From the UHGV virus genome UHGV-1355725: a stretch of 44,514 nucleotides of DNA. The stretch is one strand, 5' to 3'. The translations under genes and the position numbers were made by a program. The DNA is from a virus. The notes beneath the pieces were generated by a model, which saw only the letters and a list, made by a program, of their open reading frames with translations, was not told the DNA's origin and did not search any database. This document shows, in pieces, positions 1 to 44,514 of this stretch (position 1 is its first letter; every line of letters begins with the position of its first letter).

Positions 1-654
1 TTTGCGAATAGTTTTGTTTTTCTGGTATGAGGTTCCTATGAAGCCGGTTAAGAAATTATCTCCCCCTTCTAACGTAGCGAAGGATGGGAGGATAAAAGAA
101 TCGGCACTGGATACGGAGTCAATAACTTTTGCGGAGCCTAAAGCCAGATTAGCCGAAATAGAACTCGCGGTAGCCGATAACCTCAGGGTGTCTAGCGACT
201 CCTGAACGTTTAAACCCGAAGTAGTGTTGATAATCGACGCGCCTTTGTTTACGTCAGAACTAGCCAAGTCCGCGCGTAAATATGGGTCAGTCCGCGGTTT
301 CCAGTAAGCATTACCCACGGGGTTAAAGGATGCGGGGACGACAACAGGAAGATTACCTGCGTATGAGTACCAAGTCTGACTAACAGGGTCGTAAACAACT
401 TTGTCACGGTCATTAACAGTTAACGTTCCGCCAGTGGAGAAGTCCCAAGACACCGGAGAAAAACCTGCGTCACGCAACACGGCGGGTAGCGTCTTTTGAG
501 TCTGTCCGGTAACCGGGTTAGTTGCGTAATCAATATCAGCACCCCCAGCAATCCCACCAGATTTACCGGTGATGACCTCAGCTTCGAAAATCTGGTGTTT
601 CTTGGCGGTCTGTAAATCCGCCAGGCTTAAAACGTCACCGCATCCGCTTGACAT
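1..654 (-). CDS. tailspike/tail fibre, N-terminal part (3' end cut by window start)
   Basis: ATG at 654 (minus); open to position 1 with a complete codon at 3..1; translation MSSGCGDVLSLADLQTAKKHQIF... Same codon phase as the ORF open to the right window edge (43366..44514). Confidence 0.55.
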   Translation of the reverse strand, partial: MSSGCGDVLSLADLQTAKKHQIFEAEVITGKSGGIAGGADIDYATNPVTGQTQKTLPAVLRDAGFSPVSWDFSTGGTLTVNDRDKVVYDPVSQTWYSYAGNLPVVVPASFNPVGNAYWKPRTDPYLRADLASSDVNKGASIINTTSGLNVQESLDTLRLSATASSISANLALGSAKVIDSVSSADSFILPSFATLEGGDNFLTGFIGTSYQKNKTIRK

Positions 655-666
655 ATAGAGTCCTCT

Positions 667-3162
667 TTAATTAAAGCCATTGCTGAATCCGTCGGAGAAA
701 CCGCTGCCGTATGGCGCGACGCCGTCGTATTTGTAGAAATCCGCCTCATAATTAATCCCGGTAATCTTAACTGTTCTGTCATCCCCGGGGTCAACTGTAG
801 AAACAAGAATCATCTGAGCATTATGCCTTGCTTCGTTGCCAAATGAAAACTCAGTTTTTAGGGCGCTATTCCCTGTGTAAATTGCCTCCTGCGGCGCGGA
901 TAGCATAATCACTTCACGGTCATGACCCCCTGGAACAACAGCAACACTCTGGACACCGCCGTCGCGCTTCTTAAGGATAAGAGAGTGGTCATCACCAGGA
1001 GTGAATGTGACAGGCTGCGATAAAGTCAGGGCAAGACCATTAACAGCAACAACATAGCCGTCTTGGGGTGCAATACGTGAACCTTTAACTACACTTATTG
1101 CCCGTCCTGGAAGCACAAAAACACCTTCTTCTGTTGCCGTGAAAGACACAGTTACTTTTTTCAACAAGTTCTTTTGATACCGTCGGTACGCGGCCCAATA
1201 TGCCTGTCGATAGTTACGGATACCTTTAGAGTCATACGTTTCGGTATTAATTCCTCCTTCGGCCGGGATGCTAATAGTCTCTTTTACGTTCGTATCCGGG
1301 TCGATATAAGAGAACTTAAGACTATCGTATACCTGAGCGTCGTTAAATGTCCTGGTCCACTTCTCGGATGCCGTTGTTTTGCTACGGTGGGTGAATACCA
1401 TCTCCGGCCCCATGCGAGGGCGCTCGAAATCCAGTAATATGTCCTGCCCTTTACGATACGGCGTACAGAAAATAGCGTCGGCTATGGTGCTGATTATGTC
1501 CTGCATAGTCGTTTTGTAGTCATCGAACGTGTAGCAGAATTGCCCTGCCTCCGCGTTCCCAAAATAACCTTCAATCTCTGCCTGCGTAGCCAGCAACTTA
1601 TCCATGTTAGCTGTGGTGAGATTGAGATTACCTACTACCGGGTCGCGGGCGAGACGGATTAATGACTGAACGGCCTGGGTATTAGGCGTCATTACAGTGT
1701 CGAACACACCGTTACCGAGGTATTTGTAGACCATCTCCGTAGCGACCATTCGCAGTTGTGGTTGTTTAATCTCCGCCGCCCGCGGCGTCTGCTTACGCGC
1801 GGAGTGTACGGTAGTACGATTGCCGTAATGCGGCGTAGTGTCGCGAACCTGCCCGTAAAGGTTGATGTAGGAAACCTCGTCTACCACTGTACCGCCAAAG
1901 TCAAAATCAAAGTTACTAACCCTGCGACAGCGCACCCTAACCCTGGATTCAATTGGAAGGTCAGCGTACACAGTGGCACCCGTGTAATCGCTAGTACGAC
2001 CTGAAATAGTTCCCTGTTTATTGTATACAGGACCATAAGGAACTCCGTCATCTCCTATTAATTGGTACTGAACTTCAACGGTTACAGAGGTCCCCTGTTT
2101 ATTGCCGTCGTCTTTATACATGCCATTTGCCGCGGCGAAGTTTGCCACGACGCGCCCAACCTTTATTCTGTTAAGAGAGACCCAATCTGTTAGGCTAGCG
2201 TCATATGTGCCGGTAGGCCCTATGGTCGCGGCTTTATCCTGCGTTACATAGCCTTCACGCACTCCTCCCCCCTGATCTGGTAGAGTCTGCCACTCAGATA
2301 GTTTTGGGGAAGCATTTACCGTTATCTGGAATTCGTCCACACTTAATACGGAGTATACCCCGTCTAAATTACCACCGCCTTCCGGCCGTATCCATGTAAA
2401 TGTAGCTTGGTCTCCCGGGGCAATGTAGGTATTGAATGCCGAGTCTCCCGTTGGGTCGGTTATTGTCCCTGCGGTCCCGACAAGACGCGCGCGGGCCGAG
2501 CTGCCCACGTTGTTAGCGAGGTCATTTGGTGCTTTTAAAACAGCTCCGTCTACTTCATTGGACGCTATAGTTATGAATAACCCCTGGTTTATGGGGTCGC
2601 CGACCAACAACTGCGGGGCATTCGTGTTGTTGGGTGAAGTGAAAGGCGCGTACACAGCAACGGAGGTCCCGGTAATCTCCTGTACTTTAGTGTCCCCGTC
2701 GGTAATATCTTCTGCTTTAATATCAAGGTAACCGCGACCAGCATCATAGTATCCGTACTCAATAACACGACCGGCGGTATTAAATACCTTATACGTGGTC
2801 ATGAGGTCATTAGGGATAGTCTGGACCCTGCCGCAAATATCATACGACCGTTCATACGGACGCGATTTATTATTTCGGTCTGTCAGGCTGTTGTTGGGTG
2901 ACTCCGCTTGCTGGTTAGCAAGACTTGTTTTTGGTGTTTTCTGTGACGGTGAAATCAGCTTAGTAACAAACTTAAGTACACCTAACGGGTCGAGCAGTTT
3001 ACCCAGAAAACCGCCGCCACCCCCGGCACCCTCAATGATGTGGAATACATCGTCTTCTTTCAGCGCTTCGAAGTTTTCTGTAACTTCTGTATCTTCGCCG
3101 ATTTCACCTCGATAGATGCGAACGGGTACGCCGTCCGGGATGTTAGTGACGACGTATTCCAT
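667..3162 (-). CDS. large distal tail protein (tail tip / central fibre, J-like)
   Basis: 831-aa ORF from ATG at 3162 (MEYVVTNIPDG...); last large gene of the tail module before the tailspike; Gly-rich segment GAGGGGGF. Function is positional inference. Confidence 0.45.
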   Translation of the reverse strand: MEYVVTNIPDGVPVRIYRGEIGEDTEVTENFEALKEDDVFHIIEGAGGGGGFLGKLLDPLGVLKFVTKLISPSQKTPKTSLANQQAESPNNSLTDRNNKSRPYERSYDICGRVQTIPNDLMTTYKVFNTAGRVIEYGYYDAGRGYLDIKAEDITDGDTKVQEITGTSVAVYAPFTSPNNTNAPQLLVGDPINQGLFITIASNEVDGAVLKAPNDLANNVGSSARARLVGTAGTITDPTGDSAFNTYIAPGDQATFTWIRPEGGGNLDGVYSVLSVDEFQITVNASPKLSEWQTLPDQGGGVREGYVTQDKAATIGPTGTYDASLTDWVSLNRIKVGRVVANFAAANGMYKDDGNKQGTSVTVEVQYQLIGDDGVPYGPVYNKQGTISGRTSDYTGATVYADLPIESRVRVRCRRVSNFDFDFGGTVVDEVSYINLYGQVRDTTPHYGNRTTVHSARKQTPRAAEIKQPQLRMVATEMVYKYLGNGVFDTVMTPNTQAVQSLIRLARDPVVGNLNLTTANMDKLLATQAEIEGYFGNAEAGQFCYTFDDYKTTMQDIISTIADAIFCTPYRKGQDILLDFERPRMGPEMVFTHRSKTTASEKWTRTFNDAQVYDSLKFSYIDPDTNVKETISIPAEGGINTETYDSKGIRNYRQAYWAAYRRYQKNLLKKVTVSFTATEEGVFVLPGRAISVVKGSRIAPQDGYVVAVNGLALTLSQPVTFTPGDDHSLILKKRDGGVQSVAVVPGGHDREVIMLSAPQEAIYTGNSALKTEFSFGNEARHNAQMILVSTVDPGDDRTVKITGINYEADFYKYDGVAPYGSGFSDGFSNGFN

Positions 3163-3224
3163 AGGACTACTCGTGTGACGTTTACGGTCGAAGGTTCCGT
3201 CTTCGTTACGGGTGTAATGTAGTA

Positions 3225-3590
3225 TTAGCGCCAAAATTCTATCTCCGCATAAGTGTCTCGCAAGTCTTCCAGACGGTCTAATCTGACCTGACGGCTTGCG
3301 AGTTCGCAATGACTAACCATTCCGTCATAATATACGCCAGCGTGCCAGATTACACGGTTTCTGTGCCGCGCTGCCATCAGAACGGCATCGAAGTTTTGCG
3401 GAGTTTCAACACGTACAAGGCCTTTAGTGTCTTTATGGCCTTCTTCAAAGGCCGCATTAATCTGTGTTGGTGAGGCAACATTAAACTCCGGCGTGTCCAA
3501 ACCGGCGTCTGCGCGAACATTGCGGACATGGTGCCAGCAATTATGGCGGCGAAAGTCGTAAGGCAGACCCGTGTAGGTGTTAATTTTCAT
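3225..3590 (-). CDS. minor tail / tail assembly protein
   Basis: 121-aa ORF in the tail-tip cluster; Cys/His-containing motif RHNCWHH; overlaps neighbours by 4 nt (operon coupling). Confidence 0.35.
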   Translation of the reverse strand: MKINTYTGLPYDFRRHNCWHHVRNVRADAGLDTPEFNVASPTQINAAFEEGHKDTKGLVRVETPQNFDAVLMAARHRNRVIWHAGVYYDGMVSHCELASRQVRLDRLEDLRDTYAEIEFWR

Positions 3591-4102
3591 GTTGATAAAA
3601 TCCCACGCAATAGGGGTATTACTAAAGGCGTCATAAGTTCGCCTGTCGCCCTCTGATTGAGCATTGGTGCGCCGACGTCCGCCGTGAATATACCTTTTTC
3701 CTGGTTAATTGACTGTAACTCGTACACAACAGGCCCATCAGCAGGATAAGACAAATCAGTACTAACAAAACGGCGGAATATGAATTTAGGTAGCACGGTA
3801 TTATCGGGCGGTATCCTGTCCATCTCATCGTCTAACTGGTTACCAATGTCAGGCAATGCGAACGACGCCCGCTGGTCCATGTCGTTATTGTTGGCGGCCC
3901 CTTTAGCCTCCATAGGTGTAGCCTCAAACGTTACGACTTCTCCTGTCTCTAGCGTTGCCGTCAGGTCGGAAGTCCCTCGCACAAGATAGTACGTCTTCGA
4001 CAGCAACGGGTGGCTGATTTGCAACGTGATGTAGTCCATCTCGCCGTCTGGGTTTGAGGCCAGCTTACGGCGGTAGGCTGCTTCTACTGATTCCCGACTC
4101 AT
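3587..4102 (-). CDS. minor tail protein
   Basis: 171-aa ORF in the tail-tip cluster downstream of the tape measure gene. Confidence 0.35.
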   Translation of the reverse strand: MSRESVEAAYRRKLASNPDGEMDYITLQISHPLLSKTYYLVRGTSDLTATLETGEVVTFEATPMEAKGAANNNDMDQRASFALPDIGNQLDDEMDRIPPDNTVLPKFIFRRFVSTDLSYPADGPVVYELQSINQEKGIFTADVGAPMLNQRATGELMTPLVIPLLRGILST

Positions 4103-4105
4103 AAG

Positions 4106-5500
4106 TTAACCGTCCACATTAAAATCAATACGAGTGATATATTTACTACCCCACGCCGAATCCGCTTGGGGTATGGAGGCGTAACCGTCAACAGACGGAA
4201 CGTTTACCACAGTGCCGTCGGAATAGGTAATGTCGATGCTTGTTGCGCCGTTCATTGTTACTTTTGCTGATGCCGTCGTTCGGGTTACTGGCGACGCCTC
4301 AGTTACTACCGGCGACGTAGACAGGCCCAAGGAGTCACTTTGCGGTGTGCAAACGAGAACTCCGTTGGCCCCATCACCAGCAAATGTGGTTAAGTTTGAA
4401 TCGTTATGGACCCAAATCTGCATAGTAATGGCGCTGTATCCCCCTGCCGGGGCTGTTACTATTTCTGAGAAACGGAACCAACCACCCCCAAGATTTTCTA
4501 TAGAAGAGTTGGCGCTGCCGCCGATAATAACTCCGCTAAGCAGGTTTACGGTAACATCCGCTACAAATACCGCGTTATTGGCGATTCGTATACGGATATT
4601 GCGATACCCGTCCGCCTTAGCTATAACACTGAATGTACATACTCCCCCTTCAAGAATCTCAAACACCGGAGACTGTCCGACTAAGTGAGTGCCGTTATCT
4701 GTCGTTGGGGTTAGTTTAAAACAACCATTAACCAGCATTCCGGTTTGCGGTGATGGGGTTATTGACATGCGTGTAGTGGCCCACGCCACGTCCGCCAGAT
4801 TAGTGTTATGTAGTATGACGTTCTTAGATGTATATTCCGGTGGTACACGACCCGCAGCAACCCCATCAATAAACGTAAGGGGCCATTCATTTACGGCAGA
4901 CTGCACAAGACCGCCGTTTCGGTTGATGTAGTAAACCTGCGGCCCATCGTAAACAATGCGGCTATCCAGCGTGGACGCCAAAAGGTTAATCGGCGGGTGT
5001 CCTGCAGGCCCTTCATCGCTCCAGATGCGCGGGAACGTCGTCTCGTAGTTCGCATATATTTTCAGGAAACTACCCAAACCGTCTCCGTAACAACCGAACA
5101 AATCGGGAAGATTCTTGGTAAGACAAGTGTCTTCCTGAATTGCTGTGCGCTCTGCGGTAGCGGTGAACGTAATTACCCAGTTCTTGCCGTCGTCGGTGCT
5201 GTCGCTAATGTCAGACGTAATAAGCACCTGGTGGTCTTCGATACCTAACCCGGTGTCGTGCGGCATGATAAAAGACGATGCGCCGCCGTCTATGTTATTC
5301 AGGAAGCTATAGAAAGCCTGACGGCCTAGCGACGATACGACCAAGGTAACGCTAATTGGCACCGGTTCAAAGTATGTATCACGCCCCTGGCGTGGCACGC
5401 CGCCCTGAACTTCTGTACGCCAGATATTACTCCCTCGCATTTGGGAGTACCCCTTCGACACTATAGGCCGAAGGGACATAGGGAATCTCAAAGAAGACAT
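4106..5500 (-). CDS. minor/distal tail protein
   Basis: 464-aa ORF, ATG at 5500, immediately downstream of the tape measure gene (stop 5504). Confidence 0.4.
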   Translation of the reverse strand: MSSLRFPMSLRPIVSKGYSQMRGSNIWRTEVQGGVPRQGRDTYFEPVPISVTLVVSSLGRQAFYSFLNNIDGGASSFIMPHDTGLGIEDHQVLITSDISDSTDDGKNWVITFTATAERTAIQEDTCLTKNLPDLFGCYGDGLGSFLKIYANYETTFPRIWSDEGPAGHPPINLLASTLDSRIVYDGPQVYYINRNGGLVQSAVNEWPLTFIDGVAAGRVPPEYTSKNVILHNTNLADVAWATTRMSITPSPQTGMLVNGCFKLTPTTDNGTHLVGQSPVFEILEGGVCTFSVIAKADGYRNIRIRIANNAVFVADVTVNLLSGVIIGGSANSSIENLGGGWFRFSEIVTAPAGGYSAITMQIWVHNDSNLTTFAGDGANGVLVCTPQSDSLGLSTSPVVTEASPVTRTTASAKVTMNGATSIDITYSDGTVVNVPSVDGYASIPQADSAWGSKYITRIDFNVDG

Positions 5501-5503
5501 AGT

Positions 5504-7774
5504 TTAGTACCCCGGCTGGTTTCGTGTAGCTCGGCGTGACTTGGAGATTGCGCTGTTGCTGTCCTGCAACGCCGCCGATACTGTTTCGCTGATGATAACA
5601 CGTAACCGCCCTTCGTCGTCACGTTCTGTTACGGCGGAATCAACACGTCCGGTGGTGTTGTTAACAATTGTCACGCTGTCACCGCCTGACTTGTTGCCGT
5701 TCTCCCCCATAATCTGGCGCATCTGTTCGGCGGTACGGACGCGTGACGCCCCCGCTGGCATAATAACTTCAGGCTTGTTACGTTCCGCGATGGTAGATAG
5801 CTGGCCAGCTGCCAAGTTACCGCCCTGCTCACGCGCTGAGCGAATCTTTCCTATGTTCGCGAGACCTGCTGCTACGGCTGCTGCCGCTGCCACAGGGCCG
5901 AGTACCCAACCAACAATAGGAATCGCGGACGCGGATTTATAAGCCTCGATGGCAGAGGTGTATGTGGCGATGGTGGCCTGGGCGATAGCAAACGCTTTGT
6001 ACGCGGAGGATGCTTCTCCAAGCGAAGATTTAATATTGTCCGCCATCATACCGAAGGCGTTACCTGTAGCATTGGCACGCTTCAAAGCATACTGGTCATT
6101 TATGGCGTTAACCGCAGCCTGGTACTGTTCCTCGTTAATAAGATTCTGTTCACGGTATCGGTCAGCAACGTCCAGTTTTTGTTGTTCCTGAATTTCCAGA
6201 AGCTCAAGCTCAGTAGCGTTCTGGCCCATAATCTGAGCCATGAAGTCGTCACCTTTCTGCTGTTTTTCTTGGGCTTCTTTCTGGCGTTTATCCAGTTCAT
6301 CTTGTCGTTTTTGCCCTGCTTCGAGGACAATAGCCGTTTTTGCTTGCTCATATTCTTTCAGTGACAGCGCGCCCTGGCTGTAGAACTCTTTTGCCTTAGC
6401 CAGTTTCTGCTGTTCCTGCGCGTCAATAGCCTTTAACTCGTCGTTGTTCTGGCGGGCCAAAGTGTCGAGGTAATCTTGCGCCTGATTCCGCAATTGTTCC
6501 GCTTTCTTGGCGGCGGCTTTTGCCGCTTTATCGTCAGCGTTTCCGGTGCCGCCAGTTCCACCCTTTTTATTAACAAGGCTGGCTAAGTCAATTTCTTGCT
6601 TCTTGCGCTCGTCGTACTGCTTGCGCTGTTCCTCAATTTCTTTCTTACGCTGCTTAGACCTGTCTGTAATGGCCCGCGATTCAGCCTCTGCACGTTTTAT
6701 ACTGGCGGCGTATGCGGCGTCGGCCTCTGCGGTCAGGTTTTTAAAGGTGAGCGCTGCCGTTTTGCTCGGGTCAAACACGTCGGCAAGGGTCTGGCCTAAC
6801 GCTACTGCGTAATCGTCAATGCGCTGGAACCACGCAATAACCTCGTGGAATGTCTGCTGGATGTCAGGCAACCACTCACGTATGGCATCAGGTATAGCCC
6901 CCAGCGAATCTGACATATCCGCGGATTTGTCCTCGGTGTCGTATGCTAGGTCGTTCAAGGCATCGGAAATAAACTTGAACGACTCGTTGAACAGCGTCGC
7001 CCAGTCCTGGAGTGTGGCGGCTATCTCATTAGATGCGATGGCGTCGGTAAGCGCCGTTACAGCGTCTTCCGCCATCGCTGCTTGCTCACCCACGGCGTCA
7101 CCAAAACCGGATTGAGCTACCGCAAGAACAAGACCATCGAAGGAGTCGGCGAGGCTCGACAACTGACCATCTAAGGTCTTAGAGCGCGTCTCCATCGCCC
7201 CGGCGAAATCAGTGTTACCGATGTTTAACAGGTATTTCTGAATCTCTTCGGAGTTCTTTTTAACGGTGGTGGTAACCCCTCGGAACGTAAACGAAACTGT
7301 ATCCGCCTGTTGCGAAGACTTGATGCCAAACTCTTTCAGTCGTTCAAACTCAAATGTACTGGCGTCGGCAACTGCCTCAATCATCTGATTAAGGTCTTTA
7401 CCCATAGCCGCCGCGGTGTTGCCGTAGGAGATTAACGCCTCTTTGCTGGGGTTCAGGCCGAGGGCTACAAGTTTAGTGAAGCCCTCGACCGCCTGATTGA
7501 GACCGTACGGAGTTTCTTTTGCGAACTGTTGCAGTACGCTGAAAGCCTTAGCCGCGTTCTCTGCGCTTCCGGTCATTGTGATGAGGCCGGAATTCAGCTT
7601 ATCGAAGTTGCGCTGAGAGTCCACCAGCGCGCTGAACACCTGCTTAGCGGTTTCCAGACTGACAACGGCAGCGGCAGCAGCCCCCGCCGCCTTAGTAAGC
7701 CCGTTCAGTTGGGATGTGGTTTTATCGACGCCGGTCGATGATACTCGTACTATCAAGCTAGCGGTATCAGCCAT
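5504..7774 (-). CDS. tail tape measure protein
   Basis: About 756 aa from ATG at 7774 (MADTASLIV...); Ala/Gln/Lys/Glu-rich coiled-coil stretch (EIEEQRKQYDERKKQ...); directly downstream of the G/GT chaperone pair. Confidence 0.8.
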   Translation of the reverse strand: MADTASLIVRVSSTGVDKTTSQLNGLTKAAGAAAAAVVSLETAKQVFSALVDSQRNFDKLNSGLITMTGSAENAAKAFSVLQQFAKETPYGLNQAVEGFTKLVALGLNPSKEALISYGNTAAAMGKDLNQMIEAVADASTFEFERLKEFGIKSSQQADTVSFTFRGVTTTVKKNSEEIQKYLLNIGNTDFAGAMETRSKTLDGQLSSLADSFDGLVLAVAQSGFGDAVGEQAAMAEDAVTALTDAIASNEIAATLQDWATLFNESFKFISDALNDLAYDTEDKSADMSDSLGAIPDAIREWLPDIQQTFHEVIAWFQRIDDYAVALGQTLADVFDPSKTAALTFKNLTAEADAAYAASIKRAEAESRAITDRSKQRKKEIEEQRKQYDERKKQEIDLASLVNKKGGTGGTGNADDKAAKAAAKKAEQLRNQAQDYLDTLARQNNDELKAIDAQEQQKLAKAKEFYSQGALSLKEYEQAKTAIVLEAGQKRQDELDKRQKEAQEKQQKGDDFMAQIMGQNATELELLEIQEQQKLDVADRYREQNLINEEQYQAAVNAINDQYALKRANATGNAFGMMADNIKSSLGEASSAYKAFAIAQATIATYTSAIEAYKSASAIPIVGWVLGPVAAAAAVAAGLANIGKIRSAREQGGNLAAGQLSTIAERNKPEVIMPAGASRVRTAEQMRQIMGENGNKSGGDSVTIVNNTTGRVDSAVTERDDEGRLRVIISETVSAALQDSNSAISKSRRATRNQPGY

Positions 7775-8548
7775 GATTTCTACCTTCAAAGATTGCTTCT
7801 AAGCCCATGATAACGTCTATCTCGAACAGGCTAAGCTGTTTTTGCGTAACATCGAGATAGGCTTTCAGGTCTTGCCACGTAACGGATTCTCTTGCAAACA
7901 ATACTACAGCGTCCTCGCGCACGTGTCGCGTAAACTTAATGTCACAGTACGTCTCAAAGGTGGATATAAAAAGGGGCGGGCATTCGGGCCCACCCCGTCG
8001 CGCTGCACGTTTTTTCTTATCGATTACACCCATCGCGATAAGCGCCTGTTCGTGTCCGTCGGCTATAGAATCAAACTCTCTGATTTTATGCTTATCCACA
8101 AACTCGTAGGTGGCGAACCTGTACAGCGCGTCTACTTTTCCTGTAATGCTTTGCGCTCGGCGTTATGGAACGCAGCTACCTGTGTACCCAATGCCTTGAA
8201 CTGATCCAGCAATTTGCTAAATGCTTCTTTAGAGAAAGGCTCATCAAAGCTCCAGCCGTTTACGACTTCTGCCGCGAGTTGTCGGTTGAGGTCTTCCGCC
8301 AGTTCGTTAATAGCCAGGTTATATTCAGTATAGTCGCCGGATTCTTTGGCGGCTTTTTCCAGTTCTTCGAAACGCGCCAACCCGCGACGGTACGCAATAA
8401 TGAAAGCACGCCCCGCTTTAACGGCGACATCCGCATCGGGACTTACAACGTTAAGCCATTCACCGGAGTCTTCGCCGTTTGGCAGCAGAATGGGCATCTT
8501 CTTGCCTACCAGTGCTTTCTCTTCGAAATAAAAATCAGAAAGTTTCAT
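7767..8548 (-). CDS. tail assembly chaperone GT fusion (predicted -1 frameshift product)
   Basis: The -1 frame relative to G opens at 8162 and runs to 7767, overlapping the tape measure start; G ends ...CAG GAA AAG TAG with the A-rich run GGAAAAG (8135-8141) as candidate slip site. Confidence 0.5.
8132..8548 (-). CDS. tail assembly chaperone (G-like)
   Basis: 138-aa acidic ORF, ATG 8548 with RBS AAAGGA; sits immediately upstream of the tape measure gene; the -1 frame is open across its last codons. Confidence 0.6.
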   Translation of the reverse strand: MKLSDFYFEEKALVGKKMPILLPNGEDSGEWLNVVSPDADVAVKAGRAFIIAYRRGLARFEELEKAAKESGDYTEYNLAINELAEDLNRQLAAEVVNGWSFDEPFSKEAFSKLLDQFKALGTQVAAFHNAERKALQEK

Positions 8549-8655
8549 TCTTTAATCCTTTGGTTAAGAGGTTACAGGTTAAGGTTAATGCGCCAGACGG
8601 GAACCACCCGCTTTTCGTGTGCGACACTAGGCGCAAACTTATTCTAGCACACTAC

Positions 8656-8687
8656 TTGCGCACCCCAATATAATAGGGTACTATTCA
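8656..8687 (+). promoter_or_regulatory. class-1 promoter with embedded inverted-repeat operator
   Basis: TTGCGC (8656-8661), 17-bp spacer, TACTAT (8679-8684); inverted repeat AATAG-GGTA-CTATT at 8672-8685; followed by RBS AAGGAG and ATG 8715. Confidence 0.5.
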
Positions 8688-8714
8688 CTCACACCGACAA
8701 TGAAGGAGTTTAAA

Positions 8715-8906
8715 ATGTCCAGTTTACCAGTTTCCTTAATTCTGTTTGCGCTACTAGCCTATTTTGCGCCTTTCCTGGTTGCGTATTTCCGCGACCATAA
8801 AGCGAAGTTAGCGATATTCATGGCCAACCTGTTTCTGGGCTGGATTCTGTTGCCGTGGGTATTTATTTTAATCTGGGCTTGTAACTCGAATGTCAAAGAG
8901 AAGTGA
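8715..8906 (+). CDS. small membrane protein, superinfection-immunity-like
   Basis: 63 aa, two hydrophobic segments; motif YFAPFLVAYFRDHKAKLAIFMANLFLGW...ILIWA resembles the small superinfection-immunity membrane protein family; encoded opposite to the surrounding tail genes. Confidence 0.5.
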   Translation: MSSLPVSLILFALLAYFAPFLVAYFRDHKAKLAIFMANLFLGWILLPWVFILIWACNSNVKEK

Positions 8907-8944
8907 GCTAGTATAGGACAAATCCTAAACACGAGGAAGTAAGC

Positions 8945-10084
8945 ATGGCCCAGAAGAAAATAACCGACGAACAGTTACAGGAAGAATTGAACGCCGGGAT
9001 GAAGAATGTAGACATCGCCCGTAAATACGGCATCTCAGACCGCGTTATTCGTATCCGTAAAGCAAAACTAGCTAAGAAAGGCGTAGGTCATGGGCGTGAC
9101 GTTAGTCACCTTGTGCCAGATGGCTACAAGATTAAGGGCACGTCGTCACTTGTGGACGAGTTCGGCAACACTAAGTTGCAATGGGTTAAGACCGACACCG
9201 ACGCCGAACGTCAGGTTGAATTGATGAAAGCCGTAGTTGAAGGCATGAAGTCAGAGATTACGCCGGTTGCGCCTGTTAAAGCGACTCGCGCCAAACGCAA
9301 CGATAAACTACTCAATCTTTACACGGTATCTGATTTTCATCTCGGTATGCTGGCATGGGCCGACGAGAGCGGCGACGACTGGGATATGAAGATTGCGGAA
9401 GACCTGTTCTCCCGTTGGTTTGATGCTGCATTTCAGAAAGCGCCTGATGCGGGAACAGGAGTTATTAACCTGCTTGGAGACTTCGCGCACTTCGATAGTC
9501 TTGATGCCGTTACCCCTGAGTCGCGTCATGTGTTAGACGCCGATACTCGCTATCAGAAACTAGTTCGCTACATGATTCGTATGGTGCGTCGTGTTGTTGA
9601 TATGGCGCTTGTTAAACATCACACAGTCAAACTCTTAATAGTTCAAGGTAACCACGACCCTGTAGGCTCTGTATGGCTCGCCGAAATGTTCTGTACATTG
9701 TACGATAACGAACCTCGCGTATTTGTGGACACCTCCCCCGACGTATACAAGATGGTCCAGCACGGGAAAACTACGCTATTCATGCATCACGGACACCGTG
9801 CGAGATTCGACGCCATAGAGTCAGTAATGATTTCTAAATTCCGTAAGGCTTTTGGAGAAAGCACATACAGCTACGCTCATGTAGGGCATCTACATCATCA
9901 GAAATTAGTAGAAAGCCGCAATATGGTAGTCGAACAACACCGAACCCTGGCCGCGAAAGATGCTTACGCATCGCGAGGGGGCTGGATGTCCGGTCGTAGT
10001 GCTAACGTGATAACTTATAGCGCCGAATATGGGGAGGTGGCGCGCCTCACAATATCACCTGAAATGATAGGAGGTATAAATTGA
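8945..10084 (+). CDS. HTH domain fused to calcineurin-like metallophosphoesterase
   Basis: 379 aa; N-terminal HTH-like segment (VDIARKYGISDRVIRIRKAK); C-terminal metallophosphoesterase motifs DFHLG, GDFAHFD, GNHD, HHGH, GHLHH; RBS GAGGAAG before ATG 8945. Confidence 0.6.
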   Translation: MAQKKITDEQLQEELNAGMKNVDIARKYGISDRVIRIRKAKLAKKGVGHGRDVSHLVPDGYKIKGTSSLVDEFGNTKLQWVKTDTDAERQVELMKAVVEGMKSEITPVAPVKATRAKRNDKLLNLYTVSDFHLGMLAWADESGDDWDMKIAEDLFSRWFDAAFQKAPDAGTGVINLLGDFAHFDSLDAVTPESRHVLDADTRYQKLVRYMIRMVRRVVDMALVKHHTVKLLIVQGNHDPVGSVWLAEMFCTLYDNEPRVFVDTSPDVYKMVQHGKTTLFMHHGHRARFDAIESVMISKFRKAFGESTYSYAHVGHLHHQKLVESRNMVVEQHRTLAAKDAYASRGGWMSGRSANVITYSAEYGEVARLTISPEMIGGIN

Positions 10085-10554
10085 CATGGAATGACGTTTA
10101 CGAATACGAAAACGGGAATCTTTACGCTAAGAGCAGCGTAAACCCTAAGTACCCGAAAGGACGTAAAGTAGGGTACGTTGACCACCGCGGATATGTAAGA
10201 ACTAAACTAGGATCAAAAATGACATTCGCCCACAGAATTATATGGGAAATGTTTAACGGAGCTATACCAGAAGGCAAGGAGATTGACCATATAAACGGTG
10301 TGAAAAGCGATAACCGTATAGAGAATCTTCGACTGTGCGACCGGCACATAAACTGCAAAAATGCAGCAAAGCGCAGGGATAACTCGTCTGGTGTTACCGG
10401 GGTTAGTAAAACATACAACGGTAAATGGGTCGTTCAAATTCAATATAACGGGAATAGAATAGCCAAGCGTTTCGACCAAAAAGAAGACGCCGTAAGATAT
10501 GCAGAATGTTTTTACAAAGAAAAGAAAGACTTTACTGAGAGGCACGGAAAATGA
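10081..10554 (+). CDS. HNH homing endonuclease (HNH plus AP2-like DNA-binding domain)
   Basis: Motifs HRIIWEMFNG...IDHINGVKSDNRIENLRL (HNH) and GVTGVSKTYNGKWVVQIQYNG...F (AP2-like); TTG start overlapping the upstream stop (TTGA), RBS AGGAGG. Confidence 0.8.
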   Translation: MTWNDVYEYENGNLYAKSSVNPKYPKGRKVGYVDHRGYVRTKLGSKMTFAHRIIWEMFNGAIPEGKEIDHINGVKSDNRIENLRLCDRHINCKNAAKRRDNSSGVTGVSKTYNGKWVVQIQYNGNRIAKRFDQKEDAVRYAECFYKEKKDFTERHGK

Positions 10555-10781
10555 CTTCAAAATACAACCGCACAATGACAAATACTCACGGCAGCACTAT
10601 GACTGTAGACGTTTACGATGTGCTGCGCGCCTTCGACATCCGCGACCCGGCGTTGCAGCACGCATTAAAGAAACTTTTGTGTATGGGCTTGCGTGGGCAC
10701 AAAGACACCGGAACCGACTTAGCAGAAGCAATTGAAAGTCTGGAAAAGTTACGGGAGTATAGAAGCAATATCGACGAATAA
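10551..10781 (+). CDS. hypothetical protein
   Basis: 76-aa ORF, ATG overlaps the HNH stop (ATGA); same insertion operon. Confidence 0.45.
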   Translation: MTSKYNRTMTNTHGSTMTVDVYDVLRAFDIRDPALQHALKKLLCMGLRGHKDTGTDLAEAIESLEKLREYRSNIDE

Positions 10782-10795
10782 CTACGAGGTATTTT

Positions 10796-10918
10796 ATGAA
10801 ACTAATTATTAACTTCTTTAAAGCCTTAACAGGTAACGATTTTGAGATTGACGGAGGTTGGCTAGTGTATGACCCTAATTTTGATACTTGGTTGTGGCAT
10901 AAAGAGAAACCTCGATGA
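10796..10918 (+). CDS. small hypothetical protein
   Basis: 40-aa ORF with RBS ACGAGG, last ORF before the terminator. Confidence 0.25.
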   Translation: MKLIINFFKALTGNDFEIDGGWLVYDPNFDTWLWHKEKPR

Positions 10919-10920
10919 GA

Positions 10921-10948
10921 AAAAGGCCCCGAAAGGGGCCTTAGTTTT
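10921..10948. terminator. bidirectional rho-independent terminator
   Basis: Hairpin AGGCCCC-gaa-GGGGCCT (10924-10941) flanked by A-run on one side and T-run on the other; lies between convergent genes (plus insertion operon, minus major tail gene). Confidence 0.6.
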
Positions 10949-12116
10949 ATGCGTAGGTGATACGCTGGATAACAATAGACGACTGGTACTGATTGCCGGT
11001 AGCCTGGCCTTCAATGGACTGAGTGATTGACTCAGGCCCGCCAATCTCTGGTGTAACCGCCGTAAGTTCCGCACGTTTCAGGCTGAAAGACATAGCCCCA
11101 TTTACCCCCGCCAGAATAGAGTTAATCTCTACCTGCTGCTCGTTGATAAACTTCTGAATCATCGCCATGTCGTACAGCTTGCCGGAGATGGAGAATGTGT
11201 TAGCTGCGCGGCCTCGCTCCACGAACGCGACGCTACTGTTGCCTAGTTCGAACTGCGCGGAAGCGCCATTGTCGTTTGTGATAGTGAGAGTGTCGCAGCG
11301 CAACGGCGTAGAACCGTCGAATACCGAAACGTCAACAGAAGAGAACGGCTCATCGGTGAACGTCACCTGCGAGAAATCAGAACCGGCTGGCGGCGCGGTA
11401 AGAATCTCCTGACTCAAGCCGATGAACGGGAAACTACCTGTCACCATCGCATTAACAGCCTGCTCGATGGTGAAACCTGATATTTCCACGCCTTTGGTCA
11501 ACATGTACGCGTCCTGGTTACCGCACTGGCCTTTGAACCATGTCAGGATGGAGAAAGTCTTACATGCGTTACCCGTTTCCAGTTTGTCGCCAGTTTTTCC
11601 ATCGGTCTCAATAGGGCCTTCGGCGGTCAGGGTGTGTTGAATACCCGCACCCGTAACCACAGTAGCAGTTACTGAGGTAACGATGAACGGCTTAGAGTTA
11701 TCGCCGGTTAAAGCGTCAAAATACAGAAGGTCCCCGACCTCTACACCGTCAGTAATGAAACTGCCAGTGTCGCGGGTGAAAGTTTTTGCTACCGGGTCTA
11801 CTGTAATACCGACAGCGGATAAGGTTACCCCATCCTGCCATGTGGATGTCATCGCACCAGCAAGGAAATCATCCTGGCTACGGGAGCTAAGCTCGATAGC
11901 GTACTCCCCGCTAACCTGCTTGTTACCGGTGCGGATGGACGTAGTTTCACGGCTGCCGTCCAGCTCGTTGGAAGTCAGTGCATCGCGGGTTACCGCAGGA
12001 ACGCCGCCAGTGTTGCGCAACGGCGACCATACCGGGTTACTTGGTGTTACACCCGGGGTCACTTCCGCCACATAGAATTGCGCGGTATTCGCGCCCTTAA
12101 AAGGAGTTGTAGCCAT
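10947..12116 (-). CDS. major tail protein
   Basis: About 389 aa from ATG 12116 with RBS AAGAGG; last large structural gene before the chaperone/tape-measure block; followed by a terminator. Confidence 0.5.
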   Translation of the reverse strand: MATTPFKGANTAQFYVAEVTPGVTPSNPVWSPLRNTGGVPAVTRDALTSNELDGSRETTSIRTGNKQVSGEYAIELSSRSQDDFLAGAMTSTWQDGVTLSAVGITVDPVAKTFTRDTGSFITDGVEVGDLLYFDALTGDNSKPFIVTSVTATVVTGAGIQHTLTAEGPIETDGKTGDKLETGNACKTFSILTWFKGQCGNQDAYMLTKGVEISGFTIEQAVNAMVTGSFPFIGLSQEILTAPPAGSDFSQVTFTDEPFSSVDVSVFDGSTPLRCDTLTITNDNGASAQFELGNSSVAFVERGRAANTFSISGKLYDMAMIQKFINEQQVEINSILAGVNGAMSFSLKRAELTAVTPEIGGPESITQSIEGQATGNQYQSSIVIQRITYA

Positions 12117-12118
12117 AT

Positions 12119-12535
12119 TCACAGCCTCTTGGTGAATGCAATAAAGTTAATTGACAATGGTCGTTTGGCCCATCCGTTTTCTACAATCAGCGGCCCCAGG
12201 CTTACCGATTGAACCTCGGCGCAGATGTCGTTACGTGAAAATGACTTACCTGCTTTAAACGCCGTGTTAAGTAAGTCTGCCATTTTATTGATTGGCGCGC
12301 TACCTTTCACCGATGCGTAGTTAATGTCAACCTGATAGACACCTGAACGTTGTTCCGTGAAGAACAAGTCCGCCTGTTCCGTATCTGCCAGCAACATGTA
12401 ACTTGCCAGATACGGCGTATCAGTTGACGTCGGTGCGTCGATGTTTTCGAGCGCGACCTTGATGCCATTGGCGGCTCCGAAAGCTACCAGCGGCACGTCA
12501 AACGCTTTGGTTAAGTCCTCAAAGTAGCCCATCAT
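12119..12535 (-). CDS. tail terminator / tail completion protein
   Basis: 138-aa ORF immediately upstream of the major tail gene; call is positional. Confidence 0.35.
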   Translation of the reverse strand: MMGYFEDLTKAFDVPLVAFGAANGIKVALENIDAPTSTDTPYLASYMLLADTEQADLFFTEQRSGVYQVDINYASVKGSAPINKMADLLNTAFKAGKSFSRNDICAEVQSVSLGPLIVENGWAKRPLSINFIAFTKRL

Positions 12536-12927
12536 TTCACCTTGTTGGCTTCTTCATTAATGAGTTGCTGGAAGCGAGACACGTTAGTCCTGACAACCCC
12601 GGCGGGGGCCTGTTGTGACCAGCCATACTCCAGCCGTTGGGCATACGGCAGATTATTTGTCAGCGTGAACTCGCGCCAGTCTGTAGCTTTAAGCACGAAA
12701 CTTGTAGCGTTTCCGGTTGCCGTATTTCCTGATTTATCCGTAGCGTCTGTAATTCCGGAAGCGGGAGTACCGCCAGACGCCATCCAGTTCATACGAAAGC
12801 GACCAGTATCTACCGGACTCGCCTTTATGATAGCGGAAAACAGTTTGATAGACACCTGACGCATCACCTTCTCAGGATTCTTCTTCGCCTTTTCTACGAA
12901 CTTAGAGACATCAAGCGCGAAACTCAT
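12532..12927 (-). CDS. HK97 gp10-like neck/tail component
   Basis: 131 aa with motif PVDTGRFRMNW typical of the HK97 gp10 family. Confidence 0.5.
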   Translation of the reverse strand: MSFALDVSKFVEKAKKNPEKVMRQVSIKLFSAIIKASPVDTGRFRMNWMASGGTPASGITDATDKSGNTATGNATSFVLKATDWREFTLTNNLPYAQRLEYGWSQQAPAGVVRTNVSRFQQLINEEANKVK

Positions 12928-13283
12928 TTTCTCACCTGAATAAAGTAAGCCACGACATCATCGTTAACCATCTTCTTCTCGATGGATACGACAGACCATT
13001 GCTCGCCGCCGAATTGTACCTTGTCTTCCATCTTCGGAACGACACTGCAATCCGCTTTAACAATCATGTCACCCGCCTGAATCGTCGTACCGTTTACCAG
13101 TCCCGCGTTTACCGGAACCGGAACGGCCTTCAACGGCAGCACTTCATCCGCAGACCAGACGTACTCACCGAGAACTTCATCCCACACTTTCGAGCCAGCA
13201 CGAACCAGAGATACCGTGCTACCGAATTTGGTTAGAAGGCGTGTACAAACGCCCTGCATACGTTTACTGAAAGCGGTGCTCAT
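12924..13283 (-). CDS. head-tail adaptor protein
   Basis: ATG 13283 overlaps the upstream stop (TAATG), RBS GGAGG; position in the head-tail joining cluster. Confidence 0.3.
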   Translation of the reverse strand: MSTAFSKRMQGVCTRLLTKFGSTVSLVRAGSKVWDEVLGEYVWSADEVLPLKAVPVPVNAGLVNGTTIQAGDMIVKADCSVVPKMEDKVQFGGEQWSVVSIEKKMVNDDVVAYFIQVRK

Positions 13284-13897
13284 TACGCGGCCTCCAGTCT
13301 CGAGATAACCAGTAACGCTGACGGCGCTGTACCCCATGCTGTTACAGTAGCCGCTTGCGGGTATACGCCACCAAAGTTGCTCCCGGCACTATCCCGCATA
13401 ATCTGCACGGAAAACGTCTGTCCGGCGGTTGGATTAATAACGACGCGAGACTCAATCGGGATCGTTACGTCGGCGCTTACCAGTTTCGTGGCGGCGGGCG
13501 AGCCATACTGAGCACCGTTAAGGAGAATGCGTGATAAAAGGATTGATGTCCCACTAGCACCAGTGCGCCCGGCCTGTAACTTGATGCGAACGGCATAGTT
13601 TCCGGGAGTGTTGAACGTAACCAGCCCCGCAGCATTAATCATTACCGGGTCAGATGCACTTCCCGGAGCGGAGCCGAAAGTTAACTGCAGTGCCGTATCT
13701 ACTGCGGAAGGCGCTTGTATTACGGTAGACGCGGCACGGAGAACTTCAACCTCTTTAACACCAGGAGTGGCGTAAATAGGTGAGTCCGCCATCTGTGTCA
13801 TTACTTCGCGTAGCTTCGCAGGGGTAATAAGCCCGGTGGTGTTATCGGGGAGGTTCGCTCCGATAAGGGTAAACATCTCTGTTTTAGTCTTCGCCAT
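13283..13897 (-). CDS. structural protein of unknown function
   Basis: 204-aa ORF, ATG 13897, in the head-tail joining cluster. Confidence 0.4.
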   Translation of the reverse strand: MAKTKTEMFTLIGANLPDNTTGLITPAKLREVMTQMADSPIYATPGVKEVEVLRAASTVIQAPSAVDTALQLTFGSAPGSASDPVMINAAGLVTFNTPGNYAVRIKLQAGRTGASGTSILLSRILLNGAQYGSPAATKLVSADVTIPIESRVVINPTAGQTFSVQIMRDSAGSNFGGVYPQAATVTAWGTAPSALLVISRLEAA

Positions 13898-13899
13898 TT

Positions 13900-14412
13900 T
13901 TAACCCCGGTACACGTTAAATGAGAAGCCATTGTTAAGACCGCCACACAGTAACGGGCGTAAGGCATCATCCGCAGCGGTAATCGCGGTTGTAGCGCCAC
14001 TGTTGCCGTTGTTGAAGTAGGTCACTGTTACTGCGCCCTCTACACGCTCAGTCTGTACGGAGCGGCCGTCCGAGTTAGCCCGCACCTCAGTACCCGCGCC
14101 ATACGTAACCGCAGCGATTACCTGCGCAAGAATAACCTGTTTCGGGATGACATTGTTAGCCACAGGGAAGCCATTCAACGTTACCCCCGTGCGCGGGTAT
14201 GCAAGATATTGTTCGGCGGATACGCGGCGTCCGCACATCTGCGATTCTGCGAGCCCAACATAAGTAGCGCCGTTGCGCAAGGCTACTTCCGCCGCTGTGT
14301 CATCTTCCGGTAACTCCAGACCATAATTAGCCGCTAACGCGCTGGCGTCAGCCAGACTAATATAACTGTCAGCGCCAGGTACTATTGACCCATCTTCCAC
14401 GATTAGCGGCAT
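13900..14412 (-). CDS. head-tail connector protein (gp6-like)
   Basis: 170-aa ORF; N-terminal YISLADASALAANYG... resembles head-tail connector proteins; position after the capsid/decoration genes. Confidence 0.4.
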   Translation of the reverse strand: MPLIVEDGSIVPGADSYISLADASALAANYGLELPEDDTAAEVALRNGATYVGLAESQMCGRRVSAEQYLAYPRTGVTLNGFPVANNVIPKQVILAQVIAAVTYGAGTEVRANSDGRSVQTERVEGAVTVTYFNNGNSGATTAITAADDALRPLLCGGLNNGFSFNVYRG

Positions 14413-14415
14413 AAA

Positions 14416-14595
14416 TTATTCCTCTGACTTACGGCGACGACGCTTAGCACCACCGCCGTTGTTGTGCGCTTCTTCGTTGTCCGGTTGGGTTGCAACCAGT
14501 TCATCCGCTTCTACGACACCGCGAACGGGCATCACCTGACCATCAACAACATCAACGTGAGTGTACTTTTCACGGATTACATAATTATCTGCCAT
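14416..14595 (-). CDS. small basic protein
   Basis: 59-aa ORF absent from the ORF track; ATG 14595 with RBS AAGGAAAGG; C-terminal GGGAKRRRRK. Confidence 0.3.
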   Translation of the reverse strand: MADNYVIREKYTHVDVVDGQVMPVRGVVEADELVATQPDNEEAHNNGGGAKRRRRKSEE

Positions 14596-14631
14596 GACCT
14601 TTCCTTATTACGGCCCCGAAGGGCCGTTGTA

Positions 14632-14976
14632 TTAAGACACAGTTGCTACAGTGCTGCTGGAGATAATATTACCATACACATCGTGAACAACCACTTTATA
14701 CGTGCCGGAATCGGTAGATGCGACAGTGGTGGCTTTGGTGTACGTAGCCGCTGTAGCGCCTGGGATGGCGTTGTTGTTCTTGTACCACTGATAAGAATAT
14801 GGCTCCAGACCGCCAGTTACTGCGACGGTAAGAGTCAATGCGGTGGGTGCACTAACAGTGGTGGTAGCATCAAGTGCGGTAGAGAAGGACGCAGGAGAAA
14901 TAGTCGCCATGTCAATCTTAGCACCTACGGTGTCTGCAGAGACGCCAGTGATGCGTCGTTTCAATACGTCTGCCAT
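14632..14976 (-). CDS. Ig-like domain protein (candidate head decoration)
   Basis: 114 aa; Ig-like signature YSYQWYKNNNAIPGATAATYTK...DSGTYKVVVHDVYGN; immediately downstream of the major capsid gene, RBS GAGGA. Confidence 0.5.
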   Translation of the reverse strand: MADVLKRRITGVSADTVGAKIDMATISPASFSTALDATTTVSAPTALTLTVAVTGGLEPYSYQWYKNNNAIPGATAATYTKATTVASTDSGTYKVVVHDVYGNIISSSTVATVS

Positions 14977-14994
14977 TGAGGAATCCTCTTAGTA

Positions 14995-15022
14995 AATGAA
15001 AAGAGGGACCGAAGTCCCTCTC
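14995..15022 (-). terminator. rho-independent terminator/attenuator after the capsid gene
   Basis: Hairpin GAGGGAC-ttcg-GTCCCTC followed on the minus strand by TTTTCATTT; lies between the capsid stop (15038) and the next gene. Confidence 0.5.
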
Positions 15023-15037
15023 GATTATAGCTTAACC

Positions 15038-16087
15038 TTAAGACCCGACACCAGTTACCAGGAAGGCAATCGGTACGTGCTTACGTTCAACAACACGGTT
15101 CCAGTTGGAGGCGTTCGCCAGGTCCTGCCAGGAAGCGGAGCGCGGGGTAGTCTCGGTGCCGTTGCCGGTGATTACTGCGCTGGTGAAGCTGTAGCCCAGT
15201 GGGTGCAGCAACCAGGTCTTACGGGTCCACAGGGTTTCGACGCCACCACCGTTACCACGAGACTCTTCGCGCTCATAGGCCAGCGGGTTGGACGGAGAAC
15301 CTTCACCATAACCGATAGCGCCGTTGCCGAAGATGATGGAGATGAACTTACGGCTCGGGCCAGTACCAACTACGGTCATGCTGTCGTCAACGATCACGCG
15401 GTAGCCCTGGTAGGTGGCAAACAGGGTGTCGTTGTCAGCGTTCTTGATGAAGTCAATAAGCTGCTGCTTACGGGCCTGCGCGTATACGAAGCTGTGCATA
15501 GCGATAGCGCCCAGCACTTCACCGCCGTTGCCCATCAGCGCATCACCCATAGTCTGGGTAGCGTCGATGAACGCGCCTGCGTCGAAGCCCAGAGTAGATG
15601 ACACGTCGATTACCATGTCGTTCTGCTCGTGGTATGCGTCGGTAGCGGCCACGTTGTCATTATACAGGCCAAGCGCAGTAGCAATCAGACGGCGTTGCGC
15701 CTGGCGCTGCCAGAAGTTATCCAGGCGAGAAGCCACAGATTGCAGCGGGTTCTGGCTGGTCAGTTCAACGGTCAGGTCAGCCTGGCCAAAACCTTCGTTC
15801 AGGTAAGCTACGCGCGCCATCATCTCACCGGTCTGGACATTACGCGGGGTAGCGATGTCCTGGTATACGTCGTTCGAGTAGTTTGGCTCGATAGATGTAT
15901 CAATCGCTTTCCAGAAAGGAATATTAGCGATGTTGGACGGGCCGCGGGCAATCTCGGCAGCGTATGGGGTCGGGGTCAGAATACCGGACTGGAAGAACGC
16001 GGTTTTTTCTACCGGGTCCTCGGTCATATAAGACGCCAGGACCGGGATGTTGCCAGTTACGATATCGCCGATAGTGGTAATTGCCAT
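15038..16087 (-). CDS. major capsid protein
   Basis: 349 aa, ATG 16087 with RBS GAGGAA; follows the scaffold gene and is followed by a terminator hairpin; classic head-module position. Confidence 0.7.
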   Translation of the reverse strand: MAITTIGDIVTGNIPVLASYMTEDPVEKTAFFQSGILTPTPYAAEIARGPSNIANIPFWKAIDTSIEPNYSNDVYQDIATPRNVQTGEMMARVAYLNEGFGQADLTVELTSQNPLQSVASRLDNFWQRQAQRRLIATALGLYNDNVAATDAYHEQNDMVIDVSSTLGFDAGAFIDATQTMGDALMGNGGEVLGAIAMHSFVYAQARKQQLIDFIKNADNDTLFATYQGYRVIVDDSMTVVGTGPSRKFISIIFGNGAIGYGEGSPSNPLAYEREESRGNGGGVETLWTRKTWLLHPLGYSFTSAVITGNGTETTPRSASWQDLANASNWNRVVERKHVPIAFLVTGVGS

Positions 16088-16089
16088 TA

Positions 16090-16791
16090 TTATTTCCTCA
16101 GGGCTTTAAGTTGCCGTTCAAATTCGGCAGGGTTCGATTTATACAGGGCTAAACGCTCTGCTTCACTCATGTCTTTAAACGCTGGTGCGGCCCCGCCGCC
16201 TTTGCTACCGGAAGCCCCGCCGCCGGAAGCTGCATTTGCTTTAATCAAATGCGAAAACGCTTTGTGTTCACGCAGATATTTACGGAACTGTTCCGGGTCA
16301 GTCGTGATTACGTTTCCGTCTGCGCCAACAAACTTAGTAACCACATCGTCACCTTCGAACTCAGTCTTAACGAACGGCGCAAGGATGTCCACTGCTTCCG
16401 GGGTAATAAAGTCACCTGCGAAAGAGCCTAACACCGCTTTACGTTCGCTGCCGAGGATGCGCTCCGCCATTCTGGAGATGCGACCGTCTTTCTCGGCTAA
16501 CACCGGGTCATACTGGCTACGAATCGTCTTTTCGAACTCGTCCATCTTACCTGCGGCTTTTAACGCCTCCTGGTGTGCGCGCTGCCGTTCTTCTTCGGCC
16601 TCTTTTGCTTTGCGAGCGGCTTCTTTCTTCTCCGCCAGCAATGCTTCCTGATTGGCCTTAAGCCCGGCAACTTCTTTCTCAATCAGCGCCTGAACTTCTT
16701 CAGCGGTGAACATTTTCGGCGCATCACCACCACCGGCTTTATCTTCTGCCCCAGCTTCTTCCTGGAACGGATAACGTAAAAAACGATTCAT
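16090..16791 (-). CDS. scaffolding protein
   Basis: Ala/Glu/Lys-rich helical ORF (EKKEAARKAKEAEEERQRAHQEALKAAGK) directly upstream of the capsid gene; start at 16791 is uncertain. Confidence 0.55.
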   Translation of the reverse strand: MNRFLRYPFQEEAGAEDKAGGGDAPKMFTAEEVQALIEKEVAGLKANQEALLAEKKEAARKAKEAEEERQRAHQEALKAAGKMDEFEKTIRSQYDPVLAEKDGRISRMAERILGSERKAVLGSFAGDFITPEAVDILAPFVKTEFEGDDVVTKFVGADGNVITTDPEQFRKYLREHKAFSHLIKANAASGGGASGSKGGGAAPAFKDMSEAERLALYKSNPAEFERQLKALRK

Positions 16792-16873
16792 AGTCAGTAT
16801 GTCCCCTGGACGTTGGAATCCGGGCCACCCGGATTTACATGTCAAGAATAAATTATTCCAACATGCAAGGCAA

Positions 16874-17137
16874 CTATTCCAGAATATTCCTCACGTAATC
16901 CTGCAACATGAACACTTTCAGTCTCAGTTGCCGTACACATTCAGCGTTCTGAACGTCGATAGCTAAATCCTCATCCGCGTTGCTACTTGGCGGGGCCAGT
17001 TTGCACGGCGGCTGCATCATCGTCATATCCGGGGATGGAATTGGCGTTGGCGACTGCGCTGGACTTGAGCTGCACGCGCTCAGGGTCAAAAGTGCACACG
17101 CTGCGACCAGGCGTTTTAATGTACTTAACGACTTCAC
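16874..17137 (-). CDS. o-spanin (Rz1-like outer-membrane lipoprotein)
   Basis: GTG start with RBS AGAGGTGA; signal peptide with lipobox LSAC; Pro-rich mature part (CSSSPAQSPTPIPSP...); begins inside the i-spanin gene in another frame and extends past it. Confidence 0.55.
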   Translation of the reverse strand: MKSLSTLKRLVAACALLTLSACSSSPAQSPTPIPSPDMTMMQPPCKLAPPSSNADEDLAIDVQNAECVRQLRLKVFMLQDYVRNILE

Positions 17138-17369
17138 GGGTAATCACCTCTGATTTCGTCTTGCCTTCGTTGTCAGCGGCGGCGGCCTTCGATTCATCCT
17201 GCTGCTGCCGTTGTGTTTTCTTCGCTAACTCAGCCTGTGCTTTCTGCTGTTGCTGCGAAACGAGATTCGCCCGGCCTTCGTTCCAGCCGCTGCGATACTG
17301 GTAGACGCCGTGTGCGTAAGCCAGGATGATGAAACATGCCGCCGCTACGACAGTTGCTTTAAGATTCAT
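16983..17369 (-). CDS. i-spanin (Rz-like)
   Basis: 128 aa; N-terminal TM anchor (MNLKATVVAAACFIILAY), Gln/Ala-rich coiled coil; RBS AAGGAG; overlapping lipoprotein gene in alternative frame. Confidence 0.55.
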   Translation of the reverse strand: MNLKATVVAAACFIILAYAHGVYQYRSGWNEGRANLVSQQQQKAQAELAKKTQRQQQDESKAAAADNEGKTKSEVITREVVKYIKTPGRSVCTFDPERVQLKSSAVANANSIPGYDDDAAAVQTGPAK

Positions 17370-17620
17370 GTTTCTCCTTTCTCGATAAGTAAAGCCCCGC
17401 CATAAAGCGGGGCGCTAGTCCTTATCATTTAAACATAGAAACGGCGTAATCTCAGTAAACCCGTTACTTTTTACACAAGCAATAGAGTATGGCCCTTCCG
17501 AACGCGTCAGCGTAACTACACTCAGGACTTACGTCCCGCTCCGTTACCTGCCCGCGCCGCGGTCGCTTGTTCATGCTTCACAAGCTCAGGTGGAGCTTAG
17601 CATATTTTCAGTGAAAAGTC

Positions 17621-17636
17621 AACTATTCGAATAGTT
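17621..17636. repeat. 16-bp perfect palindrome AACTATTCGAATAGTT
   Basis: Exact self-complementary 16-mer in the non-coding region upstream of the spanin genes; contains CTATT/AATAG half-sites in inverted order relative to the operator motif. Confidence 0.9.
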
Positions 17637-17688
17637 TATTCCAACATTTACAATTCATAAGAATAACTGGAATAGGTAAATAAATAGT

Positions 17689-17720
17689 TTGCAGACACCA
17701 ATATAATAGGGTACTATTCA
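17689..17720 (+). promoter_or_regulatory. class-1 promoter with embedded inverted-repeat operator
   Basis: TTGCAG (17689-17694), 17-bp spacer, TACTAT (17712-17717); inverted repeat AATAG-GGTA-CTATT 17705-17718; RBS AGGAGG and ATG 17745 follow. Confidence 0.5.
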
Positions 17721-17744
17721 GTTAACTTAAACAGGAGGCGATAT

Positions 17745-17975
17745 ATGGGTACATACACACATTCTATAAACTGGAAAGGCAGACGTGGTTTGGCGGTTCT
17801 CGAAGGGGGTGTTTCAGGCCCCCACGCGTTTGGGTGGTGGCTAGTGCCATCGTATTCAAACAAACATGGCGGGCAGGACTACGACTGGAATAACGCCGTT
17901 CCTACTAGATTCAAAACAAAGAAAGCCGCGTTGGATGCACGTAAAGAGTTAAGAAAAGGAGGATTATTTTTATAG
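17745..17975 (+). CDS. hypothetical protein (single-gene insertion)
   Basis: 76-aa ORF with own promoter and terminator, on the opposite strand to the flanking late genes. Confidence 0.5.
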   Translation: MGTYTHSINWKGRRGLAVLEGGVSGPHAFGWWLVPSYSNKHGGQDYDWNNAVPTRFKTKKAALDARKELRKGGLFL

Positions 17976-17980
17976 TAAAA

Positions 17981-18008
17981 CTAAGGCCCCATTATGGGGC
18001 CTTTTATC
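17981..18008. terminator. bidirectional rho-independent terminator
   Basis: Hairpin AGGCCCC-attat-GGGGCCT (17984-18002) followed by TTTT; lies between convergent stops. Confidence 0.6.
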
Positions 18009-18468
18009 ATTCTGGCTTAGTGACCTTCGCCGCTTTGCTTACCACCTCTACACCATCGGCATCGGTAACTTTAACGAAGTATTCACCCGCCGCGTTAACC
18101 GTCAGAGACAAAGCCTCTTCCGGGGCGTTGACTACTTCCTTACCGTCTTTGTACCAGGTCAGCACATATGGCGCTTTGCCCGCCTTAACTTCAACAGTGA
18201 TAGTTGCGCTGCCGTCTGCTGGTTCGACGTCTTTCGGTTGCACCGAGAAGTACACGTCACCCGCGTCCGCCAGATACGGAATCTCATAAAGCATACCCGC
18301 CGCCGGGAGCGCAATACCGGTTTTATCCGCAAACGGCATATCGTCTACCGGTGTACCTAGTACACTTTCATCTTCGATAAATACCACATTCTCGCTAGAG
18401 CCAGACACGCGGGCGTACTGGACTACGCGACGAGAAGGTACATCAGTTACTTTGAAAAAGCCCATCAT
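18007..18468 (-). CDS. Ig-like domain structural protein
   Basis: 153 aa; C-terminal Ig-like segment (ATITVEVKAGKAPYVLTWYKDGKEV...GEYFVKVTDADG); coupled to the head morphogenesis gene. Confidence 0.45.
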   Translation of the reverse strand: MMGFFKVTDVPSRRVVQYARVSGSSENVVFIEDESVLGTPVDDMPFADKTGIALPAAGMLYEIPYLADAGDVYFSVQPKDVEPADGSATITVEVKAGKAPYVLTWYKDGKEVVNAPEEALSLTVNAAGEYFVKVTDADGVEVVSKAAKVTKPE

Positions 18469-20405
18469 TATTCCCCTTTCAGATAATCAGCAACACGTCT
18501 ATCGAGTTCCGCCATCTGCTTAAGCGTGAGCGGATTCCCGAAACCATCTACAGATATTACGCGAAACTCTTCCGGCGATATACCGCTGTTGCGGAAAATC
18601 TTACCCCGCACCGGGCCTAACGCCTGGTCCTGAAACCATGCAGGTTGTTGTTTAAGGAACTCGTAATAAGTGGTGTCCGCACTTACCTGAGTTCCGCCAT
18701 CTGCACCCTTAGCCGCGCGTTTTGCGCCTTTATCCAGGAAGTCGAACTCTGAACTGATTACAGGTGCCGTGGTACTTCGGCAGCCAAAATGGGCTGGGGG
18801 CATTGGCCCTTTACCAATCTCCCACGTCATTCCGTCTCTGGCCCTGCAATTCTTGACTATCGCACTACCTGCTGTATAATATCCTTGACTACTAGAGAGG
18901 GTATAAACATGGCACGTTCTAAACTCGACGCTTATGCGGATGATATTTGTTCTTTGTACCGAGATGGCACTCCCGCCAGCATCATAGCCAAGAATTACGG
19001 CGTCACTACCACCACGGTAACAACATTTCTCAAGAAGCTCGGACTCATGCATGATCGACCCCGTGGTTGGGTTTCTAACGACACCATTTTGAATCAAAAA
19101 AGGGCTATAGAATTGTTCGAGTCCGGCGTCCCGCCTATTGAGTGCATAAGAAGGACCCAAGTCAGCAAAACAGTTTTCTATTCTATGGTCAAAACACTTG
19201 GCCTCGCTAAGCGCGGGCACACTCACAGGACATTCACCCCGGAGGAGAAAATCGCCAGAGCTATCGTCCGACAGCAAAGCGGCGCTATGAATAAGACTGA
19301 AACCATCGCTTTTGAATTGTTTAATTCCGCTGGCGTGGACGTAGTTCCGCAGTTTGCAATCGGCCCGTACAATGTCGATTTTGCCATTGAGTCCCACTCC
19401 ATCGCCATAGAAATCTGTTGCCGCGGGACTCGTGCTTACCATTTTCCTGATGGGGAAATCAGCGAGCGTATTAAAAATATAATCCGCTCTGGCTGGCATG
19501 TTTATGTTCTTCACTGTTTCGAGCACAGTCACTTTGTCAACAGTGGTATACAAGACATGCTTAGTTGGATCGAGTTCATCAAGCGGAGTCCATCCGTATT
19601 GCGTGAGTACAGGGTGTTTCGGGGTGCCACTGAACTTCTCGCCGTTGGAAAGTTCGATGGTAAAGATTTTTCCTGAATAGAGTCCGCGCATTACCGCGTC
19701 CATCCCCGCGATGGGCGCTAATTCTGTTTCAGCCGTGAAACACGTTGTACTGGTACGGCTGTCCAATGTTGATACCCACTCATATTTCTCGATGATGTCG
19801 TCGTTCTGGCGGTACGTCTCGTTACGTGCTTCATTGGACACGTGAGACAGCGCGGTGCGGATTACAGTAGCCGCGTTACGTTCAGAGATGTCAGCCAGTC
19901 CGCCAGCGCCTACAACACTTTTAACAATCTGCCGCGTAGTTTGGCCTTGTACGAAGCCCATCTTAACGCCAGTTACCAGGCGCGCGACTTCTGTTTCACC
20001 CCAACCTGACATCAGCTTGGTGAAGTCAACAGGCTTGTCGCTCAGTGAGAGCGGCTGAAACTCGGCGGCGGCCCACACCTGTTCTGCGGTAGGTGTAACA
20101 AATTCCGCGTTAACGTTGGCGGTCAGTGTCTTTACGTTCCACTCAGCCTCATACTTCGCCAATTCCTTAAGGTCTTCTGTCAGCTTTGTTTGCCAGTCAC
20201 CTGTAAGCCAGGTTAGCGCTTCTTCAAGGTTGAGTAACAGTTTATTCAGTCGCGCAGTGCTCCGCCCGTCGTCGCCGAATAACAGCACCTGCCGTTTGAT
20301 TTCGTCCCGCATTTCCTGAATGAACGGTGCAAGGTCTTTCACTTCTCCGGAAGCGGTTCGTTGCAGCCATATCTGGTGGCTGATTAAGGATGTAAGTAAG
20401 CTCAT
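18468..20405 (-). CDS. head morphogenesis protein (SPP1 gp7 / Mu F-like) interrupted by an intein
   Basis: ATG 20405 with RBS AGGAGG; F-like motifs WVSTLDSRTSTT (before the intein) and GKGPMPPAHFGCRS (after); 298-aa insertion with intein signatures between them; located just after the portal gene. Confidence 0.7.
   Translation of the reverse strand: MSLLTSLISHQIWLQRTASGEVKDLAPFIQEMRDEIKRQVLLFGDDGRSTARLNKLLLNLEEALTWLTGDWQTKLTEDLKELAKYEAEWNVKTLTANVNAEFVTPTAEQVWAAAEFQPLSLSDKPVDFTKLMSGWGETEVARLVTGVKMGFVQGQTTRQIVKSVVGAGGLADISERNAATVIRTALSHVSNEARNETYRQNDDIIEKYEWVSTLDSRTSTTCFTAETELAPIAGMDAVMRGLYSGKIFTIELSNGEKFSGTPKHPVLTQYGWTPLDELDPTKHVLYTTVDKVTVLETVKNINMPARADYIFNTLADFPIRKMVSTSPAATDFYGDGVGLNGKIDIVRADCKLRNYVHASGIKQFKSDGFSLIHSAALLSDDSSGDFLLRGECPVSVPALSEAKCFDHRIENCFADLGPSYALNRRDAGLEQFYSPFLIQNGVVRNPTTGSIMHESELLEKCCYRGGSDAVILGYDAGGSAISVQRTNIIRISVEFRTCHVYTLSSSQGYYTAGSAIVKNCRARDGMTWEIGKGPMPPAHFGCRSTTAPVISSEFDFLDKGAKRAAKGADGGTQVSADTTYYEFLKQQPAWFQDQALGPVRGKIFRNSGISPEEFRVISVDGFGNPLTLKQMAELDRRVADYLKGE
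18853..18880 (+). promoter_or_regulatory. near-consensus sigma70-type promoter inside the intein, antisense to the head morphogenesis gene
   Basis: TTGACT (18853-18858), 16-bp spacer, TATAAT (18875-18880); RBS GAGAGGG and ATG 18909 follow. Confidence 0.5.
18909..19676 (+). CDS. nested antisense gene: HTH domains plus DUF559/Vsr-like (PD-(D/E)xK-type) endonuclease domain, candidate homing endonuclease
   Basis: 255 aa from ATG 18909; two HTH-like segments (IIAKNYGVTTTTVTTFLKKLGL; IECIRRTQVSKTVFYSMVKTLGL); C-terminal YNVDFAIESHSIAIEI...RSGWHVYVL resembling Vsr/DUF559 endonucleases; lies entirely within the intein on the opposite strand. Confidence 0.55.
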   Translation: MARSKLDAYADDICSLYRDGTPASIIAKNYGVTTTTVTTFLKKLGLMHDRPRGWVSNDTILNQKRAIELFESGVPPIECIRRTQVSKTVFYSMVKTLGLAKRGHTHRTFTPEEKIARAIVRQQSGAMNKTETIAFELFNSAGVDVVPQFAIGPYNVDFAIESHSIAIEICCRGTRAYHFPDGEISERIKNIIRSGWHVYVLHCFEHSHFVNSGIQDMLSWIEFIKRSPSVLREYRVFRGATELLAVGKFDGKDFS

Positions 20406-20448
20406 AGGCCCTCCTGTAGTATCGACAGTGTAACGCATAAAAATAATA

Positions 20449-20481
20449 TTTGCAGACACCAATATAATAGGGTACTATTCA
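20449..20481 (+). promoter_or_regulatory. class-1 promoter with embedded inverted-repeat operator
   Basis: TTGCAG (20449-20454), 17-bp spacer, TACTAT (20473-20478); inverted repeat AATAG-GGTA-CTATT 20466-20479; 40-nt block identical to the copy at 17689. Confidence 0.5.
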
Positions 20482-20506
20482 GTTAACTTAAACAGGGGGG
20501 TTAAAA

Positions 20507-20791
20507 ATGACACACAAATTTAAAGGTACAGACGGCGCATGGGTTAATCACGGAACAGCTATCTGGGCGGGGGACGTTTATGTGGCCGAGGTAATGAGTA
20601 TGCGGGAAAAGGACTCCGTAAAATTAGCTAACGCAAAACTTATCACCTCGGCACCCGAGTTACTTGAAGCACTTCGCCAGCTTCGCGATTACGTCGAGGA
20701 TGTTTGTGCAGTATCTTCTGATGATTGCCATGAAGACCATCCATTAAATCGGGCCAACAGAGCAATCAAGAAAGCATTAGGAAAGAAATAA
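20507..20791 (+). CDS. hypothetical protein (single-gene insertion)
   Basis: 94-aa ORF between the head morphogenesis and portal genes on the opposite strand; own promoter and terminator. Confidence 0.5.
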   Translation: MTHKFKGTDGAWVNHGTAIWAGDVYVAEVMSMREKDSVKLANAKLITSAPELLEALRQLRDYVEDVCAVSSDDCHEDHPLNRANRAIKKALGKK

Positions 20792-20794
20792 AAA

Positions 20795-20820
20795 TAAGGC
20801 CCCATAACGGGGCCTTTTTC
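20795..20820. terminator. bidirectional rho-independent terminator
   Basis: Hairpin AAGGCCCC-ataac-GGGGCCTT followed by TTTTTC; between convergent stops (20791 plus, 20822 minus). Confidence 0.6.
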
Positions 20821-20821
20821 T

Positions 20822-22297
20822 CTACTCCGATTGTTGTTGCTGCGCCGACTGCGGAATCTCCCCCGCTACCTGAGTACCCGCACCTAACGGCAGCGGCGCG
20901 TCCTCGATAGCATTCTGAATGTCCTCGTCTGTCCAGTCGGTTACGCCCGCCTTGCGCAACGCTGCGTAGTACGCAGTCGCTGGCAGCAAACCGGCGTTAA
21001 TATCGGCCATCCACTGAGCACGGTCCTGAGCGGTCATCGGTTGCAGGAAGAACTCCATGTTCAGTTTGAATTCAATCTCTGTGCCTTCACGCAACCCTAG
21101 CATTGCAGCTACCCAGCGCAGCGCATCGGTATACGCCATGCTTACGTTACGTGCGATTGTCGCCATAACAGACGTATCAGCACCGCGTTGCAGGCGGGCT
21201 GATTCGGCGGTGATTTGCTGCGTAGGGGTGATAAGCTGCGCACCAATCTGGATGGCCTGATTTTCTTTATCCAGCATGTTCTGCTTAGCGAGGTTGTTCT
21301 CCCCCGCCTGAACCAAGAACGCATTGCCGCCGTGACCGATGTTATGACCTGAGCGCGACCCCATACGCACGCCGTGAGGGTTGGCTTCTGCCCACTGTTC
21401 CATGCTCATGTTTTCACCGGGGGCGATGAACAGAGTGGGCTGGCCTACAACGAAGCTGGACTCCTCATTGTCTGCGCTGTTACGGAAATGCCCGATATTA
21501 AGCTCAGCTAACGGTAGCAAAGGCGCGTCATCGATGGTTGCGTCGTTGTTGCTTGCTCCGATGAACGTGAACGGGATTTTGCCGCGCAACTGTTCGCCAA
21601 GTTCCGGGAATATTTCGATTACTTCATCCTGGGCGCCACCTTCTGCGTCGAAGCGGTAAATGCGCTGGCGGTAGCGGCCATCAATCAGGTCGAGAACGCG
21701 GTATTGCTCCCCGAACTTTGTTTCGAACTCAGCGCCTGATTCAGAGTACTCCCATACTTCTCGCAACACGACCATCGTCACGCGGTTAACCGAACCGATG
21801 CGGGTCAGTCGCCAGTTGATGATGTTCTCTGCGGTGTAGAATGCGATGGCCGGGTTTAATAGCCCCGCGTTCTGTTCGGCTGCCGTTGCCGCAGCTGTCT
21901 CCGGGGCGTCCACCAGCAACCCGCCACGACCTACCGAGTCAATCTCCATTAGTGTATCCTGCGCGTGTTGCCACAGTCCGACACCGGAACCGTCGGCGTT
22001 ACGTAACAGGTACTCAAGCTCAGGCGGAATAATCTGCTCGGGGTCTTTGCGCATAACCGACCCCACCATCCCCGCCAGGGTACGTTTAGTGAAGTTGTAG
22101 CAGATAGCGCCGTTCTCATATTCTTCCTGGCGCTGGGCCGCGTAGGTGGGGTCAGGTTCGTTCTTACCGACGTTGCGAAGATAGCGGATAAGGTCGCCTT
22201 CCAGTGCGTGGCGCACCTTCTGCCATTTATCGAAGTGATGCAGCCATTCCCGGTGTTTTGTCTTAACACCCTGATTCTGACCGTTCATAGTTAACAT
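20822..22297 (-). CDS. portal protein
   Basis: 491-aa ORF, ATG 22297 with RBS AAGAGGA, directly downstream of the terminase large subunit; function positional. Confidence 0.65.
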   Translation of the reverse strand: MLTMNGQNQGVKTKHREWLHHFDKWQKVRHALEGDLIRYLRNVGKNEPDPTYAAQRQEEYENGAICYNFTKRTLAGMVGSVMRKDPEQIIPPELEYLLRNADGSGVGLWQHAQDTLMEIDSVGRGGLLVDAPETAAATAAEQNAGLLNPAIAFYTAENIINWRLTRIGSVNRVTMVVLREVWEYSESGAEFETKFGEQYRVLDLIDGRYRQRIYRFDAEGGAQDEVIEIFPELGEQLRGKIPFTFIGASNNDATIDDAPLLPLAELNIGHFRNSADNEESSFVVGQPTLFIAPGENMSMEQWAEANPHGVRMGSRSGHNIGHGGNAFLVQAGENNLAKQNMLDKENQAIQIGAQLITPTQQITAESARLQRGADTSVMATIARNVSMAYTDALRWVAAMLGLREGTEIEFKLNMEFFLQPMTAQDRAQWMADINAGLLPATAYYAALRKAGVTDWTDEDIQNAIEDAPLPLGAGTQVAGEIPQSAQQQQSE

Positions 22298-22309
22298 TGA
22301 ATAATCCTC

Positions 22310-23560
22310 TTAAAGTGCGAAAGTCACCGGGATGTTGATTACTGGTTTAACCACCGGCATCTCATAAACTACAGGATAGCCGAGAGCATCTGCCATATGG
22401 TCAATGATGCCGTCTTTAGCTGGCTCTCCGTTATCGTCATATGCCTGCTGCTCCAGCGTCTTGGCTATCTCAGGGCATAAGTGGTCGTTAACCCACAGCT
22501 TACCTTTTTCCAGCGCGGCATTCACGGCTAAAACGCGGTCTTTAACCGGTGGGTTGGCGGATTTAGCGCGAACATCGAAACCCGCCTGCTGTAGTAAGGC
22601 GATATCAGAGATTGACGCTGAGTTTGTCTTGCGGTTCTTGCCGCTGGCATCCGGGTAAACGACGATGCGGTGGCCTTGCAACTTCCACTTCTCAGTAATT
22701 ACACGCACGGTGTCCGGCGTATCAAACAGACCTTTCAGTTCTGCAACCGCATGCCAGCCGTCTTTACGTTGCACATACACGGCGCTGGCGTTCTTCGTAA
22801 CGTTGAAGTCCTGCCCGATGTACAGCGTGTCGCCAGGTTGAATTGTCTCTTTGCTGCGGTGCTTACGGCGGTCGTAGGCGTAATACACGCTGCCGGAGGT
22901 AAGGTTGACGAACTCACCGTTCAGATAAGCATTAATCAGTTGCGCCGGATAAGTCTCGGTTAGTGAGCTGATGTAGTCCGGAGGCAGGAATCGCGCGTTC
23001 TCATGTGTGGAAGCCTGCACCATTGAGTAACTTGGAGTTGGATTCTCTTTAAACTTGGCGTAGACGAACTTGAACCCTTCCGGCGTCGTGGTAACAGAGA
23101 TGTGGTTAGTTACACCAGGAATAACCAGACGCATACGGGCCACAATTTTGTTCCACGCCAGCTCGGCTTTCTCGCGGCTCAATACGTCCAGCTCATCCAC
23201 GACCGCTGCGGCGATTTTGAAGCCCACAATCGAGCCTGGGTTATCCATTGAACGGCAGATAACAGTTCCGAGCACTGTCTTACCGCGAGTTACAACGACT
23301 TCTTTGTCGCCAGATTTAACCAGCACATCGAGTCCGAGCAGGTTAGCCGCTTCCTCGAATGTCGGGTAGAAGATGTCGCGTATGGCCGGGTATGTCGGGC
23401 CGAAGTAGCCCAGGCGCGTACCGGGGTGCTTTAGCATAAACGTAAGCAGGTCGAGACAGCCAACAAATGTCTTGCCGCTGCCGAAGCCGCCGACATAGGC
23501 CTTGTATTTATTATCGCAGTTCAGGAACAACGCCTGTGGTGCAGATAGCTGAATACTCAT
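22310..23560 (-). CDS. terL: terminase large subunit
   Basis: Walker A GGFGSGKT, Walker B VVDELD, C-terminal nuclease-like region; RBS GGAGGA; 416 aa. Confidence 0.85.
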   Translation of the reverse strand: MSIQLSAPQALFLNCDNKYKAYVGGFGSGKTFVGCLDLLTFMLKHPGTRLGYFGPTYPAIRDIFYPTFEEAANLLGLDVLVKSGDKEVVVTRGKTVLGTVICRSMDNPGSIVGFKIAAAVVDELDVLSREKAELAWNKIVARMRLVIPGVTNHISVTTTPEGFKFVYAKFKENPTPSYSMVQASTHENARFLPPDYISSLTETYPAQLINAYLNGEFVNLTSGSVYYAYDRRKHRSKETIQPGDTLYIGQDFNVTKNASAVYVQRKDGWHAVAELKGLFDTPDTVRVITEKWKLQGHRIVVYPDASGKNRKTNSASISDIALLQQAGFDVRAKSANPPVKDRVLAVNAALEKGKLWVNDHLCPEIAKTLEQQAYDDNGEPAKDGIIDHMADALGYPVVYEMPVVKPVINIPVTFAL

Positions 23561-24102
23561 TCCTCCACCTCGCCCATGTTAGTTGTTACAATTTTACCTA
23601 CAGGCTCTGCAACACTGAAAATAATCTCGGTTGGTGCTGTTTCTTCGGCGGATTCAACTGGTTTCTCTTTGCCGAGGCCCAGCTTAGCGGCAGCGAATCT
23701 GGCCGAGATTCCGATAGCCCCGTTTTCTAAGAAGTAAGCCTCTTCAAGCGCTTTCGCGGTTTCATAGGCTTCCGCAAATGCAGGAATCTCGCGCAGCCAC
23801 AGATTAATAATTGGGATAGTTACCCCTATGTGTAGTGCGAATCGGACAAGAGATGGCGGTTTGTCCTGCATAAGAGCGCGTTTTTCACCTTTCGGCGTAA
23901 GCTCGAATTCCCATGACGTGCGGTCGAAGAACTCGATTAACGCGTCGCAATAGTCCGGGTCCCACAATGCGGCGGAATTACGGGATGATTGATAAAGGCT
24001 CTGTTTGCCGCGCGGTCGTTTACGGCGACGGTTTGCGCTAACAGCTTCTTCATGTGCAGCTTGCACCACCTCTGGTGATGGCTGCTTGAGTTTCAGCTTC
24101 AT
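23557..24102 (-). CDS. putative terminase small subunit
   Basis: 181-aa ORF from ATG 24102 (RBS AGGGGA), overlapping the terL start by 4 nt; assignment positional. Confidence 0.45.
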   Translation of the reverse strand: MKLKLKQPSPEVVQAAHEEAVSANRRRKRPRGKQSLYQSSRNSAALWDPDYCDALIEFFDRTSWEFELTPKGEKRALMQDKPPSLVRFALHIGVTIPIINLWLREIPAFAEAYETAKALEEAYFLENGAIGISARFAAAKLGLGKEKPVESAEETAPTEIIFSVAEPVGKIVTTNMGEVEE

Positions 24103-24195
24103 AGAATCCCCTTGCATATGCGTCTGACCATCAGAGCGCACCAGACGCGCCCTACGCGTCTAAATGGATTATATAAGGGGATTGGGCGGGATGTA

Positions 24196-24219
24196 CAGAA
24201 AAGCCCTCTACGGAGGGCT
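24196..24219 (-). terminator. rho-independent terminator upstream of the packaging genes
   Basis: Hairpin GCCCTC-cgta-GAGGGC followed on the minus strand by TTTTCTGT. Confidence 0.4.
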
Positions 24220-24321
24220 TGTATCAGTTGTATAGACCGTATCGTGAGGCTCTTTTACCATCGCCGCCGTAATGGTCGTTAGCTACGGCTATAGTCCAGG
24301 CGTTGGGTATGATTAGTAGTC

Positions 24322-24504
24322 TCATTTGAAGAACCACAAAAGGATGCCTGCGATACCTGAGATATACAGCCCGCCAACAATCATCCATAATTGAAGCCTA
24401 GGCAGTTGCTTCACTACGGGCCAACTTGATATAAGCGCCCATGCGAACGCCATAATAAATACATTATATCCAAAACGCCTAAGAAACTCTAAAACCTCAA
24501 TCAT
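24322..24504 (-). CDS. small membrane protein
   Basis: 60 aa with two hydrophobic segments. Confidence 0.4.
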   Translation of the reverse strand: MIEVLEFLRRFGYNVFIMAFAWALISSWPVVKQLPRLQLWMIVGGLYISGIAGILLWFFK

Positions 24505-24761
24505 TCCCTACTCTCCCCTTTAGCAATGCGTTGCTCTGTTTTAGTGATACCACGGCGTGTGAATAACACCGGGCTTGTCTTAACGTGCGTCATGAGACGA
24601 TTGTTATAAATTACATGGCGCTCGCAATCAACGTCTTTGCTGTACTTCGCAATGGTCATTTCGTTGATGCCTGTTTGTCTGCACGTCTCCGCCATCGTGC
24701 CAAATTCTTTAATCAGGTTCGGAATGCTGGTAATCATCCTAAGAAATTCCTCGTTGTCCAC
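24501..24761 (-). CDS. hypothetical protein with HTH-like segment
   Basis: 86-aa ORF; segment TMAETCRQTGINEMTIAKYS resembles an HTH; candidate regulator, inference only. Confidence 0.35.
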   Translation of the reverse strand: MDNEEFLRMITSIPNLIKEFGTMAETCRQTGINEMTIAKYSKDVDCERHVIYNNRLMTHVKTSPVLFTRRGITKTEQRIAKGESRE

Positions 24762-24908
24762 ATCGCATTCGGATATTTATTATCGCGGTCCTGCACTACG
24801 GCAATCATGTTACCGCGTTGCACGAGGCAGAAGTGCCGTTGTTGCTCGCCGTTGTAGCGACGCCATATTGCTTCTTCGATTGCTGAGTCGATGTCACTGA
24901 ACATACTC

Positions 24909-25091
24909 TCACCCCACTATCTCATCACCAAGCCACGCCGTTTCTCGTATATCATCGACAACACAAGCGGCGTGCTCACGGCTAATTGCAAAAATGTAGA
25001 AGCTGAACTTCTTCCCATCGGCGTAGATGTGGTTAACCGAGTAAGGTTTCCACAGGACGCCTTCTATAGCTACTGGCTCAGGCGCTTTCAT
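24909..25091 (-). CDS. hypothetical protein
   Basis: 60-aa ORF in the minus-strand small-gene block. Confidence 0.3.
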   Translation of the reverse strand: MKAPEPVAIEGVLWKPYSVNHIYADGKKFSFYIFAISREHAACVVDDIRETAWLGDEIVG

Positions 25092-25222
25092 TCTTCATGC
25101 GCTCAAGCAACAACTTAAACGCCTCCAGTTGAAACTCACCGTTAATCGACAGTTGCCCGCCTAACGTCTGTTTCTCCGACTCGAGTACCAGAATACGCTG
25201 CTCAAGTGATGCGATTGTGATT

Positions 25223-25411
25223 TTAGGCATTGGTGTCACCCTTGTTCAGGTTGAAGCGGTTAATCAGTTCACGGCGGCGTTCCATAAGGACGTCTACTAA
25301 TTGCGCGTGGTGTTTAATCCTGGCATCGAGGACCGCTAATTCTCTTAATGCCTCGTTTGTTTTGCCGTTAACGGCCTCTACCATCATCTTTTCGTATTCA
25401 CGGTCAGTCAT
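25223..25411 (-). CDS. hypothetical protein
   Basis: 62-aa ORF, helical/charged. Confidence 0.4.
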   Translation of the reverse strand: MTDREYEKMMVEAVNGKTNEALRELAVLDARIKHHAQLVDVLMERRRELINRFNLNKGDTNA

Positions 25412-25572
25412 TCTTTACGCTCTCCCCACATGCGATTGAGGTACTTGTTCTTGTCCGGCCCCGGGAAACTGTTACGTTTCATCAGCTCCTCGCGTGTTGG
25501 GAACGGGGTGTTACTGACTTTACGGCCTACTCGTAATGGTTGGCTTACTTGACCTTGTTCGCTCATTTCTTA

Positions 25573-25776
25573 TCACCTGTAATATGTTGCTTCTAATGAT
25601 TCTAGTACCGGCGCGCTGTACCCGTGGTCGCATTCGCAATCCCAAGAGTCATCGGAGCAGTTATAAGCTTTAAGTTGCCCGTACTCCCATTTAAGAGTTG
25701 CCGAATATGGAGCATCTCCTACAAACCACACCGCTACAAATTGTCCTTCTGACGGCATTTCATAACTAACCTTCAT
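25573..25776 (-). CDS. hypothetical Cys-containing protein
   Basis: 67-aa ORF, ATG 25776 with RBS GGAGAG; CxC motif CSDDSWDCECDH. Confidence 0.4.
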   Translation of the reverse strand: MKVSYEMPSEGQFVAVWFVGDAPYSATLKWEYGQLKAYNCSDDSWDCECDHGYSAPVLESLEATYYR

Positions 25777-25955
25777 TTCTTCTCTCCTGCATAAGCTGCT
25801 TTAAGTGTCTGCATAGCGGCGAACCAGAACGCGTCCGCCGGGATATTGCTGCTCAGGTTACTAACGGCAATGCGTGCCATCAGTTGTGCGTCTTTGAATG
25901 CTTCGATGTCTGTGATTTTCATCTTCTCTACTCCGTTCTCGTTGTCGATGGAGTA

Positions 25956-25984
25956 AATATAGTAGGGTCATAGATAATAGTCAA
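25956..25984 (-). promoter_or_regulatory. sigma70-type promoter (minus strand)
   Basis: On the minus strand TTGACT, 17-bp spacer, TATATT; the spacer carries a degenerate copy of the class-1 core (TAGGGTCATAG). Confidence 0.35.
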
Positions 25985-26003
25985 CTAGTCATTACCGAAA
26001 ATA

Positions 26004-26038
26004 GATAAAAAAAAATCCCGGCTGGGTCAGGGCCGGGA
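26004..26038 (-). terminator. rho-independent terminator after the lysis cassette
   Basis: Hairpin CCCGGC-cctgaccca-GCCGGG followed on the minus strand by a run of nine T. Confidence 0.6.
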
Positions 26039-26192
26039 TAAAACGGGAGAGCAGAGGGATGGAGCAGGAGGTGATTTAAGTATCGTCGGATTAATCTTGG
26101 GTGTCAACCTTTACGGAGAGCGTCAATCACACCCCAAATCACGCCAGCTATCGCACCAGCTCCAATAGCCAGGAAAATGAAGTCAAACTCTG

Positions 26193-26678
26193 TCATTTAA
26201 CAGCCCTCCCGATAGCCTCAGCCTCTTGCCACGGTTTACCGTCGAACAGCGCCAGACGACCAGCTGTACGGCGACGCAGGCCTAGTAATGGTTTACCGTT
26301 CTGGTTAATGAACAGCGCCAGCTTAGCCCGCAGTGTCGCGGTATCACCCGAACGCAGCGCCTTACCCGTGCCAGTAGTAGCTGCAATCACGCCAGCACCT
26401 GCGTTATAGACCAGGTCGCACACTGCGTCGAACTGGGCCTGCGTCAGTGAATGGTGTGCTGCTGCATCAACCGCGGCTACGGCTTTAGCCATATCACGAT
26501 TCAGTAACAGGAGGCCTTGTCCCGGTGTGATGGTCTTACCCGGGGTTACGTCCGGCCCATAGTGACCGTAGCCGATAGTCAGGTACTTCTCATTCGGCGT
26601 AGCACGATATGCAGTACCACGGAATCCCTCGAACGCTGCGGTAAAATGCAAGCCATTATCTGAAATGTTTCGAGACAC
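26193..26678 (-). CDS. endolysin, GH24 (T4-lysozyme-like) family
   Basis: Motif FEGFRGTAYRATPNEKYLTIGYGH characteristic of phage lysozyme; GTG start with RBS GGAGGA; overlaps the upstream holin-like gene. Confidence 0.8.
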   Translation of the reverse strand: MSRNISDNGLHFTAAFEGFRGTAYRATPNEKYLTIGYGHYGPDVTPGKTITPGQGLLLLNRDMAKAVAAVDAAAHHSLTQAQFDAVCDLVYNAGAGVIAATTGTGKALRSGDTATLRAKLALFINQNGKPLLGLRRRTAGRLALFDGKPWQEAEAIGRAVK

Positions 26679-26928
26679 GCTTATGTCCTCCGTACGACAG
26701 CCACGCCTGGCGAATCTGGCGCAGCGCAACTAATGTTATTAATGTTTCAGGCAGCGTAGGCGACATGCTGCCTTGTAACAGGTGGATACATCCGGCGGCG
26801 CAGACAATAGCAGTCAGGATATAGAGCACCCGACCAAATAGCCCGTCGTCCACGCGTTCATTATACACGTTGAACAGGGACGAAGCGCCCATTGCCAGCA
26901 TTACGACAAACCAGAATAACTCATTCAT
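26656..26928 (-). CDS. holin/antiholin-like membrane protein
   Basis: 90 aa from ATG 26928 (RBS GAGGAGG); two hydrophobic segments; positioned between holin and endolysin. Confidence 0.45.
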   Translation of the reverse strand: MNELFWFVVMLAMGASSLFNVYNERVDDGLFGRVLYILTAIVCAAGCIHLLQGSMSPTLPETLITLVALRQIRQAWLSYGGHKRVSKHFR

Positions 26929-27229
26929 CCGGGCCTCCTCGACGTGCGATGTATTCTCCGGCGACGATGCCAGAAAGGCGGGAATAGATAGGCATCCAGA
27001 GAATAGCGATGATGAAGCCCAGGCCGGCGATTTCACGATCACCTGTGATGCCGAACCACTGAGCCGCGAGAGGTGCGCCAAATACGGCGCAGGTGAAGCC
27101 TGTCGCAATAAAGCAGAACCCATCGACAGGGCCGGAAATGGTGGTCTTATGTTGCCTTAGTCCGATTACCCCGCCGGCTAGTGCGGCAGCGAGAAGCCAG
27201 CCTGTCACTGTTTCAGTAAATTTATCCAA
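26921..27229 (-). CDS. holin
   Basis: 102 aa with multiple TM segments (WLLAAALAGGVIGL; GFCFIATGFTCAVFGAPLAA; GLGFIIAILWMPIY); first gene of the lysis cassette. Confidence 0.5.
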   Translation of the reverse strand: MDKFTETVTGWLLAAALAGGVIGLRQHKTTISGPVDGFCFIATGFTCAVFGAPLAAQWFGITGDREIAGLGFIIAILWMPIYSRLSGIVAGEYIARRGGPDE

Positions 27230-27304
27230 GATGAATCCTCCAGGTGCGTATTAAGTATGCAGTAACTGGAGGATAGCACGGTTAGGAATTATCTTAATAA
27301 CGGT

Positions 27305-27607
27305 TTATTTATGGCGCCAAATGTACTGTCGTCTCTGTGGTTTCGTCGGAATATCTTCATACCCCAGCGATTTCCAGTAATTAAATAGCCGATTAGCAAT
27401 AGCCGCGCGTTCCTGCGTTTTAAACTCTCCGAGATTCACGGCCTTCCCGTTCTGGAATCCACATGCGCGGACAGCTTTGCGTCTGGCCTGAATCTCAGGG
27501 TACAGCGCGTTACGGCGGCGCTTGTATATTCTGGTGTTCGCTCTTGGTGACAGCGGCGCAAGGCCGCTTCGTTTCAGGATGTCAGTTGCGAGGCTCATGT
27601 TCCACAA
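27305..27607 (-). CDS. hypothetical basic protein
   Basis: 100-aa ORF, Arg/Lys-rich. Confidence 0.35.
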   Translation of the reverse strand: MWNMSLATDILKRSGLAPLSPRANTRIYKRRRNALYPEIQARRKAVRACGFQNGKAVNLGEFKTQERAAIANRLFNYWKSLGYEDIPTKPQRRQYIWRHK

Positions 27608-27791
27608 TCTCCGCGAGTTTAAGTATTAACGGGCACTTAAACCCTTCTCCAGGGTAGCGTCGGTTTATGTCCGCGAGTAATGCGATAACGGCGGCCTCAA
27701 GTTTTGCGTAATCTTCATACCCCACCCAATCACCCGCGTCATGGGGTCCTATTAAACCGCCTTGTAATTCATATCTCTGTACCATAATCAT
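27582..27791 (-). CDS. hypothetical protein
   Basis: 69-aa ORF in the early block. Confidence 0.35.
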   Translation of the reverse strand: MIMVQRYELQGGLIGPHDAGDWVGYEDYAKLEAAVIALLADINRRYPGEGFKCPLILKLAEIVEHEPRN

Positions 27792-28018
27792 TTCTCCTGT
27801 TTACCAAGTCGCTTAGGTGAGCAGATAGCACGTACCTCTGAATCGTTGGGCTTGTCGCCCTGAAACAGGAAGTGCGCGTTCTCTGCGGCGCGTGCCGCGG
27901 ACTGGCACGCCTCCATCGAGTAAAACGTTTCTGATGCCGCCAGGTGCATCTGGCCTGCGGACAATACCCAGATAAAAAGGATGCTGGTCATAAGTTTACC
28001 AGCCCGCATTTGGCGCAA
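27788..28018 (-). CDS. small secreted protein
   Basis: N-terminal signal-peptide-like segment MTSILFIWVLSAGQMHLAASE. Confidence 0.35.
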   Translation of the reverse strand: MRQMRAGKLMTSILFIWVLSAGQMHLAASETFYSMEACQSAARAAENAHFLFQGDKPNDSEVRAICSPKRLGKQEK

Positions 28019-28440
28019 CGCCTACCGTTGGGGTAATAATATTCCCAATCGTGCTCGCACTCGCTGGATTTAGTCACGCCGCAATTAACACATACGGCAG
28101 GAGCCTTACCATTAACGAATTGCCAGTTATGGTAGCATTCCCGCGCGTCTTCCTTACGGCAACCGGATTGCTCCTGTTCGCGTATAAGTTTGTACGCCTC
28201 TACGTCACCGGTAGCGGTAGCCAACGCCATATGCAACTCCTTAACTTGCCATGTCAGGTGCGATATGTGCTCAGATTTCTTAATGTTGTCTTTCTGCAAC
28301 TCCTTAATCTGCGCCGAAGCGTCACGTAACTGATTCTTAAGTGACTGCACCTCATGCGCCAGGTCTTCACACTGGTTGTTATTTACCTGCTGCCGTAACT
28401 GGTCAATCAGGTATTCGAATACTTCGTTTTTGTTACTCAT
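27988..28440 (-). CDS. coiled-coil protein with C-terminal zinc ribbon
   Basis: 150 aa; Gln/Leu-rich helix then CxxC...CxxC (CVNCG...CAKCG). Confidence 0.45.
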   Translation of the reverse strand: MSNKNEVFEYLIDQLRQQVNNNQCEDLAHEVQSLKNQLRDASAQIKELQKDNIKKSEHISHLTWQVKELHMALATATGDVEAYKLIREQEQSGCRKEDARECYHNWQFVNGKAPAVCVNCGVTKSSECEHDWEYYYPNGRRCAKCGLVNL

Positions 28441-28597
28441 TTTTCTGCCTCTCCCGGTCTCTTTTTAGCATTTCATTGGCTTCCGCCAGTGCCTCTTTCC
28501 AGGTATCGAACTGGCGTCCGTTGCACACCCACGGAGCCCCCTTATAATTTCCTCTGCGTCGTAGGTACCCGTACGATACCGCTTCTTTAAACGTCAT
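28433..28597 (-). CDS. hypothetical protein
   Basis: ATG start MTFKEAVSYGYLRRR...; overlaps neighbours. Confidence 0.35.
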   Translation of the reverse strand: MTFKEAVSYGYLRRRGNYKGAPWVCNGRQFDTWKEALAEANEMLKRDRERQKNE

Positions 28598-28751
28598 CTT
28601 CACCCCTTTTCTCATCAACCCCGACTAGCAGCGATTTAGTGCCGCCGTCGCACACCGAAGTGCTACCCATTATTTCGTAAGCGTCTACCAGTTCGCCTAA
28701 TGTCCAGCTACCATACCAGCCCATCTTCTGTCTCTCCTCTCGTTTGTGTAA

Positions 28752-28784
28752 ATGAATAGTATCCTATTATATCTTAGCGTGCAA
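28752..28784 (-). promoter_or_regulatory. class-1 promoter with embedded inverted-repeat operator (minus strand)
   Basis: Minus strand TTGCAC (rc of 28779-28784), 17-bp spacer, TACTAT (rc of 28756-28761); inverted repeat AATAG-TATC-CTATT 28755-28768. Confidence 0.5.
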
Positions 28785-29087
28785 GTAAATTTTATTGGTG
28801 TTTTAAAGATAGTCGTTCACCGCGAATCCAGTAGTACCTCGGGCGTCGCGCCCACTGACGCCAGCGCATAACACGGTACTTGTTGCCGTCTGACGCAACA
28901 ACAAGCCCAAATCGCTTTTCCCCGTTCCTACTGGTCCAGGTTACGATGTCATTCAGTTTCATTGTTGCGTCCCCTGCAATAGTCGCTTCGATTGTTGCGT
29001 TTGGTGAAATAGAATAAAAATGAGAAAAATGATACGCTGCTGTGTAGCAGCGTAAGTCACAAAGCCAAATAGTAACCTATTGACCTG

Positions 29088-29288
29088 TTACATCGGTTTC
29101 GGCGGTTTAGGTACTTTCCTCCAGTGTGTTATATCCTCGTTATCTATGTTGGAGTTGAATTCATCCCAACTATCCCACTCATCCGAATCATCGTCGAACC
29201 ATTTAATCTCAACCTCTTCCCCATCAGTCACAAGTACATGAGAGAAAGGAGTGGGCATCTGCTCACTGCACTTAATCCACTTACTCAT
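29088..29288 (-). CDS. DUF551-like phage protein
   Basis: 66 aa; MSKWIKCSEQMPTP...W...WRKVPKPPKP pattern typical of DUF551. Confidence 0.5.
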   Translation of the reverse strand: MSKWIKCSEQMPTPFSHVLVTDGEEVEIKWFDDDSDEWDSWDEFNSNIDNEDITHWRKVPKPPKPM

Positions 29289-29438
29289 ATCTCACCTCGT
29301 ATTCATCGCAGTTCGCACACCAGCTTTCCACGCCCGCCACGCGAGACGCGTCTTAACGTTCATGTACTCTTTCTTTGAACCTTTGTTAACCGGCAGACCT
29401 TCGACGACGGCCCACCGTTCAAATGCTTCTCTCATAAC

Positions 29439-29630
29439 TTAGTCCTCATCATCTTCTAAGTCAGGGTACACTATGAAATCGCCAAGCCTTTGCAACTCCG
29501 CACCAGCCATAAAATAACCAAGTGCTTCGGCTCTTTCGGAATCTGTTTTAAACTCAGACAGAGGATATCTTTCGTAGAACTTGTTAATTAGTAACGCTTG
29601 GTCAAACTTAGTCGCATCATAATTATTCAT
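29439..29630 (-). CDS. hypothetical acidic protein
   Basis: 63-aa ORF ending DLEDDED. Confidence 0.35.
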   Translation of the reverse strand: MNNYDATKFDQALLINKFYERYPLSEFKTDSERAEALGYFMAGAELQRLGDFIVYPDLEDDED

Positions 29631-29633
29631 AAC

Positions 29634-29825
29634 TTAGCCCTCCAGAATTACATATTCACGTCTACGCACGTACAGTTCCTCACCACAATGTTCGACTGTG
29701 CATCCGTAATCGTTACTGGACGTAGCCTCGAACTCATACCCAACGGATACCCCAAAGTAACGCAGTGGGTGGTCGCCATAACCAGGCGGAAGAACATAAT
29801 CGACATCAGTTATACGAATTTTCAT
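29634..29825 (-). CDS. hypothetical protein
   Basis: 63-aa ORF. Confidence 0.35.
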   Translation of the reverse strand: MKIRITDVDYVLPPGYGDHPLRYFGVSVGYEFEATSSNDYGCTVEHCGEELYVRRREYVILEG

Positions 29826-30028
29826 TCACGGCAACCTCCCTCAGAGTCGTCGGCACGAGCGTCATGATTCGGTGCCGTTCGTAGTGCACGTAAAACTTTT
29901 AGCAATAGCTCGCATGTCCCGGAAGAAATAGTTGGGCCATCTAATAAAACAACCTCGTATCTGTTTACCTGGAAGTGCACCTTCTCCAGTCTATGGTGTT
30001 TCAGTTCTTCAAATAATTCTTCCATCAT
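29822..30028 (-). CDS. hypothetical protein
   Basis: 68-aa ORF overlapping its neighbours by 4 nt. Confidence 0.35.
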   Translation of the reverse strand: MMEELFEELKHHRLEKVHFQVNRYEVVLLDGPTISSGTCELLLKVLRALRTAPNHDARADDSEGGCRE

Positions 30029-30210
30029 TTCGCCCCTTTGAATTTAAAATTGTTGCCGATGAGTTCTATGTCTTTCGCGTACAGGAAACCGTAGTGGATT
30101 CCATTTTTCACCTTAACGAGGTCGTACATTTCTAAGTACCACTCTACGAAGTAAAAATCCCTCGTTCCTTTAACTTTAACCAACTGACCTTTCTTAAACA
30201 TAACCCTCAC
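30025..30210 (-). CDS. hypothetical protein (first gene after promoter)
   Basis: 61-aa ORF directly downstream of the class-1 promoter at 30232-30264. Confidence 0.35.
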   Translation of the reverse strand: MRVMFKKGQLVKVKGTRDFYFVEWYLEMYDLVKVKNGIHYGFLYAKDIELIGNNFKFKGAK

Positions 30211-30231
30211 TCCTCTGTCTCGTTTCGATAA

Positions 30232-30264
30232 GTGAATAGTAACCTATTATGTTGGGGTGTGCAA
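30232..30264 (-). promoter_or_regulatory. class-1 promoter with embedded inverted-repeat operator (minus strand)
   Basis: Minus strand TTGCAC (rc of 30259-30264), 17-bp spacer, TACTAT (rc of 30236-30241); inverted repeat AATAG-TAAC-CTATT 30235-30248. Confidence 0.5.
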
Positions 30265-30306
30265 GAGAATAGTTACGTTGCCGTTGTGATTCTTTCGTTT
30301 CTTAAA

Positions 30307-30362
30307 AGAGTACGCAACGCAGTGGGTGGGCGTCAGCCCACCCCAGCGGAGTGAAGTACTCT
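30307..30362. repeat. nested inverted repeat / structured element in the early intergenic region
   Basis: Outer arms AGAGTAC (30307-30313) and GTACTCT (30356-30362) enclose the hairpin GGGTGGGC-gtca-GCCCACCC (30324-30343). Confidence 0.6.
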
Positions 30363-30639
30363 CTACCTTGCCCACGGCAACTATAGAAACTTTTAATTAT
30401 CAGGTACTTAAGAGATATGCCGCCGGTGTGAATAGAGCTTGCCCAGGGCAACCGGAGATACTAAGGAAGGAAAGTTACGATAATTCATTTGTTCAGTAAT
30501 CTGCCGCTTAACACTTCGCTTGCGCTGGTGCGCCGCTGCGTTTCAAGCGGGTATTACAAGGTGAACAGGAATCAAAGTAACTAAGATATATAAGCACCTT
30601 AAACGAAGATTTTCATAATGTCAATAGGTACGATTATGT

Positions 30640-30668
30640 TTGATTTCCCATTATTCGCAATGTATACT
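30640..30668 (+). promoter_or_regulatory. sigma70-type promoter for the rightward early operon
   Basis: TTGATT (30640-30645), 17-bp spacer, TATACT (30663-30668); ATG 30701 follows. Confidence 0.45.
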
Positions 30669-30700
30669 CAGTTTCGTTAACTGATAATGAGGGTTTGAGA

Positions 30701-30853
30701 ATGGTTACTTTGACAGAAGAGCGGTTGAAAGAGTTGCTGGTAGAAGCGTGGTTTAACGGACATAACGAGCGCAGATACTGCCCCAATAAATACGGCACAG
30801 CTACAGCGTTTGCGCGGGAAACAATTAAGGAGATTAAAGATGACACAGAATGA
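30701..30853 (+). CDS. small hypothetical protein
   Basis: 50-aa ORF with RBS GAGGG; first ORF of the rightward operon. Confidence 0.35.
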   Translation: MVTLTEERLKELLVEAWFNGHNERRYCPNKYGTATAFARETIKEIKDDTE

Positions 30854-31010
30854 AGTAGCTGAGCGTATCGGGGTTACTCGCCGCACGCTGAATAACTGGT
30901 TAAAGAGTGGGAAGTTCCCGGATTGTTGTATTCGCATTATGGGCCGTCGGCAGCCAGGTACGTTTGACCCGGAGAAAGTGGAAGCGTGGATTAAGGAGAA
31001 TGTAAAATGA
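30840..31010 (+). CDS. small HTH DNA-binding protein
   Basis: 56 aa, MTQNEVAERIGVTRRTLNNWLKSGKFP HTH-like. Confidence 0.45.
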   Translation: MTQNEVAERIGVTRRTLNNWLKSGKFPDCCIRIMGRRQPGTFDPEKVEAWIKENVK

Positions 31011-31240
31011 CCGAGTTCCAGTCACGTGTATTTACGGCAGTCGTTTCGTTAACACGTAAAAAAGGTTCGTGCAGCGTTATTGACTTGCGCCGTAGTTATT
31101 TTAAGTACTATAGTTCCGCCATTATTGAAGGGTCGTTGAAGGTGCTGGTTAAATCTGGTGTCGTGAAAAACACTGGCGGGAAATATAGCGCAGTTGCCGA
31201 AGTTCGCGGAATGGCAGCCACTTTAGAAGACCTGGAATAA
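31007..31240 (+). CDS. hypothetical protein
   Basis: 77-aa ORF. Confidence 0.4.
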   Translation: MTEFQSRVFTAVVSLTRKKGSCSVIDLRRSYFKYYSSAIIEGSLKVLVKSGVVKNTGGKYSAVAEVRGMAATLEDLE

Positions 31241-31297
31241 AAGAAAGCCCCGACGTTAGAGCGCCGAGGCTAAATTACTTGCCGAAGGAAACACAAC

Positions 31298-33565
31298 ATG
31301 TCCGATGTAATTTTATCCTACTCGTGGTCACGTCGCAACGCGCGGGCAGAGAAAAAGGATATAAACGTCAGAACTACACACACAGCAACACTGGACGACC
31401 TGAAAGAGTTAATTCAGCCGCTAGATGCCGTTCGCGACGTGGTTAACCCTAAGACCGCGCCTGGCTATATCACCGCCGCGTGTGACTCTACGCACAGCAC
31501 CGTAAAAGACCCGGAAACCGGCGACTTTAAGCAAGCGCGTAAAGGCTTCTTCTATCGCTGCGATGCGTCTGTAAGCAAATCGTCGCTGGCGTACCTGGAC
31601 TTCGACAGCGCAACGCCGGAAGAGTATCAGGAAGCAGTGCGCCTGGTTAAGCGCAGCCGCCCGGCCATGTGTCTCTATACCACGGCATCGCATACCGACG
31701 AGTCCCCTCGCTTTCGCGTCGTCATGCCGCTTGCCCGTCCTGTTGAGGGTGGTGACATCATCCGTGTTCGTCATGGGATGCTGGAGCACTTCTTCAAAGG
31801 CATGGGCGCGGACCGTAGCGGGTTCACTCTGTCACAGCCAATGTACCTGCCGCCAGTTGGCTCTCAGGTTATCTGGTCGCGCCGCAACGACCTGATTGAC
31901 CCGGATGAGTTACTGGAAGGTATACCAGCCATTGACGTTAGCAGCGCATCGGATTACCAGATACCGGAAGAACTGCGCACCGCGTTTACGGATGCGTTTG
32001 AAGCACTGGCGTTTGAGTACGGCGGTATCATGACGCCACGCGGCCTTAAGATGCCAGCTACACCGGAACATGCAGAGAACTACAGCGACCCGACGCCGCG
32101 ACCGGACGACTTCCTGCTGTGTTTCCCGCGTGAGGGATATGAAGCGCCTAACGTAACCATGATTCACGACACCGACATTACGGCAACCGAAGGCATGTCA
32201 CCGAAGGAGGTGTGGAAGTATGCGTGCGACGCGACCGGGCTGCCGTTCAGTGAAGTCGCTGAGGCAATCGGCTGGGGCGCGCGTGAATCTGTTTCATGCA
32301 GCCTGGACGACCTGGAAGACGAGGATGACTCAGAGGAGGACGAGTTACCAGAACCGGTAAAGGCTGATTTCGTCGTCGAAGGGTACATGCCGTCCGATTG
32401 CATCTGGGATATTGTCGGGGAATCTGGCACGTACAAGTCGTTCTATACGCTGGGGATGATGTACCTCAGCGCCGCCGGATACCGGTTTGCCGGGGCGGAT
32501 ACCCAGCGTTGCCACCACTTCTATATCGACGGTGAGGGTGGCGCAGCCACACGTACACGTATTGACGCGCTCGCGGCTAAATACGGCGCAGAGGGTAAAG
32601 ATTATGTACACGTCATCGACATGGGAGAAGTCGGCAAACTTAAAAATCTGATTAAGTTAATGCGCGAAACCGCCGGCGACGAGCCAATTGGTATGGTCGC
32701 GTTCGACACCCTTAACCAGACCCTGGCACTGACGATTGATAAGTTCGACGAGAACAGTTCATCGACGGCAATCGGTATGGGTAAAATCATCGCCATCCTG
32801 AAAGAAGTACGCGACGCAACTAAAGCCGCGGTTGGCGTTGTCCACCATACGCCGAAGGGCGGGAAGAAAGCCCGTGGCAGCGGGGCACTGTATGCAGGTG
32901 TCGACGTGGAACTGACAATCGAACGCGCTACCGACCGCCAGATAAACGTATACCACTCTAAATTTAAGCACGGACCTCAACAGAAGACGGTTGGCATGGT
33001 GCTGGAGTCGGTACAGTTCCGTGAAGCCCCTCCGCCGAAAGAATACCGTGCGGTTGAGTTCATTGGTGACACAGAGGAATACGGCACCATCGTAAACCTC
33101 GACCTGCCGGAACCGCACAAGGCGCTTGTGTTGATGCCGTGGGGCTTCGAGCCGTTCAAAACTGACGAGGAGAAAGAGAGGGAAGAAGGGCTGACGAAAG
33201 AAGGTAAAGAAAACGTACGTAAAACCGTAGAGAATGCCGTCAATAGTTCAGAAGCCACGATACTGGCTGCGTTTGAACTGGCGGAAGGAACCTACAACGG
33301 CAACGAAGGTATCACGGCAGCAGCGGCAAATAAGCTAGCGCAGTCGGACCCCAACTCAAAGGCGTTTAACTCCAAAGAAGCCATAGAGCGTGGGAAGATT
33401 AAGAAAATGGTTGAGGCCGGGTATCTTGTACCTGGAACAGATGAAAACAATCAGATAATCCCGGGCCGTTACAGACTGAACACCCGAATAACGGATAACA
33501 AGATTCCGAAGACAATATACGAACAGAATGAAATGTTGACCGTGACAGAGGAGGATTTGGAATGA
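31298..33565 (+). CDS. primase-helicase-type replication protein (N-terminal primase-like region, C-terminal RecA-like ATPase)
   Basis: 755 aa; RBS GAAGGA; Walker A GESGTYKSF and Walker B-like MVAFDT in the C-terminal half. Confidence 0.6.
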   Translation: MSDVILSYSWSRRNARAEKKDINVRTTHTATLDDLKELIQPLDAVRDVVNPKTAPGYITAACDSTHSTVKDPETGDFKQARKGFFYRCDASVSKSSLAYLDFDSATPEEYQEAVRLVKRSRPAMCLYTTASHTDESPRFRVVMPLARPVEGGDIIRVRHGMLEHFFKGMGADRSGFTLSQPMYLPPVGSQVIWSRRNDLIDPDELLEGIPAIDVSSASDYQIPEELRTAFTDAFEALAFEYGGIMTPRGLKMPATPEHAENYSDPTPRPDDFLLCFPREGYEAPNVTMIHDTDITATEGMSPKEVWKYACDATGLPFSEVAEAIGWGARESVSCSLDDLEDEDDSEEDELPEPVKADFVVEGYMPSDCIWDIVGESGTYKSFYTLGMMYLSAAGYRFAGADTQRCHHFYIDGEGGAATRTRIDALAAKYGAEGKDYVHVIDMGEVGKLKNLIKLMRETAGDEPIGMVAFDTLNQTLALTIDKFDENSSSTAIGMGKIIAILKEVRDATKAAVGVVHHTPKGGKKARGSGALYAGVDVELTIERATDRQINVYHSKFKHGPQQKTVGMVLESVQFREAPPPKEYRAVEFIGDTEEYGTIVNLDLPEPHKALVLMPWGFEPFKTDEEKEREEGLTKEGKENVRKTVENAVNSSEATILAAFELAEGTYNGNEGITAAAANKLAQSDPNSKAFNSKEAIERGKIKKMVEAGYLVPGTDENNQIIPGRYRLNTRITDNKIPKTIYEQNEMLTVTEEDLE

Positions 33566-33704
33566 ACGCCGAACAGTTAATTGCAGAGTTGAAGCAGTGC
33601 GAACAGGATAACGACGGCCAATTTATTGTTTCTGAGGATTTAATCTGCGGTCTTGTTTCGTTTCTTGAAAATCTGCCGAAGGTGATAGTAGAGGGGTAAA
33701 AAGA

Positions 33705-33723
33705 AAGGGGCGTTAAGCCCCTT
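33705..33723. terminator. hairpin terminator between convergent genes
   Basis: GGGGC-gttaa-GCCCC with T-run on the minus strand; overlaps the stop codon of the XRE gene. Confidence 0.4.
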
Positions 33724-33928
33724 CACCGAACGCCAGCCACTTGGCGTCTACTTGCAGCACTTTAGCCAGTTTAAACAGCGTAGCCGGGCGGACGTCCTGA
33801 GTTACACCGAGTGCCAGCTGGTTAATCGCGCCCTGGGAAACGCCGGTCAGCACCGCCAGACGGCGCTGAGAGAGGCCGAGTTCTTTACGGCGTTGTTCTA
33901 CGCGGATGCCTAGTTCAGATGGTTGCAT
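33713..33928 (-). CDS. XRE-family (Cro/C1-type) HTH transcriptional regulator
   Basis: 71 aa; LGLSQRRLAVLTGVSQGAINQLALG HTH; RBS AAGGAG; divergent from the rightward operon with operator-bearing promoters in the intergenic region. Confidence 0.8.
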   Translation of the reverse strand: MQPSELGIRVEQRRKELGLSQRRLAVLTGVSQGAINQLALGVTQDVRPATLFKLAKVLQVDAKWLAFGEGA

Positions 33929-33956
33929 GTCAATTACTCCTTAGTCAGTTGATATG

Positions 33957-33990
33957 TGAATAGTACCATATTAATTATTTTAGAAAAGCC
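33957..33990 (-). promoter_or_regulatory. class-1-like promoter/operator for the regulator gene
   Basis: Minus strand TACTAT (rc of 33960-33965) with imperfect repeat AATAG-TACC-ATATT (33959-33972); weak -35 (CTTTTC). Confidence 0.4.
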
Positions 33991-33992
33991 CA

Positions 33993-34022
33993 TTGACAAC
34001 ATGAATAGTTAGCTATTATAGT
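33993..34022 (+). promoter_or_regulatory. class-2 promoter with embedded inverted-repeat operator
   Basis: TTGACA (33993-33998), 18-bp spacer, TATAGT (34017-34022); inverted repeat AATAG-TTAG-CTATT 34004-34017. Confidence 0.55.
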
Positions 34023-34054
34023 TAGCCCATACCAAACGAGAGGAGAGAAACAAA

Positions 34055-34516
34055 ATGTTAGAGAAATTCTTAGTATTACTGGAACGTTTCGTAGTTGCGC
34101 ATGAACTGATTGCCGCGAATAGTGCGAAACAAGTTGTCGTTGCTGAAACCGCAACAATCGAGCCTACTGTTGCAGCAAAAGAAATCCCGGTCGAAGGTGA
34201 AGACATCGTTGACACTAAACCAGCAGAAGAAGAGAAGCCGAAACGCAAGCCGCGTAAAGCTAAAGTAGAGGAACCGACGCCAGAGCCGGAAGAAGAGAAA
34301 GAAGAGGTCGATTATAAGTCTCTGCGTGACCAGATTCAGGCTATTGACGATGCGATTAACGAAGGTCCTAGCGATGCCGCGTGCGATGATTCCGATGAAC
34401 TGCTGGAAGAGTTCACCGGCAAGAAGATGAAGATTGCTGCGATTAAAGACGAAGACCTGGCTGAGTACCTGGAACGCCTGACAGCAATCAAGAACAAGTA
34501 TTTCGAAGAAGAATAA
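34055..34516 (+). CDS. acidic hypothetical protein
   Basis: 153 aa, Glu/Asp/Pro/Lys-rich, low complexity; RBS GAGAGGAG; first gene after the class-2 promoter. Confidence 0.5.
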   Translation: MLEKFLVLLERFVVAHELIAANSAKQVVVAETATIEPTVAAKEIPVEGEDIVDTKPAEEEKPKRKPRKAKVEEPTPEPEEEKEEVDYKSLRDQIQAIDDAINEGPSDAACDDSDELLEEFTGKKMKIAAIKDEDLAEYLERLTAIKNKYFEEE

Positions 34517-34558
34517 CCATCTGGCGGCCTTCGGGCCGCTTTAACTGAGGGCAAAGAA

Positions 34559-34768
34559 ATGAAAATAAGACTACTGAACGACGGGGGATTTGCGGAGCTG
34601 TCGAGTATTAATTTTCCGGTAGAAGTTAATGCGGACGATTGGCTCGGTATGGGCTTCGATGTTAGAGAGACAGAGTTTGACAAATTTGGGCTAAAGCTAA
34701 GGTCTGAGTGTGATGACGATATGTTCTATTTTAGCTTGGCTAATGGTGAGTGTGAGGTTGTGGAATGA
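34559..34768 (+). CDS. hypothetical protein
   Basis: 69-aa ORF. Confidence 0.4.
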   Translation: MKIRLLNDGGFAELSSINFPVEVNADDWLGMGFDVRETEFDKFGLKLRSECDDDMFYFSLANGECEVVE

Positions 34769-35037
34769 TTTACCAACTCTACCGCGCTGTAGACAGGCGG
34801 GATAACACGGAGGCGCTATGGCTGTTGCGTGCGCCGTCCGGTGCGCACCAGATGGAGGAGATGGCGTACTTAGGCAAAGCGCCACGGCCTAAAGATATAG
34901 GCCGTCATGTTTCGCAGATTAAGCGCACGACTTTCGCCAAGCCCGACTTTTATGTCTTCGAGTCTATGTATGGGTGGGCCATGCACTGCGATCATAAGAC
35001 CAGGCATTTAATTGACCAGTGGGAGAACGGGGTATGA
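34765..35037 (+). CDS. hypothetical protein
   Basis: 90-aa ORF overlapping its neighbours. Confidence 0.4.
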   Translation: MIYQLYRAVDRRDNTEALWLLRAPSGAHQMEEMAYLGKAPRPKDIGRHVSQIKRTTFAKPDFYVFESMYGWAMHCDHKTRHLIDQWENGV

Positions 35038-35291
35038 ATTGGATTAGCGTAAACGAAGAATTACCAGAGTCAAAAGATGATTCTGTTTTAGTTTGCTCAG
35101 TAGATGGCAGTAAATATGACGATAACGGATTCCCGGAAGGTGGAGTTGATTTTGTACATATACAGGACTATTTCGACGACATTACTGCTTGGTTGGATGA
35201 AAACGGAAATCAGTTATATACGAAACGGTATGTAGAGATGGGTATAACGCACTGGATGTATTTACCGGAACTACCAGAGGACGTTAAATAA
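35034..35291 (+). CDS. DUF551-like phage protein
   Basis: MNWISVNEELPES...W...YLPELPE pattern; ATG overlaps the upstream stop. Confidence 0.45.
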   Translation: MNWISVNEELPESKDDSVLVCSVDGSKYDDNGFPEGGVDFVHIQDYFDDITAWLDENGNQLYTKRYVEMGITHWMYLPELPEDVK

Positions 35292-36541
35292 TGATTCTTA
35301 AAGAACGTGGTGGCAACAACGATGTACACGCCTTACTGTCGCCGTCTGGCGCTAAAAAGTGGCTAAGCTGTGCGGCGTCACTGGCCTGTGAAAAAGATAT
35401 TCCTAACACGTCCGGTAAAGCTGCGGTATTGGGCACCGCTATGCACACCATAGCGGAGATGCACCTTAACCAGTACATAAAAGGTACTGCGTTACCGTTA
35501 GAGCGTGAAGTCGGTGCTTACGTGCTGGACGAGGGTAAAGGCCAGATTAAGGCGCTAATTAGCCCGATGAAAGGCGCGGTACTGATTACGGCTGACATGA
35601 TTGAGCAGGTGCGCAAGTACACCGACTACTGCAAAGCTGTTATCGATGTAGCGACTTACGCCAAACTCGAGATGCGTGTCAATCTTACTGAGGTATTGCA
35701 TCCAGGGTATGAGGGCGTTGAGACGTTCGGAACCGCTGACCTTGTTGCAGTTCAGGAACTGGCTAACACCGACGAACACATGCTCATTATTGGCGACCTG
35801 AAAACAGGACGACATCGTGTCGAAGCGAAAGAAAACAAACAGCTTATGCTATACGCTCTCGGTGTTTATCGCCGCCTCAAGAGACGCTATAACATCACCC
35901 TTGTTCGTCTGGTTATCTTCCAGCCGTACGCCGAGGGCGCGTCGGAGTGGGACATCTCGGTTGAAGGTCTGGAGCTGTTCGCTAAGTTCGCACAGAAACG
36001 TGCACTGTTAGCGCTTGATGCCTATTCCCGCGGCAAGAAGAACCTGAAAGCGTCTGACTTCAAGCCGTCTGTCGATGGTTGTCAGTGGTGCCGGTTCTCT
36101 GAACAATGCACCGCGCGTACAAAAACCGTTAACTCTGTACTGGCGGAAGAACTGGAGGACGACTTTGCACTGGAACTTACGCCAGAGCAACTCGTAGCTG
36201 AGTATGAGAAGTTGCCGTTGCTGCTCCAGCATATCGACAAGGTCGAGAAAGCTATGGCGGCCGCGTTGCATTCCGGTAAGAAAGTTCCGGGGTACAAGTT
36301 GGTTGAAGGCCGTCCTGGTAATCGTGCGTGGAAAGACGCCGATGCGATTGAAGTGTCACACGGCGACATTCTGAAAAAAGAGGTATTGATGTCCCCTACG
36401 GAGGCAGCAAAAGTTCTTTCGGCGGATGAGATGGCAGCGCTTGAGCCGTTTATTACCCGTAAGCCAGGAGCGCCATGTGTCGCAACGGCGGACGACAAAC
36501 GGCCTGAGTGGCATAAGGTTAGCGAAGAAGATTTAGAATAA
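35291..36541 (+). CDS. PD-(D/E)xK exonuclease, Cas4/RecB-like with Fe-S cysteines
   Basis: 416 aa; motifs GTADLVAV, IIGDLKTG, QLMLYALG; cysteine cluster CAASLAC ... CQWCRFSEQC. Confidence 0.7.
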   Translation: MILKERGGNNDVHALLSPSGAKKWLSCAASLACEKDIPNTSGKAAVLGTAMHTIAEMHLNQYIKGTALPLEREVGAYVLDEGKGQIKALISPMKGAVLITADMIEQVRKYTDYCKAVIDVATYAKLEMRVNLTEVLHPGYEGVETFGTADLVAVQELANTDEHMLIIGDLKTGRHRVEAKENKQLMLYALGVYRRLKRRYNITLVRLVIFQPYAEGASEWDISVEGLELFAKFAQKRALLALDAYSRGKKNLKASDFKPSVDGCQWCRFSEQCTARTKTVNSVLAEELEDDFALELTPEQLVAEYEKLPLLLQHIDKVEKAMAAALHSGKKVPGYKLVEGRPGNRAWKDADAIEVSHGDILKKEVLMSPTEAAKVLSADEMAALEPFITRKPGAPCVATADDKRPEWHKVSEEDLE

Positions 36542-36545
36542 AGTG

Positions 36546-36574
36546 TTGACACCTGAATAGTTAGCTATTATAGT
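36546..36574 (+). promoter_or_regulatory. class-2 promoter with embedded inverted-repeat operator
   Basis: TTGACA (36546-36551), 17-bp spacer, TATAGT (36569-36574); inverted repeat AATAG-TTAG-CTATT 36556-36569, identical core to the copy at 34004. Confidence 0.55.
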
Positions 36575-36628
36575 TCTAATCACTGGCCGGGCAGCTTCCC
36601 GGAGTAAACTGAAAAGCGAGAAACTAAG

Positions 36629-37255
36629 ATGGGTATTAAACTGAATCTGCGTAAAGTAAACACTGCATGGGTTAACGTATTCGAACGCGAAAAAGACCGT
36701 GAAAACGATGATGGCTCAATCACTAAAGGCCAGTACAGCGCGACTATCATCCTGCCGTCTGACCATGCTCAAATCGACGCGCTCTACGATACCGTTTACG
36801 CTGTAGTTGAAGAAGCGTTGGGCGCAGCCGCCGCCGAGAAGTGGATGAAGTCCAACTACGGCGAAGGTAAGCACATGGATAAATGCGCTATTAAAGACAT
36901 CGCCGAACGCGACAATCCTTTTGAAGACTTCCCGGAAGGCTTTTACTTCAAAGCGAAGGCACAGAAACAGCCACTGATTGTAACCTCTAAAAAAGGTGAG
37001 ACTCAGGTAGAGCAGGACTTCAACGTAGACGGAGAACAGATTGAAGGTGAACAGGTTTACAGTGGCTGCGTCGCTAACGTAAGCGTCGAAATCTGGTTCA
37101 GCCAGAAATATAAAGTTCTCGGTGTTAACCTGCTGGCGATTAAATACGTTGGTGAGGGTAAAGCGTTCGGTGGTTCTAAAGTCGCTGCAAGTGTCAATGA
37201 CCTGGAAGACGACGAAGAAGATGAAGCACCGCGCCGCGAACGTCGCCGCCGTTAA
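36629..37255 (+). CDS. ssDNA-binding protein (T7 gp2.5-like)
   Basis: 208 aa; overall resemblance to gp2.5-type SSB with acidic C-terminal region DLEDDEEDE; sits between exonuclease and polymerase. Confidence 0.5.
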   Translation: MGIKLNLRKVNTAWVNVFEREKDRENDDGSITKGQYSATIILPSDHAQIDALYDTVYAVVEEALGAAAAEKWMKSNYGEGKHMDKCAIKDIAERDNPFEDFPEGFYFKAKAQKQPLIVTSKKGETQVEQDFNVDGEQIEGEQVYSGCVANVSVEIWFSQKYKVLGVNLLAIKYVGEGKAFGGSKVAASVNDLEDDEEDEAPRRERRRR

Positions 37256-37272
37256 TATCTGAATCAATTTAA

Positions 37273-37298
37273 CTAAGGCCCTTCATTGGGCCTTTTTA
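37273..37298 (+). terminator. rho-independent terminator
   Basis: Hairpin AAGGCCC-ttcatt-GGGCCTT followed by TTTT. Confidence 0.5.
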
Positions 37299-37466
37299 CT
37301 AAGGGTCGAAAATCATGTTTTTCTGTAAGCACGTATACCGATATATGAAACCGCTTCCGTGGTACGCGGATGAGTACCGCGCCGGGTACAGGCATGTGTG
37401 GATTTGCCGTGATTGTATGAAAATAAGACTCAGCGAAACGAAGGCAATGGATTTAAGGAAAAAGAA

Positions 37467-40400
37467 ATGAGCTACTTATACCTGGACTTTGAAACATTCT
37501 CCGAAGCCGATTTAAAGAAAGTCGGCTCCTACGCTTACGCCGAACACCCGTCAACCGAAGTTCTTATCTGTACATACGCTTTTGACGACGAGCCTGTACA
37601 GGTATGGGACTGCACAGACGGCAGCGACATGCCTGGGGATTTGCACCGCGCACTACGCCGTCTGGTGAAACCAAACAGCCGCATTAAGATGGTGTGGCAT
37701 AACGGCTCAATGTTCGATCGCCTCATCATGAAACACTGCTGGGGCTTTGATATTCCGGTAAGTAACACCATTGATACGATGATTTGGGCGTTTCGTCACG
37801 CGCTGCCGGGTTCACTTGACGCATTGTGTGAAGTGCTGGGCGTGTCCGCAGATAACGCGAAAGACAAACGTGGCAAGGCGCTGATTCAGCGTTTCTCTAA
37901 ACCTACACCGAAGAACTACAAAATCCGCCGCTACACCGCCGAAACACACCCGGACGAGTGGGCGCTGTTCATCAAGTACGCCGTGAGTGACATCACTGCG
38001 ATGCGCGAAGTATTCCATAAGCTGCCTCGTTGGGGTAACTCAGAGTTTGAAGACCGTGTACTGGAACTGGACCAGTTAATTAACGACCGCGGGTTTAAGG
38101 TTGACGTCGCACTGGCGGAAGCCGCGATCGAAGCCGTGGAGAAGCACAAGACACAGTTACAGGAAGAAGCCCAACGCAAATACGGCGGCTCGCTTACTGG
38201 TAAAGACTTCCTCCCTATTCTGCGTGAACTCGCCCCAGCGCACCGCATCCACAATGCGCAGAAGTCTACGCTGAATGACCTGCTGGCAGACGACGATTTA
38301 CCGGACGACGCCCGCGCGATTATAGAAATGCGCCTCGGGGCCGCGTCCACCGCGTCAACGAAATATAACCCATTGCTATTAGGCCGCTCATCGGACGACC
38401 GTCGCCGCGGTTGTTTACAGTACGGCGGGGCAAAACGTACCCTGCGATGGGCGGGTAAAGGCTTCCAGCCGCAGAACCTGGCGCGCGGTTACTATCACGA
38501 TGATGAACTGGATAAAGGCATTTCTGCGCTACTTAAGGGCCGTGCGCATCGCCGTTTTGATGTAGCCAAGCTAACGGCATCGACGGTGCGTAGCTGCATC
38601 ATACCGGAAGCCGGATATAAGTTTGTCGTCGCCGATTACTCTAACGTTGAAGGCCGCGGGCTTGCGTGGCTGGCGGGCGAAGAAACCGCGCTTGATACGT
38701 TCCGCGCCGGACTGGATATTTACTGTGTAACCGCAGGTAAGATGTTCGGCATGGACCCCGACGATATTAAGAAAGAACGTAAAGACTTGCGCCAGATTGG
38801 TAAAGCGTGCCTTCACCGTCATACCCTAGTTTTGACCGATGGCGGATTTAAGGATATTATGGCGGTTACATCAACAGATAAAGTATGGAGCGGTGAAAAA
38901 TGGGTGAATACAAAAGGCGCGCACCTTATGGGGTGGAAACCGGTAATAAATGTGGACGGGGTGCTAATGACCGAAGACCACAAAATCTTGGCGCATTCCT
39001 GGAAGCAGGCAAAGCAACTCGCTTCAAACAGATATATGATGGGCCTCGCCCTGGAGAGAGGTATGGACGCCTGGTTATCCTGCGCGAGTTACCAAAACGA
39101 CAAGGCCAAAGACAACTACTCGTCCAATGTGATTGCGGAGAGATGCCGTGGCGGGTCTATTACGACAATGTCAGAGCGGGTAAAACCACTCAATGCAACC
39201 GCTGCGCCCTTGAAGCAACAAAAAAATATCGTAAACAGTATTTCTGCTACGAAGACGCAATGCCGGATGATGCGCACAGAACAAGATTACTCAACCGGCT
39301 GTCCGCGGCGATCACGCGAACAACAAGCCCCAGGAATAAGGGTTATAAAAACTATGGTGCCAGGGGCATCACGGTATTCGACCAGTGGAGGACTGATAAA
39401 AGGTCGTTTCTTGGATATGTTCAAACTCTGGAAGGCTGGGACGACCCAAACCTCGAAATGGATAGAATCGACACAGACGGTAACTACGAACCTGGAAACA
39501 TTCGGTTTGTCAGCCGTTCTGAAAACTGCCGAAACAGACGGCAAATACCCGAGCTTCAACGAAAGTATGATGCAGCCGTTGCCCGCATTGCTGAACTTGA
39601 ACGGGAAATTAGCCTATTGCGAGCCGGTGTACGACCTGATTGATGTGGAAGACGGCAACCGTTTTCTTATAGCCTCAGACTCTGGCTTTCTTGTGGCGCA
39701 TAACTGCGAGCTTGGCCTCGGCTATGAGGGGGGTGTCGGTGCTTTCGTTACGTTTGCTAAAAACTTAGGTCTTGACCTTATCGAGATGGCAAAAACAATG
39801 GACGGTACTTTCCCGGGCCACATATGGGCAGCTACCGCACGCGGTTATGAGTGGGCGCGTATCCAGGAAGCAAAGCGACCGCCGCAGCCCGGCGAAAAGG
39901 ACGACCGACCGTCGTATATTTTGGACAAGAAAGTGTGGCGCACATGCGACGCGATCAAGCGTATGTGGCGCGAGTCACACCCGGAAACAGTAGCGTTCTG
40001 GCGCGACCTTAAAGACGGAATTTTAGCCGCTGTGCGTAATCCAGGTCGTGAATTTTGGGCGGGGGCACACTTGCGCAGGAATGGGGAAAGGGCAATCCGC
40101 ATATGGCGTACTGTAGAATTTGATTCATCCGGTAGGAAGGTTCCTGGTTGGTGGTTATGCATGGAGTTGCCGTCAGGCCGCATCCTCTCGTATCCGGGAA
40201 TCGGCGTTAGTGTGACAAAGGAAACAGACGAAGACGGACGGGTAAACACGAATGTGCGAATCAAGTATCAGGGGGAAAACCAGTTAACCCGCCAATGGAC
40301 CACCCTGTACACACACGGCGGCAAGGCCTGCGAAAACATTGTTCAGGCGCTGTGCCGCGATTTACTTGCCTATGCGATGATTAACGTTGAGGGTGGTGGG

Positions 40401-40565
40401 TATCCCATCGTGCTTTCTGTACACGATGAATTGGTATGCGAAACTCCAGATACGCAGGAATACAACGTGGCTGAACTGGAAAAATTAATGTGCGCGTTGC
40501 CGGAATGGGCAGAAGGCTTCCCTCTTGTAGCGGAAGGTGCGGAGATGAAGCGTTATGCTAAGTAA
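37467..40565 (+). CDS. family A DNA polymerase with 3'-5' exonuclease domain, interrupted by an intein
   Basis: Exo motif YLDFETFS, motif A VVADYSNVEGRGLAWL, motif C VLSVHDELV; ATG 37467 with RBS AAGGAA; a 299-aa insertion splits motif B (RQIGKA / CELGLGYEGG). Confidence 0.85.
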   Translation: MSYLYLDFETFSEADLKKVGSYAYAEHPSTEVLICTYAFDDEPVQVWDCTDGSDMPGDLHRALRRLVKPNSRIKMVWHNGSMFDRLIMKHCWGFDIPVSNTIDTMIWAFRHALPGSLDALCEVLGVSADNAKDKRGKALIQRFSKPTPKNYKIRRYTAETHPDEWALFIKYAVSDITAMREVFHKLPRWGNSEFEDRVLELDQLINDRGFKVDVALAEAAIEAVEKHKTQLQEEAQRKYGGSLTGKDFLPILRELAPAHRIHNAQKSTLNDLLADDDLPDDARAIIEMRLGAASTASTKYNPLLLGRSSDDRRRGCLQYGGAKRTLRWAGKGFQPQNLARGYYHDDELDKGISALLKGRAHRRFDVAKLTASTVRSCIIPEAGYKFVVADYSNVEGRGLAWLAGEETALDTFRAGLDIYCVTAGKMFGMDPDDIKKERKDLRQIGKACLHRHTLVLTDGGFKDIMAVTSTDKVWSGEKWVNTKGAHLMGWKPVINVDGVLMTEDHKILAHSWKQAKQLASNRYMMGLALERGMDAWLSCASYQNDKAKDNYSSNVIAERCRGGSITTMSERVKPLNATAAPLKQQKNIVNSISATKTQCRMMRTEQDYSTGCPRRSREQQAPGIRVIKTMVPGASRYSTSGGLIKGRFLDMFKLWKAGTTQTSKWIESTQTVTTNLETFGLSAVLKTAETDGKYPSFNESMMQPLPALLNLNGKLAYCEPVYDLIDVEDGNRFLIASDSGFLVAHNCELGLGYEGGVGAFVTFAKNLGLDLIEMAKTMDGTFPGHIWAATARGYEWARIQEAKRPPQPGEKDDRPSYILDKKVWRTCDAIKRMWRESHPETVAFWRDLKDGILAAVRNPGREFWAGAHLRRNGERAIRIWRTVEFDSSGRKVPGWWLCMELPSGRILSYPGIGVSVTKETDEDGRVNTNVRIKYQGENQLTRQWTTLYTHGGKACENIVQALCRDLLAYAMINVEGGGYPIVLSVHDELVCETPDTQEYNVAELEKLMCALPEWAEGFPLVAEGAEMKRYAK
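38808..39704 (+). mobile_element. intein in the DNA polymerase
   Basis: Begins CLHRHTLVLTDGG, block-B-like GVLMTEDHKILAHSW, ends VYDLIDVEDGNRFLIASDSGFLVAHN followed by extein Cys; the central part of the host frame is open but compositionally non-protein-like. Confidence 0.65.
38900..39643 (+). CDS. HNH-family endonuclease encoded in an alternative frame inside the polymerase intein
   Basis: Codon phase offset by one nucleotide from the polymerase; motifs RYGRLVILREL, CDCGEMPWRVYYDNVRAGKTTQCNRC, YKNYGARGITV, IDTDGNYEPGNIRFVSRSENCRNR; ATG 38900 preceded by GGAG/GGTGA; exact start uncertain. Confidence 0.6.
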   Translation: MGEYKRRAPYGVETGNKCGRGANDRRPQNLGAFLEAGKATRFKQIYDGPRPGERYGRLVILRELPKRQGQRQLLVQCDCGEMPWRVYYDNVRAGKTTQCNRCALEATKKYRKQYFCYEDAMPDDAHRTRLLNRLSAAITRTTSPRNKGYKNYGARGITVFDQWRTDKRSFLGYVQTLEGWDDPNLEMDRIDTDGNYEPGNIRFVSRSENCRNRRQIPELQRKYDAAVARIAELEREISLLRAGVRPD

Positions 40566-40917
40566 ACTGATTATCGCGGTACTGGCGGGATTCGCCGCCG
40601 GGGTCTACTGTCACGAAGGCCAATACGGCATGATTGTCGCCGTATTAGGTATGTTCATCGCAATTTATCTGTGGGTGATGGAATGAAAATTTACTGGTTC
40701 TACGAAGAAGACTGCCGAATCTGTCCGCGCTGTGGTATTGAACATACGAAACGTGAGGGGTGCGTGTTATGACAATGTTTGCATTTTGGACGATAGTAAC
40801 CATGCTCGCACTGTTACTCGGCGCGGGAATAGCCGCGATGTTCTGTTATGGCCTGTTCTTTAAGTTTGTCGGTGTTGCCGTTCTAGGAGGGGCTTTCCTT
40901 ACTTGGGTTCTGCGTTC

Positions 40918-41202
40918 ATGACCCCGGAAGGCAAAATACAGAAATACGCAAAAGAGCGATTCGAGGCCCTTGGGGGCCTCGTACGCAAATTGTCGTACGA
41001 AAATAGAGCAGGAGCGCCCGACCTGCTGGTAATTCTCCCCCGCGGCATCGTCTGGTTCGTCGAGGTTAAGAAAGACGAAAATACGAAGCCTGACCCGCAC
41101 CAGCTACGGGAACACGAGCGGATGCGTAAACGTGGTGCGAATGTTTTTGTCGTTGGTTCGTTTAAACAGGTTGACGACCTAATAGCGAGCTATTATAGTT
41201 AA
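40918..41202 (+). CDS. VRR-NUC domain nuclease
   Basis: Motif GAPDLLVILPRGIVWFVEVKKDEN...QLREHE typical of VRR-NUC. Confidence 0.6.
   Translation: MTPEGKIQKYAKERFEALGGLVRKLSYENRAGAPDLLVILPRGIVWFVEVKKDENTKPDPHQLREHERMRKRGANVFVVGSFKQVDDLIASYYS
41171..41199 (+). promoter_or_regulatory. class-2 promoter with embedded inverted-repeat operator
   Basis: TTGACG (41171-41176), 17-bp spacer, TATAGT (41194-41199); inverted repeat AATAG-CGAG-CTATT 41181-41194; lies within the 3' end of the VRR-NUC gene. Confidence 0.5.
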
Positions 41203-41232
41203 TCACACACCAACAATATAAGGAATTGAGAA

Positions 41233-41391
41233 ATGAAACCAGCGAAGTATGCCGAAAAAGTTTTCGCCTTTGTGGGCGGTGACATGAAAAAGTTTATGGA
41301 TGTTCTTATAAAAGAAATGGGTAAGCCGTTCCACGTCGCAGAACGTCAATATTATGCCTGCAAGGCCAACACATACAATAGATACGCTTAA
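41233..41391 (+). CDS. small hypothetical protein
   Basis: 52-aa ORF directly downstream of the class-2 promoter. Confidence 0.3.
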   Translation: MKPAKYAEKVFAFVGGDMKKFMDVLIKEMGKPFHVAERQYYACKANTYNRYA

Positions 41392-41408
41392 CTATAGGGA
41401 ATTGAAGA

Positions 41409-41600
41409 ATGAAACACGAATATGACCGCAAACCAGCACGTGACATTGTACCGGGCGACATGATTTTCAACGTTAGGACCCGCCGCCCTGTTGCCGTTGA
41501 TACGGTGTTCGTCGAGTCGAACGGTAAACTGGTTATCGAAGACGTAACAGGAAACGTTACCGCGTTTGGGCGGAAGGAACTGGTACTGGTGGCGAAATGA
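41409..41600 (+). CDS. hypothetical protein
   Basis: 63-aa ORF; stop overlaps the helicase ATG. Confidence 0.4.
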   Translation: MKHEYDRKPARDIVPGDMIFNVRTRRPVAVDTVFVESNGKLVIEDVTGNVTAFGRKELVLVAK

Positions 41601-43021
41601 GTAAGTTTCAGAGGCGCGAATACCAGAAGCTCATGACTTCGTTCATGTTGCAACATCCGCGCTGTAATATTTGGGCTTCGATGGGCAGCGGCAAGTCGGG
41701 GTCAACGTTGTGGGTCCTCAACCGACTGTTCCGTAATGGGCAACTTAATGACGACGACCGAGTGTTAATTCTGGCCCCTTTACGTGTTGCGTCAGGTACG
41801 TGGCCAGCGGAACAGGCACGTTGGAACTTCCCATGCCTGAATGTCGTCGATGCGACAGGTTCAGAGAAGCGCCGCATCGCGGCGCTGGAGTCAGACGCTA
41901 ATGTGGTGTGCACCAACTACGAAGTTATCGAGTGGCTCATTGACTACTACGGCAAAGACGACTGGCCTTTCACGGTTATCGTTGCCGATGAAAGCACGAA
42001 GCTGAAATCATTCCGCAGCCGTTCGGGCGGAAGCAAAAGGGCGAAGGCACTTAGTAAAGTGGCGTTCGGTAAGGTTAAGCGTTTCATCAACCTGACCGGT
42101 ACGCCGTCGCCGAACGGACTAAAAGACTTATGGGGGCAGAACTGGTTTATCGACGCTGGCGAGCGCCTGGGGTCGTCGTACACGGCATTCACAGACCGCT
42201 GGTTTAACTCTGTGCAGAAAGGTAAGTCGGCGATGGCACGGGAGTACCACGCCCGCCCTGGTGCGGATAATGAAATTCACCAGAAGATGAAGGACATTAG
42301 TCTCACGATTGACGCCGCCGAGTGGTTCGGATGTGAAGCGCCGATTATTGTACCGGTTGAAATCGACCTGCCGAAGAAAGCGCGTCAGGTGTACATTGAT
42401 ATGGAGGAGAAGTTATTCGCTGAACTGGAAAGCGGGGAAGTTGAAGCGGCTAACGCGGCGGCGAAGACGTCGAAGTGTTTGCAGATTGCTTCCGGTGCCG
42501 TGTATGTATCGGGGCCAGACGGCGAAGCAACCAAAGACTGGGAGAAAGTGCATGACACGAAGCTGGACGCGATCGAGTCGATTGTGGAGGAGTTGCAGGG
42601 TGCGCCGTTGCTTGTGGCTTATCAGTTCAAGCACGAACTGGAGCGCATCCTTAAGCGATTCCCGCAGGCACAGGCGTTTGCCAAAGGCGCTAAGGGTAAT
42701 AAGCAGATGGAAGCGTGGAACCGCGGGGAAATCGATATTTTATGCGTGCATCCAGCGTCAGCCGGTCACGGCCTCAATTTACAGGACGGCGGGCATCATC
42801 TGGCATTCATCTCGCAAGGCTGGAACCTTGAGCACTATTTGCAGGTTGTCGAGCGTATAGGTCCGGTCCGCCAGAAACAGGCAGGCCACGAGCGCCCGGT
42901 GTTCCTCTACCACATCGTGGCTAAAGACACGCTGGACGAGGTTGTTGCCGCGCGTACGGACGAGAAGAAATCGGTGCAGGAAGAATTGCTTAATTATATG
43001 AAGAGACGAGGTAAGAAATGA
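41597..43021 (+). CDS. SNF2/DEAD-like superfamily 2 helicase
   Basis: 474 aa; motif I GSGKSGSTL, motif II VIVADESTKLK, C-terminal helicase motifs HPASAGHGLNLQ and QVVERIGPVRQ. Confidence 0.8.
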   Translation: MSKFQRREYQKLMTSFMLQHPRCNIWASMGSGKSGSTLWVLNRLFRNGQLNDDDRVLILAPLRVASGTWPAEQARWNFPCLNVVDATGSEKRRIAALESDANVVCTNYEVIEWLIDYYGKDDWPFTVIVADESTKLKSFRSRSGGSKRAKALSKVAFGKVKRFINLTGTPSPNGLKDLWGQNWFIDAGERLGSSYTAFTDRWFNSVQKGKSAMAREYHARPGADNEIHQKMKDISLTIDAAEWFGCEAPIIVPVEIDLPKKARQVYIDMEEKLFAELESGEVEAANAAAKTSKCLQIASGAVYVSGPDGEATKDWEKVHDTKLDAIESIVEELQGAPLLVAYQFKHELERILKRFPQAQAFAKGAKGNKQMEAWNRGEIDILCVHPASAGHGLNLQDGGHHLAFISQGWNLEHYLQVVERIGPVRQKQAGHERPVFLYHIVAKDTLDEVVAARTDEKKSVQEELLNYMKRRGKK

Positions 43022-43203
43022 AACTTAATGTTGGCGATGAAATATACAGCGTACATTCATTCAATATTTTCACCATAGAGTACATATCAAGAGACGGCAA
43101 CAGCTTTGTTTTGGTAAGCTCGGACGGTAAATACGAAAAATCACGGTGCTACACGCTGCCAGATATAAAGCGCAGTTTCAAGAAAAGCGAAGGTAAGAAA
43201 TGA
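43018..43203 (+). CDS. hypothetical protein
   Basis: 61-aa ORF overlapping the helicase stop. Confidence 0.4.
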   Translation: MKLNVGDEIYSVHSFNIFTIEYISRDGNSFVLVSSDGKYEKSRCYTLPDIKRSFKKSEGKK

Positions 43204-43337
43204 ACATCATAGCCCCGATTCCAGCATTGCAAAAACGTATCAAGGAACTCGAAGAAGAGGTTCTGCGACTACGGCAACAGAGAGACGCCGCTAATGCGCA
43301 ACTGGCATTTGTACTGGAGAAGTTATCAGAAGAGTAG
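43200..43337 (+). CDS. small coiled-coil protein
   Basis: 45-aa ORF (LQKRIKELEEEVLRLRQQRD). Confidence 0.3.
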   Translation: MNIIAPIPALQKRIKELEEEVLRLRQQRDAANAQLAFVLEKLSEE

Positions 43338-43339
43338 AG

Positions 43340-43368
43340 AAAAGGCCCCGTTTGGGGCCTTAGTTTTA
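43340..43368. terminator. bidirectional rho-independent terminator
   Basis: Hairpin AGGCCCC-gttt-GGGGCCT with flanking A/T runs; between the plus replication module and the minus tailspike gene. Confidence 0.6.
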
Positions 43369-44514
43369 CCAGCCAGTTATATTAACCGAGAAGGCAGTAT
43401 CCGTTGCTGTTTGGCTTGGGTTAAGGAATAATACCGTTAGTGTTGTTGTGTTGAAAACGCTCACCTGCGCAAACCCAAATGAGGATAAATGTTGGATTGA
43501 ATAACCCGCGGCTACTTCACTGGTGAAGTTAATAGTGTAAGAGCCGGTACTATTTTTAGTTACACTGTTAACGCCAAACCCGGAACTAACAGCGCCTGCG
43601 GCAGTAATGACAGCGGACACAATAGGCCTGAAATGTTGTACTGGAGTTACAACCCCAGCCGCGGTTACTTTGTAGGTGTACGTGATACCGCGCCGATGGT
43701 GGTATGTTACCGTAGAGCCAATGGCGGCTGCGGAAGCGATAACAATAGGCATTGCATTACCGTTTGAACCGAAACGCCCACCATTTATAGTGATATGAGA
43801 ATTAGCCCCATAAAGGTATATATCTCCGTTATACGTAATTCCTGGTATAACCTCGAACGAGTTTAGGGTTACCTGATTATTGCTGCCGAATGATATTAGC
43901 GCAGGTCCCTGGTCAGCTACCGGAAAACACGTGAAAGCGTTGACCACTATATTATGATTGTTATCTTTAAAAGCCAGAGCCGTTCCGGAATTAGCCGTGG
44001 TGGTGTTGGCCCCCTCACATCCGCAAGCGTCCAGCACAATCCCTTCGCAAGCGTCGAATGAGTAAGCAGTGTTAGTTGTATGGTCTGATGTACAACTAAT
44101 AAGCGTGGAATACTTCATACCTGTAAGGTCAAATGCGCCCGTTCTTGTAGTATCGGCAGAAGCCAACCCACATCCTGTTAGGACAACAGACGTACCGTTA
44201 TCAAGGCGAATCTTTCCGTTGTTGGAGAATACTCTGGAGATACGGCTTTGCCAGATATCTTTAGCCCATATCGCATAGGTACAGTTGATGAAATCTACAT
44301 TATCAATGTCAACTACGCCGCCTTGTAATACGAAAAAACCGGCCTGATTAGGGTTTGTATCGGAGTTACCCTCGACAGTAATATGCTTTAATGCAGATTT
44401 TTGGGGGAATACCTCGCCACTAGGCCATGCAGGGTCTTGATATACAACCGCATCCACAGTTTGACTCCCAGCGTTGGGGTCTTGGTTTGTTAGCGTAACA
44501 GTTGTATTACTTGA
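43366..44514 (-). CDS. tailspike/tail fibre, C-terminal receptor-binding part (5' end cut by window end)
   Basis: Frame open to the window edge; Asn/Thr/Gly-rich repeats suggestive of a beta-helix (NGTSVVLTGCG, HNIVVNAFTCF, ITYNGDIYLYGANSHITINGG); stop at 43366. Confidence 0.55.
   Translation of the reverse strand, partial: SSNTTVTLTNQDPNAGSQTVDAVVYQDPAWPSGEVFPQKSALKHITVEGNSDTNPNQAGFFVLQGGVVDIDNVDFINCTYAIWAKDIWQSRISRVFSNNGKIRLDNGTSVVLTGCGLASADTTRTGAFDLTGMKYSTLISCTSDHTTNTAYSFDACEGIVLDACGCEGANTTTANSGTALAFKDNNHNIVVNAFTCFPVADQGPALISFGSNNQVTLNSFEVIPGITYNGDIYLYGANSHITINGGRFGSNGNAMPIVIASAAAIGSTVTYHHRRGITYTYKVTAAGVVTPVQHFRPIVSAVITAAGAVSSGFGVNSVTKNSTGSYTINFTSEVAAGYSIQHLSSFGFAQVSVFNTTTLTVLFLNPSQTATDTAFSVNITGW

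Follow-up and report, generated by a model that had tools for sequence, protein, structure and literature searches.

Phage SPP1 has its pac site within the promoter and 5′ portion of the gene for the small terminase. A structured RNA close to the start of a transcript is known from phage HK022, where putL begins at +3 (PMC9378689). In Escherichia coli, stem-loops at the 5′ terminus stabilise mRNAs (Emory 1992; Bouvet and Belasco 1992; Arnold 1998; all as cited in PMC3997798), and the ompA 5′ untranslated region, as treated in PMC3997798, has two protective elements, with the 5′-terminal stem-loop blocking 5′-end-dependent decay.

The locus described here lies directly ahead of the small terminase gene, terS, in a stretch of viral DNA of 44,514 nucleotides (UHGV-1355725, the whole of which is referred to as the window). 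Like ordinary terminator-promoter junctions, it ends one gene cluster with a GC-rich hairpin and U-tract and offers a sigma-70 −10 hexamer for the next, but here the U-tract abuts or overlaps the −35 region, which is unusually tight, and in mosaic genomes the junction, the leader and terS are passed on together as a single block. The leader itself resembles that of ompA in that two hairpins, termed HP1 and HP2, occupy a short 5′ untranslated region, the first starting no more than about 1 nt from the predicted 5′ end and the second ending a few nucleotides before an exposed Shine-Dalgarno sequence. The two leaders have no sequence relationship, however, the one before terS being about 60 nt long and that of ompA 133 nt, and the loop nucleotides of the terS leader are kept across genera, which is not required of a pure stabiliser.

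The Terminase Junction of a Kagunavirus-like Phage

Over 1.5 kb around the junction, the window is 89–90% identical to Escherichia phages EF2-1, G AB-2017, K1G and other Kagunavirus (Guernseyvirinae), and the interval 24103–24320 is a transcription-unit junction of a Kagunavirus-like phage. The gene order on the minus strand is a NinH-like gene, a 60-aa ORF, a gap of 219 bp, terS, terL and the portal gene, and the gap holds, from 5′ to 3′ on that strand, a terminator, a promoter, HP1, HP2, a Shine-Dalgarno sequence and, at its edge, the terS ATG (Table 1). Further upstream, the same strand carries the holin and endolysin genes, which are followed by a series of small genes, some NinH-like and others unknown; consensus-like sigma-70 promoters are found in this series at 26107–26079 and 25984–25956. 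The terminator therefore closes an accessory-gene unit and not "the early region". A first-pass annotation of this DNA had marked a terminator, a −10 hexamer and two inverted repeats in the interval, and all of these were found where it had placed them and are not products of chance. Its suggestion that the interval is the border between early and late transcription holds in that a unit boundary is present, but a clean early/late border is not, as the endolysin and holin genes are encoded upstream on this strand and the other morphogenesis units have a different repeated promoter/operator element.

Table 1. Features of the terS junction and of the late region in the window, with the junction parts read on the terS-sense (minus) strand.
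Feature	Position	Strand	Remarks
NinH-like gene	24761-24501	minus	
60-aa ORF	24504-24322	minus	
Rho-independent terminator	24193..24220	minus	stem 24220-24213 with 24208-24201; loop 24212-24209; U-rich tail to 24193
−35-like hexamer TGTACA	24197-24192	minus	4/6 matches; overlaps end of terminator tail
−10 hexamer TATAAT of the terS promoter (P_terS)	24173-24168	minus	
Predicted transcription start	A24161	minus	7th nt after the −10; also first paired base of HP1
HP1 RNA hairpin	24161-24143	minus	AGACGCG / UAGGG / CGCGUCU; one of the two repeats (IR1) of the first-pass annotation
HP2 RNA hairpin	24141-24118	minus	lower stem GUGCG/CGCAU; bulged C 24136; upper stem UCUGA/UCAGA; loop UGG
Shine-Dalgarno AAGGGGA	24113-24107	minus	
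terS ATG	24102-24100	minus	
terS (small terminase, 181 aa)	24102-23557	minus	first gene of the unit; PHROG 3064 'terminase', E = 1e-66
terL	23560-22310	minus	Pfam Terminase_6N + 6C; start overlaps terS stop
Portal gene	22297-20822	minus	DUF4055
Bidirectional terminators AAGGCCCC...GGGGCCTT	20789-20818, 17976-18005, 10921-10949		bound plus-strand genes in the late region
Strong terminator hairpins of the late region	20818-20789, 18003-17983, 15022-15001, 10942-10923, 7996-7973	minus	
22-nt element GAATAGTACCCTATTATATTGG	20459-20480, 17698-17719, 8665-8686		precedes each following morphogenesis segment

Terminator and Promoter

The terminator lies about 100 nt past the stop of the 60-aa ORF and pairs AAGCCCUC with GAGGGCUU around a CGUA loop, followed by UUUUCUGU. 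The 8-bp stem and 4-nt loop fold at −13.1 kcal/mol (z = −3.5, with none of 200 shuffles as stable), and the plus-strand reading of the same hairpin has a poorer T tail. A simple terminator scan missed it, the greedy stem swallowing two U that belong to the tail. Between clades the stem changes in a compensatory way (GCCCUC/GAGGGC, GCCCGC/GCGGGC and GCCCGCC/GGUGGGC), with freely varying loops; in clade E there is only a long-loop hairpin. The minus-strand hairpin core that had been noted earlier at 24203–24218 is correct, with a full hairpin that reaches from 24220 to 24201. The terminator is the predicted end of the upstream small-gene unit.

The promoter that follows, P_terS, has a spacer of 18 bp and scored 10/12 overall in a promoter scan, and agrees with the earlier description of a −10 hexamer without a good −35, as TATAAT is paired here with a weak TGTACA. 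A single TGTACA-N16-19-TAYAAT is found in the 44.5 kb of the window where 0.04 would be expected, and the TGTACA is invariant in Kagunavirus and Jerseyvirus despite their differing spacer sequences. Every one of the 43 distinct leaders that were aligned has TATAAT or TACAAT. The −35 region takes other forms in other clades, with TTGCCT at 17 bp in Cornellvirus, an extended −10 (TGnTATAAT) in Dhillonvirus and a poor −35 in clade E. The start predicted at A24161 comes from promoter geometry by the 7-nt rule; the distance from the −10 to the base of HP1 is 6–8 nt in every clade though the intervening sequence differs, and because of this fixed spacing HP1 is expected to form the very 5′ terminus of the transcript. 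A search of the literature on Guernseyvirinae and Dhillonvirus found no transcript maps and no pac coordinates. On the opposite strand, a TAGAAT at the terS start (24103–24108, plus strand) was considered as an antisense promoter and set aside, having no usable −35 and not being called by the scan.

A Block Conserved across Genera

Identity to the window over the 120-nt block is 93.9% in 34 Kagunavirus-type loci, compared with 80.2% for terS and 63% for the third-codon positions of terS. In 42 non-redundant upstream regions from IMG/VR, hardly any change is seen over the approximately 120 nt that begin at the terminator and run to the ATG, even where the sequence further upstream is unrelated, and it is because these unrelated mosaic sequences join at its 5′ edge that the block can be said to begin exactly at the terminator. 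By BLASTN, the block was found in 376 phage records.

The same order of parts is present upstream of terS in at least seven clades, namely Kagunavirus, Jerseyvirus, Cornellvirus (two types), Dhillonvirus and three uncultured clades, and is kept with TerS identity down to about 30%. The set with distant TerS proteins (about 30–35% identity) comprises Cornellvirus FSL SP-049, TS6 and St162, Dhillonvirus welsh and SP1, and uncultured clades from IMG/VR and metagenomes. The layout shared across the clades begins with a terminator hairpin and a TATAAT or TACAAT −10 with either a weak −35 or an extended −10; after 6–8 nt comes HP1, with a stem of 6–8 bp, and then HP2, in which a lower stem and a bulge or internal loop are topped by a 5-bp upper stem. 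Each genome has one such element, always before this family of TerS, and more distant TerS relatives (37% identity or less) are not preceded by it. Strong purifying selection acts on the terminator, the promoter hexamers and both hairpins, and terminator, promoter and two-hairpin RNA leader are selected as one unit.

RNA Hairpins in the terS Leader

Both of the inverted repeats that had been noted in the terS leader are real, and both covary as hairpins. The first, AGACGCG-N5-CGCGTCT at 24143–24161, is exact and corresponds to HP1, which folds at −13.0 kcal/mol (z = −5.1). The second, TCTGA-N3-TCAGA, had been given as 24123–24135, and these coordinates are also exact, but the repeat turned out to be the upper half of a longer hairpin, HP2, of 10 bp with a bulged C (−11.4 kcal/mol, z = −2.8). 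The stem of HP1 is AGACGCG/CGCGUCU, AGAUGG/CCGUCU, AGGUGG/CCACCU, GAUGUG/CACGUC or GAGGUGCG/CGCGUCUC, depending on the clade; three of its seven pairs have double changes and three have single changes of the G.U type. The upper stem of HP2 likewise varies by clade, as UCUGA/UCAGA, UAUGA/UCAUA, GCCGA/UCGGC or UGCGA/UCGCG. In Cornellvirus, HP1 is GAGGTGCG/CGCGTCTC, with a tandem G.U/U.G.

The apices behave differently. The HP1 loop is YWGGG in all clades but clade F, where it is CAGAG, and the HP2 apex GA-UGG-UC is invariant except for two single-sequence variants (L012 and L058), so that both motifs stay near-constant against changes at three of the five pairs in the HP2 upper stem and at several pairs of HP1. 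If the Y-G closing pair is counted, both hairpin loops are xGG triloops.

RNAalifold, when run on a plain MAFFT alignment of the 43 leaders, returned a weak and spurious long-range fold, with the stem indels of Dhillonvirus, Cornellvirus and clade E misaligned, and explicit pair counting was used instead. In an alignment fitted to the model, 98.6% of cells pair and 7 of 17 pairs have double changes; covariation, which comes from about seven clades and hence from few independent events, is 0.314 in this structure-fitted alignment, against a shuffled mean of 0.151 (reached in none of 500 shuffles) and 0.046 for the best slid control. The plain MAFFT alignment gives 87% of cells pairing, double changes at 6 of 17 pairs and covariation of 0.267 against a shuffled mean of 0.191 (again 0/500), with the best slid control at 0.202, and has no broken cell in the three variable pairs of the HP2 upper stem. 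One-sided stem changes, read on the terS-sense strand, left 42 G.U or U.G cells and only 2 A.C cells, and the terS-sense strand folds better than the antisense strand in 32 of the 43 leaders. An excess of 42 to 2 therefore speaks for neither a double-stranded DNA palindrome nor an antisense RNA, both of which would lack such asymmetry. It is the compensatory changes together with this excess that identify the inverted repeats as hairpins formed by the terS mRNA leader; they are structures of the terS-sense RNA and do not behave like a double-stranded DNA site for an activator, although an activator site had been one earlier suggestion.

A search of Rfam 15 with cmscan (23500–25000, E up to 10) gave no relevant match, the only hit being a chance snoRNA match elsewhere in the stretch. 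Covariance models built for the leader match the window exactly once, at 24116–24163 on the minus strand (71–80 bits), and the complete EF2-1 genome also once, and a regex scan and two covariance models, one with filters off, found no second copy of the two-hairpin element in the window or in this complete relative. The two-hairpin leader is absent from Rfam, and no description of it was found in the literature searched.

Several other uses of these sequences were considered and rejected. AGACGC as a repeated protein half-site has 34 copies in the window where 25.7 are expected, which is not significant, and the half-site of the second repeat changes to AUACGC in Jerseyvirus. An attenuator-like switch that would pair the 3′ arm of the first repeat with the 3′ arm of the second is, by reading of the sequence, broken by the Jerseyvirus substitution and not conserved. 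As to a coding role for HP2, Kagunavirus, Jerseyvirus and Cornellvirus have an in-frame extension of 13–15 codons from a GUG or AUG in HP2, which lacks a Shine-Dalgarno sequence, and in Dhillonvirus and clade E the N-terminal extension is out of frame or stopped. In the window, the terS ATG is at 24102, not 24103, and is in frame with a longer ORF (23557–24141) that opens at GTG 24141; the start of TerS is thereby corrected in annotation, as several database records begin the protein inside HP2.

DNA Packaging and the Late Region

The repeats might instead act as double-stranded DNA, either as a pac site for the small terminase or as an operator or activator site overlapping +1. The location is like that of the pac regions of SPP1 (pacL/pacC/pacR) and P22 (pac within gene 3), being at the 5′ end of the small terminase gene in what seems to be a headful phage and very highly conserved in sequence. 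Many GenBank records also open inside the block, yet wherever the papers say so these ends are conventions of the annotators; since, in addition, the relatives package by headful, record ends inside the block are not evidence for a physical end and were rejected as evidence for cos or pac. For the relative fBC-Eco01, no termini were found in the published analysis, and for the Jerseyvirus K47, PhageTerm called P1-like headful packaging, without a submolar fragment or a stated position (PMC10783031). The first-pass suggestion that the repeats are part of a packaging signal is consequently left unsupported, the relatives being headful and the record ends conventional. Against any DNA site, mismatches spoil the palindromes as DNA just at those places where a G.U pair is available to RNA; substitutions in the leader keep RNA pairing and not DNA symmetry. 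Moreover, the stems compensate while the N-terminal region of TerS, the expected location of a DNA-binding domain, is unalignable between clades, and the phage's own repeated operator-like palindrome, AATAG-N4-CTATT, is absent here. A pac or operator role at the level of DNA is contradicted by the G.U pattern, and the reading as a whole is judged very improbable.

That palindrome belongs to the 22-nt element of the late region (Table 1), occurs also in the spacers of strong plus-strand promoters at 33993, 36545 and 41170, and matches the PHIRE consensus published for fBC-Eco01 (PMC9825357); neither the palindrome nor the 22-nt element is present at the terS promoter. The late region is not one operon, being interrupted by small plus-strand genes. 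No strong terminator is found inside terS-terL-portal, and the unit driven by P_terS appears to consist of these three genes only and to end at the strong terminator 20818–20789.

These features bear on whether the leader works as a cis-acting processive antiterminator RNA in the manner of HK022 put, or as a nut-like site recognised by an N-type protein, which would alter RNA polymerase where the packaging/morphogenesis region begins and allow read-through of downstream terminators. Two adjacent phage-encoded stem-loops just downstream of a promoter, within a few nucleotides of the predicted start, are indeed what is seen in putL (PMC9378689), neither having an identified dedicated protein, and strong minus-strand terminators do interrupt the late region. 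HP1 and HP2 span about +1 to +44 of the predicted transcript, and the element measures about 47 nt, whereas put, which has a triplex and bulges, measures about 73 nt; neither a triplex nor multiple bulges are predicted in the terS leader. A covariance model (R2, filters off) found its best match in HK022 inside terL at 9.1 bits (E = 3.3), which is not significant. Unlike put, the element is present in a single copy before terS and not behind each early promoter, and the late segments that follow internal terminators have a repeated promoter element of their own and would need no read-through. The likeness to lambda nut lies in a short pentaloop hairpin in a promoter-proximal leader, and the Kagunavirus leader even has a boxA-like CGCUCU, but this string sits inside the HP2 stem and is lost outside Kagunavirus, the loop is YWGGG and not GNRA-like, and no N-like protein was identified. 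An antitermination structure, as proposed earlier, is thus neither required nor indicated for a one-copy element in a unit that appears to end where it does, and this role is considered improbable.

A Proposed Stabilising Leader for the Terminase mRNA

The leader is proposed to act, by analogy with ompA, as a 5′-terminal stabilising and translation-permissive leader for the terS-terL-portal mRNA. Such an action is favoured as the most likely because HP1 is at the 5′ end of the predicted transcript and HP2 abuts the ribosome-binding site, though the case for it is finely balanced. In RNAfold minimum free energy structures, both hairpins form in nearly all of the 43 leaders, while the Shine-Dalgarno sequence and AUG are unpaired or only weakly paired in all 43, and the 3′ end of HP2 is 3–10 nt from the Shine-Dalgarno sequence.

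In the proposed scheme, transcription of the upstream accessory (nin-like) genes would end at the intrinsic terminator, and a host sigma-70 promoter directly after the U-tract would start a new transcript from about A24161. The first 45 nt or so would fold into the adjacent HP1 and HP2, leaving the terS Shine-Dalgarno sequence and AUG open. HP1, at the 5′ terminus, would deny RppH and RNase E a single-stranded 5′ end, and HP2 would keep the ribosome-binding site exposed, the outcome being a stable, translatable terS-terL-portal mRNA. The terminator just upstream would ensure that terS mRNAs start exactly at HP1.

What happens to RNA that escapes the terminator may add to this. The −10/discriminator region is complementary to the Shine-Dalgarno sequence and spacer in the window and in several other clades, by up to 12 bp in some Kagunavirus, and because of this complementarity read-through RNA would hide the Shine-Dalgarno sequence. 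The computed probability that the Shine-Dalgarno sequence is unpaired in the window is 0.49 in the native leader versus 0.00 in read-through RNA. Sequestration of this kind is absent in Cornellvirus type a, leader L133 and clade E and is thus clade-dependent; in this phage, pairing of the Shine-Dalgarno sequence with the −10/discriminator in RNA that reads past the terminator could provide a second layer of insulation.

A stabilising role leaves the near-invariant apices, GA-UGG-UC and YWGGG, unexplained, and conserved loops fit a specific ligand better. The invariant HP2 apex in particular hints at an additional, sequence-specific partner. One form of this idea has the hairpins as an RNA operator for a sequence-specific RNA-binding protein, either of the phage, as in autoregulation by TerS, or a host factor, which would control how the terminase-portal mRNA is translated or degraded; the hairpins would display the conserved nucleotides of their apices, each perhaps being bound by one subunit of a dimer. 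Its appeal is that GA-UGG-UC and YWGGG are held while the stem pairs around them change, that both loops become xGG triloops on the count given above, and that the element strictly co-occurs with one TerS family and is missing before more distant TerS relatives. A GGA core is expected in the loop of a CsrA site, however, and by reading of their sequences the loops here do not have one; no candidate protein was identified; the Shine-Dalgarno sequence is 3–10 nt outside HP2, so that repression would need steric reach; and the HP1 loop of clade F as well as the HP2 loops of two isolates depart from the pattern. An operator of this kind is rather unlikely on balance. A broader proposal, which is put forward tentatively and is doubtful as it stands, is that the leader belongs to a new family of phage cis-regulatory RNAs with a specific ligand, either an RNA-binding protein, possibly the terminase, or RNA polymerase, that reads the GA-UGG-UC and YWGGG apices. 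If so, there would be a dedicated post- or co-transcriptional switch for the start of DNA packaging, timing or dosing the terminase and portal, and it would be shared by Guernseyvirinae, Dhillonvirus and their uncultured relatives.

Significance of the terS Leader

Terminators and promoters before terminase genes are routine, but a leader that keeps its shape and its loops while TerS diverges to about 30% identity is not. Judged from sequence comparison, the structured 5′ leader of the terminase mRNA is a candidate new RNA motif, familiar in kind and shared by several phage genera, and its covariance model gives one clean match per genome in enterobacterial siphophages that are very often isolated. 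Phage-therapy and biocontrol collections make heavy use of Kagunavirus, Jerseyvirus and Dhillonvirus, as does synthetic biology in its search for chassis. If the leader is only a stabiliser, it would be a tidy but ordinary case of protection by a 5′ hairpin. If it governs how much terminase and portal protein is made, or when, it would offer a handle on burst size and packaging in these phages, as well as a compact natural "insulated expression cassette".

The leader of the small terminase gene

The GenBank entries of EF2-1 (Kagunavirus; gp29) and St162 (Cornellvirus; gp32) place the start of TerS at a GUG or AUG within the stem of HP2, one of two RNA hairpins in the leader of the terS mRNA. 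The ATG with a Shine-Dalgarno (SD) sequence lies 13-15 codons further downstream. Since the resulting extension is not kept in frame in Dhillonvirus or in clade E, an uncultured clade, the start inside HP2 is probably an annotation artefact. In the same region, the minus-strand -10/discriminator (24162-24176, UAUAAUCC...) is complementary to the SD and spacer (24101-24113, GGGGAUUCUA). This pairing is clade-dependent; some Kagunavirus leaders have a perfect 12-bp match, and in Jerseyvirus L037 both sides have changed together, to TACAAT and AUUGUA. The two stretches can pair only in transcripts that have run on past the terminator.

The terminator upstream of terS has the loop CGUA in UHGV-1355725 (24209-24212, minus strand), which is the exact reverse complement of the UACG found in every related locus with an identical terminator stem (57 of 57). 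The change looks like an inversion of the hairpin loop that left the stem unaltered, a kind of change made by template switching within a quasi-palindrome. Between the terminator and the stop codon of the 60-aa ORF lie about 100 non-coding nucleotides (24221-24321, minus strand), which are kept in the Kagunavirus and Jerseyvirus genomes having the same upstream gene and include a predicted hairpin, GCCGUA...UACGGC, at about 24289-24265.

Regulatory elements and the late region

A repeated regulatory element, GAATAGTACCCTATTATATTGG, which includes the palindrome AATAG-N4-CTATT, stands ahead of each of three morphogenesis segments, and the replication genes have strong promoters (TTGACA...TATAGT) whose spacer holds the AATAG-N4-CTATT palindrome; the terS promoter is without the repeated element. 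The element agrees with the PHIRE consensus tgAATAGTa-ccTATTat-T of the related phage fBC-Eco01, ascribed by the authors to a phage-encoded RNA polymerase (PMC9825357). Because the annotation of the relative EF2-1 lists no such polymerase, the element probably serves as the operator of a regulator made by the phage.

Coordinates of features in the window and in related loci
Feature	Position	Strand
Repeated element GAATAGTACCCTATTATATTGG	8665-8686, 17698-17719, 20459-20480	minus
Repeated element GAATAGTACCCTATTATATTGG or promoter with its palindrome in the spacer	30234-30255, 33993-34023, 36545-36575, 41170-41200	plus
Head-morphogenesis (Mu F-like) ORF, 664 aa	18468-20462	minus
Embedded small genes	20507-20791; about 17745-17980	plus
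Near-identical bidirectional terminators	20789-20818, 17976-18005, 10921-10949, 37268-37297, 43340-43368	
TerS N-terminal extension, window	24103-24141	minus
TerS N-terminal extension, related locus L001	3703-3739	
TerS N-terminal extension, related locus L056	542-586	

Inteins have been described in other Guernseyvirinae genes. The Mu F-like head-morphogenesis ORF probably carries one as well, as it gives a weak match to the Pfam Intein_splicing model (E = 4e-4, under the curated cut-off) and is 664 aa long, against 347 aa in EF2-1. The late region, on the minus strand, also has small plus-strand genes embedded in it, each closed by a bidirectional terminator of the form AAGGCCCC-loop-GGGGCCUU, at which late minus-strand transcription would also be stopped.

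Follow-up and report, generated by a model that had tools for sequence, protein, structure and literature searches.

Sequence comparisons indicate that the segment separating the two divergent early promoters of the analysed virus genome (UHGV-1355725; the whole analysed stretch of 44,514 nt is referred to as the window) is a real, conserved, and functional non-coding control region of Guernseyvirinae phages. The same comparisons indicate that a long hairpin of this segment, designated here hairpin 2, is a selected feature, the base pairs of which are maintained by compensatory substitutions. The conservation of the segment, its covarying structure, the strand bias of its wobble pairs, and its promoter- and terminator-like signals lead us to infer a leftward RNA. 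We propose, tentatively and with slightly less than even confidence, that the segment (hereinafter the gap) is a leftward-transcribed structured RNA, either a discrete molecule of ~270 nt or the leader of the early-left operon.

A region of 521 bases around the gap matched 449 phage records, which represent Kagunavirus and Jerseyvirus. The identity of this region is ~95% to Escherichia phages BEU35 and fEg-Eco06, and ~80% to K1ind1 and other Kagunavirus phages, while its right part is ~70% identical in Salmonella Jerseyvirus phages. Based on these identities, the window is the genome of a Kagunavirus-like (Guernseyvirinae) siphophage. Its structural genes occupy the minus strand up to ~24 kb, the run of small minus-strand ORFs stops at 30210, and the plus-strand replication module starts from 30701. 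The ~375 bp between the leftward promoter (30264->30232) and the rightward promoter (30640-30668) contain no conserved ORF. All ORFs of the gap are short (57 aa or less) and none is conserved among relatives, in which the annotation of this region is inconsistent, with differing ORFs or none. Additionally, the lengths of the indels in the conserved parts of the gap are not divisible by three, which is at odds with a coding gene. The reading of the gap as a small-ORF locus was dropped because the ORFs of up to 57 aa are unconserved and the length of the hairpin varies by non-multiples of three.

An earlier note, made from the sequence alone, had described 30265-30700 as an ORF-poor gap between divergent promoters, with a nested inverted repeat at 30307-30362 and further short palindromes. 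Our analysis bears out this description: the sequence is as it was given, with short unconserved ORFs only, and both the nested repeat and the palindromes, TTGCCCACGGCAA (30368-80) and TTGCCCAGGGCAA (30439-51), are present. The rightward promoter that the note placed at 30640-30668 was recovered by a promoter scan as TTGATT-17-TATACT, and the leftward class-1 promoter that it placed at 30232-30264 is a repeated element, the 33-mer of which recurs at 8656 within 3 mismatches. The features of the gap, from left to right, are as follows:

30232-30264, minus strand: P_L, the leftward class-1 promoter (-35 TTGCAC at 30264-30259, 17-nt spacer, -10 TACTAT at 30241-30236)
30266-30400, unstranded: module A, which contains the nested hairpin 1
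30266-30295, unstranded: left part of module A with the conserved AATAGTTACGTTGCCGTTGTGATTCTT, nearly invariant in the alignments
30307-30362, minus strand: hairpin 1 (the nested inverted repeat), a candidate terminator or attenuator before P_L
30396-30472, unstranded: sequence-conserved stretch with CAG(A/G/T)TACTTAAG, the palindrome TTGCCCAGGGCAA (30439-51), GAGATACT, and AAGGAAGGAA
30473-30582, minus strand: hairpin 2, a long imperfect hairpin of five helices and ~110 nt, the largest structure of the gap
30473-78/30577-82, minus strand: helix P1 of hairpin 2
30481-86/30569-74, minus strand: helix P2 of hairpin 2
30490-95/30562-67, minus strand: helix P3 of hairpin 2
listed between P3 and P4, minus strand: invariant 4-nt bulge CCUU of hairpin 2
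30496-500/30553-57, minus strand: helix P4 of hairpin 2
30504-14/30540-50, minus strand: helix P5 of hairpin 2, plus a variable tip
30596-30624, minus strand: P_L2, a candidate leftward sigma-70 promoter (-35 TTGACA at 30624-30619, 17-nt spacer, -10 TAAGGT at 30601-30596)
30640-30668, plus strand: P_R, the rightward early promoter (TTGATT-17-TATACT), found by the promoter scan and invariant in relatives

P_L heads the early operon of small ORFs, the first gene of which starts with the ATG at 30202. Besides the recurrence of the 33-mer at 8656, copies related to P_L are located around 17696 and 20457, and this recurrence, together with the related copies, identifies the class-1 promoter as a real repeated element. 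The promoter-like element of ~33 nt (TTGCRSACMCCAAYATAATAGGKTACTATTCAS) occurs in four copies, at 8656-8688 (+), ~17689-17721 (+), ~20450-20482 (+), and 30232-30264 (-), three of which head small plus-strand gene islands within the minus-strand structural region. In Jerseyvirus phage Kenya-K5, two P_L-like promoters are present in tandem. P_R heads a 50-aa ORF (30701-30853), the HTH_17 gene (30840-31010), the gene of a 77-aa winged-helix protein (31007-31240), and the helicase-primase gene (31298-33565). The 50-aa ORF represents phrog_20928; of the aligned loci, only those of the window, EF2-1, and ZCEC5 carry it, and in the others the P_R leader is immediately followed by the HTH gene. In gene-level data from an RNA-seq time course of infection with Kagunavirus K1B4, the HTH gene is reported as early (PMC12645636).

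Alignments of the gap, which covered 14 Kagunavirus and 8 Jerseyvirus/K1H loci, revealed its modular structure, with P_L and P_R kept in every aligned Kagunavirus and Jerseyvirus relative. The sequence of module B (30396-30640) is 60-80% identical across Kagunavirus and Jerseyvirus, which is comparable to or higher than the identity of the helicase-primase coding sequence, for which this comparison gave 48-66%. The folding of the whole gap gave z = -4.8 for the minus strand vs. -3.0 for the plus strand. A search of the whole window against Rfam at gathering thresholds gave no match, and a permissive Rfam search of 30100-30800 gave only a chance-level hit to ctRNA_p42d (E = 1.7). No tRNA or tmRNA was found, and we found no description of the gap element in the literature. 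In Jerseyviruses, the intergenic region may reach ~970 bp, and an extra conserved module with a hairpin or palindrome GCGCTTGCCGTAAGGCAAGTGC is located between P_L and module A or B.

The five-helix minus-strand fold of hairpin 2 is common to all 32 of its distinct versions (z from -3.0 to -8.6), which are 98, 99, 101, 104, 105, 108, or 110 nt long, and in at least 12 base pairs both partners change while pairing persists. Helices P1-P4 were also recovered by RNAalifold from a structure-blind MAFFT alignment, in which pair types are distributed as CG:19/UA:13, AU:19/GU:11/GC:2, and GC:22/AU:8/UA:2. When only the Kagunavirus sequences were considered, 95.4% of cells were standard pairs, vs. 30-40% with the pairing partners slid; five pairs (33 cells) changed on both sides, and the covariation score was reached by none of 500 shuffles. 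Between the two genera, the sequences of P2 (TGATTC/GAATTA vs. AAGTTT/AAACTT) and P3 (TGTTCA/TGAACA vs. GTTTCA/TGAAAC) differ, the latter in a compensatory manner. Compensatory changes between genera concern also P4, which occurs as GTAAT/ATTAC, GTAAA/TTTAC, GTAAG/CTTAC, and GTGAG/CTCAC. The tip helix, P5, is represented by at least seven different sequences, every one of which pairs.

A covariance model, R1, built on Kagunavirus sequences, detected the Jerseyvirus copies at ~30 bits, with a single hit in each genome, and found no second copy of hairpin 2 anywhere in the window. Pattern scans of viral and metagenome sequences retrieved Guernseyvirinae-type contigs only, plus three chance hits. 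In cassettes of the K1H and L052 types (see below), the same long hairpin was not seen. Global RNAalifold analysis of the plus strand of module B gave a weak fold (-8 kcal/mol) and no covariation outside hairpin 2. The adjoining stretch, 30396-30472, contains many columns that are invariant across 38 sequences and no covariation-supported base pairs; its AGATACT motif is shared by the divergent cassette of the K1H type.

The distribution of wobble pairs in hairpin 2 favours the minus strand as the one that would be transcribed and folded, on the basis of few independent G.U positions. Kagunavirus sequences, read on the minus strand, contain 20 G.U cells but not a single A.C cell, and one G.U is present in 17 of 19 sequences; likewise, P4 has a G.U in most Jerseyviruses, which would read A.C on the plus strand. 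In the window, hairpin 2 folds with -41.3 kcal/mol on the minus strand vs. -32.9 kcal/mol on the plus strand, and a promoter/terminator pair comparable to that of the minus strand was not found on the plus strand. Hairpin 2 is almost all Watson-Crick, with 1-2 G.U among ~37 pairs, and in Jerseyviruses its two strands fold about equally well, although the minimum-energy fold of the plus strand departs there from the conserved architecture. The near-total Watson-Crick pairing and the equal folding of Jerseyvirus strands leave room for a role at the DNA level or on two strands.

A sequence probably representing a third promoter of the gap, P_L2, precedes hairpin 2 by 13 nt on the minus strand, and the transcription start predicted for it, near 30589, is ~7 nt before the hairpin. 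The hexamers of P_L2 are invariant across Kagunavirus and Jerseyvirus, while the sequence of the spacer drifts. A site of this type is kept in all four types of exchangeable cassettes described below (T1-T4). The spacer is 17 nt long in all but one of the T1/T2 sequences and 16 nt long in T3, values of 16-18 nt being usual for sigma-70 promoters. The K1H-type cassette (T3) has TTGACA-16-TAAAAT in the same place, with an 11/12 match and a call by the promoter scan, and shares little other sequence; the L052-type cassette (T4) has TTGACT-17-TAAGCT. In the window, the -35 of P_L2 matches in 6/6 positions and the -10, TAAGGT, in only 3/6, and the scan gives no call. In phage K1H, at 1897-1945 of the analysed locus, the rightward -35 TTGTCA overlaps the leftward -35 TTGACA on the opposite strand. 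Such an overlap would make the binding of polymerase mutually exclusive and thus might serve as a built-in switch.

At the other end of the gap, hairpin 1 consists of an inner GC-rich stem, GGGTGGGC/GCCCACCC (30324-30331/30336-30343), and an outer stem, AGAGTAC/GTACTCT (30307-30313/30356-30362), and on the minus strand it is followed by UUUUAAG. The 90 nt around hairpin 1 fold with -38.1 kcal/mol on the plus strand (z = -4.8; none of 200 shuffles was as good) and with z = -3.4 on the minus strand. Two sequence versions of hairpin 1 have the same nested structure and are linked by compensatory changes. The version of the window type has GGGTGGGC/GCCCACCC inside AGAGTAC/GTACTCT, and that of the K1ind1/Jersey type has GGGCAGGC/GCCTGCCC, or the variant GGGCAGGT/ACCTGCCC, inside GTAAC/GTTAC. 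Hairpin 1 passes the minus-strand terminator scan in most relatives; in the K1ind1/Jersey type it does so with 9 pairs, including 7 GC, and the tail TTTAGTTA, and shows the GC-rich stem, the loop of 3-8 nt, and the adjoining U-run of an intrinsic terminator. In the window, the scan calls no terminator at hairpin 1; on the minus strand, a U-run is missing after the inner stem, and UUUU follows the outer stem only. Module A is wholly absent from some Jerseyviruses, so a discrete 3' end of the proposed RNA would not be universal.

Other features of module A concern its repeats and an insertion. The sequence GTTGCCGT (30277-30284) is the inverted partner of ACGGCAAC at 30374-30381, and the two inverted copies of ACGGCAAC, 30277-30284 (-) and 30374-30381 (+), flank the nested hairpin. 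Among the 8-mers of the window, ACGGCAAC is the most frequent (23 copies vs. ~1.4 expected for a random 8-mer), and all 9 of its copies within 1-17 kb are on the minus strand. Its abundance may partly reflect codon bias, as other GC-rich 8-mers reach 15-17 copies. In phage BEU33, module A contains a 53-nt insertion, CCTGCCCGCGCCGCGGTCGCTTGTTCATACTTCACAAGCTCAGGTGGAGCTTA (about 1100-1152 of the analysed locus), which resembles a segment of module B of the L052 type (loci L050, L052, and L055) and possibly represents a small segment that is mobile or arose by recombination.

The leftward RNA that we tentatively propose would originate as follows. Host RNA polymerase would start at P_L2 (30624->30596), back-to-back with P_R, and the RNA, ~7 nt after its start, would fold into the ~110-nt hairpin 2 (30582->30473). 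The transcript would then cross a sequence-conserved stretch of 75 nt and reach the GC-rich hairpin 1 (30362->30307), a putative terminator or attenuator that immediately precedes P_L. This would yield a discrete RNA of ~270 nt or, in phages with a weak or missing terminator, a long and structured leader of the early-left operon. Possibly, its functional part is the RNA of hairpin 2, which might act in cis or in trans as a processing or stability site, an antitermination element, or a protein-binding RNA. A search for targets in trans by duplex folding over the genome gave uninformative energies. The transcription of the gap, the ends of the RNA, and its function are all inferred from sequence.

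Several well-known systems resemble this arrangement in part. The putL and putR antitermination RNAs of phage HK022 are ~70 nt long, form two stem-loops just after the promoter start, and make RNA polymerase resistant to terminators. As in the case of put, a structured RNA would follow the start of an early promoter and precede terminators and an early operon, acting in cis without a dedicated ORF. The position of hairpin 2, ~7 nt after the predicted start, fits that of a put site, but its architecture does not, as it is a single five-helix hairpin of ~110 nt and not two stem-loops of ~70 nt. In the pR'-6S RNA-tR' unit of phage lambda, a promoter also makes a short, structured, and terminated transcript directly before an operon. 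Lambda, however, depends for read-through on the Q protein, bound to DNA within the promoter, and its downstream operon lacks a separate promoter. In the window, the operon that follows is headed by P_L, and no gene resembling Q was identified. Hairpins cleaved by RNase III, such as those in the T7 early mRNA and the lambda N leader, are likewise long and imperfect, with internal loops, and lie in non-coding stretches of early transcripts; such sites need roughly 20 bp, and hairpin 2, with ~37 base pairs, is well above this length. However, the T7 sites are shorter (~50-60 nt) and are located between genes, while hairpin 2 is at the predicted 5' end of a transcript.

The earlier note had seen in the gap either a replication origin or a regulatory RNA, had pointed to the nested repeat, and had called for fold and covariance analyses across related phages. 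The poor conservation that would speak against its claim is clearly not seen (449 matching records), and the fold and covariance analysis reveals two hairpins kept by compensatory changes. The RNA half of the claim gains from this conservation, from the two covarying hairpins, and from the promoter-like and terminator-like signals of the same strand. The origin half gains no positive evidence of the classical kind: there are no iterons, tandem repeats, or cluster of DnaA boxes, and the only AT-rich stretch coincides with the back-to-back promoters. The best-supported structure is the ~110-nt hairpin farther right, which the note overlooked.

An unconventional origin is an unlikely explanation, yet one to be weighed seriously, and in part it could coexist with the leftward RNA. 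A hairpin of single-stranded DNA would act as an initiation or primase-loading signal, or transcripts from P_L2 and P_R would activate or prime replication, with specificity provided by the adjacent small DNA-binding proteins. The location of the gap directly upstream of the replication operon is consistent with it, as is the fact that covariation of the hairpin cannot tell RNA from single-stranded DNA. It also draws on the joint exchange of module B, the HTH gene, and the small-protein gene as a single block next to a 90-100% identical helicase-primase gene, on the predicted winged helix and disordered acidic tail of the 77-aa protein, and on the ..EDLE end common to this protein, the helicase-primase, and the exonuclease. 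The minimum of cumulative GC skew is near 30 kb, and 30575-30675 has 26-34% GC. However, the GC-skew switch coincides with the gene-orientation switch, so the skew is not independent evidence of an origin, and the AT-rich stretch consists simply of two back-to-back promoters; a separate AT-rich unwinding element was not found. A search for iterons (at least three direct repeats of ~17-22 bp) or tandem repeats revealed only short, mostly two-copy repeats of up to 25 nt, 70-500 nt apart. DnaA-like sites are not enriched (61 in the window vs. 70 expected) and form no cluster in the gap.

Two iteron candidates were rejected. A P4-type iteron, GGTGAACA at 30560, which is the reverse complement of TGTTCACC, is present in a single copy, is not enriched, and constitutes one arm of helix P3. 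AGTTAC-like words occur in three copies (p ~0.007), two of which are the arms of P1, and this explanation of the repeats argues against the origin as well.

Plasmid single-strand initiation signals are strand-specific conserved hairpins of 60-120 nt, and ColE1-type origins are RNA-primed. Their likeness to the gap consists in a hairpin or structured transcript that adjoins replication genes. The gap differs in that iterons and DnaA boxes are absent and in that the candidate promoter directly upstream suggests RNA. The latter feature, a candidate promoter immediately upstream of the hairpin on the wobble-bearing strand, makes RNA a simpler fit than an origin.

The exchange of cassettes bears on both the origin and the operator explanation. 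In Kagunaviruses with a helicase-primase 92-98% identical to that of the window, the region from ~30400 to ~31240 (module B and P_R, followed by HTH_17 and the small gene after it) occurs in several alternative forms, while module A, P_L, and helicase-primase stay 90-100% identical. The small protein of the K1H type (91 aa) is a distant homologue of the 77-aa protein of the window. In the L052 type, the gene of the latter is replaced by an unrelated 96-aa ORF, the product of which has no acidic tail, a point against the origin. The linkage within cassettes could reflect specific recognition between protein and nucleic acid, be it an origin or an operator, or mere recombination at conserved flanks.

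The replication operon encodes HTH_17, the winged-helix protein, helicase-primase, exonuclease, a Gp2.5-like SSB, and DNA polymerase. The recognition helix of the HTH protein is identical in Kagunavirus and Jerseyvirus. The model of the 77-aa protein (pLDDT 83) comprises a winged helix and a disordered acidic tail, and a fold search gave only generic winged-helix matches (the N-terminal domain of MotA, the DNA-binding domain of LexA, and RPA32C), all with E > 0.001. These matches of a predicted structure fit replication and transcription roles alike and do not decide between them. This protein belongs to a very narrow family: among 1.84 billion proteins, 4 representatives were found, and one of these is a spurious repeat protein. 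An acidic end is common to the 77-aa protein (..ATLEDLE; 31007-31240), helicase-primase (..VTEEDLE; 31298-33565), and exonuclease (..VSEEDLE; 35291-36541), and the K1H-type allele of the small protein ends with ..HDLE. The Gp2.5-like SSB (36629-37255) has NDLEDDEEDE near its end. By analogy, the shared acidic tail looks like a docking peptide, reminiscent of the acidic tails of T7 gp4 and gp2.5, and the ..EDLE end suggests that the 77-aa protein may be tied to the replisome network. Within the DNA polymerase ORF (37413-40565, 1050 aa), residues 483-855 form an endonuclease-like segment (phrog_93) that separates two parts matching polymerases; this segment might represent an intein or the insertion of a homing endonuclease.

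In an elaboration that we regard as improbable, the hairpin RNA, the promoter, and the HTH_17 and winged-helix genes would form an exchangeable specificity cassette that starts a T7-like replisome. The winged-helix protein would recognise the origin signal, either the structured leftward transcript or its DNA template strand, and would recruit the replisome through its ..EDLE tail. If this were true, the cassette would represent a new type of phage origin, in which iterons are replaced by a structured RNA or a single-stranded hairpin.

A serious though, in our assessment, quite unlikely alternative is that the gap is protein-binding regulatory DNA, in which the words and palindromes GCCCNNGGCA, AGATACT, and AATGTCAATAGGT would be operators for the HTH_17 and/or winged-helix protein. 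The balance of P_R, P_L2, and P_L would then be set like in a Cro/repressor switch, and symmetric sites would have given rise to the inverted repeat as a by-product. The linkage of module B in cassettes with two DNA-binding protein genes, the many invariant columns outside the supported helices, the overlap of the -35 hexamers of P_R and P_L2 in K1H, which would make them mutually exclusive, and the early expression of the HTH gene (PMC12645636) agree with operators. Operators leave unexplained, however, the ~37 covarying or maintained pairs over 110 nt, the variable loop length, and the replaceable tip; the HTH recognition helix is identical in both genera while helices P2-P5 differ, and the cassette linkage may reflect only recombination at conserved flanks. 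In the case of 30396-30472, operators and the leftward RNA can coexist.

A plus-strand hairpin RNA, or sense and antisense mirror hairpins controlling the replication operon in the manner of CopA/CopT or RNA I/RNA II, is very improbable: hairpin 2 is nearly all Watson-Crick on both strands, the Jerseyvirus plus strand folds as well as the minus strand, and an invariant GATACT is located 11 nt before the plus-strand start of the hairpin, but this GATACT has no convincing conserved -35, the scan calls no plus-strand promoter upstream of hairpin 2 in the window, wobble favours the minus strand (20 G.U vs. 0 A.C cells), and the Jerseyvirus minimum-energy fold of the plus strand lacks the conserved architecture.

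The gap is a candidate for a new RNA family, considering the clear covariation of hairpin 2. Phages of Kagunavirus and Jerseyvirus are a frequent target of isolation and sequencing for therapy and biocontrol and are being adopted as small model and engineering chassis. Their early control region is undescribed in the literature that we found and is filled by annotators with inconsistent hypothetical ORFs. Hairpin 2, together with the probable third promoter and the terminator-like hairpin, provides a concrete and testable map of early transcription in these phages. In engineered genomes, the gap should be neither deleted nor recoded. If the element were tied to replication initiation, it would represent a new kind of phage origin.

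Follow-up and report, generated by a model that had tools for sequence, protein, structure and literature searches.

Here we describe a 126-bp divergent intergenic region (positions 33929-34054) in a 44,514-nucleotide phage genome (hereafter the window, meaning the whole stretch of DNA that was analysed), which appears from its sequence to be one node in a genome-wide set of operator-like sites that includes a probable late promoter. A 14-bp dyad, AATAG-N4-CTATT, marks nearly every phage promoter, with a 71-aa Cro-like protein encoded at the left edge of the region as its probable binder. The window genome falls in the Kagunavirus group (Guernseyvirinae), and K1ind2/3, K1G and K1H are ~91% identical to it over the region. 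The annotated relative fFiEco02 is 94-96% similar to the window, 81% of which can be aligned to it in the same gene order. The host is E. coli and the phage is essentially lytic. The locus comprises the following features.

33704-33724, minus strand: intrinsic-terminator-like hairpin with a T-run, at the end of the XRE transcript (terminator scan).
33713-33928, minus strand: 71-aa single-domain HTH_3 (XRE / 434-Cro-like) gene, identified as an ORF and by Pfam; its product is the proposed dyad-binding repressor.
33929-34054, no strand assigned: divergent intergenic region with P_xre leftward and P_rep rightward, their -35 regions ~5 bp apart.
33959-33972, minus strand: imperfect dyad over P_xre (AATAT-GGTA-CTATT; one mismatch to the dyad).
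33993-34022, plus strand: P_rep, a near-consensus class-2 sigma-70 promoter, TTGACA(33993)-N18-TATAGT(34022).
34004-34017, no strand assigned: perfect dyad in the P_rep spacer, AATAGTTAGCTATT (AATAG-TTAG-CTATT), at about -25 to -12.
34055-34516, plus strand: first gene of the rightward operon (153 aa; phrog_3127, a PHROG of unknown function).

An earlier note on this DNA had described the locus as a divergent region in which an XRE gene faces a replication/recombination operon across two operator copies; this description is supported, and all of the note's statements about the sequence hold. The gap extends exactly from the ATG of the minus-strand 71-aa ORF to the ATG of the plus-strand ORF at 34055, and the two operator-like dyads, one per promoter, are 45 bp apart (centre to centre). 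The region is conserved in 117 phage records (coverage of at least 80%) and in 37 IMG/VR loci. On the leftward side, the minus-strand class-1-like element before the XRE gene was found as described, with its AATAT half-site and weak -35. The plus-strand letters at 33959-33972 are AATAGTACCATATT, which read AATATGGTACTATT on the minus strand. The -10 of P_xre (TACTAT, 33965-33960) lies inside this imperfect dyad, 16 nt from a poor -35 (TTTTCT, 33987-33982); by our reading, the TG at 33968-33967, which is created by the imperfect half-site, would form a TGn extended -10. The AATAT half-site is invariant in 38/38 Kagunavirus copies, in which only a single central position of the site varies. On the rightward side, the class-2 promoter with a perfect operator-like dyad was likewise confirmed, and P_rep is one of the two top sigma-70 matches (11/12) in a 20-kb scan. 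Its dyad has fixed half-sites in the 38 copies, with TTAG, TTCG, TTCA, TTTG, CTCG or CTAG as the centre. Related loci that carry a 1-nt indel between the P_rep -35 and the dyad keep a 17/18-nt spacing to TATAGT. Cooperative binding between the two dyads is unsupported, as their spacing is 45 or 44 bp (~4.2-4.3 helical turns) and the 1-nt indel is tolerated. The slot at 34055-34516 is mosaic among relatives, with differing N-termini downstream of the same promoter, and a Pfam search of its product returned no domain, DNA-binding or other. The terminator scan assigned the 33704-33724 hairpin a T-run on the minus strand only, with none in the plus direction, and an Rfam scan of the window gave 0 matches.

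The dyad is, as judged from sequence statistics, real and under selection. The window contains 9 perfect copies (against a chance expectation that we roughly estimate at ~0.05) and 14 copies at one mismatch or fewer (expected, 1.09), a number that was reached in 0/100 shuffles. In a census of all 5-N(0-8)-5 palindromes AATAG-N4 ranked first with its 9 copies, followed by a runner-up with 3. Every perfect dyad is intergenic or at a gene boundary. Across 37 related loci, non-consensus cells amount to 8/2040 (0.4%) in the half-sites and 68/614 (11%) in the unconstrained centre, counts that are biased towards conservation because the sequences are kin and were collected at two mismatches or fewer to the dyad. 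The nine sites and two promoter classes that had been claimed are real, the dyad lying over the -10 in class 1 and in the spacer in class 2. With a further register over the -35, the dyad occupies three registers on sigma-70 promoters, and polymerase recognition alone therefore does not account for it. The 9 perfect and 3 promoter-associated imperfect operator-like dyads are dispersed from 8.6 to 41.2 kb; those outside the divergent region are listed below.

8672-8685, plus strand: perfect dyad over a class-1 -10, driving plus-strand genes antisense within the structural module (a small ORF, a metallophosphoesterase and an HNH gene).
17614-17627, minus strand: one-mismatch dyad over a -35 (AATAG-TTGA-CTTTT; TTGACT-N17-TAAGCT), in the same register as the 25976 promoter.
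17705-17718, plus strand: perfect dyad over a class-1 -10, for a plus-strand gene within the structural module.
20466-20479, plus strand: perfect dyad over a class-1 -10, also for a plus-strand gene within the structural module.
25976-25989, minus strand: one-mismatch dyad over a -35 (ACTAG-TTGA-CTATT; TTGACT-N17-TATATT).
28755-28768, minus strand: perfect dyad over a class-1 -10, in a second promoter directed leftward.
29068-29081, minus strand: orphan perfect dyad with a -10 and no -35, just upstream of the leftward terminator at 29054-29033; found in only 7 related loci.
30235-30248, minus strand: perfect dyad over a class-1 -10 (TTGCAC-N17-TACTAT), driving a leftward small-gene operon.
36556-36569, plus strand: perfect dyad in a second class-2 promoter (TTGACA-N17-TATAGT, 36546-36574), which precedes the genes for a ssDNA-binding/annealing protein and DNA polymerase.
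41181-41194, plus strand: perfect dyad in a third class-2 promoter (TTGACG-N17-TATAGT, 41171-41199), ahead of an SNF2 helicase gene.

The promoter at 25976-25989 follows a terminator, lies upstream of small-gene, terminase and structural genes, and is a probable late promoter. Its ACTAG-type half-site is on the left in Kagunavirus loci and on the right in Jerseyvirus (AATAG-TTGA-CTAGT), with one consensus half kept. Together with the fixation of AATAT at P_xre in 38 copies, this swap of sides between genera makes the imperfections of the dyads look selected.

The 71-aa protein is Cro-like in sequence, size and predicted fold. It matches Pfam HTH_3 with 49.1 bits (cut-off 23; E 5.6e-13) and scores 33.5 against HTH_31 (cut-off 27). 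Among PDB sequences it matches 434 Cro best (E 1e-6), a protein that likewise has 71 aa, with residues 6-68 aligning to 434 Cro 4-64. An AF2 model (pLDDT 83) is compact and has five helices (5-17, 21-28, 32-39, 48-58 and 62-67), the second and third forming the helix-turn-helix, and its top Foldseek match is 2cro (TM 0.78/0.85; 38-40% identity to 434 Cro), the top matches being 434 Cro, 434 repressor, SinR and P22 c2. Both the alignment and the model show a Cro-sized protein from which a C-terminal oligomerisation/cleavage domain is absent. The recognition helix, GVSQGAINQLALG, is identical in 37/38 Kagunavirus copies (the exception, L032, carries G33S) and is intact even in a Kagunavirus-like locus whose XRE protein is only 78% identical overall and which keeps the same dyads. 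434 Cro and repressor recognise 14-bp dyads in which the outer bases are conserved and the centre varies, a layout that the dyad here shares, and the Gln at the start of the 434 recognition helix contacts the outermost adenine. This Gln is conserved in the XRE protein, and the dyad begins with A; these points favour the XRE protein as the candidate binder. In published RNA-seq of Kagunavirus K1B4, the XRE ortholog is transcribed in infection and classed as 'middle', as would be expected if its promoter is weak and the protein accumulates late, although sampling at 5-120 min, with 42/57 genes classed 'middle', means that these data cannot resolve promoter-level regulation.

On these grounds we infer that the XRE protein binds the dyad and represses, and we think it reasonably likely that most phage promoters are under repression by a Cro-like dimer, which would act less strongly on the promoter of its own gene. 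A dimer of the 71-aa protein would bind AATAG-N4-CTATT; occupancy of the dyad between the -35 and -10 of P_rep would block the host RNA polymerase and turn the replication/recombination operon down. The imperfect dyad on the P_xre -10 would fill only at a higher protein level, giving negative autoregulation. At seven further promoters the same dyad covers core elements, and weakened dyads cover two late-module promoters. If, as we assume, perfect and imperfect sites differ in affinity, the XRE protein may act as a genome-wide governor or timer, shutting perfect sites first and imperfect ones later. If every promoter, the late one too, carries an operator, simple repression leaves late-gene expression unexplained.

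434 provides the closest known parallel. Its Cro has the same 71 aa and single five-helix HTH_3 domain and gives the best sequence and fold match, and its operators, like the sites here, at which occupancy is proposed, are dyads of 14 bp whose outer bases are conserved while the centre is free. In the lambdoid Klebsiella phage GZ7, a 47%-identical relative of the XRE protein is encoded at the place of cro, beside 434-type operators. However, the 434 half-site is ACAA rather than AATAG, and 434 has a CI partner, a tripartite OR and lysogeny genes, all three of which the window phage lacks. 434 has two operator regions, whereas operator-like sites are found here on at least 10 promoters genome-wide. 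Here the XRE gene is monocistronic and converges on the primase operon (in Cornellvirus, exceptionally, it is co-directional with the primase gene), whereas 434 cro opens the early right operon. The restriction-modification controllers C.AhdI and C.BclI are also alike, being small XRE-fold dimers (Foldseek TM ~0.73) with dyads at their own promoter and a delay or timing set through graded site affinity, as is proposed here. By contrast with the two adjacent dyads by which C proteins activate and then repress one operon, the regulon here would be genome-wide, and the single imperfect dyad that overlaps the -10 of P_xre would permit repression only.

The identity of the binder can be weighed against one other small DNA-binding protein of the window.

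30840-31010 (alternative start 30810), plus strand: HTH_17 / AlpA-excisionase-like protein, 56-66 aa.

Its gene is the first in the primase-helicase operon, 2.7 kb from the XRE gene and in another operon. That some other phage protein, mainly this one, binds the dyads, leaving the XRE protein to regulate its own neighbourhood or host genes, is in our estimate unlikely. The comparison turns on three genera, Kagunavirus, Jerseyvirus and Cornellvirus, in all of which an XRE ortholog occurs with a related promoter dyad (AATAG-N4-CTATT, TAATAG-N4-CTATTA and TAWTA-N6-TAWTA, respectively) and the divergent arrangement of the XRE gene beside two dyads is syntenic; the Jerseyvirus statistics derive from IMG/VR loci L064-L075 and a motif search in L002 (Ent2). 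Between Kagunavirus and Jerseyvirus, which have the half-site in common, the XRE proteins are only ~49% identical and their recognition helices differ (SQGAINQ versus SQSLITH) at positions that contact bases in 434, whereas the HTH_17 proteins are 87.5% identical, which taken alone favours HTH_17. Cornellvirus, in which HTH_17 was not detected, is also without the AATAG-N4-CTATT form of the dyad. In the K1B4 RNA-seq the HTH_17 ortholog is among only four 'early' genes, and its own promoter (30640-30668) carries no dyad, two features to be expected of a regulator that is expressed first and acts on the other promoters. However, in Cornellvirus a related dyad is still enriched, at equivalent places on the promoters, and an XRE gene is present, which favours XRE as the binder. 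An HTH_17/excisionase-type protein this small is usually a monomeric winged helix that binds direct repeats, and no dimerisation element is evident in that of the window; a 14-bp dyad whose centre varies is instead the signature of a 434-type HTH_3 dimer. Covariation within the subfamily is thus ambiguous, and the distribution over the three genera favours XRE over HTH_17. At 23 distant loci outside the subfamily (L042-L063 and L076), the XRE proteins have other recognition helices and no AATAG dyads lie alongside. A weaker candidate for the binder is PhiSTP1_048, the Cornellvirus homolog of the 379-aa metallophosphoesterase of the window, the N-terminus of which has a weak GerE-like match (E 0.0027) that falls under the Pfam cut-off. 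It is very unlikely, in our view, that the dyad has no dedicated binder and reflects a promoter cassette duplicated in either orientation, its symmetry being due to sequences that resemble a -10 on either strand. Class 1, when reverse-complemented, does resemble class 2 over ~21 bp (AATAG-N4-CTATTATAKT), one half-site is the -10 TACTAT in class 1, and some class-1 copies are near-identical over ~50 bp (for example, 17705 and 20466). Yet both class-2 half-sites and the distal class-1 half-site lie in the spacer, free of base-specific demands by sigma-70, and spacer half-site positions are ~28-fold less variable than the centre; the three registers, and one occurrence without any -35, also speak against a cassette. 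An origin of the symmetry in bidirectional promoters was rejected, as by our reading the opposite-strand hexamers have no suitably spaced -35.

The earlier note likened the region to a cI/cro-type genetic switch. The strict analogy fails: there is only one HTH_3 regulator, the divergent gene encodes no DNA-binding domain, and the two separate dyads, each on its own promoter, do not form a shared operator triplet. A CI-Cro bistable switch was rejected for the further reasons that no partner repressor, no CI with a C-terminal domain and no integration, excision or plasmid-maintenance genes are present. That integrase and partition genes are absent, as had been stated, held up; the statement needs a caveat as to excisionase, since the HTH_17 protein has an excisionase/AlpA-type fold. 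A true immunity-type switch, in which the XRE protein would silence the whole genome and keep it, without integration, in a carrier or pseudolysogenic state, with HTH_17 as a possible antagonist, seems to us quite unlikely. Such a switch would resemble the dispersed-operator immunity repressors of temperate phages, and dyads are found on all recognised promoters, those for replication and the probable late one among them. A Jerseyvirus study describes turbid plaques of bull's-eye form, 'lysogens' that are immune and release phage, and what may be an episome, and names the XRE and HTH_17 orthologs Cro-like and cI-like (PMC8790156). Moreover, the assembly of an E. coli isolate from blood includes a circular 'plasmid' of 44,086 bp that proves to be an entire Kagunavirus, its switch region normal, although this lone record could be phage carry-over in culture. 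Against a carrier state, neither the fFiEco02 annotation nor the window-specific large ORFs include an integrase, a partition system or a CI-type protein with a cleavage/oligomerisation domain, no prophage copy was found among 5,426 complete E. coli genomes (0 copies), and published descriptions call the group strictly lytic (PMC9787291, PMC13216507). P_xre is weak and without an activating site, so that a repressed state would have no evident means of being maintained. The case for pseudolysogenic control, which the earlier note had offered, is anecdotal; its other suggestion, a transcription regulator in an essentially lytic phage, is supported. A combined reading, in which a hierarchy of perfect and imperfect operators on all promoters would set the timing of lytic development and, when repressor is abundant, shut down the genome as a whole, giving a reversible non-integrated dormancy, we hold to be improbable.

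With the Cro-like repressor as the preferred reading, the genome-wide layout still has counterparts among the dispersed-operator repressors of temperate phages, namely P1 C1, mycobacteriophage L5 gp71 with its 'stoperators', and the phiC31 repressor with its conserved inverted repeats. In these, a small repressor is paired with numerous short sites on promoters genome-wide, its own included, as is proposed here. However, they maintain a prophage, whereas there is no sign here of a prophage or a stable episome, and they belong to families other than that of the XRE protein; L5 sites, unlike the dyads here, are asymmetric and also act inside transcription units.

Part of this picture is already published. 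For Jerseyvirus SGP-C, a 'phage-specific regulatory element', TAATAGTACCCTATTATGTT, was found with PHIRE and listed, ORF49 was called Cro-like, and the phage was read as temperate because of this XRE gene (PMC8790156). The element and ORF49 are orthologous to the dyad and the XRE gene described here, but in that paper the element was not tied to the Cro-like protein, and the dyad, promoter classes and registers were not resolved (PMC8790156). Beyond it, the literature found on promoters or repressors in Kagunavirus and Jerseyvirus comprised only genome-announcement-level statements. Phages of both genera have been isolated widely and are advocated, as strictly lytic agents, for therapy and for biocontrol in food. 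If the favoured reading is true, the product of the XRE gene is a Cro-type protein that regulates promoters of the phage itself and is not half of a lysogeny switch, which would settle a recurring annotation and safety question; if the dormancy reading is true, 'strictly lytic' therapeutic Kagunavirus and Jerseyvirus would have a reversible non-integrated carrier state. A Cro-type regulator would further constitute a compact, testable system (one 71-aa protein, one 14-bp site, ~12 promoters and three geometries) that could show how a virulent phage with only the host sigma-70 polymerase orders its transcription, and would provide a matched repressor and graded-strength promoter set for engineering. 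In many GenBank records the XRE gene is labelled 'repressor', 'Cro' or 'DicA'.

The 71-amino-acid XRE protein, which has a clear HTH_3 domain, is encoded on the minus strand at 33713-33928 and is separated by a 126-bp gap from the next plus-strand gene, which begins at 34055. The gap contains two copies of a 14-bp dyad, AATAG-N4-CTATT. One is perfect (AATAG-TTAG-CTATT, 34004-34017) and lies within TTGACA-N18-TATAGT (33993-34022), the rightward promoter of the replication/recombination operon (Prep), which scores 11/12 against the sigma-70 consensus and is among the two best matches in a 20-kb scan. The other, AATAT-GGTA-CTATT (33959-33972, minus strand), has one mismatch and includes TACTAT, the -10 of the leftward XRE promoter (Pxre), whose -35 position holds only TTTTCT. 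An earlier note had described this pairing of a perfect operator on a plus-strand class-2 promoter with an imperfect AATAT half-site and a weak -35 at the XRE promoter; all of its sequence statements hold. A dedicated terminator (33724-33704, minus strand) serves the XRE transcript. This hairpin has a T-run on the minus strand only and none in the plus direction, so transcripts of the primase operon may continue past it and cross the XRE gene in antisense. We attach little weight to this, because Cornellvirus does not share the arrangement. The gene slot behind Prep (34055 onward) is mosaic among 37 related Kagunavirus loci from IMG/VR, with at least six unrelated N-termini following the same promoter and ribosome-binding site (for example ATGTTAGAG..., ATGACCAATAACC..., ATGAACATAATC..., ATGGCTAAACG..., GTGGATGTTAAAG... 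and ATGAAGTTCAG...).

Over a 3-kb stretch around the gap, Escherichia phages K1ind2/3, K1G and K1H and many other Kagunavirus genomes share about 91% identity with the window; several hundred Salmonella Jerseyvirus genomes are more distant relatives. By sequence, the window is a Kagunavirus genome (Guernseyvirinae). Alignment to the annotated related phage fFiEco02 covers 81% of it, and its gene order is typical for the group.

Layout of the window
Minus strand: structural, lysis and small genes
Plus strand: primase-helicase operon
Plus strand: replication/recombination operon (exonuclease, ssDNA-binding/annealing protein, DNA polymerase, SNF2 helicase)
Plus strand: a few genes antisense inside the structural module

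With at most one mismatch, the dyad occurs 14 times in the window against 1.09 expected, a count that no shuffle reached. No other 5-N(0-8)-5 palindrome in the genome comes close to it in number, and each of the nine perfect copies lies in a gap or at a gene boundary. When all copies were set in promoter orientation, they fell into three arrangements, the third of which was absent from the earlier note.

Dyad copies by promoter class
8672, 17705, 20466, plus strand: class 1 (TTGCAx-N17-TACTAT), dyad over the -10, about -19 to -6
28755, 30235 and the degenerate Pxre copy, minus strand: class 1, dyad over the -10
34004, 36556, 41181, plus strand: class 2 (TTGACA-N17/18-TATAGT), dyad entirely inside the spacer, about -25 to -12
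25976, 17614, minus strand: class 3 (TTGACT-N17-TAnnnT), one-mismatch dyad over the -35

The other class-2 promoters, at 36546 and 41171, score 11/12 and 10/12 in the same sigma-70 scan as Prep. The promoter at 25976 (25956-25989, minus strand; TTGACT-N17-TATATT) is probably the late promoter, because it follows a terminator and lies upstream of small-gene, terminase and structural genes. The perfect dyad at 29068 has no -35 and is placed directly ahead of a leftward terminator, and the promoter of the HTH_17/primase operon (30640-30668) carries no dyad. Adjoining the class-3 promoter upstream of 17705 is a 7-2-7 palindrome, AACTATT-CG-AATAGTT (17614-17640), with its half-sites in the opposite, tail-to-tail order.

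Conservation was followed at six orthologous sites in the 37 Kagunavirus loci, with nearly complete retrieval (29-38 of 38 copies per site, the window included). Non-consensus bases occupy 8 of 2040 half-site cells (0.4%) and 68 of 614 central cells at positions not shared with a -10 (11%), counts that come from related sequences retrieved at up to two mismatches and are indicative rather than a formal test. The stretch from -35 to dyad is also variable and includes a 1-nt indel. The conserved half-sites of class 2 and the distal class-1 half-site fall where sigma-70 polymerase needs no specific sequence; taken with the three registers, this is the pattern expected where a DNA-binding protein attaches as a dimer. 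Its imperfections also appear to be under selection. The AATAT half-site at Pxre is identical in 38/38 copies, and the dyad of the probable late promoter reads ACTAG-TTGA-CTATT in Kagunavirus but AATAG-TTGA-CTAGT in Jerseyvirus, so that the ACTAG-type variant is on the left in one genus and on the right in the other, with one consensus half retained in both. We read the G-to-T change at Pxre as creating an extended -10 (TGnTACTAT), which would explain a working promoter without a real -35.

The closest solved relative of XRE is phage 434 Cro (E 1e-6, full length, same 71-aa size), and the predicted fold of five helices (pLDDT 83) has 2cro as its top Foldseek match (TM ~0.8). In the lambdoid Klebsiella phage GZ7, whose operators are of the 434 type (ACAA-N6-TTGT), the protein that occupies the cro position shares 47% identity with XRE. 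The operators of 434 Cro and repressor are 14-bp dyads in which the proteins contact the outer four to five base pairs and the central bases stay free; the outermost adenine is read by Gln28, at the start of the recognition helix. Our dyad matches these operators in length and in its pattern of conserved bases and begins with A, and the glutamine is conserved in XRE. The recognition helix (GVSQGAINQLALG) is constant across Kagunavirus except in locus L032 (G33S), and is kept even where overall identity falls to 78%, in a locus that retains the same dyads.

A real alternative is that the dyad is bound by HTH_17, the second small DNA-binding protein (30840-31010, plus strand), which is 87.5% identical between Kagunavirus and Jerseyvirus, genera with a common half-site, whereas XRE is only about 49% identical between them and differs at presumed contact positions. 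Cornellvirus speaks against this alternative: an XRE ortholog lies at its corresponding divergent junction, and a related dyad, TAWTA-N6-TAWTA, is enriched (7 sites, all intergenic, where 0.98 are expected), but neither tblastn nor a Pfam scan of eight small ORFs around its replication module and of its 377-aa phosphoesterase homolog detected an HTH_17. We therefore assign the dyad to XRE with moderate confidence. In Cornellvirus PhiSTP1 (14353-17001), the XRE gene is co-directional with, and immediately upstream of, the primase-helicase gene, which is inverted relative to Kagunavirus and Jerseyvirus; the XRE gene fills the slot that the HTH_17 gene has in those genera.

Bound to the dyad, an XRE dimer would cover the -10, the spacer or the -35 and so repress at each of the three registers. 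The perfect site on the strong Prep would be filled first and the imperfect site on the weak Pxre later, resulting in autoregulation, while imperfect sites would let the probable late promoters escape longest. The class-1 promoters at 8672, 17705 and 20466 are oriented against the late structural operon, and shutting them might also remove head-on transcription. The K1B4 RNA-seq paper places the XRE ortholog (gene 004, 216 nt, alone on its strand and located between genes 003 and 005) in the 'middle' class and HTH_17 (gene 008) in the 'early' class, which is consistent with a late accumulation of XRE from its weak promoter, though the data are coarse.

The earlier note saw a resemblance to a cI/cro-type switch. 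XRE appears to work like Cro and belongs to the 434-Cro-like HTH_3 group. The bistable CI/Cro class was rejected because no DNA-binding domain is present in the divergent gene, the two dyads lie apart and form no operator triplet, no CI-type protein, integrase or partition system was found in the genome (as that note had said of integrase and partition genes), and none of 5,426 complete E. coli genomes carries a copy of the phage. The spread of operators over the whole genome recalls P1 C1, L5 gp71 and the conserved repeats of phiC31, but those systems maintain prophages. Pseudolysogeny is kept at low probability on account of two records. Jerseyvirus SGP-C is reported to form turbid plaques and to give immune 'lysogens' that release phage, and in that paper the XRE and HTH_17 genes are termed Cro-like and cI-like (PMC8790156). 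PLSDB entry CP088689.1, deposited as the circular 44,086-bp 'plasmid pC16EC0033-2' in the assembly of an E. coli blood isolate, is an entire Kagunavirus genome whose XRE gene and switch region are normal; it may represent a carrier state or phage carry-over. Elsewhere the group is described as strictly lytic (PMC9787291, PMC13216507).

The repeat is already in the SGP-C paper as a PHIRE 'phage-specific regulatory element' (TAATAGTACCCTATTATGTT; PMC8790156), and database records widely annotate the XRE gene as repressor or Cro. The literature searched yielded no account of the element as a 14-bp dyad, of its three registers across the promoter classes, of conserved imperfect copies at Pxre and at the probable late promoter, of XRE as a 434-Cro protein or of a link between protein and site. 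The finding is real, coherent and easy to test, with XRE binding as its inferred central step, and would not surprise a specialist in phage transcription.

Relative to fFiEco02, an HNH endonuclease gene (10081-10554, plus strand) and several further short segments are specific to the window and scattered among conserved modules, a mosaicism typical of the group. The DNA polymerase ORF (37413-40565, plus strand) encodes 1050 aa against 733 aa in fFiEco02, with intein-like insertion edges (…GKA|CLHRH … VAHN|CELG…); an intein is annotated in the same gene of Jerseyvirus Ent2. The Mu-F-like head morphogenesis protein (18468-20462, minus strand) has 664 aa against 347 aa in fFiEco02, and may contain a second intein, since its window-specific insertion (~18853-19746) gives a weak, below-cut-off Intein_splicing match (E 4e-4). 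A non-coding segment of about 450 bp (30250-30700) separates the leftward class-1 promoter from the HTH_17/primase operon. It has no match in Rfam, carries GC-rich hairpins (for example GTGGGTGGGCGTCAGCCCACCCCA) as well as 25-nt direct repeats at 30367 and 30438, and could be an origin or RNA element.

Follow-up and report, generated by a model that had tools for sequence, protein, structure and literature searches.

Introduction

The textbook intein is one polypeptide with both a splicing and a DNA-cutting function. In canonical bifunctional inteins (LAGLIDADG, and some phage HNH inteins), as predicted at the locus described here, a HINT domain is interrupted by endonuclease DNA; in both, the element is inserted at a conserved catalytic motif and its distribution is sporadic. 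In the canonical elements, however, the splicing and endonuclease domains belong to one polypeptide, whereas here the endonuclease would be a separate polypeptide, read in another frame, and the in-frame segment appears as an unconstrained linker. Fractured genes likewise carry a free-standing-type endonuclease gene between intein halves, an arrangement that supports an origin in which a homing endonuclease gene invades a splicing element (Dassa et al., 2009; PMC2677866). In those cases, the gene that hosts the intein is physically split and the product trans-spliced, whereas here the host frame is continuous, so that splicing would occur in cis.

The layout in which an endonuclease is nested out of frame in an intein was first described in 2025 (Gosselin et al., 2025, preprint). 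In that type, as here, the intein is contiguous, the splicing blocks enclose an endonuclease encoded in 'frame 3', the same offset, and in-frame translation of the endonuclease region forms no recognisable structure; it was read as a free-standing endonuclease gene invading an intein, with a distribution that suggests continuing transfer (Gosselin et al., 2025). The locus described here differs in the endonuclease family (a zinc ribbon with an HNH-like motif of the DRID type), in the host gene (motif B of PolA), in the hosts (enterobacterial and many uncultured phages) and in the size of the family (302 loci), which occupies several insertion points and in which stop avoidance has been quantified. 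In addition, the text of the preprint makes no mention of a start codon or a Shine-Dalgarno sequence (Gosselin et al., 2025), whereas here a Shine-Dalgarno-like stretch, an ATG and a candidate promoter are conserved. The ShiLan domain, a hidden out-of-frame HNH endonuclease in a mycobacteriophage DNA methylase gene, resembles our case in that an out-of-frame HNH gene sits in an essential-type phage gene with a stop-free host frame and a homing-like spread (Arsenault et al., Genes 2025, PMC11855218). No splicing domains can be detected in it and, for this reason, the insert is thought to be kept in the protein as a loop (PMC11855218), whereas predicted HINT blocks flank the insert described here; moreover, a GTG start with no ribosome-binding site and leaderless initiation was proposed for ShiLan, in contrast to the SD-like site and ATG at our locus. 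Finally, the free-standing phage HNH/AP2-type homing endonucleases, such as gp70 of Staphylococcus phage 812 and a putative HNH homing endonuclease of Bacillus phage Izhevsk, share with the nested protein the same domain order and motifs (G.R.G.L.V, a Cys4 ribbon, YGGRGI and DRID...N...N); those are intergenic stand-alone genes, whereas here the gene is embedded in, and co-linear with, the intein coding sequence.

Results

A predicted intein interrupting motif B of a family A DNA polymerase

The window, i.e., the whole stretch of DNA analysed here (44,514 nucleotides, UHGV virus genome UHGV-1355725), contains a family A DNA polymerase gene (Pfam DNA_pol_A, 9.6e-17; phrog_17 DNA polymerase, 5e-133), the true start of which is likely to be the ATG at 37467. 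The features read in the polymerase frame are as follows:

37413..40565, + strand: family A DNA polymerase precursor ORF, 1050 aa, with 3'-5' exonuclease and polymerase, as given in the ORF list
38808..39704, + strand: predicted intein, 299 codons, in frame, between the Ala and the Cys of motif B (RQIGKA/CELGLGYEGG)
38808..39020, + strand: coding sequence of the predicted N-terminal splicing (HINT) domain, ~70 residues, with variation mostly at polymerase codon position 3
38970..38981, + strand: block B, TEDH, within the N-terminal splicing domain
39021..39614, + strand: polymerase-frame linker, in which the nested gene is read through with no stop and no protein-level constraint
39615..39704, + strand: predicted C-terminal splicing domain, ~30 residues, with blocks F and G, ending in ...VYDLIDVEDGNRFLIASDSGFLVAHN
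39705..39707, + strand: the +1 Cys, directly after the C-terminal splicing domain

Across 38808..39704 the polymerase ORF reads CLHRHTLVLTDGG...FLVAHN, followed by Cys. Polymerase alleles lacking the intein are found in phage HSE2 and others; the HSE2 allele reads ...GKA/CELGLGYEGG and, because it joins these two stretches without interruption, the insert can be defined as exactly 897 nt. An earlier, sequence-only reading of the window had proposed a family A polymerase split within motif B by a 299-aa intein, and the comparison with HSE2 bears this out to the exact coordinates.

Six divergent lineages all have C1, T55-E-D-H58 and H298-N299, the last of these followed by Cys; Y95, D96, R105, G113, H118, N119 and C120 are likewise invariant in a profile of the splicing ends from the same six, and the Cys1, TxxH and HN/Cys motifs are present in most of the 80 census loci. 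Model searches bore out the intein assignment in part. The curated collections were silent, as scans of both frames with Pfam and NCBIfam gave no intein model match, but when the six-lineage profile of the two intein ends was compared with PDB the best matches were solved inteins, with modest E-values (Neq Pol, 1e-4; Spl DnaX, 4.5e-3; Mtu RecA, 8.5e-3), and 11 of the 12 matches with E ≤ 0.3 were named inteins (E 1e-4 to 0.3). Single-sequence phmmer searches of PDB returned nothing useful for the intein or the nested protein, alignment (hhalign) of the mini-intein profile with an approximate Npu DnaE sequence was weak (E = 0.031, probability 1.6%) and is given no weight, and an AF2 model of the in-frame intein, built on an alignment of only 5 + 5 homologues, was poor overall (pLDDT 37), so that no statement on the fold draws on it. 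The PDB profile matches support the assignment of the two ends of the insert to an intein splicing domain, and we infer that the insert would undergo protein splicing, because the polymerase is essential, its frame is open and the splicing blocks are under purifying selection.

A nested ORF of a family annotated as endonucleases

Between the two splicing domains, and partly overlapping both, the DNA can be read in a second frame:

38900..39643, + strand: nested, putative endonuclease gene, offset by -1 (equivalently +2) from the polymerase frame, 247 aa plus stop
39047..39208, + strand: zinc-ribbon module, nested residues ~50-103, GERYGRLVIL...CDCG...CNRC
39452..39535, + strand: putative beta-beta-alpha (His-Me finger-like) motif, nested residues 185-212, LEMDRIDTDGNYEPGNIRFVSRSENCRN
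39545..39628, + strand: C-terminal long helix, a probable coiled coil (AF2 helix 216-243), the end of which overlaps the C-terminal splicing domain

The offset frame at 38900..39643 is an ORF, as had been proposed, and its product matches phrog_374 'HNH endonuclease' (E = 2.9e-46), along with other HNH-labelled families; the match to the endonuclease VII PHROG is weak (7e-5), and matches in BFVD are labelled HNH, AP2 or homing endonuclease. The 285 metagenomic homologues are nearly all 230-260 aa long; longer members of the family (P0131, P0132 and others) contain two to five tandem zinc-ribbon modules, not HINT domains. No paralogue of the nested gene was found elsewhere in the window. The AF2 model of the nested protein has a mean pLDDT of 84.6, with residues 1-22 below 50 and the rest confident, and the first ~45 residues, a part which overlaps functional splicing-domain codons, are poorly conserved. 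Across 65 sequences 24 residues are invariant, and C77, C79, C99 and C102 of the zinc ribbon are identical in all of them; the Pfam CapR homology domain PF21817 matches the zinc-ribbon region in 15 of the 65 members, and weak bZIP and DivIC-type Pfam matches were obtained for the C-terminal helix.

The description of the nested protein as 'HNH-type' holds in some respects. It is favoured by the PHROG matches and by the invariance of N200, N209 and N212, which provide for the structural Asn and the metal-ligand Asn/His, but the position of the canonical catalytic His (end of strand 1, the first H of H-N-H) is occupied by an invariant Arg (D188-R189, 65 of 65 members). Pfam and NCBIfam HNH models gave no match to the nested protein at E ≤ 1-10, and the 'HNH' label derives from annotation (PHROG, BFVD). 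Since annotated free-standing relatives also have Arg (812 gp70, 'IDRIN'; KcrB, 'LDRID'), this residue is the norm in the family; H126 is nearly invariant and, speculatively, might act in place of the catalytic His. In the clade to which the window belongs, Thr is found where 62 of 65 relatives have a conserved Cys. We infer that the nested ORF is translated, as well as the probable nuclease activity and target of its product.

Predicted start signals within the N-terminal splicing domain

Upstream of the nested ORF, two elements lie within codons of the splicing domain:

38832..38860, + strand: candidate sigma-70-type promoter (TTGACC, 17 nt, TATTAT), coinciding with the splicing-domain codons for V-L-T-D...D-I-M
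38887..38890, + strand: Shine-Dalgarno-like GGAG, 9 nt 5' of the nested ATG, inside the W-S-G-E-K-W codons

The nested protein begins with MGEYKRR. The ribosome-binding site and ATG previously noted as possible were upheld by the comparison, in that GGAG lies 9 nt before the ATG and both the SD-like stretch and the start are kept across the family. The start codon, which overlaps the conserved Trp of W.G..WV, is ATG in 39 loci, GTG in 6 and TTG in 1 (n = 46). A predicted duplex with the anti-SD of ≤ -6 kcal/mol is found in 45 of 46 loci, compared to 17% of background positions, and A is the third base of all 10 four-fold-degenerate Ala/Ser codons that precede this Trp. The conserved W-D-G-E-x-W-V peptide, which is also present in Neq Pol, an intein with no HNH domain, in part dictates the SD-like and start sequences.

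The promoter in the window matches the consensus at 10 of 12 positions and remains a candidate, because this has a P of 0.2 for the window alone. The same position scores ≥ 9/12 in 26 of 46 loci; Leu9 is encoded by TTG in 29 of 43 loci (13% background) and Ile17 by ATA in 17 of 39 (11% background), a synonymous codon bias that supports the candidate. All family-level binomial tests treat the loci as unrelated, i.e., ignore phylogenetic relatedness.

Frame-specific selection and a stop-free linker

Both reading frames are kept by selection. In the polymerase frame, dN/dS is 0.06-0.2 for the N-terminal splicing domain and 0.75-1.66, i.e., about 1 and neutral, for the core of ~190 codons, whereas the core of the nested ORF, in the HNH frame, is under strong constraint (dN/dS about 0.1). 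When the window is compared with a single relative (L010), the polymerase-frame dN/dS is 0.08 for the N-terminal splicing domain and 1.10 for the core, where the HNH-frame value is 0.12. Variable sites in the core fall at polymerase codon positions 1, 2 and 3 in 44, 141 and 67 cases (192 of each), and those in the two intein ends in 12, 7 and 19 and in 4, 1 and 17 cases; variation changes phase near 39000-39020 and returns to polymerase codon position 3 in the C-terminal splicing domain. The polymerase-frame stretch had been described as noncoding-looking over 170 codons; the lack of protein constraint stands, but the length is ~190 codons (roughly 39020..39614). The linker peptide, which includes SITTMSERVKPLNATAAPLK, has a pLDDT of about 25 in an AF2 model that is poor as a whole.

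The polymerase frame of the window has no stops, against a mean of 5.4 expected (P = 4e-4) when the synonymous codons of the nested ORF are permuted; the third frame has 23 stops over the nested ORF. The same holds for five lineages (0 polymerase-frame stops, 2.7-5.4 expected) and for 40 loci (0, against a mean of 4.0 expected; median P(0) = 0.003), in which the third frame has a mean of 16.7 stops.

Distribution, mobility and annotation of the element

The two-frame layout, with both frames open, is found in 79 of 80 viral contigs with 41-98% HNH identity, the offset of the nested ORF being -1 in all 79 loci, at three or more insertion points. As to whether related polymerase inteins have the HNH domain in frame, a point raised from the sequence alone, 79 of these 80 contigs have it in the second frame. 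In total, 302 viral-contig loci belong to the element family. Among 379 related phage records, 151 have the element, and uninterrupted alleles occur in equally close relatives. Comparison of the window with Salmonella phages gives a pS of 0.11-0.12 for the intein and of 0.32-0.66 for the exteins, i.e., 3-5 times lower in the intein; this low synonymous divergence, together with the absence of the intein from close relatives, points to recent homing, and to continuing horizontal transfer.

The element goes under various names in the databases. In Sodalis phage SO-1 (GQ502199), gp38 is labelled 'contains type I self-splicing intron', as is the nested gp39; other records have HNH endonuclease (SS3e), uncharacterized protein (LPSE1) or just polymerase. 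Gene callers often choose the nested ORF and break the polymerase into pieces (L017; P0122-P0124).

Discussion

In our view the element is very probably a mobile motif B intein, the homing endonuclease of which comes from a gene of its own, nested in the -1 frame, and is not a domain of the intein polypeptide. This agrees with the first of the alternatives offered by the sequence-only reading, an independent endonuclease gene that overlaps the intein while the host frame is kept open, and is favoured by frame-specific selection and by the conserved start signals. Indels can produce a different picture, as in Salmonella phage SS3e (L012/L036), where they fuse the HNH sequence in frame with the N-terminal splicing domain and break the polymerase. 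That two compensating single-base indels mask a conventional intein with an in-frame HNH domain in the window, as had been considered, is nevertheless close to inconceivable: the layout is shared by 151 independently sequenced phage genomes and by 79 of 80 metagenomic viral contigs, down to 41% identity, with the phase of synonymous variation switching at the same places, and these records, contigs and codon-position statistics exclude it. An in-frame HINT-HNH fusion was also absent from the 120 homologous proteins listed and from all eight longer sequences retrieved, among 150 listed. In phages, related HNH genes often reside in introns, and the SO-1 annotation of both gp38 and the nested gp39 would fit a group I intron with a free-standing endonuclease ORF, removed from the RNA. 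Yet 38500..40000 has no match to an Rfam intron model at a threshold as lenient as E ≤ 10; the insert is a multiple of three and its host frame is stop-free in 79 of 80 loci, neither of which an intron needs; and the ends of the insert, read in the polymerase frame, evolve as protein under purifying selection, carry Cys1, TxxH and HN/Cys, and have inteins as their best PDB matches. We regard an intron as highly improbable.

Two further explanations concern the nested ORF itself. Programmed -1 frameshifting from the polymerase frame would give a fusion of N-extein, N-intein and HNH ending at 39643, and the nested ORF is indeed at -1, the direction of most programmed frameshifts, in all 79 loci. 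It is, however, very unlikely: there is no X_XXY_YYZ heptamer in nt 1-260 of the intein in the window, such a heptamer is found in only 8 of 47 loci, at scattered positions of which none is conserved, and the RNA around the nested start is unremarkable in structure (z = -0.5). Moreover, in the window and in most of 46 loci, the HNH frame has a stop a few codons 5' of the start, followed by the SD-like stretch and the start codon; with these conserved, and no conserved slippery heptamer, the frameshifting suggested earlier is left unsupported. The nested ORF could instead be a decaying relic, neither expressed nor active, within a vertically inherited splicing insert, as the Arg at the catalytic His position, the loss of a near-invariant Cys in the clade of the window and an in-frame stop in the ORF of a relative (L015) might suggest. 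We consider this unlikely, if somewhat less so than frameshifting, as the HNH-frame dN/dS is about 0.1 within the very clade of the window (pN 0.011, pS 0.116), the ORF is intact in 79 of 80 loci with its 24 invariant residues, the Arg is common to annotated free-standing relatives, and the intein is much younger than the exteins and present or absent among close relatives.

If a nested, separately expressed endonuclease gene is the correct reading, ribosomes translating the polymerase would pass straight through it and produce a linker of ~190 residues, the sole sequence constraint on which would be the lack of a stop codon. The ends of the insert (~70 and ~30 residues) would form a HINT domain, excise the 299 residues and restore the polymerase. 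The endonuclease would be made independently, with an SD-like site and an ATG (38900) of its own and possibly also a sigma-70-type promoter, start signals that all lie in N-terminal splicing-domain codons. In mixed infections, polymerase alleles that lack the intein would be expected to be cut by the enzyme near motif B, with repair of the cut copying in the whole element (homing).

The layout has been known since 2025 but, as judged from sequence comparison, the case presented here is unusually well supported, across hundreds of phage lineages. Splicing and cutting functions would here share one stretch of DNA as two frames and two proteins, in a stable arrangement and on a large scale. The splicing core of ~100 residues, with a freely replaceable linker of 190 residues, may interest intein engineers. 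The locus and its relatives directly support the model in which the splicing element comes first and an endonuclease gene invades later, and an E. coli/Salmonella phage, which is easy to grow, would offer a test system for this invasion model, suited also to the study of gene-within-gene expression and of selection for a stop-free 'spacer' frame. More tentatively, and with somewhat greater doubt than assent, we suggest that the nested gene is fully autonomous, with promoter, ribosome-binding site and start codon all accommodated at synonymous and motif-constrained positions of the splicing domain, and that its partnership with a mini-intein is ancient, stable and widespread, spanning hundreds of phage lineages, several insertion points and versions in both the -1 and the +1 frame, and not a fleeting intermediate. 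If this is so, passage of polymerase-translating ribosomes through the start region might also couple synthesis of the endonuclease to that of the polymerase, and the postulated stage at which an endonuclease gene invades a splicing element would be alive and successful in these phages.

The polymerase intein and its nested gene

The window is a Kagunavirus-like (Guernseyvirinae) E. coli phage genome of about 44.5 kb, with ~88% identity to known isolates. The elements of interest are:

37413..40565, ORF for a family A DNA polymerase of 1050 aa with an N-terminal exonuclease
38808..39704, intein (polymerase residues 466-764), reading CLHRHTLVLTDGG...TEDH...FLVAHN, then Cys
38832..38860, candidate sigma-70-like promoter, TTGACC-17-TATTAT, 40 nt upstream of the nested ATG
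38900..39643, nested ORF of 247 aa, in the -1 frame relative to the polymerase

Phage HSE2 carries an uninterrupted allele, GKA|CELGLGYEGG (bar, insertion point), so the insert, in polymerase motif B, is exactly 897 nt. A GGAG lies 9 nt upstream of the nested ATG. The sequence-only reading had located and described the intein and the nested ORF correctly; only the central stretch that looks non-coding in the polymerase frame needs adjusting, from 170 to nearer 190 codons. Downstream of the polymerase lies a 99-aa ORF (40903..41202, starting MGSAFMTPEGKIQKYAKERFEALGG); in 'DNA polymerase I [Salmonella phage SE40]' (P0121, 452 aa), the C-terminal part of the polymerase is apparently fused to a homologue of this ORF, which suggests that the SE40 record contains a deletion or an assembly error.

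The two-frame layout in related phages

The full element was found by megablast in 151 phage records (90-95% identity), including Salmonella Jerseyviruses (for example SETP3, f18SE and FSL SP-101), E. coli Kagunaviruses and Sodalis phage SO-1. IMG/VR was scanned for the pattern of 65 aligned nested-protein sequences, which gave 302 loci, the best 80 of which (41-98% protein identity to the nested protein of the window) were inspected. In 79 of the 80, shifting the HNH frame one base downstream gives a frame that stays open over the entire nested gene, for 600-1226 codons, and that has C1...HN|C termini within a polymerase; the HNH frame is out of the polymerase frame in these related inteins, a comparison that had been proposed earlier. 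The sole exception is Salmonella phage SS3e, a record with indels that also break the polymerase. In that record (L012/L036, 40,793 bp) the indels, which are probably sequencing errors, fuse the N-terminal splicing domain in frame to HNH sequence, and yielded the database protein 'HNH endonuclease [Salmonella phage SS3e]' (P0007, 268 aa).

In the census of loci L024-L103 (for example L024, L074, L049 and L086), inteins with a -1-frame gene are inserted at three or more points in a five-codon stretch of motif B:

+1 Cys at K+2: GKA|CELGLGY
+1 Cys at K+3: GKVA|CLALGY
+1 Cys at K+6: GKVQELA|CGFAGG, GKTTILG|CGYGMG

Several nearby insertion points would fit a predicted endonuclease that cuts near, not at, the insertion point. 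PolA inteins of Caulobacter phage KcrB (L021, OQ137561) and Streptococcus phage Javan101 (L022, MK448666), both at ~1700-2700, carry nested relatives of the same endonuclease family in the +1 and not the -1 frame, with an Arg/Ser/Gln-rich read-through in the polymerase frame. The Javan101 intein is at the K+6 motif-B site; that of KcrB, near motif C (...TYSGKL|C...HN|CENVVQA), is at a third site. These +1-frame cases suggest repeated independent invasions.

Selection acts on both frames

Variable sites were counted by polymerase codon position in a 12-sequence alignment, and dN/dS was calculated for the window against the related locus L010 (Nei-Gojobori).

Variable sites (polymerase codon positions 1/2/3) and dN/dS by segment
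First 92 nt of intein: 12/7/19
Core, 39039..39614 (192 sites at each position): 44/141/67
Last 61 nt of intein: 4/1/17
dN/dS, N-terminal splicing part: polymerase frame 0.08, HNH frame 1.32
dN/dS, core: polymerase frame 1.10, HNH frame 0.12

Since polymerase position 2 is HNH position 3, the core shows the variation of an HNH-frame gene and the ends that of a polymerase-frame gene; the phase switches at ~39000-39020 and ~39610-39620. In the overlap at 38900..39038 the polymerase frame dominates, with dN/dS of 0.20-0.46 versus 0.68-0.79 for the HNH frame in the more divergent comparisons (L010, L013). In the AF2 model of the nested protein, residues 1-22 are unstructured and confidence climbs gradually up to residue 45. 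The frame-specific variation and dN/dS, together with this low N-terminal confidence, show that the DNA is shared out between two products, the low-confidence, weakly constrained part of each overlapping the functional part of the other.

When synonymous codons were permuted within the nested ORF, a conservative test as the ORF's own codon composition is retained, 2.7-5.4 polymerase-frame stops were expected in five lineages and none was present (P(0) from 5e-5 to 0.02). Forty loci likewise had none, against a mean of 4.0 expected (median P(0) = 0.003); their third frame averages 16.7 stops. The polymerase frame is held open by selection.

Probable expression signals of the nested gene

The start codon of the nested gene, which shares bases with the conserved Trp codon of the W-x-G-x-x-W-V motif in the intein, is ATG in 39, GTG in 6 and TTG in 1 of 46 non-redundant loci. 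Anti-SD pairing of <= -6 kcal/mol occurs in the 18 nt before the start in 45/46 loci, compared with 17% of background positions, and the Ala/Ser codons preceding that Trp end in A in 10 cases out of 10. The nested gene is thus probably expressed from its own start codon and ribosome-binding site, not by frameshifting. The promoter position scores >= 9/12 in 26/46 loci (P = 0.2 for the window alone). In counts that ignore phylogeny, TTG encodes the Leu of the -35 element in 29/43 loci, versus 13% in the exteins of the same genes, and ATA the Ile of the -10 element in 17/39, versus 11%. This codon bias supports the promoter, which is kept as a candidate because the motif is largely forced by the peptide V-L-T-D...A-I-V, and because of the P value and the phylogeny-blind counts.

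Identity of the two products and mobility of the element

Curated intein HMMs did not match the insert ends. A profile of the joined N- and C-terminal parts from six lineages, searched against the PDB, had inteins as its best matches (Nanoarchaeum Pol split intein, 1e-4; Spl DnaX, 4.5e-3; Mtu RecA, 8.5e-3). The AF2 model of the in-frame intein had a pLDDT of 37 and was uninformative because its alignment was shallow.

The nested protein matches PHROG families annotated as HNH endonuclease (2.9e-46) and has 285 metagenomic homologues, nearly all of 230-260 aa; its superfamily comprises 115,132 cluster representatives at E <= 1e-3, 474 of them at E <= 1e-30. Its confident AF2 model (pLDDT 84.6) consists of a Cys4 zinc ribbon, matching the Pfam CapR homology domain in 15/65 family members, a helical region, a beta-beta-alpha unit at 185-212 and a long C-terminal helix. 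Because an invariant Arg (MDRID) replaces the canonical catalytic His, in the family and in free-standing relatives, the accurate label is 'HNH-like', with a putative nuclease activity. Residue 141 (39320..39322) is Thr in the clade of the window and Cys in 62/65 members (RCHNP to RTTSP); purifying selection persists within the Thr141 clade. Five database proteins (P0131, P0132, P0133, P0146 and P0157; 395-604 aa) have 2-5 tandem zinc-ribbon modules (G.R.G.L.V...C.CG...C..C) before one HNH-like domain, and several start MG..., as nested ORFs do. In P0179 (451 aa), the N-terminal part of a SNF2-type helicase (...LTGTPLPNRP) continues in frame into a zinc-ribbon and HNH-like protein; the same endonuclease family may have interrupted this gene too.

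Compared with Salmonella phages, the window shows a synonymous divergence of 0.32-0.66 for the polymerase exteins, only 0.11-0.12 for the HNH core and 0-0.10 for the splicing ends, and nucleotide identity is 96-97.5% in the intein versus 80-92% in the flanks. Equally close relatives have uninterrupted polymerase alleles. Low intein divergence with presence/absence is what recent homing between phage genera would be expected to leave behind.

Alternative explanations

The sequence-only reading had left three possibilities: an independent gene overlapping the intein, with the host frame kept open; programmed frameshifting; or compensating indel errors. Sequencing error is rejected by the recurrence of one layout, with both frames open, in the 151 records and 79 of the 80 loci. 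Frameshifting is not supported, as a -1 slippery heptamer is absent from the window and none is conserved in the family, whereas the start codon and SD-like pairing are conserved across the 46 loci. Frame-specific selection and stop avoidance support the first possibility as the right one, and the two-frame arrangement is real.

A group I intron, as annotated in SO-1, is also rejected: no Rfam model matches 38500..40000 at E <= 10, the insert is open in the host frame with a length divisible by three, and its ends are selected as protein. In the SO-1 record (L020, GQ502199), the polymerase (3313-6501) and nested gp39 (4259-5017) are annotated 'contains type I self-splicing intron'; this is probably wrong, because the sequence has the same intein and -1-frame ORF. 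That the nested ORF is a decaying relic, as the Arg at the catalytic His position and the clade-specific Cys141-to-Thr change could indicate, is unlikely given the signs of transfer and a dN/dS of ~0.1 even inside the clade of the window.

Relation to known systems

GenBank records label the element inconsistently. Gene callers take the nested ORF, and the polymerase goes uncalled or is broken up, as in an ENA metagenome scaffold (L017, 1081-3458; P0122-P0124), with pieces that begin, for example, at Met codons inside the linker. This choice probably explains why searches of the protein database yielded hundreds of nested ORFs and almost no full precursors (285 hits versus 5).

In the literature searched, we found no paper on a two-frame arrangement in the SETP3/Jersey/K1-type polymerase intein, and other out-of-frame homing endonucleases within an intein or host gene only in two papers published in 2025 by a single group. 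One, on actinobacteriophage inteins, describes endonuclease VII-like genes in 'frame 3' (bioRxiv 10.1101/2025.01.02.630785); in a term search of this preprint, neither a start codon nor a Shine-Dalgarno sequence came up, and the family studied here differs in both endonuclease family and host gene. The other reports a hidden HNH in the ShiLan methylase, without a splicing domain (PMC11855218); its authors detected no RBS, whereas SD-like pairing and the start codon are conserved in the family of the window. This kind of arrangement has recently been recognised in that work and is not unprecedented. What is added is another endonuclease family in another host gene, quantitative evidence for dual selection, conservation of the translation signals and a very large family, in an architecture that is striking, evolutionarily informative and testable in an easy phage system.
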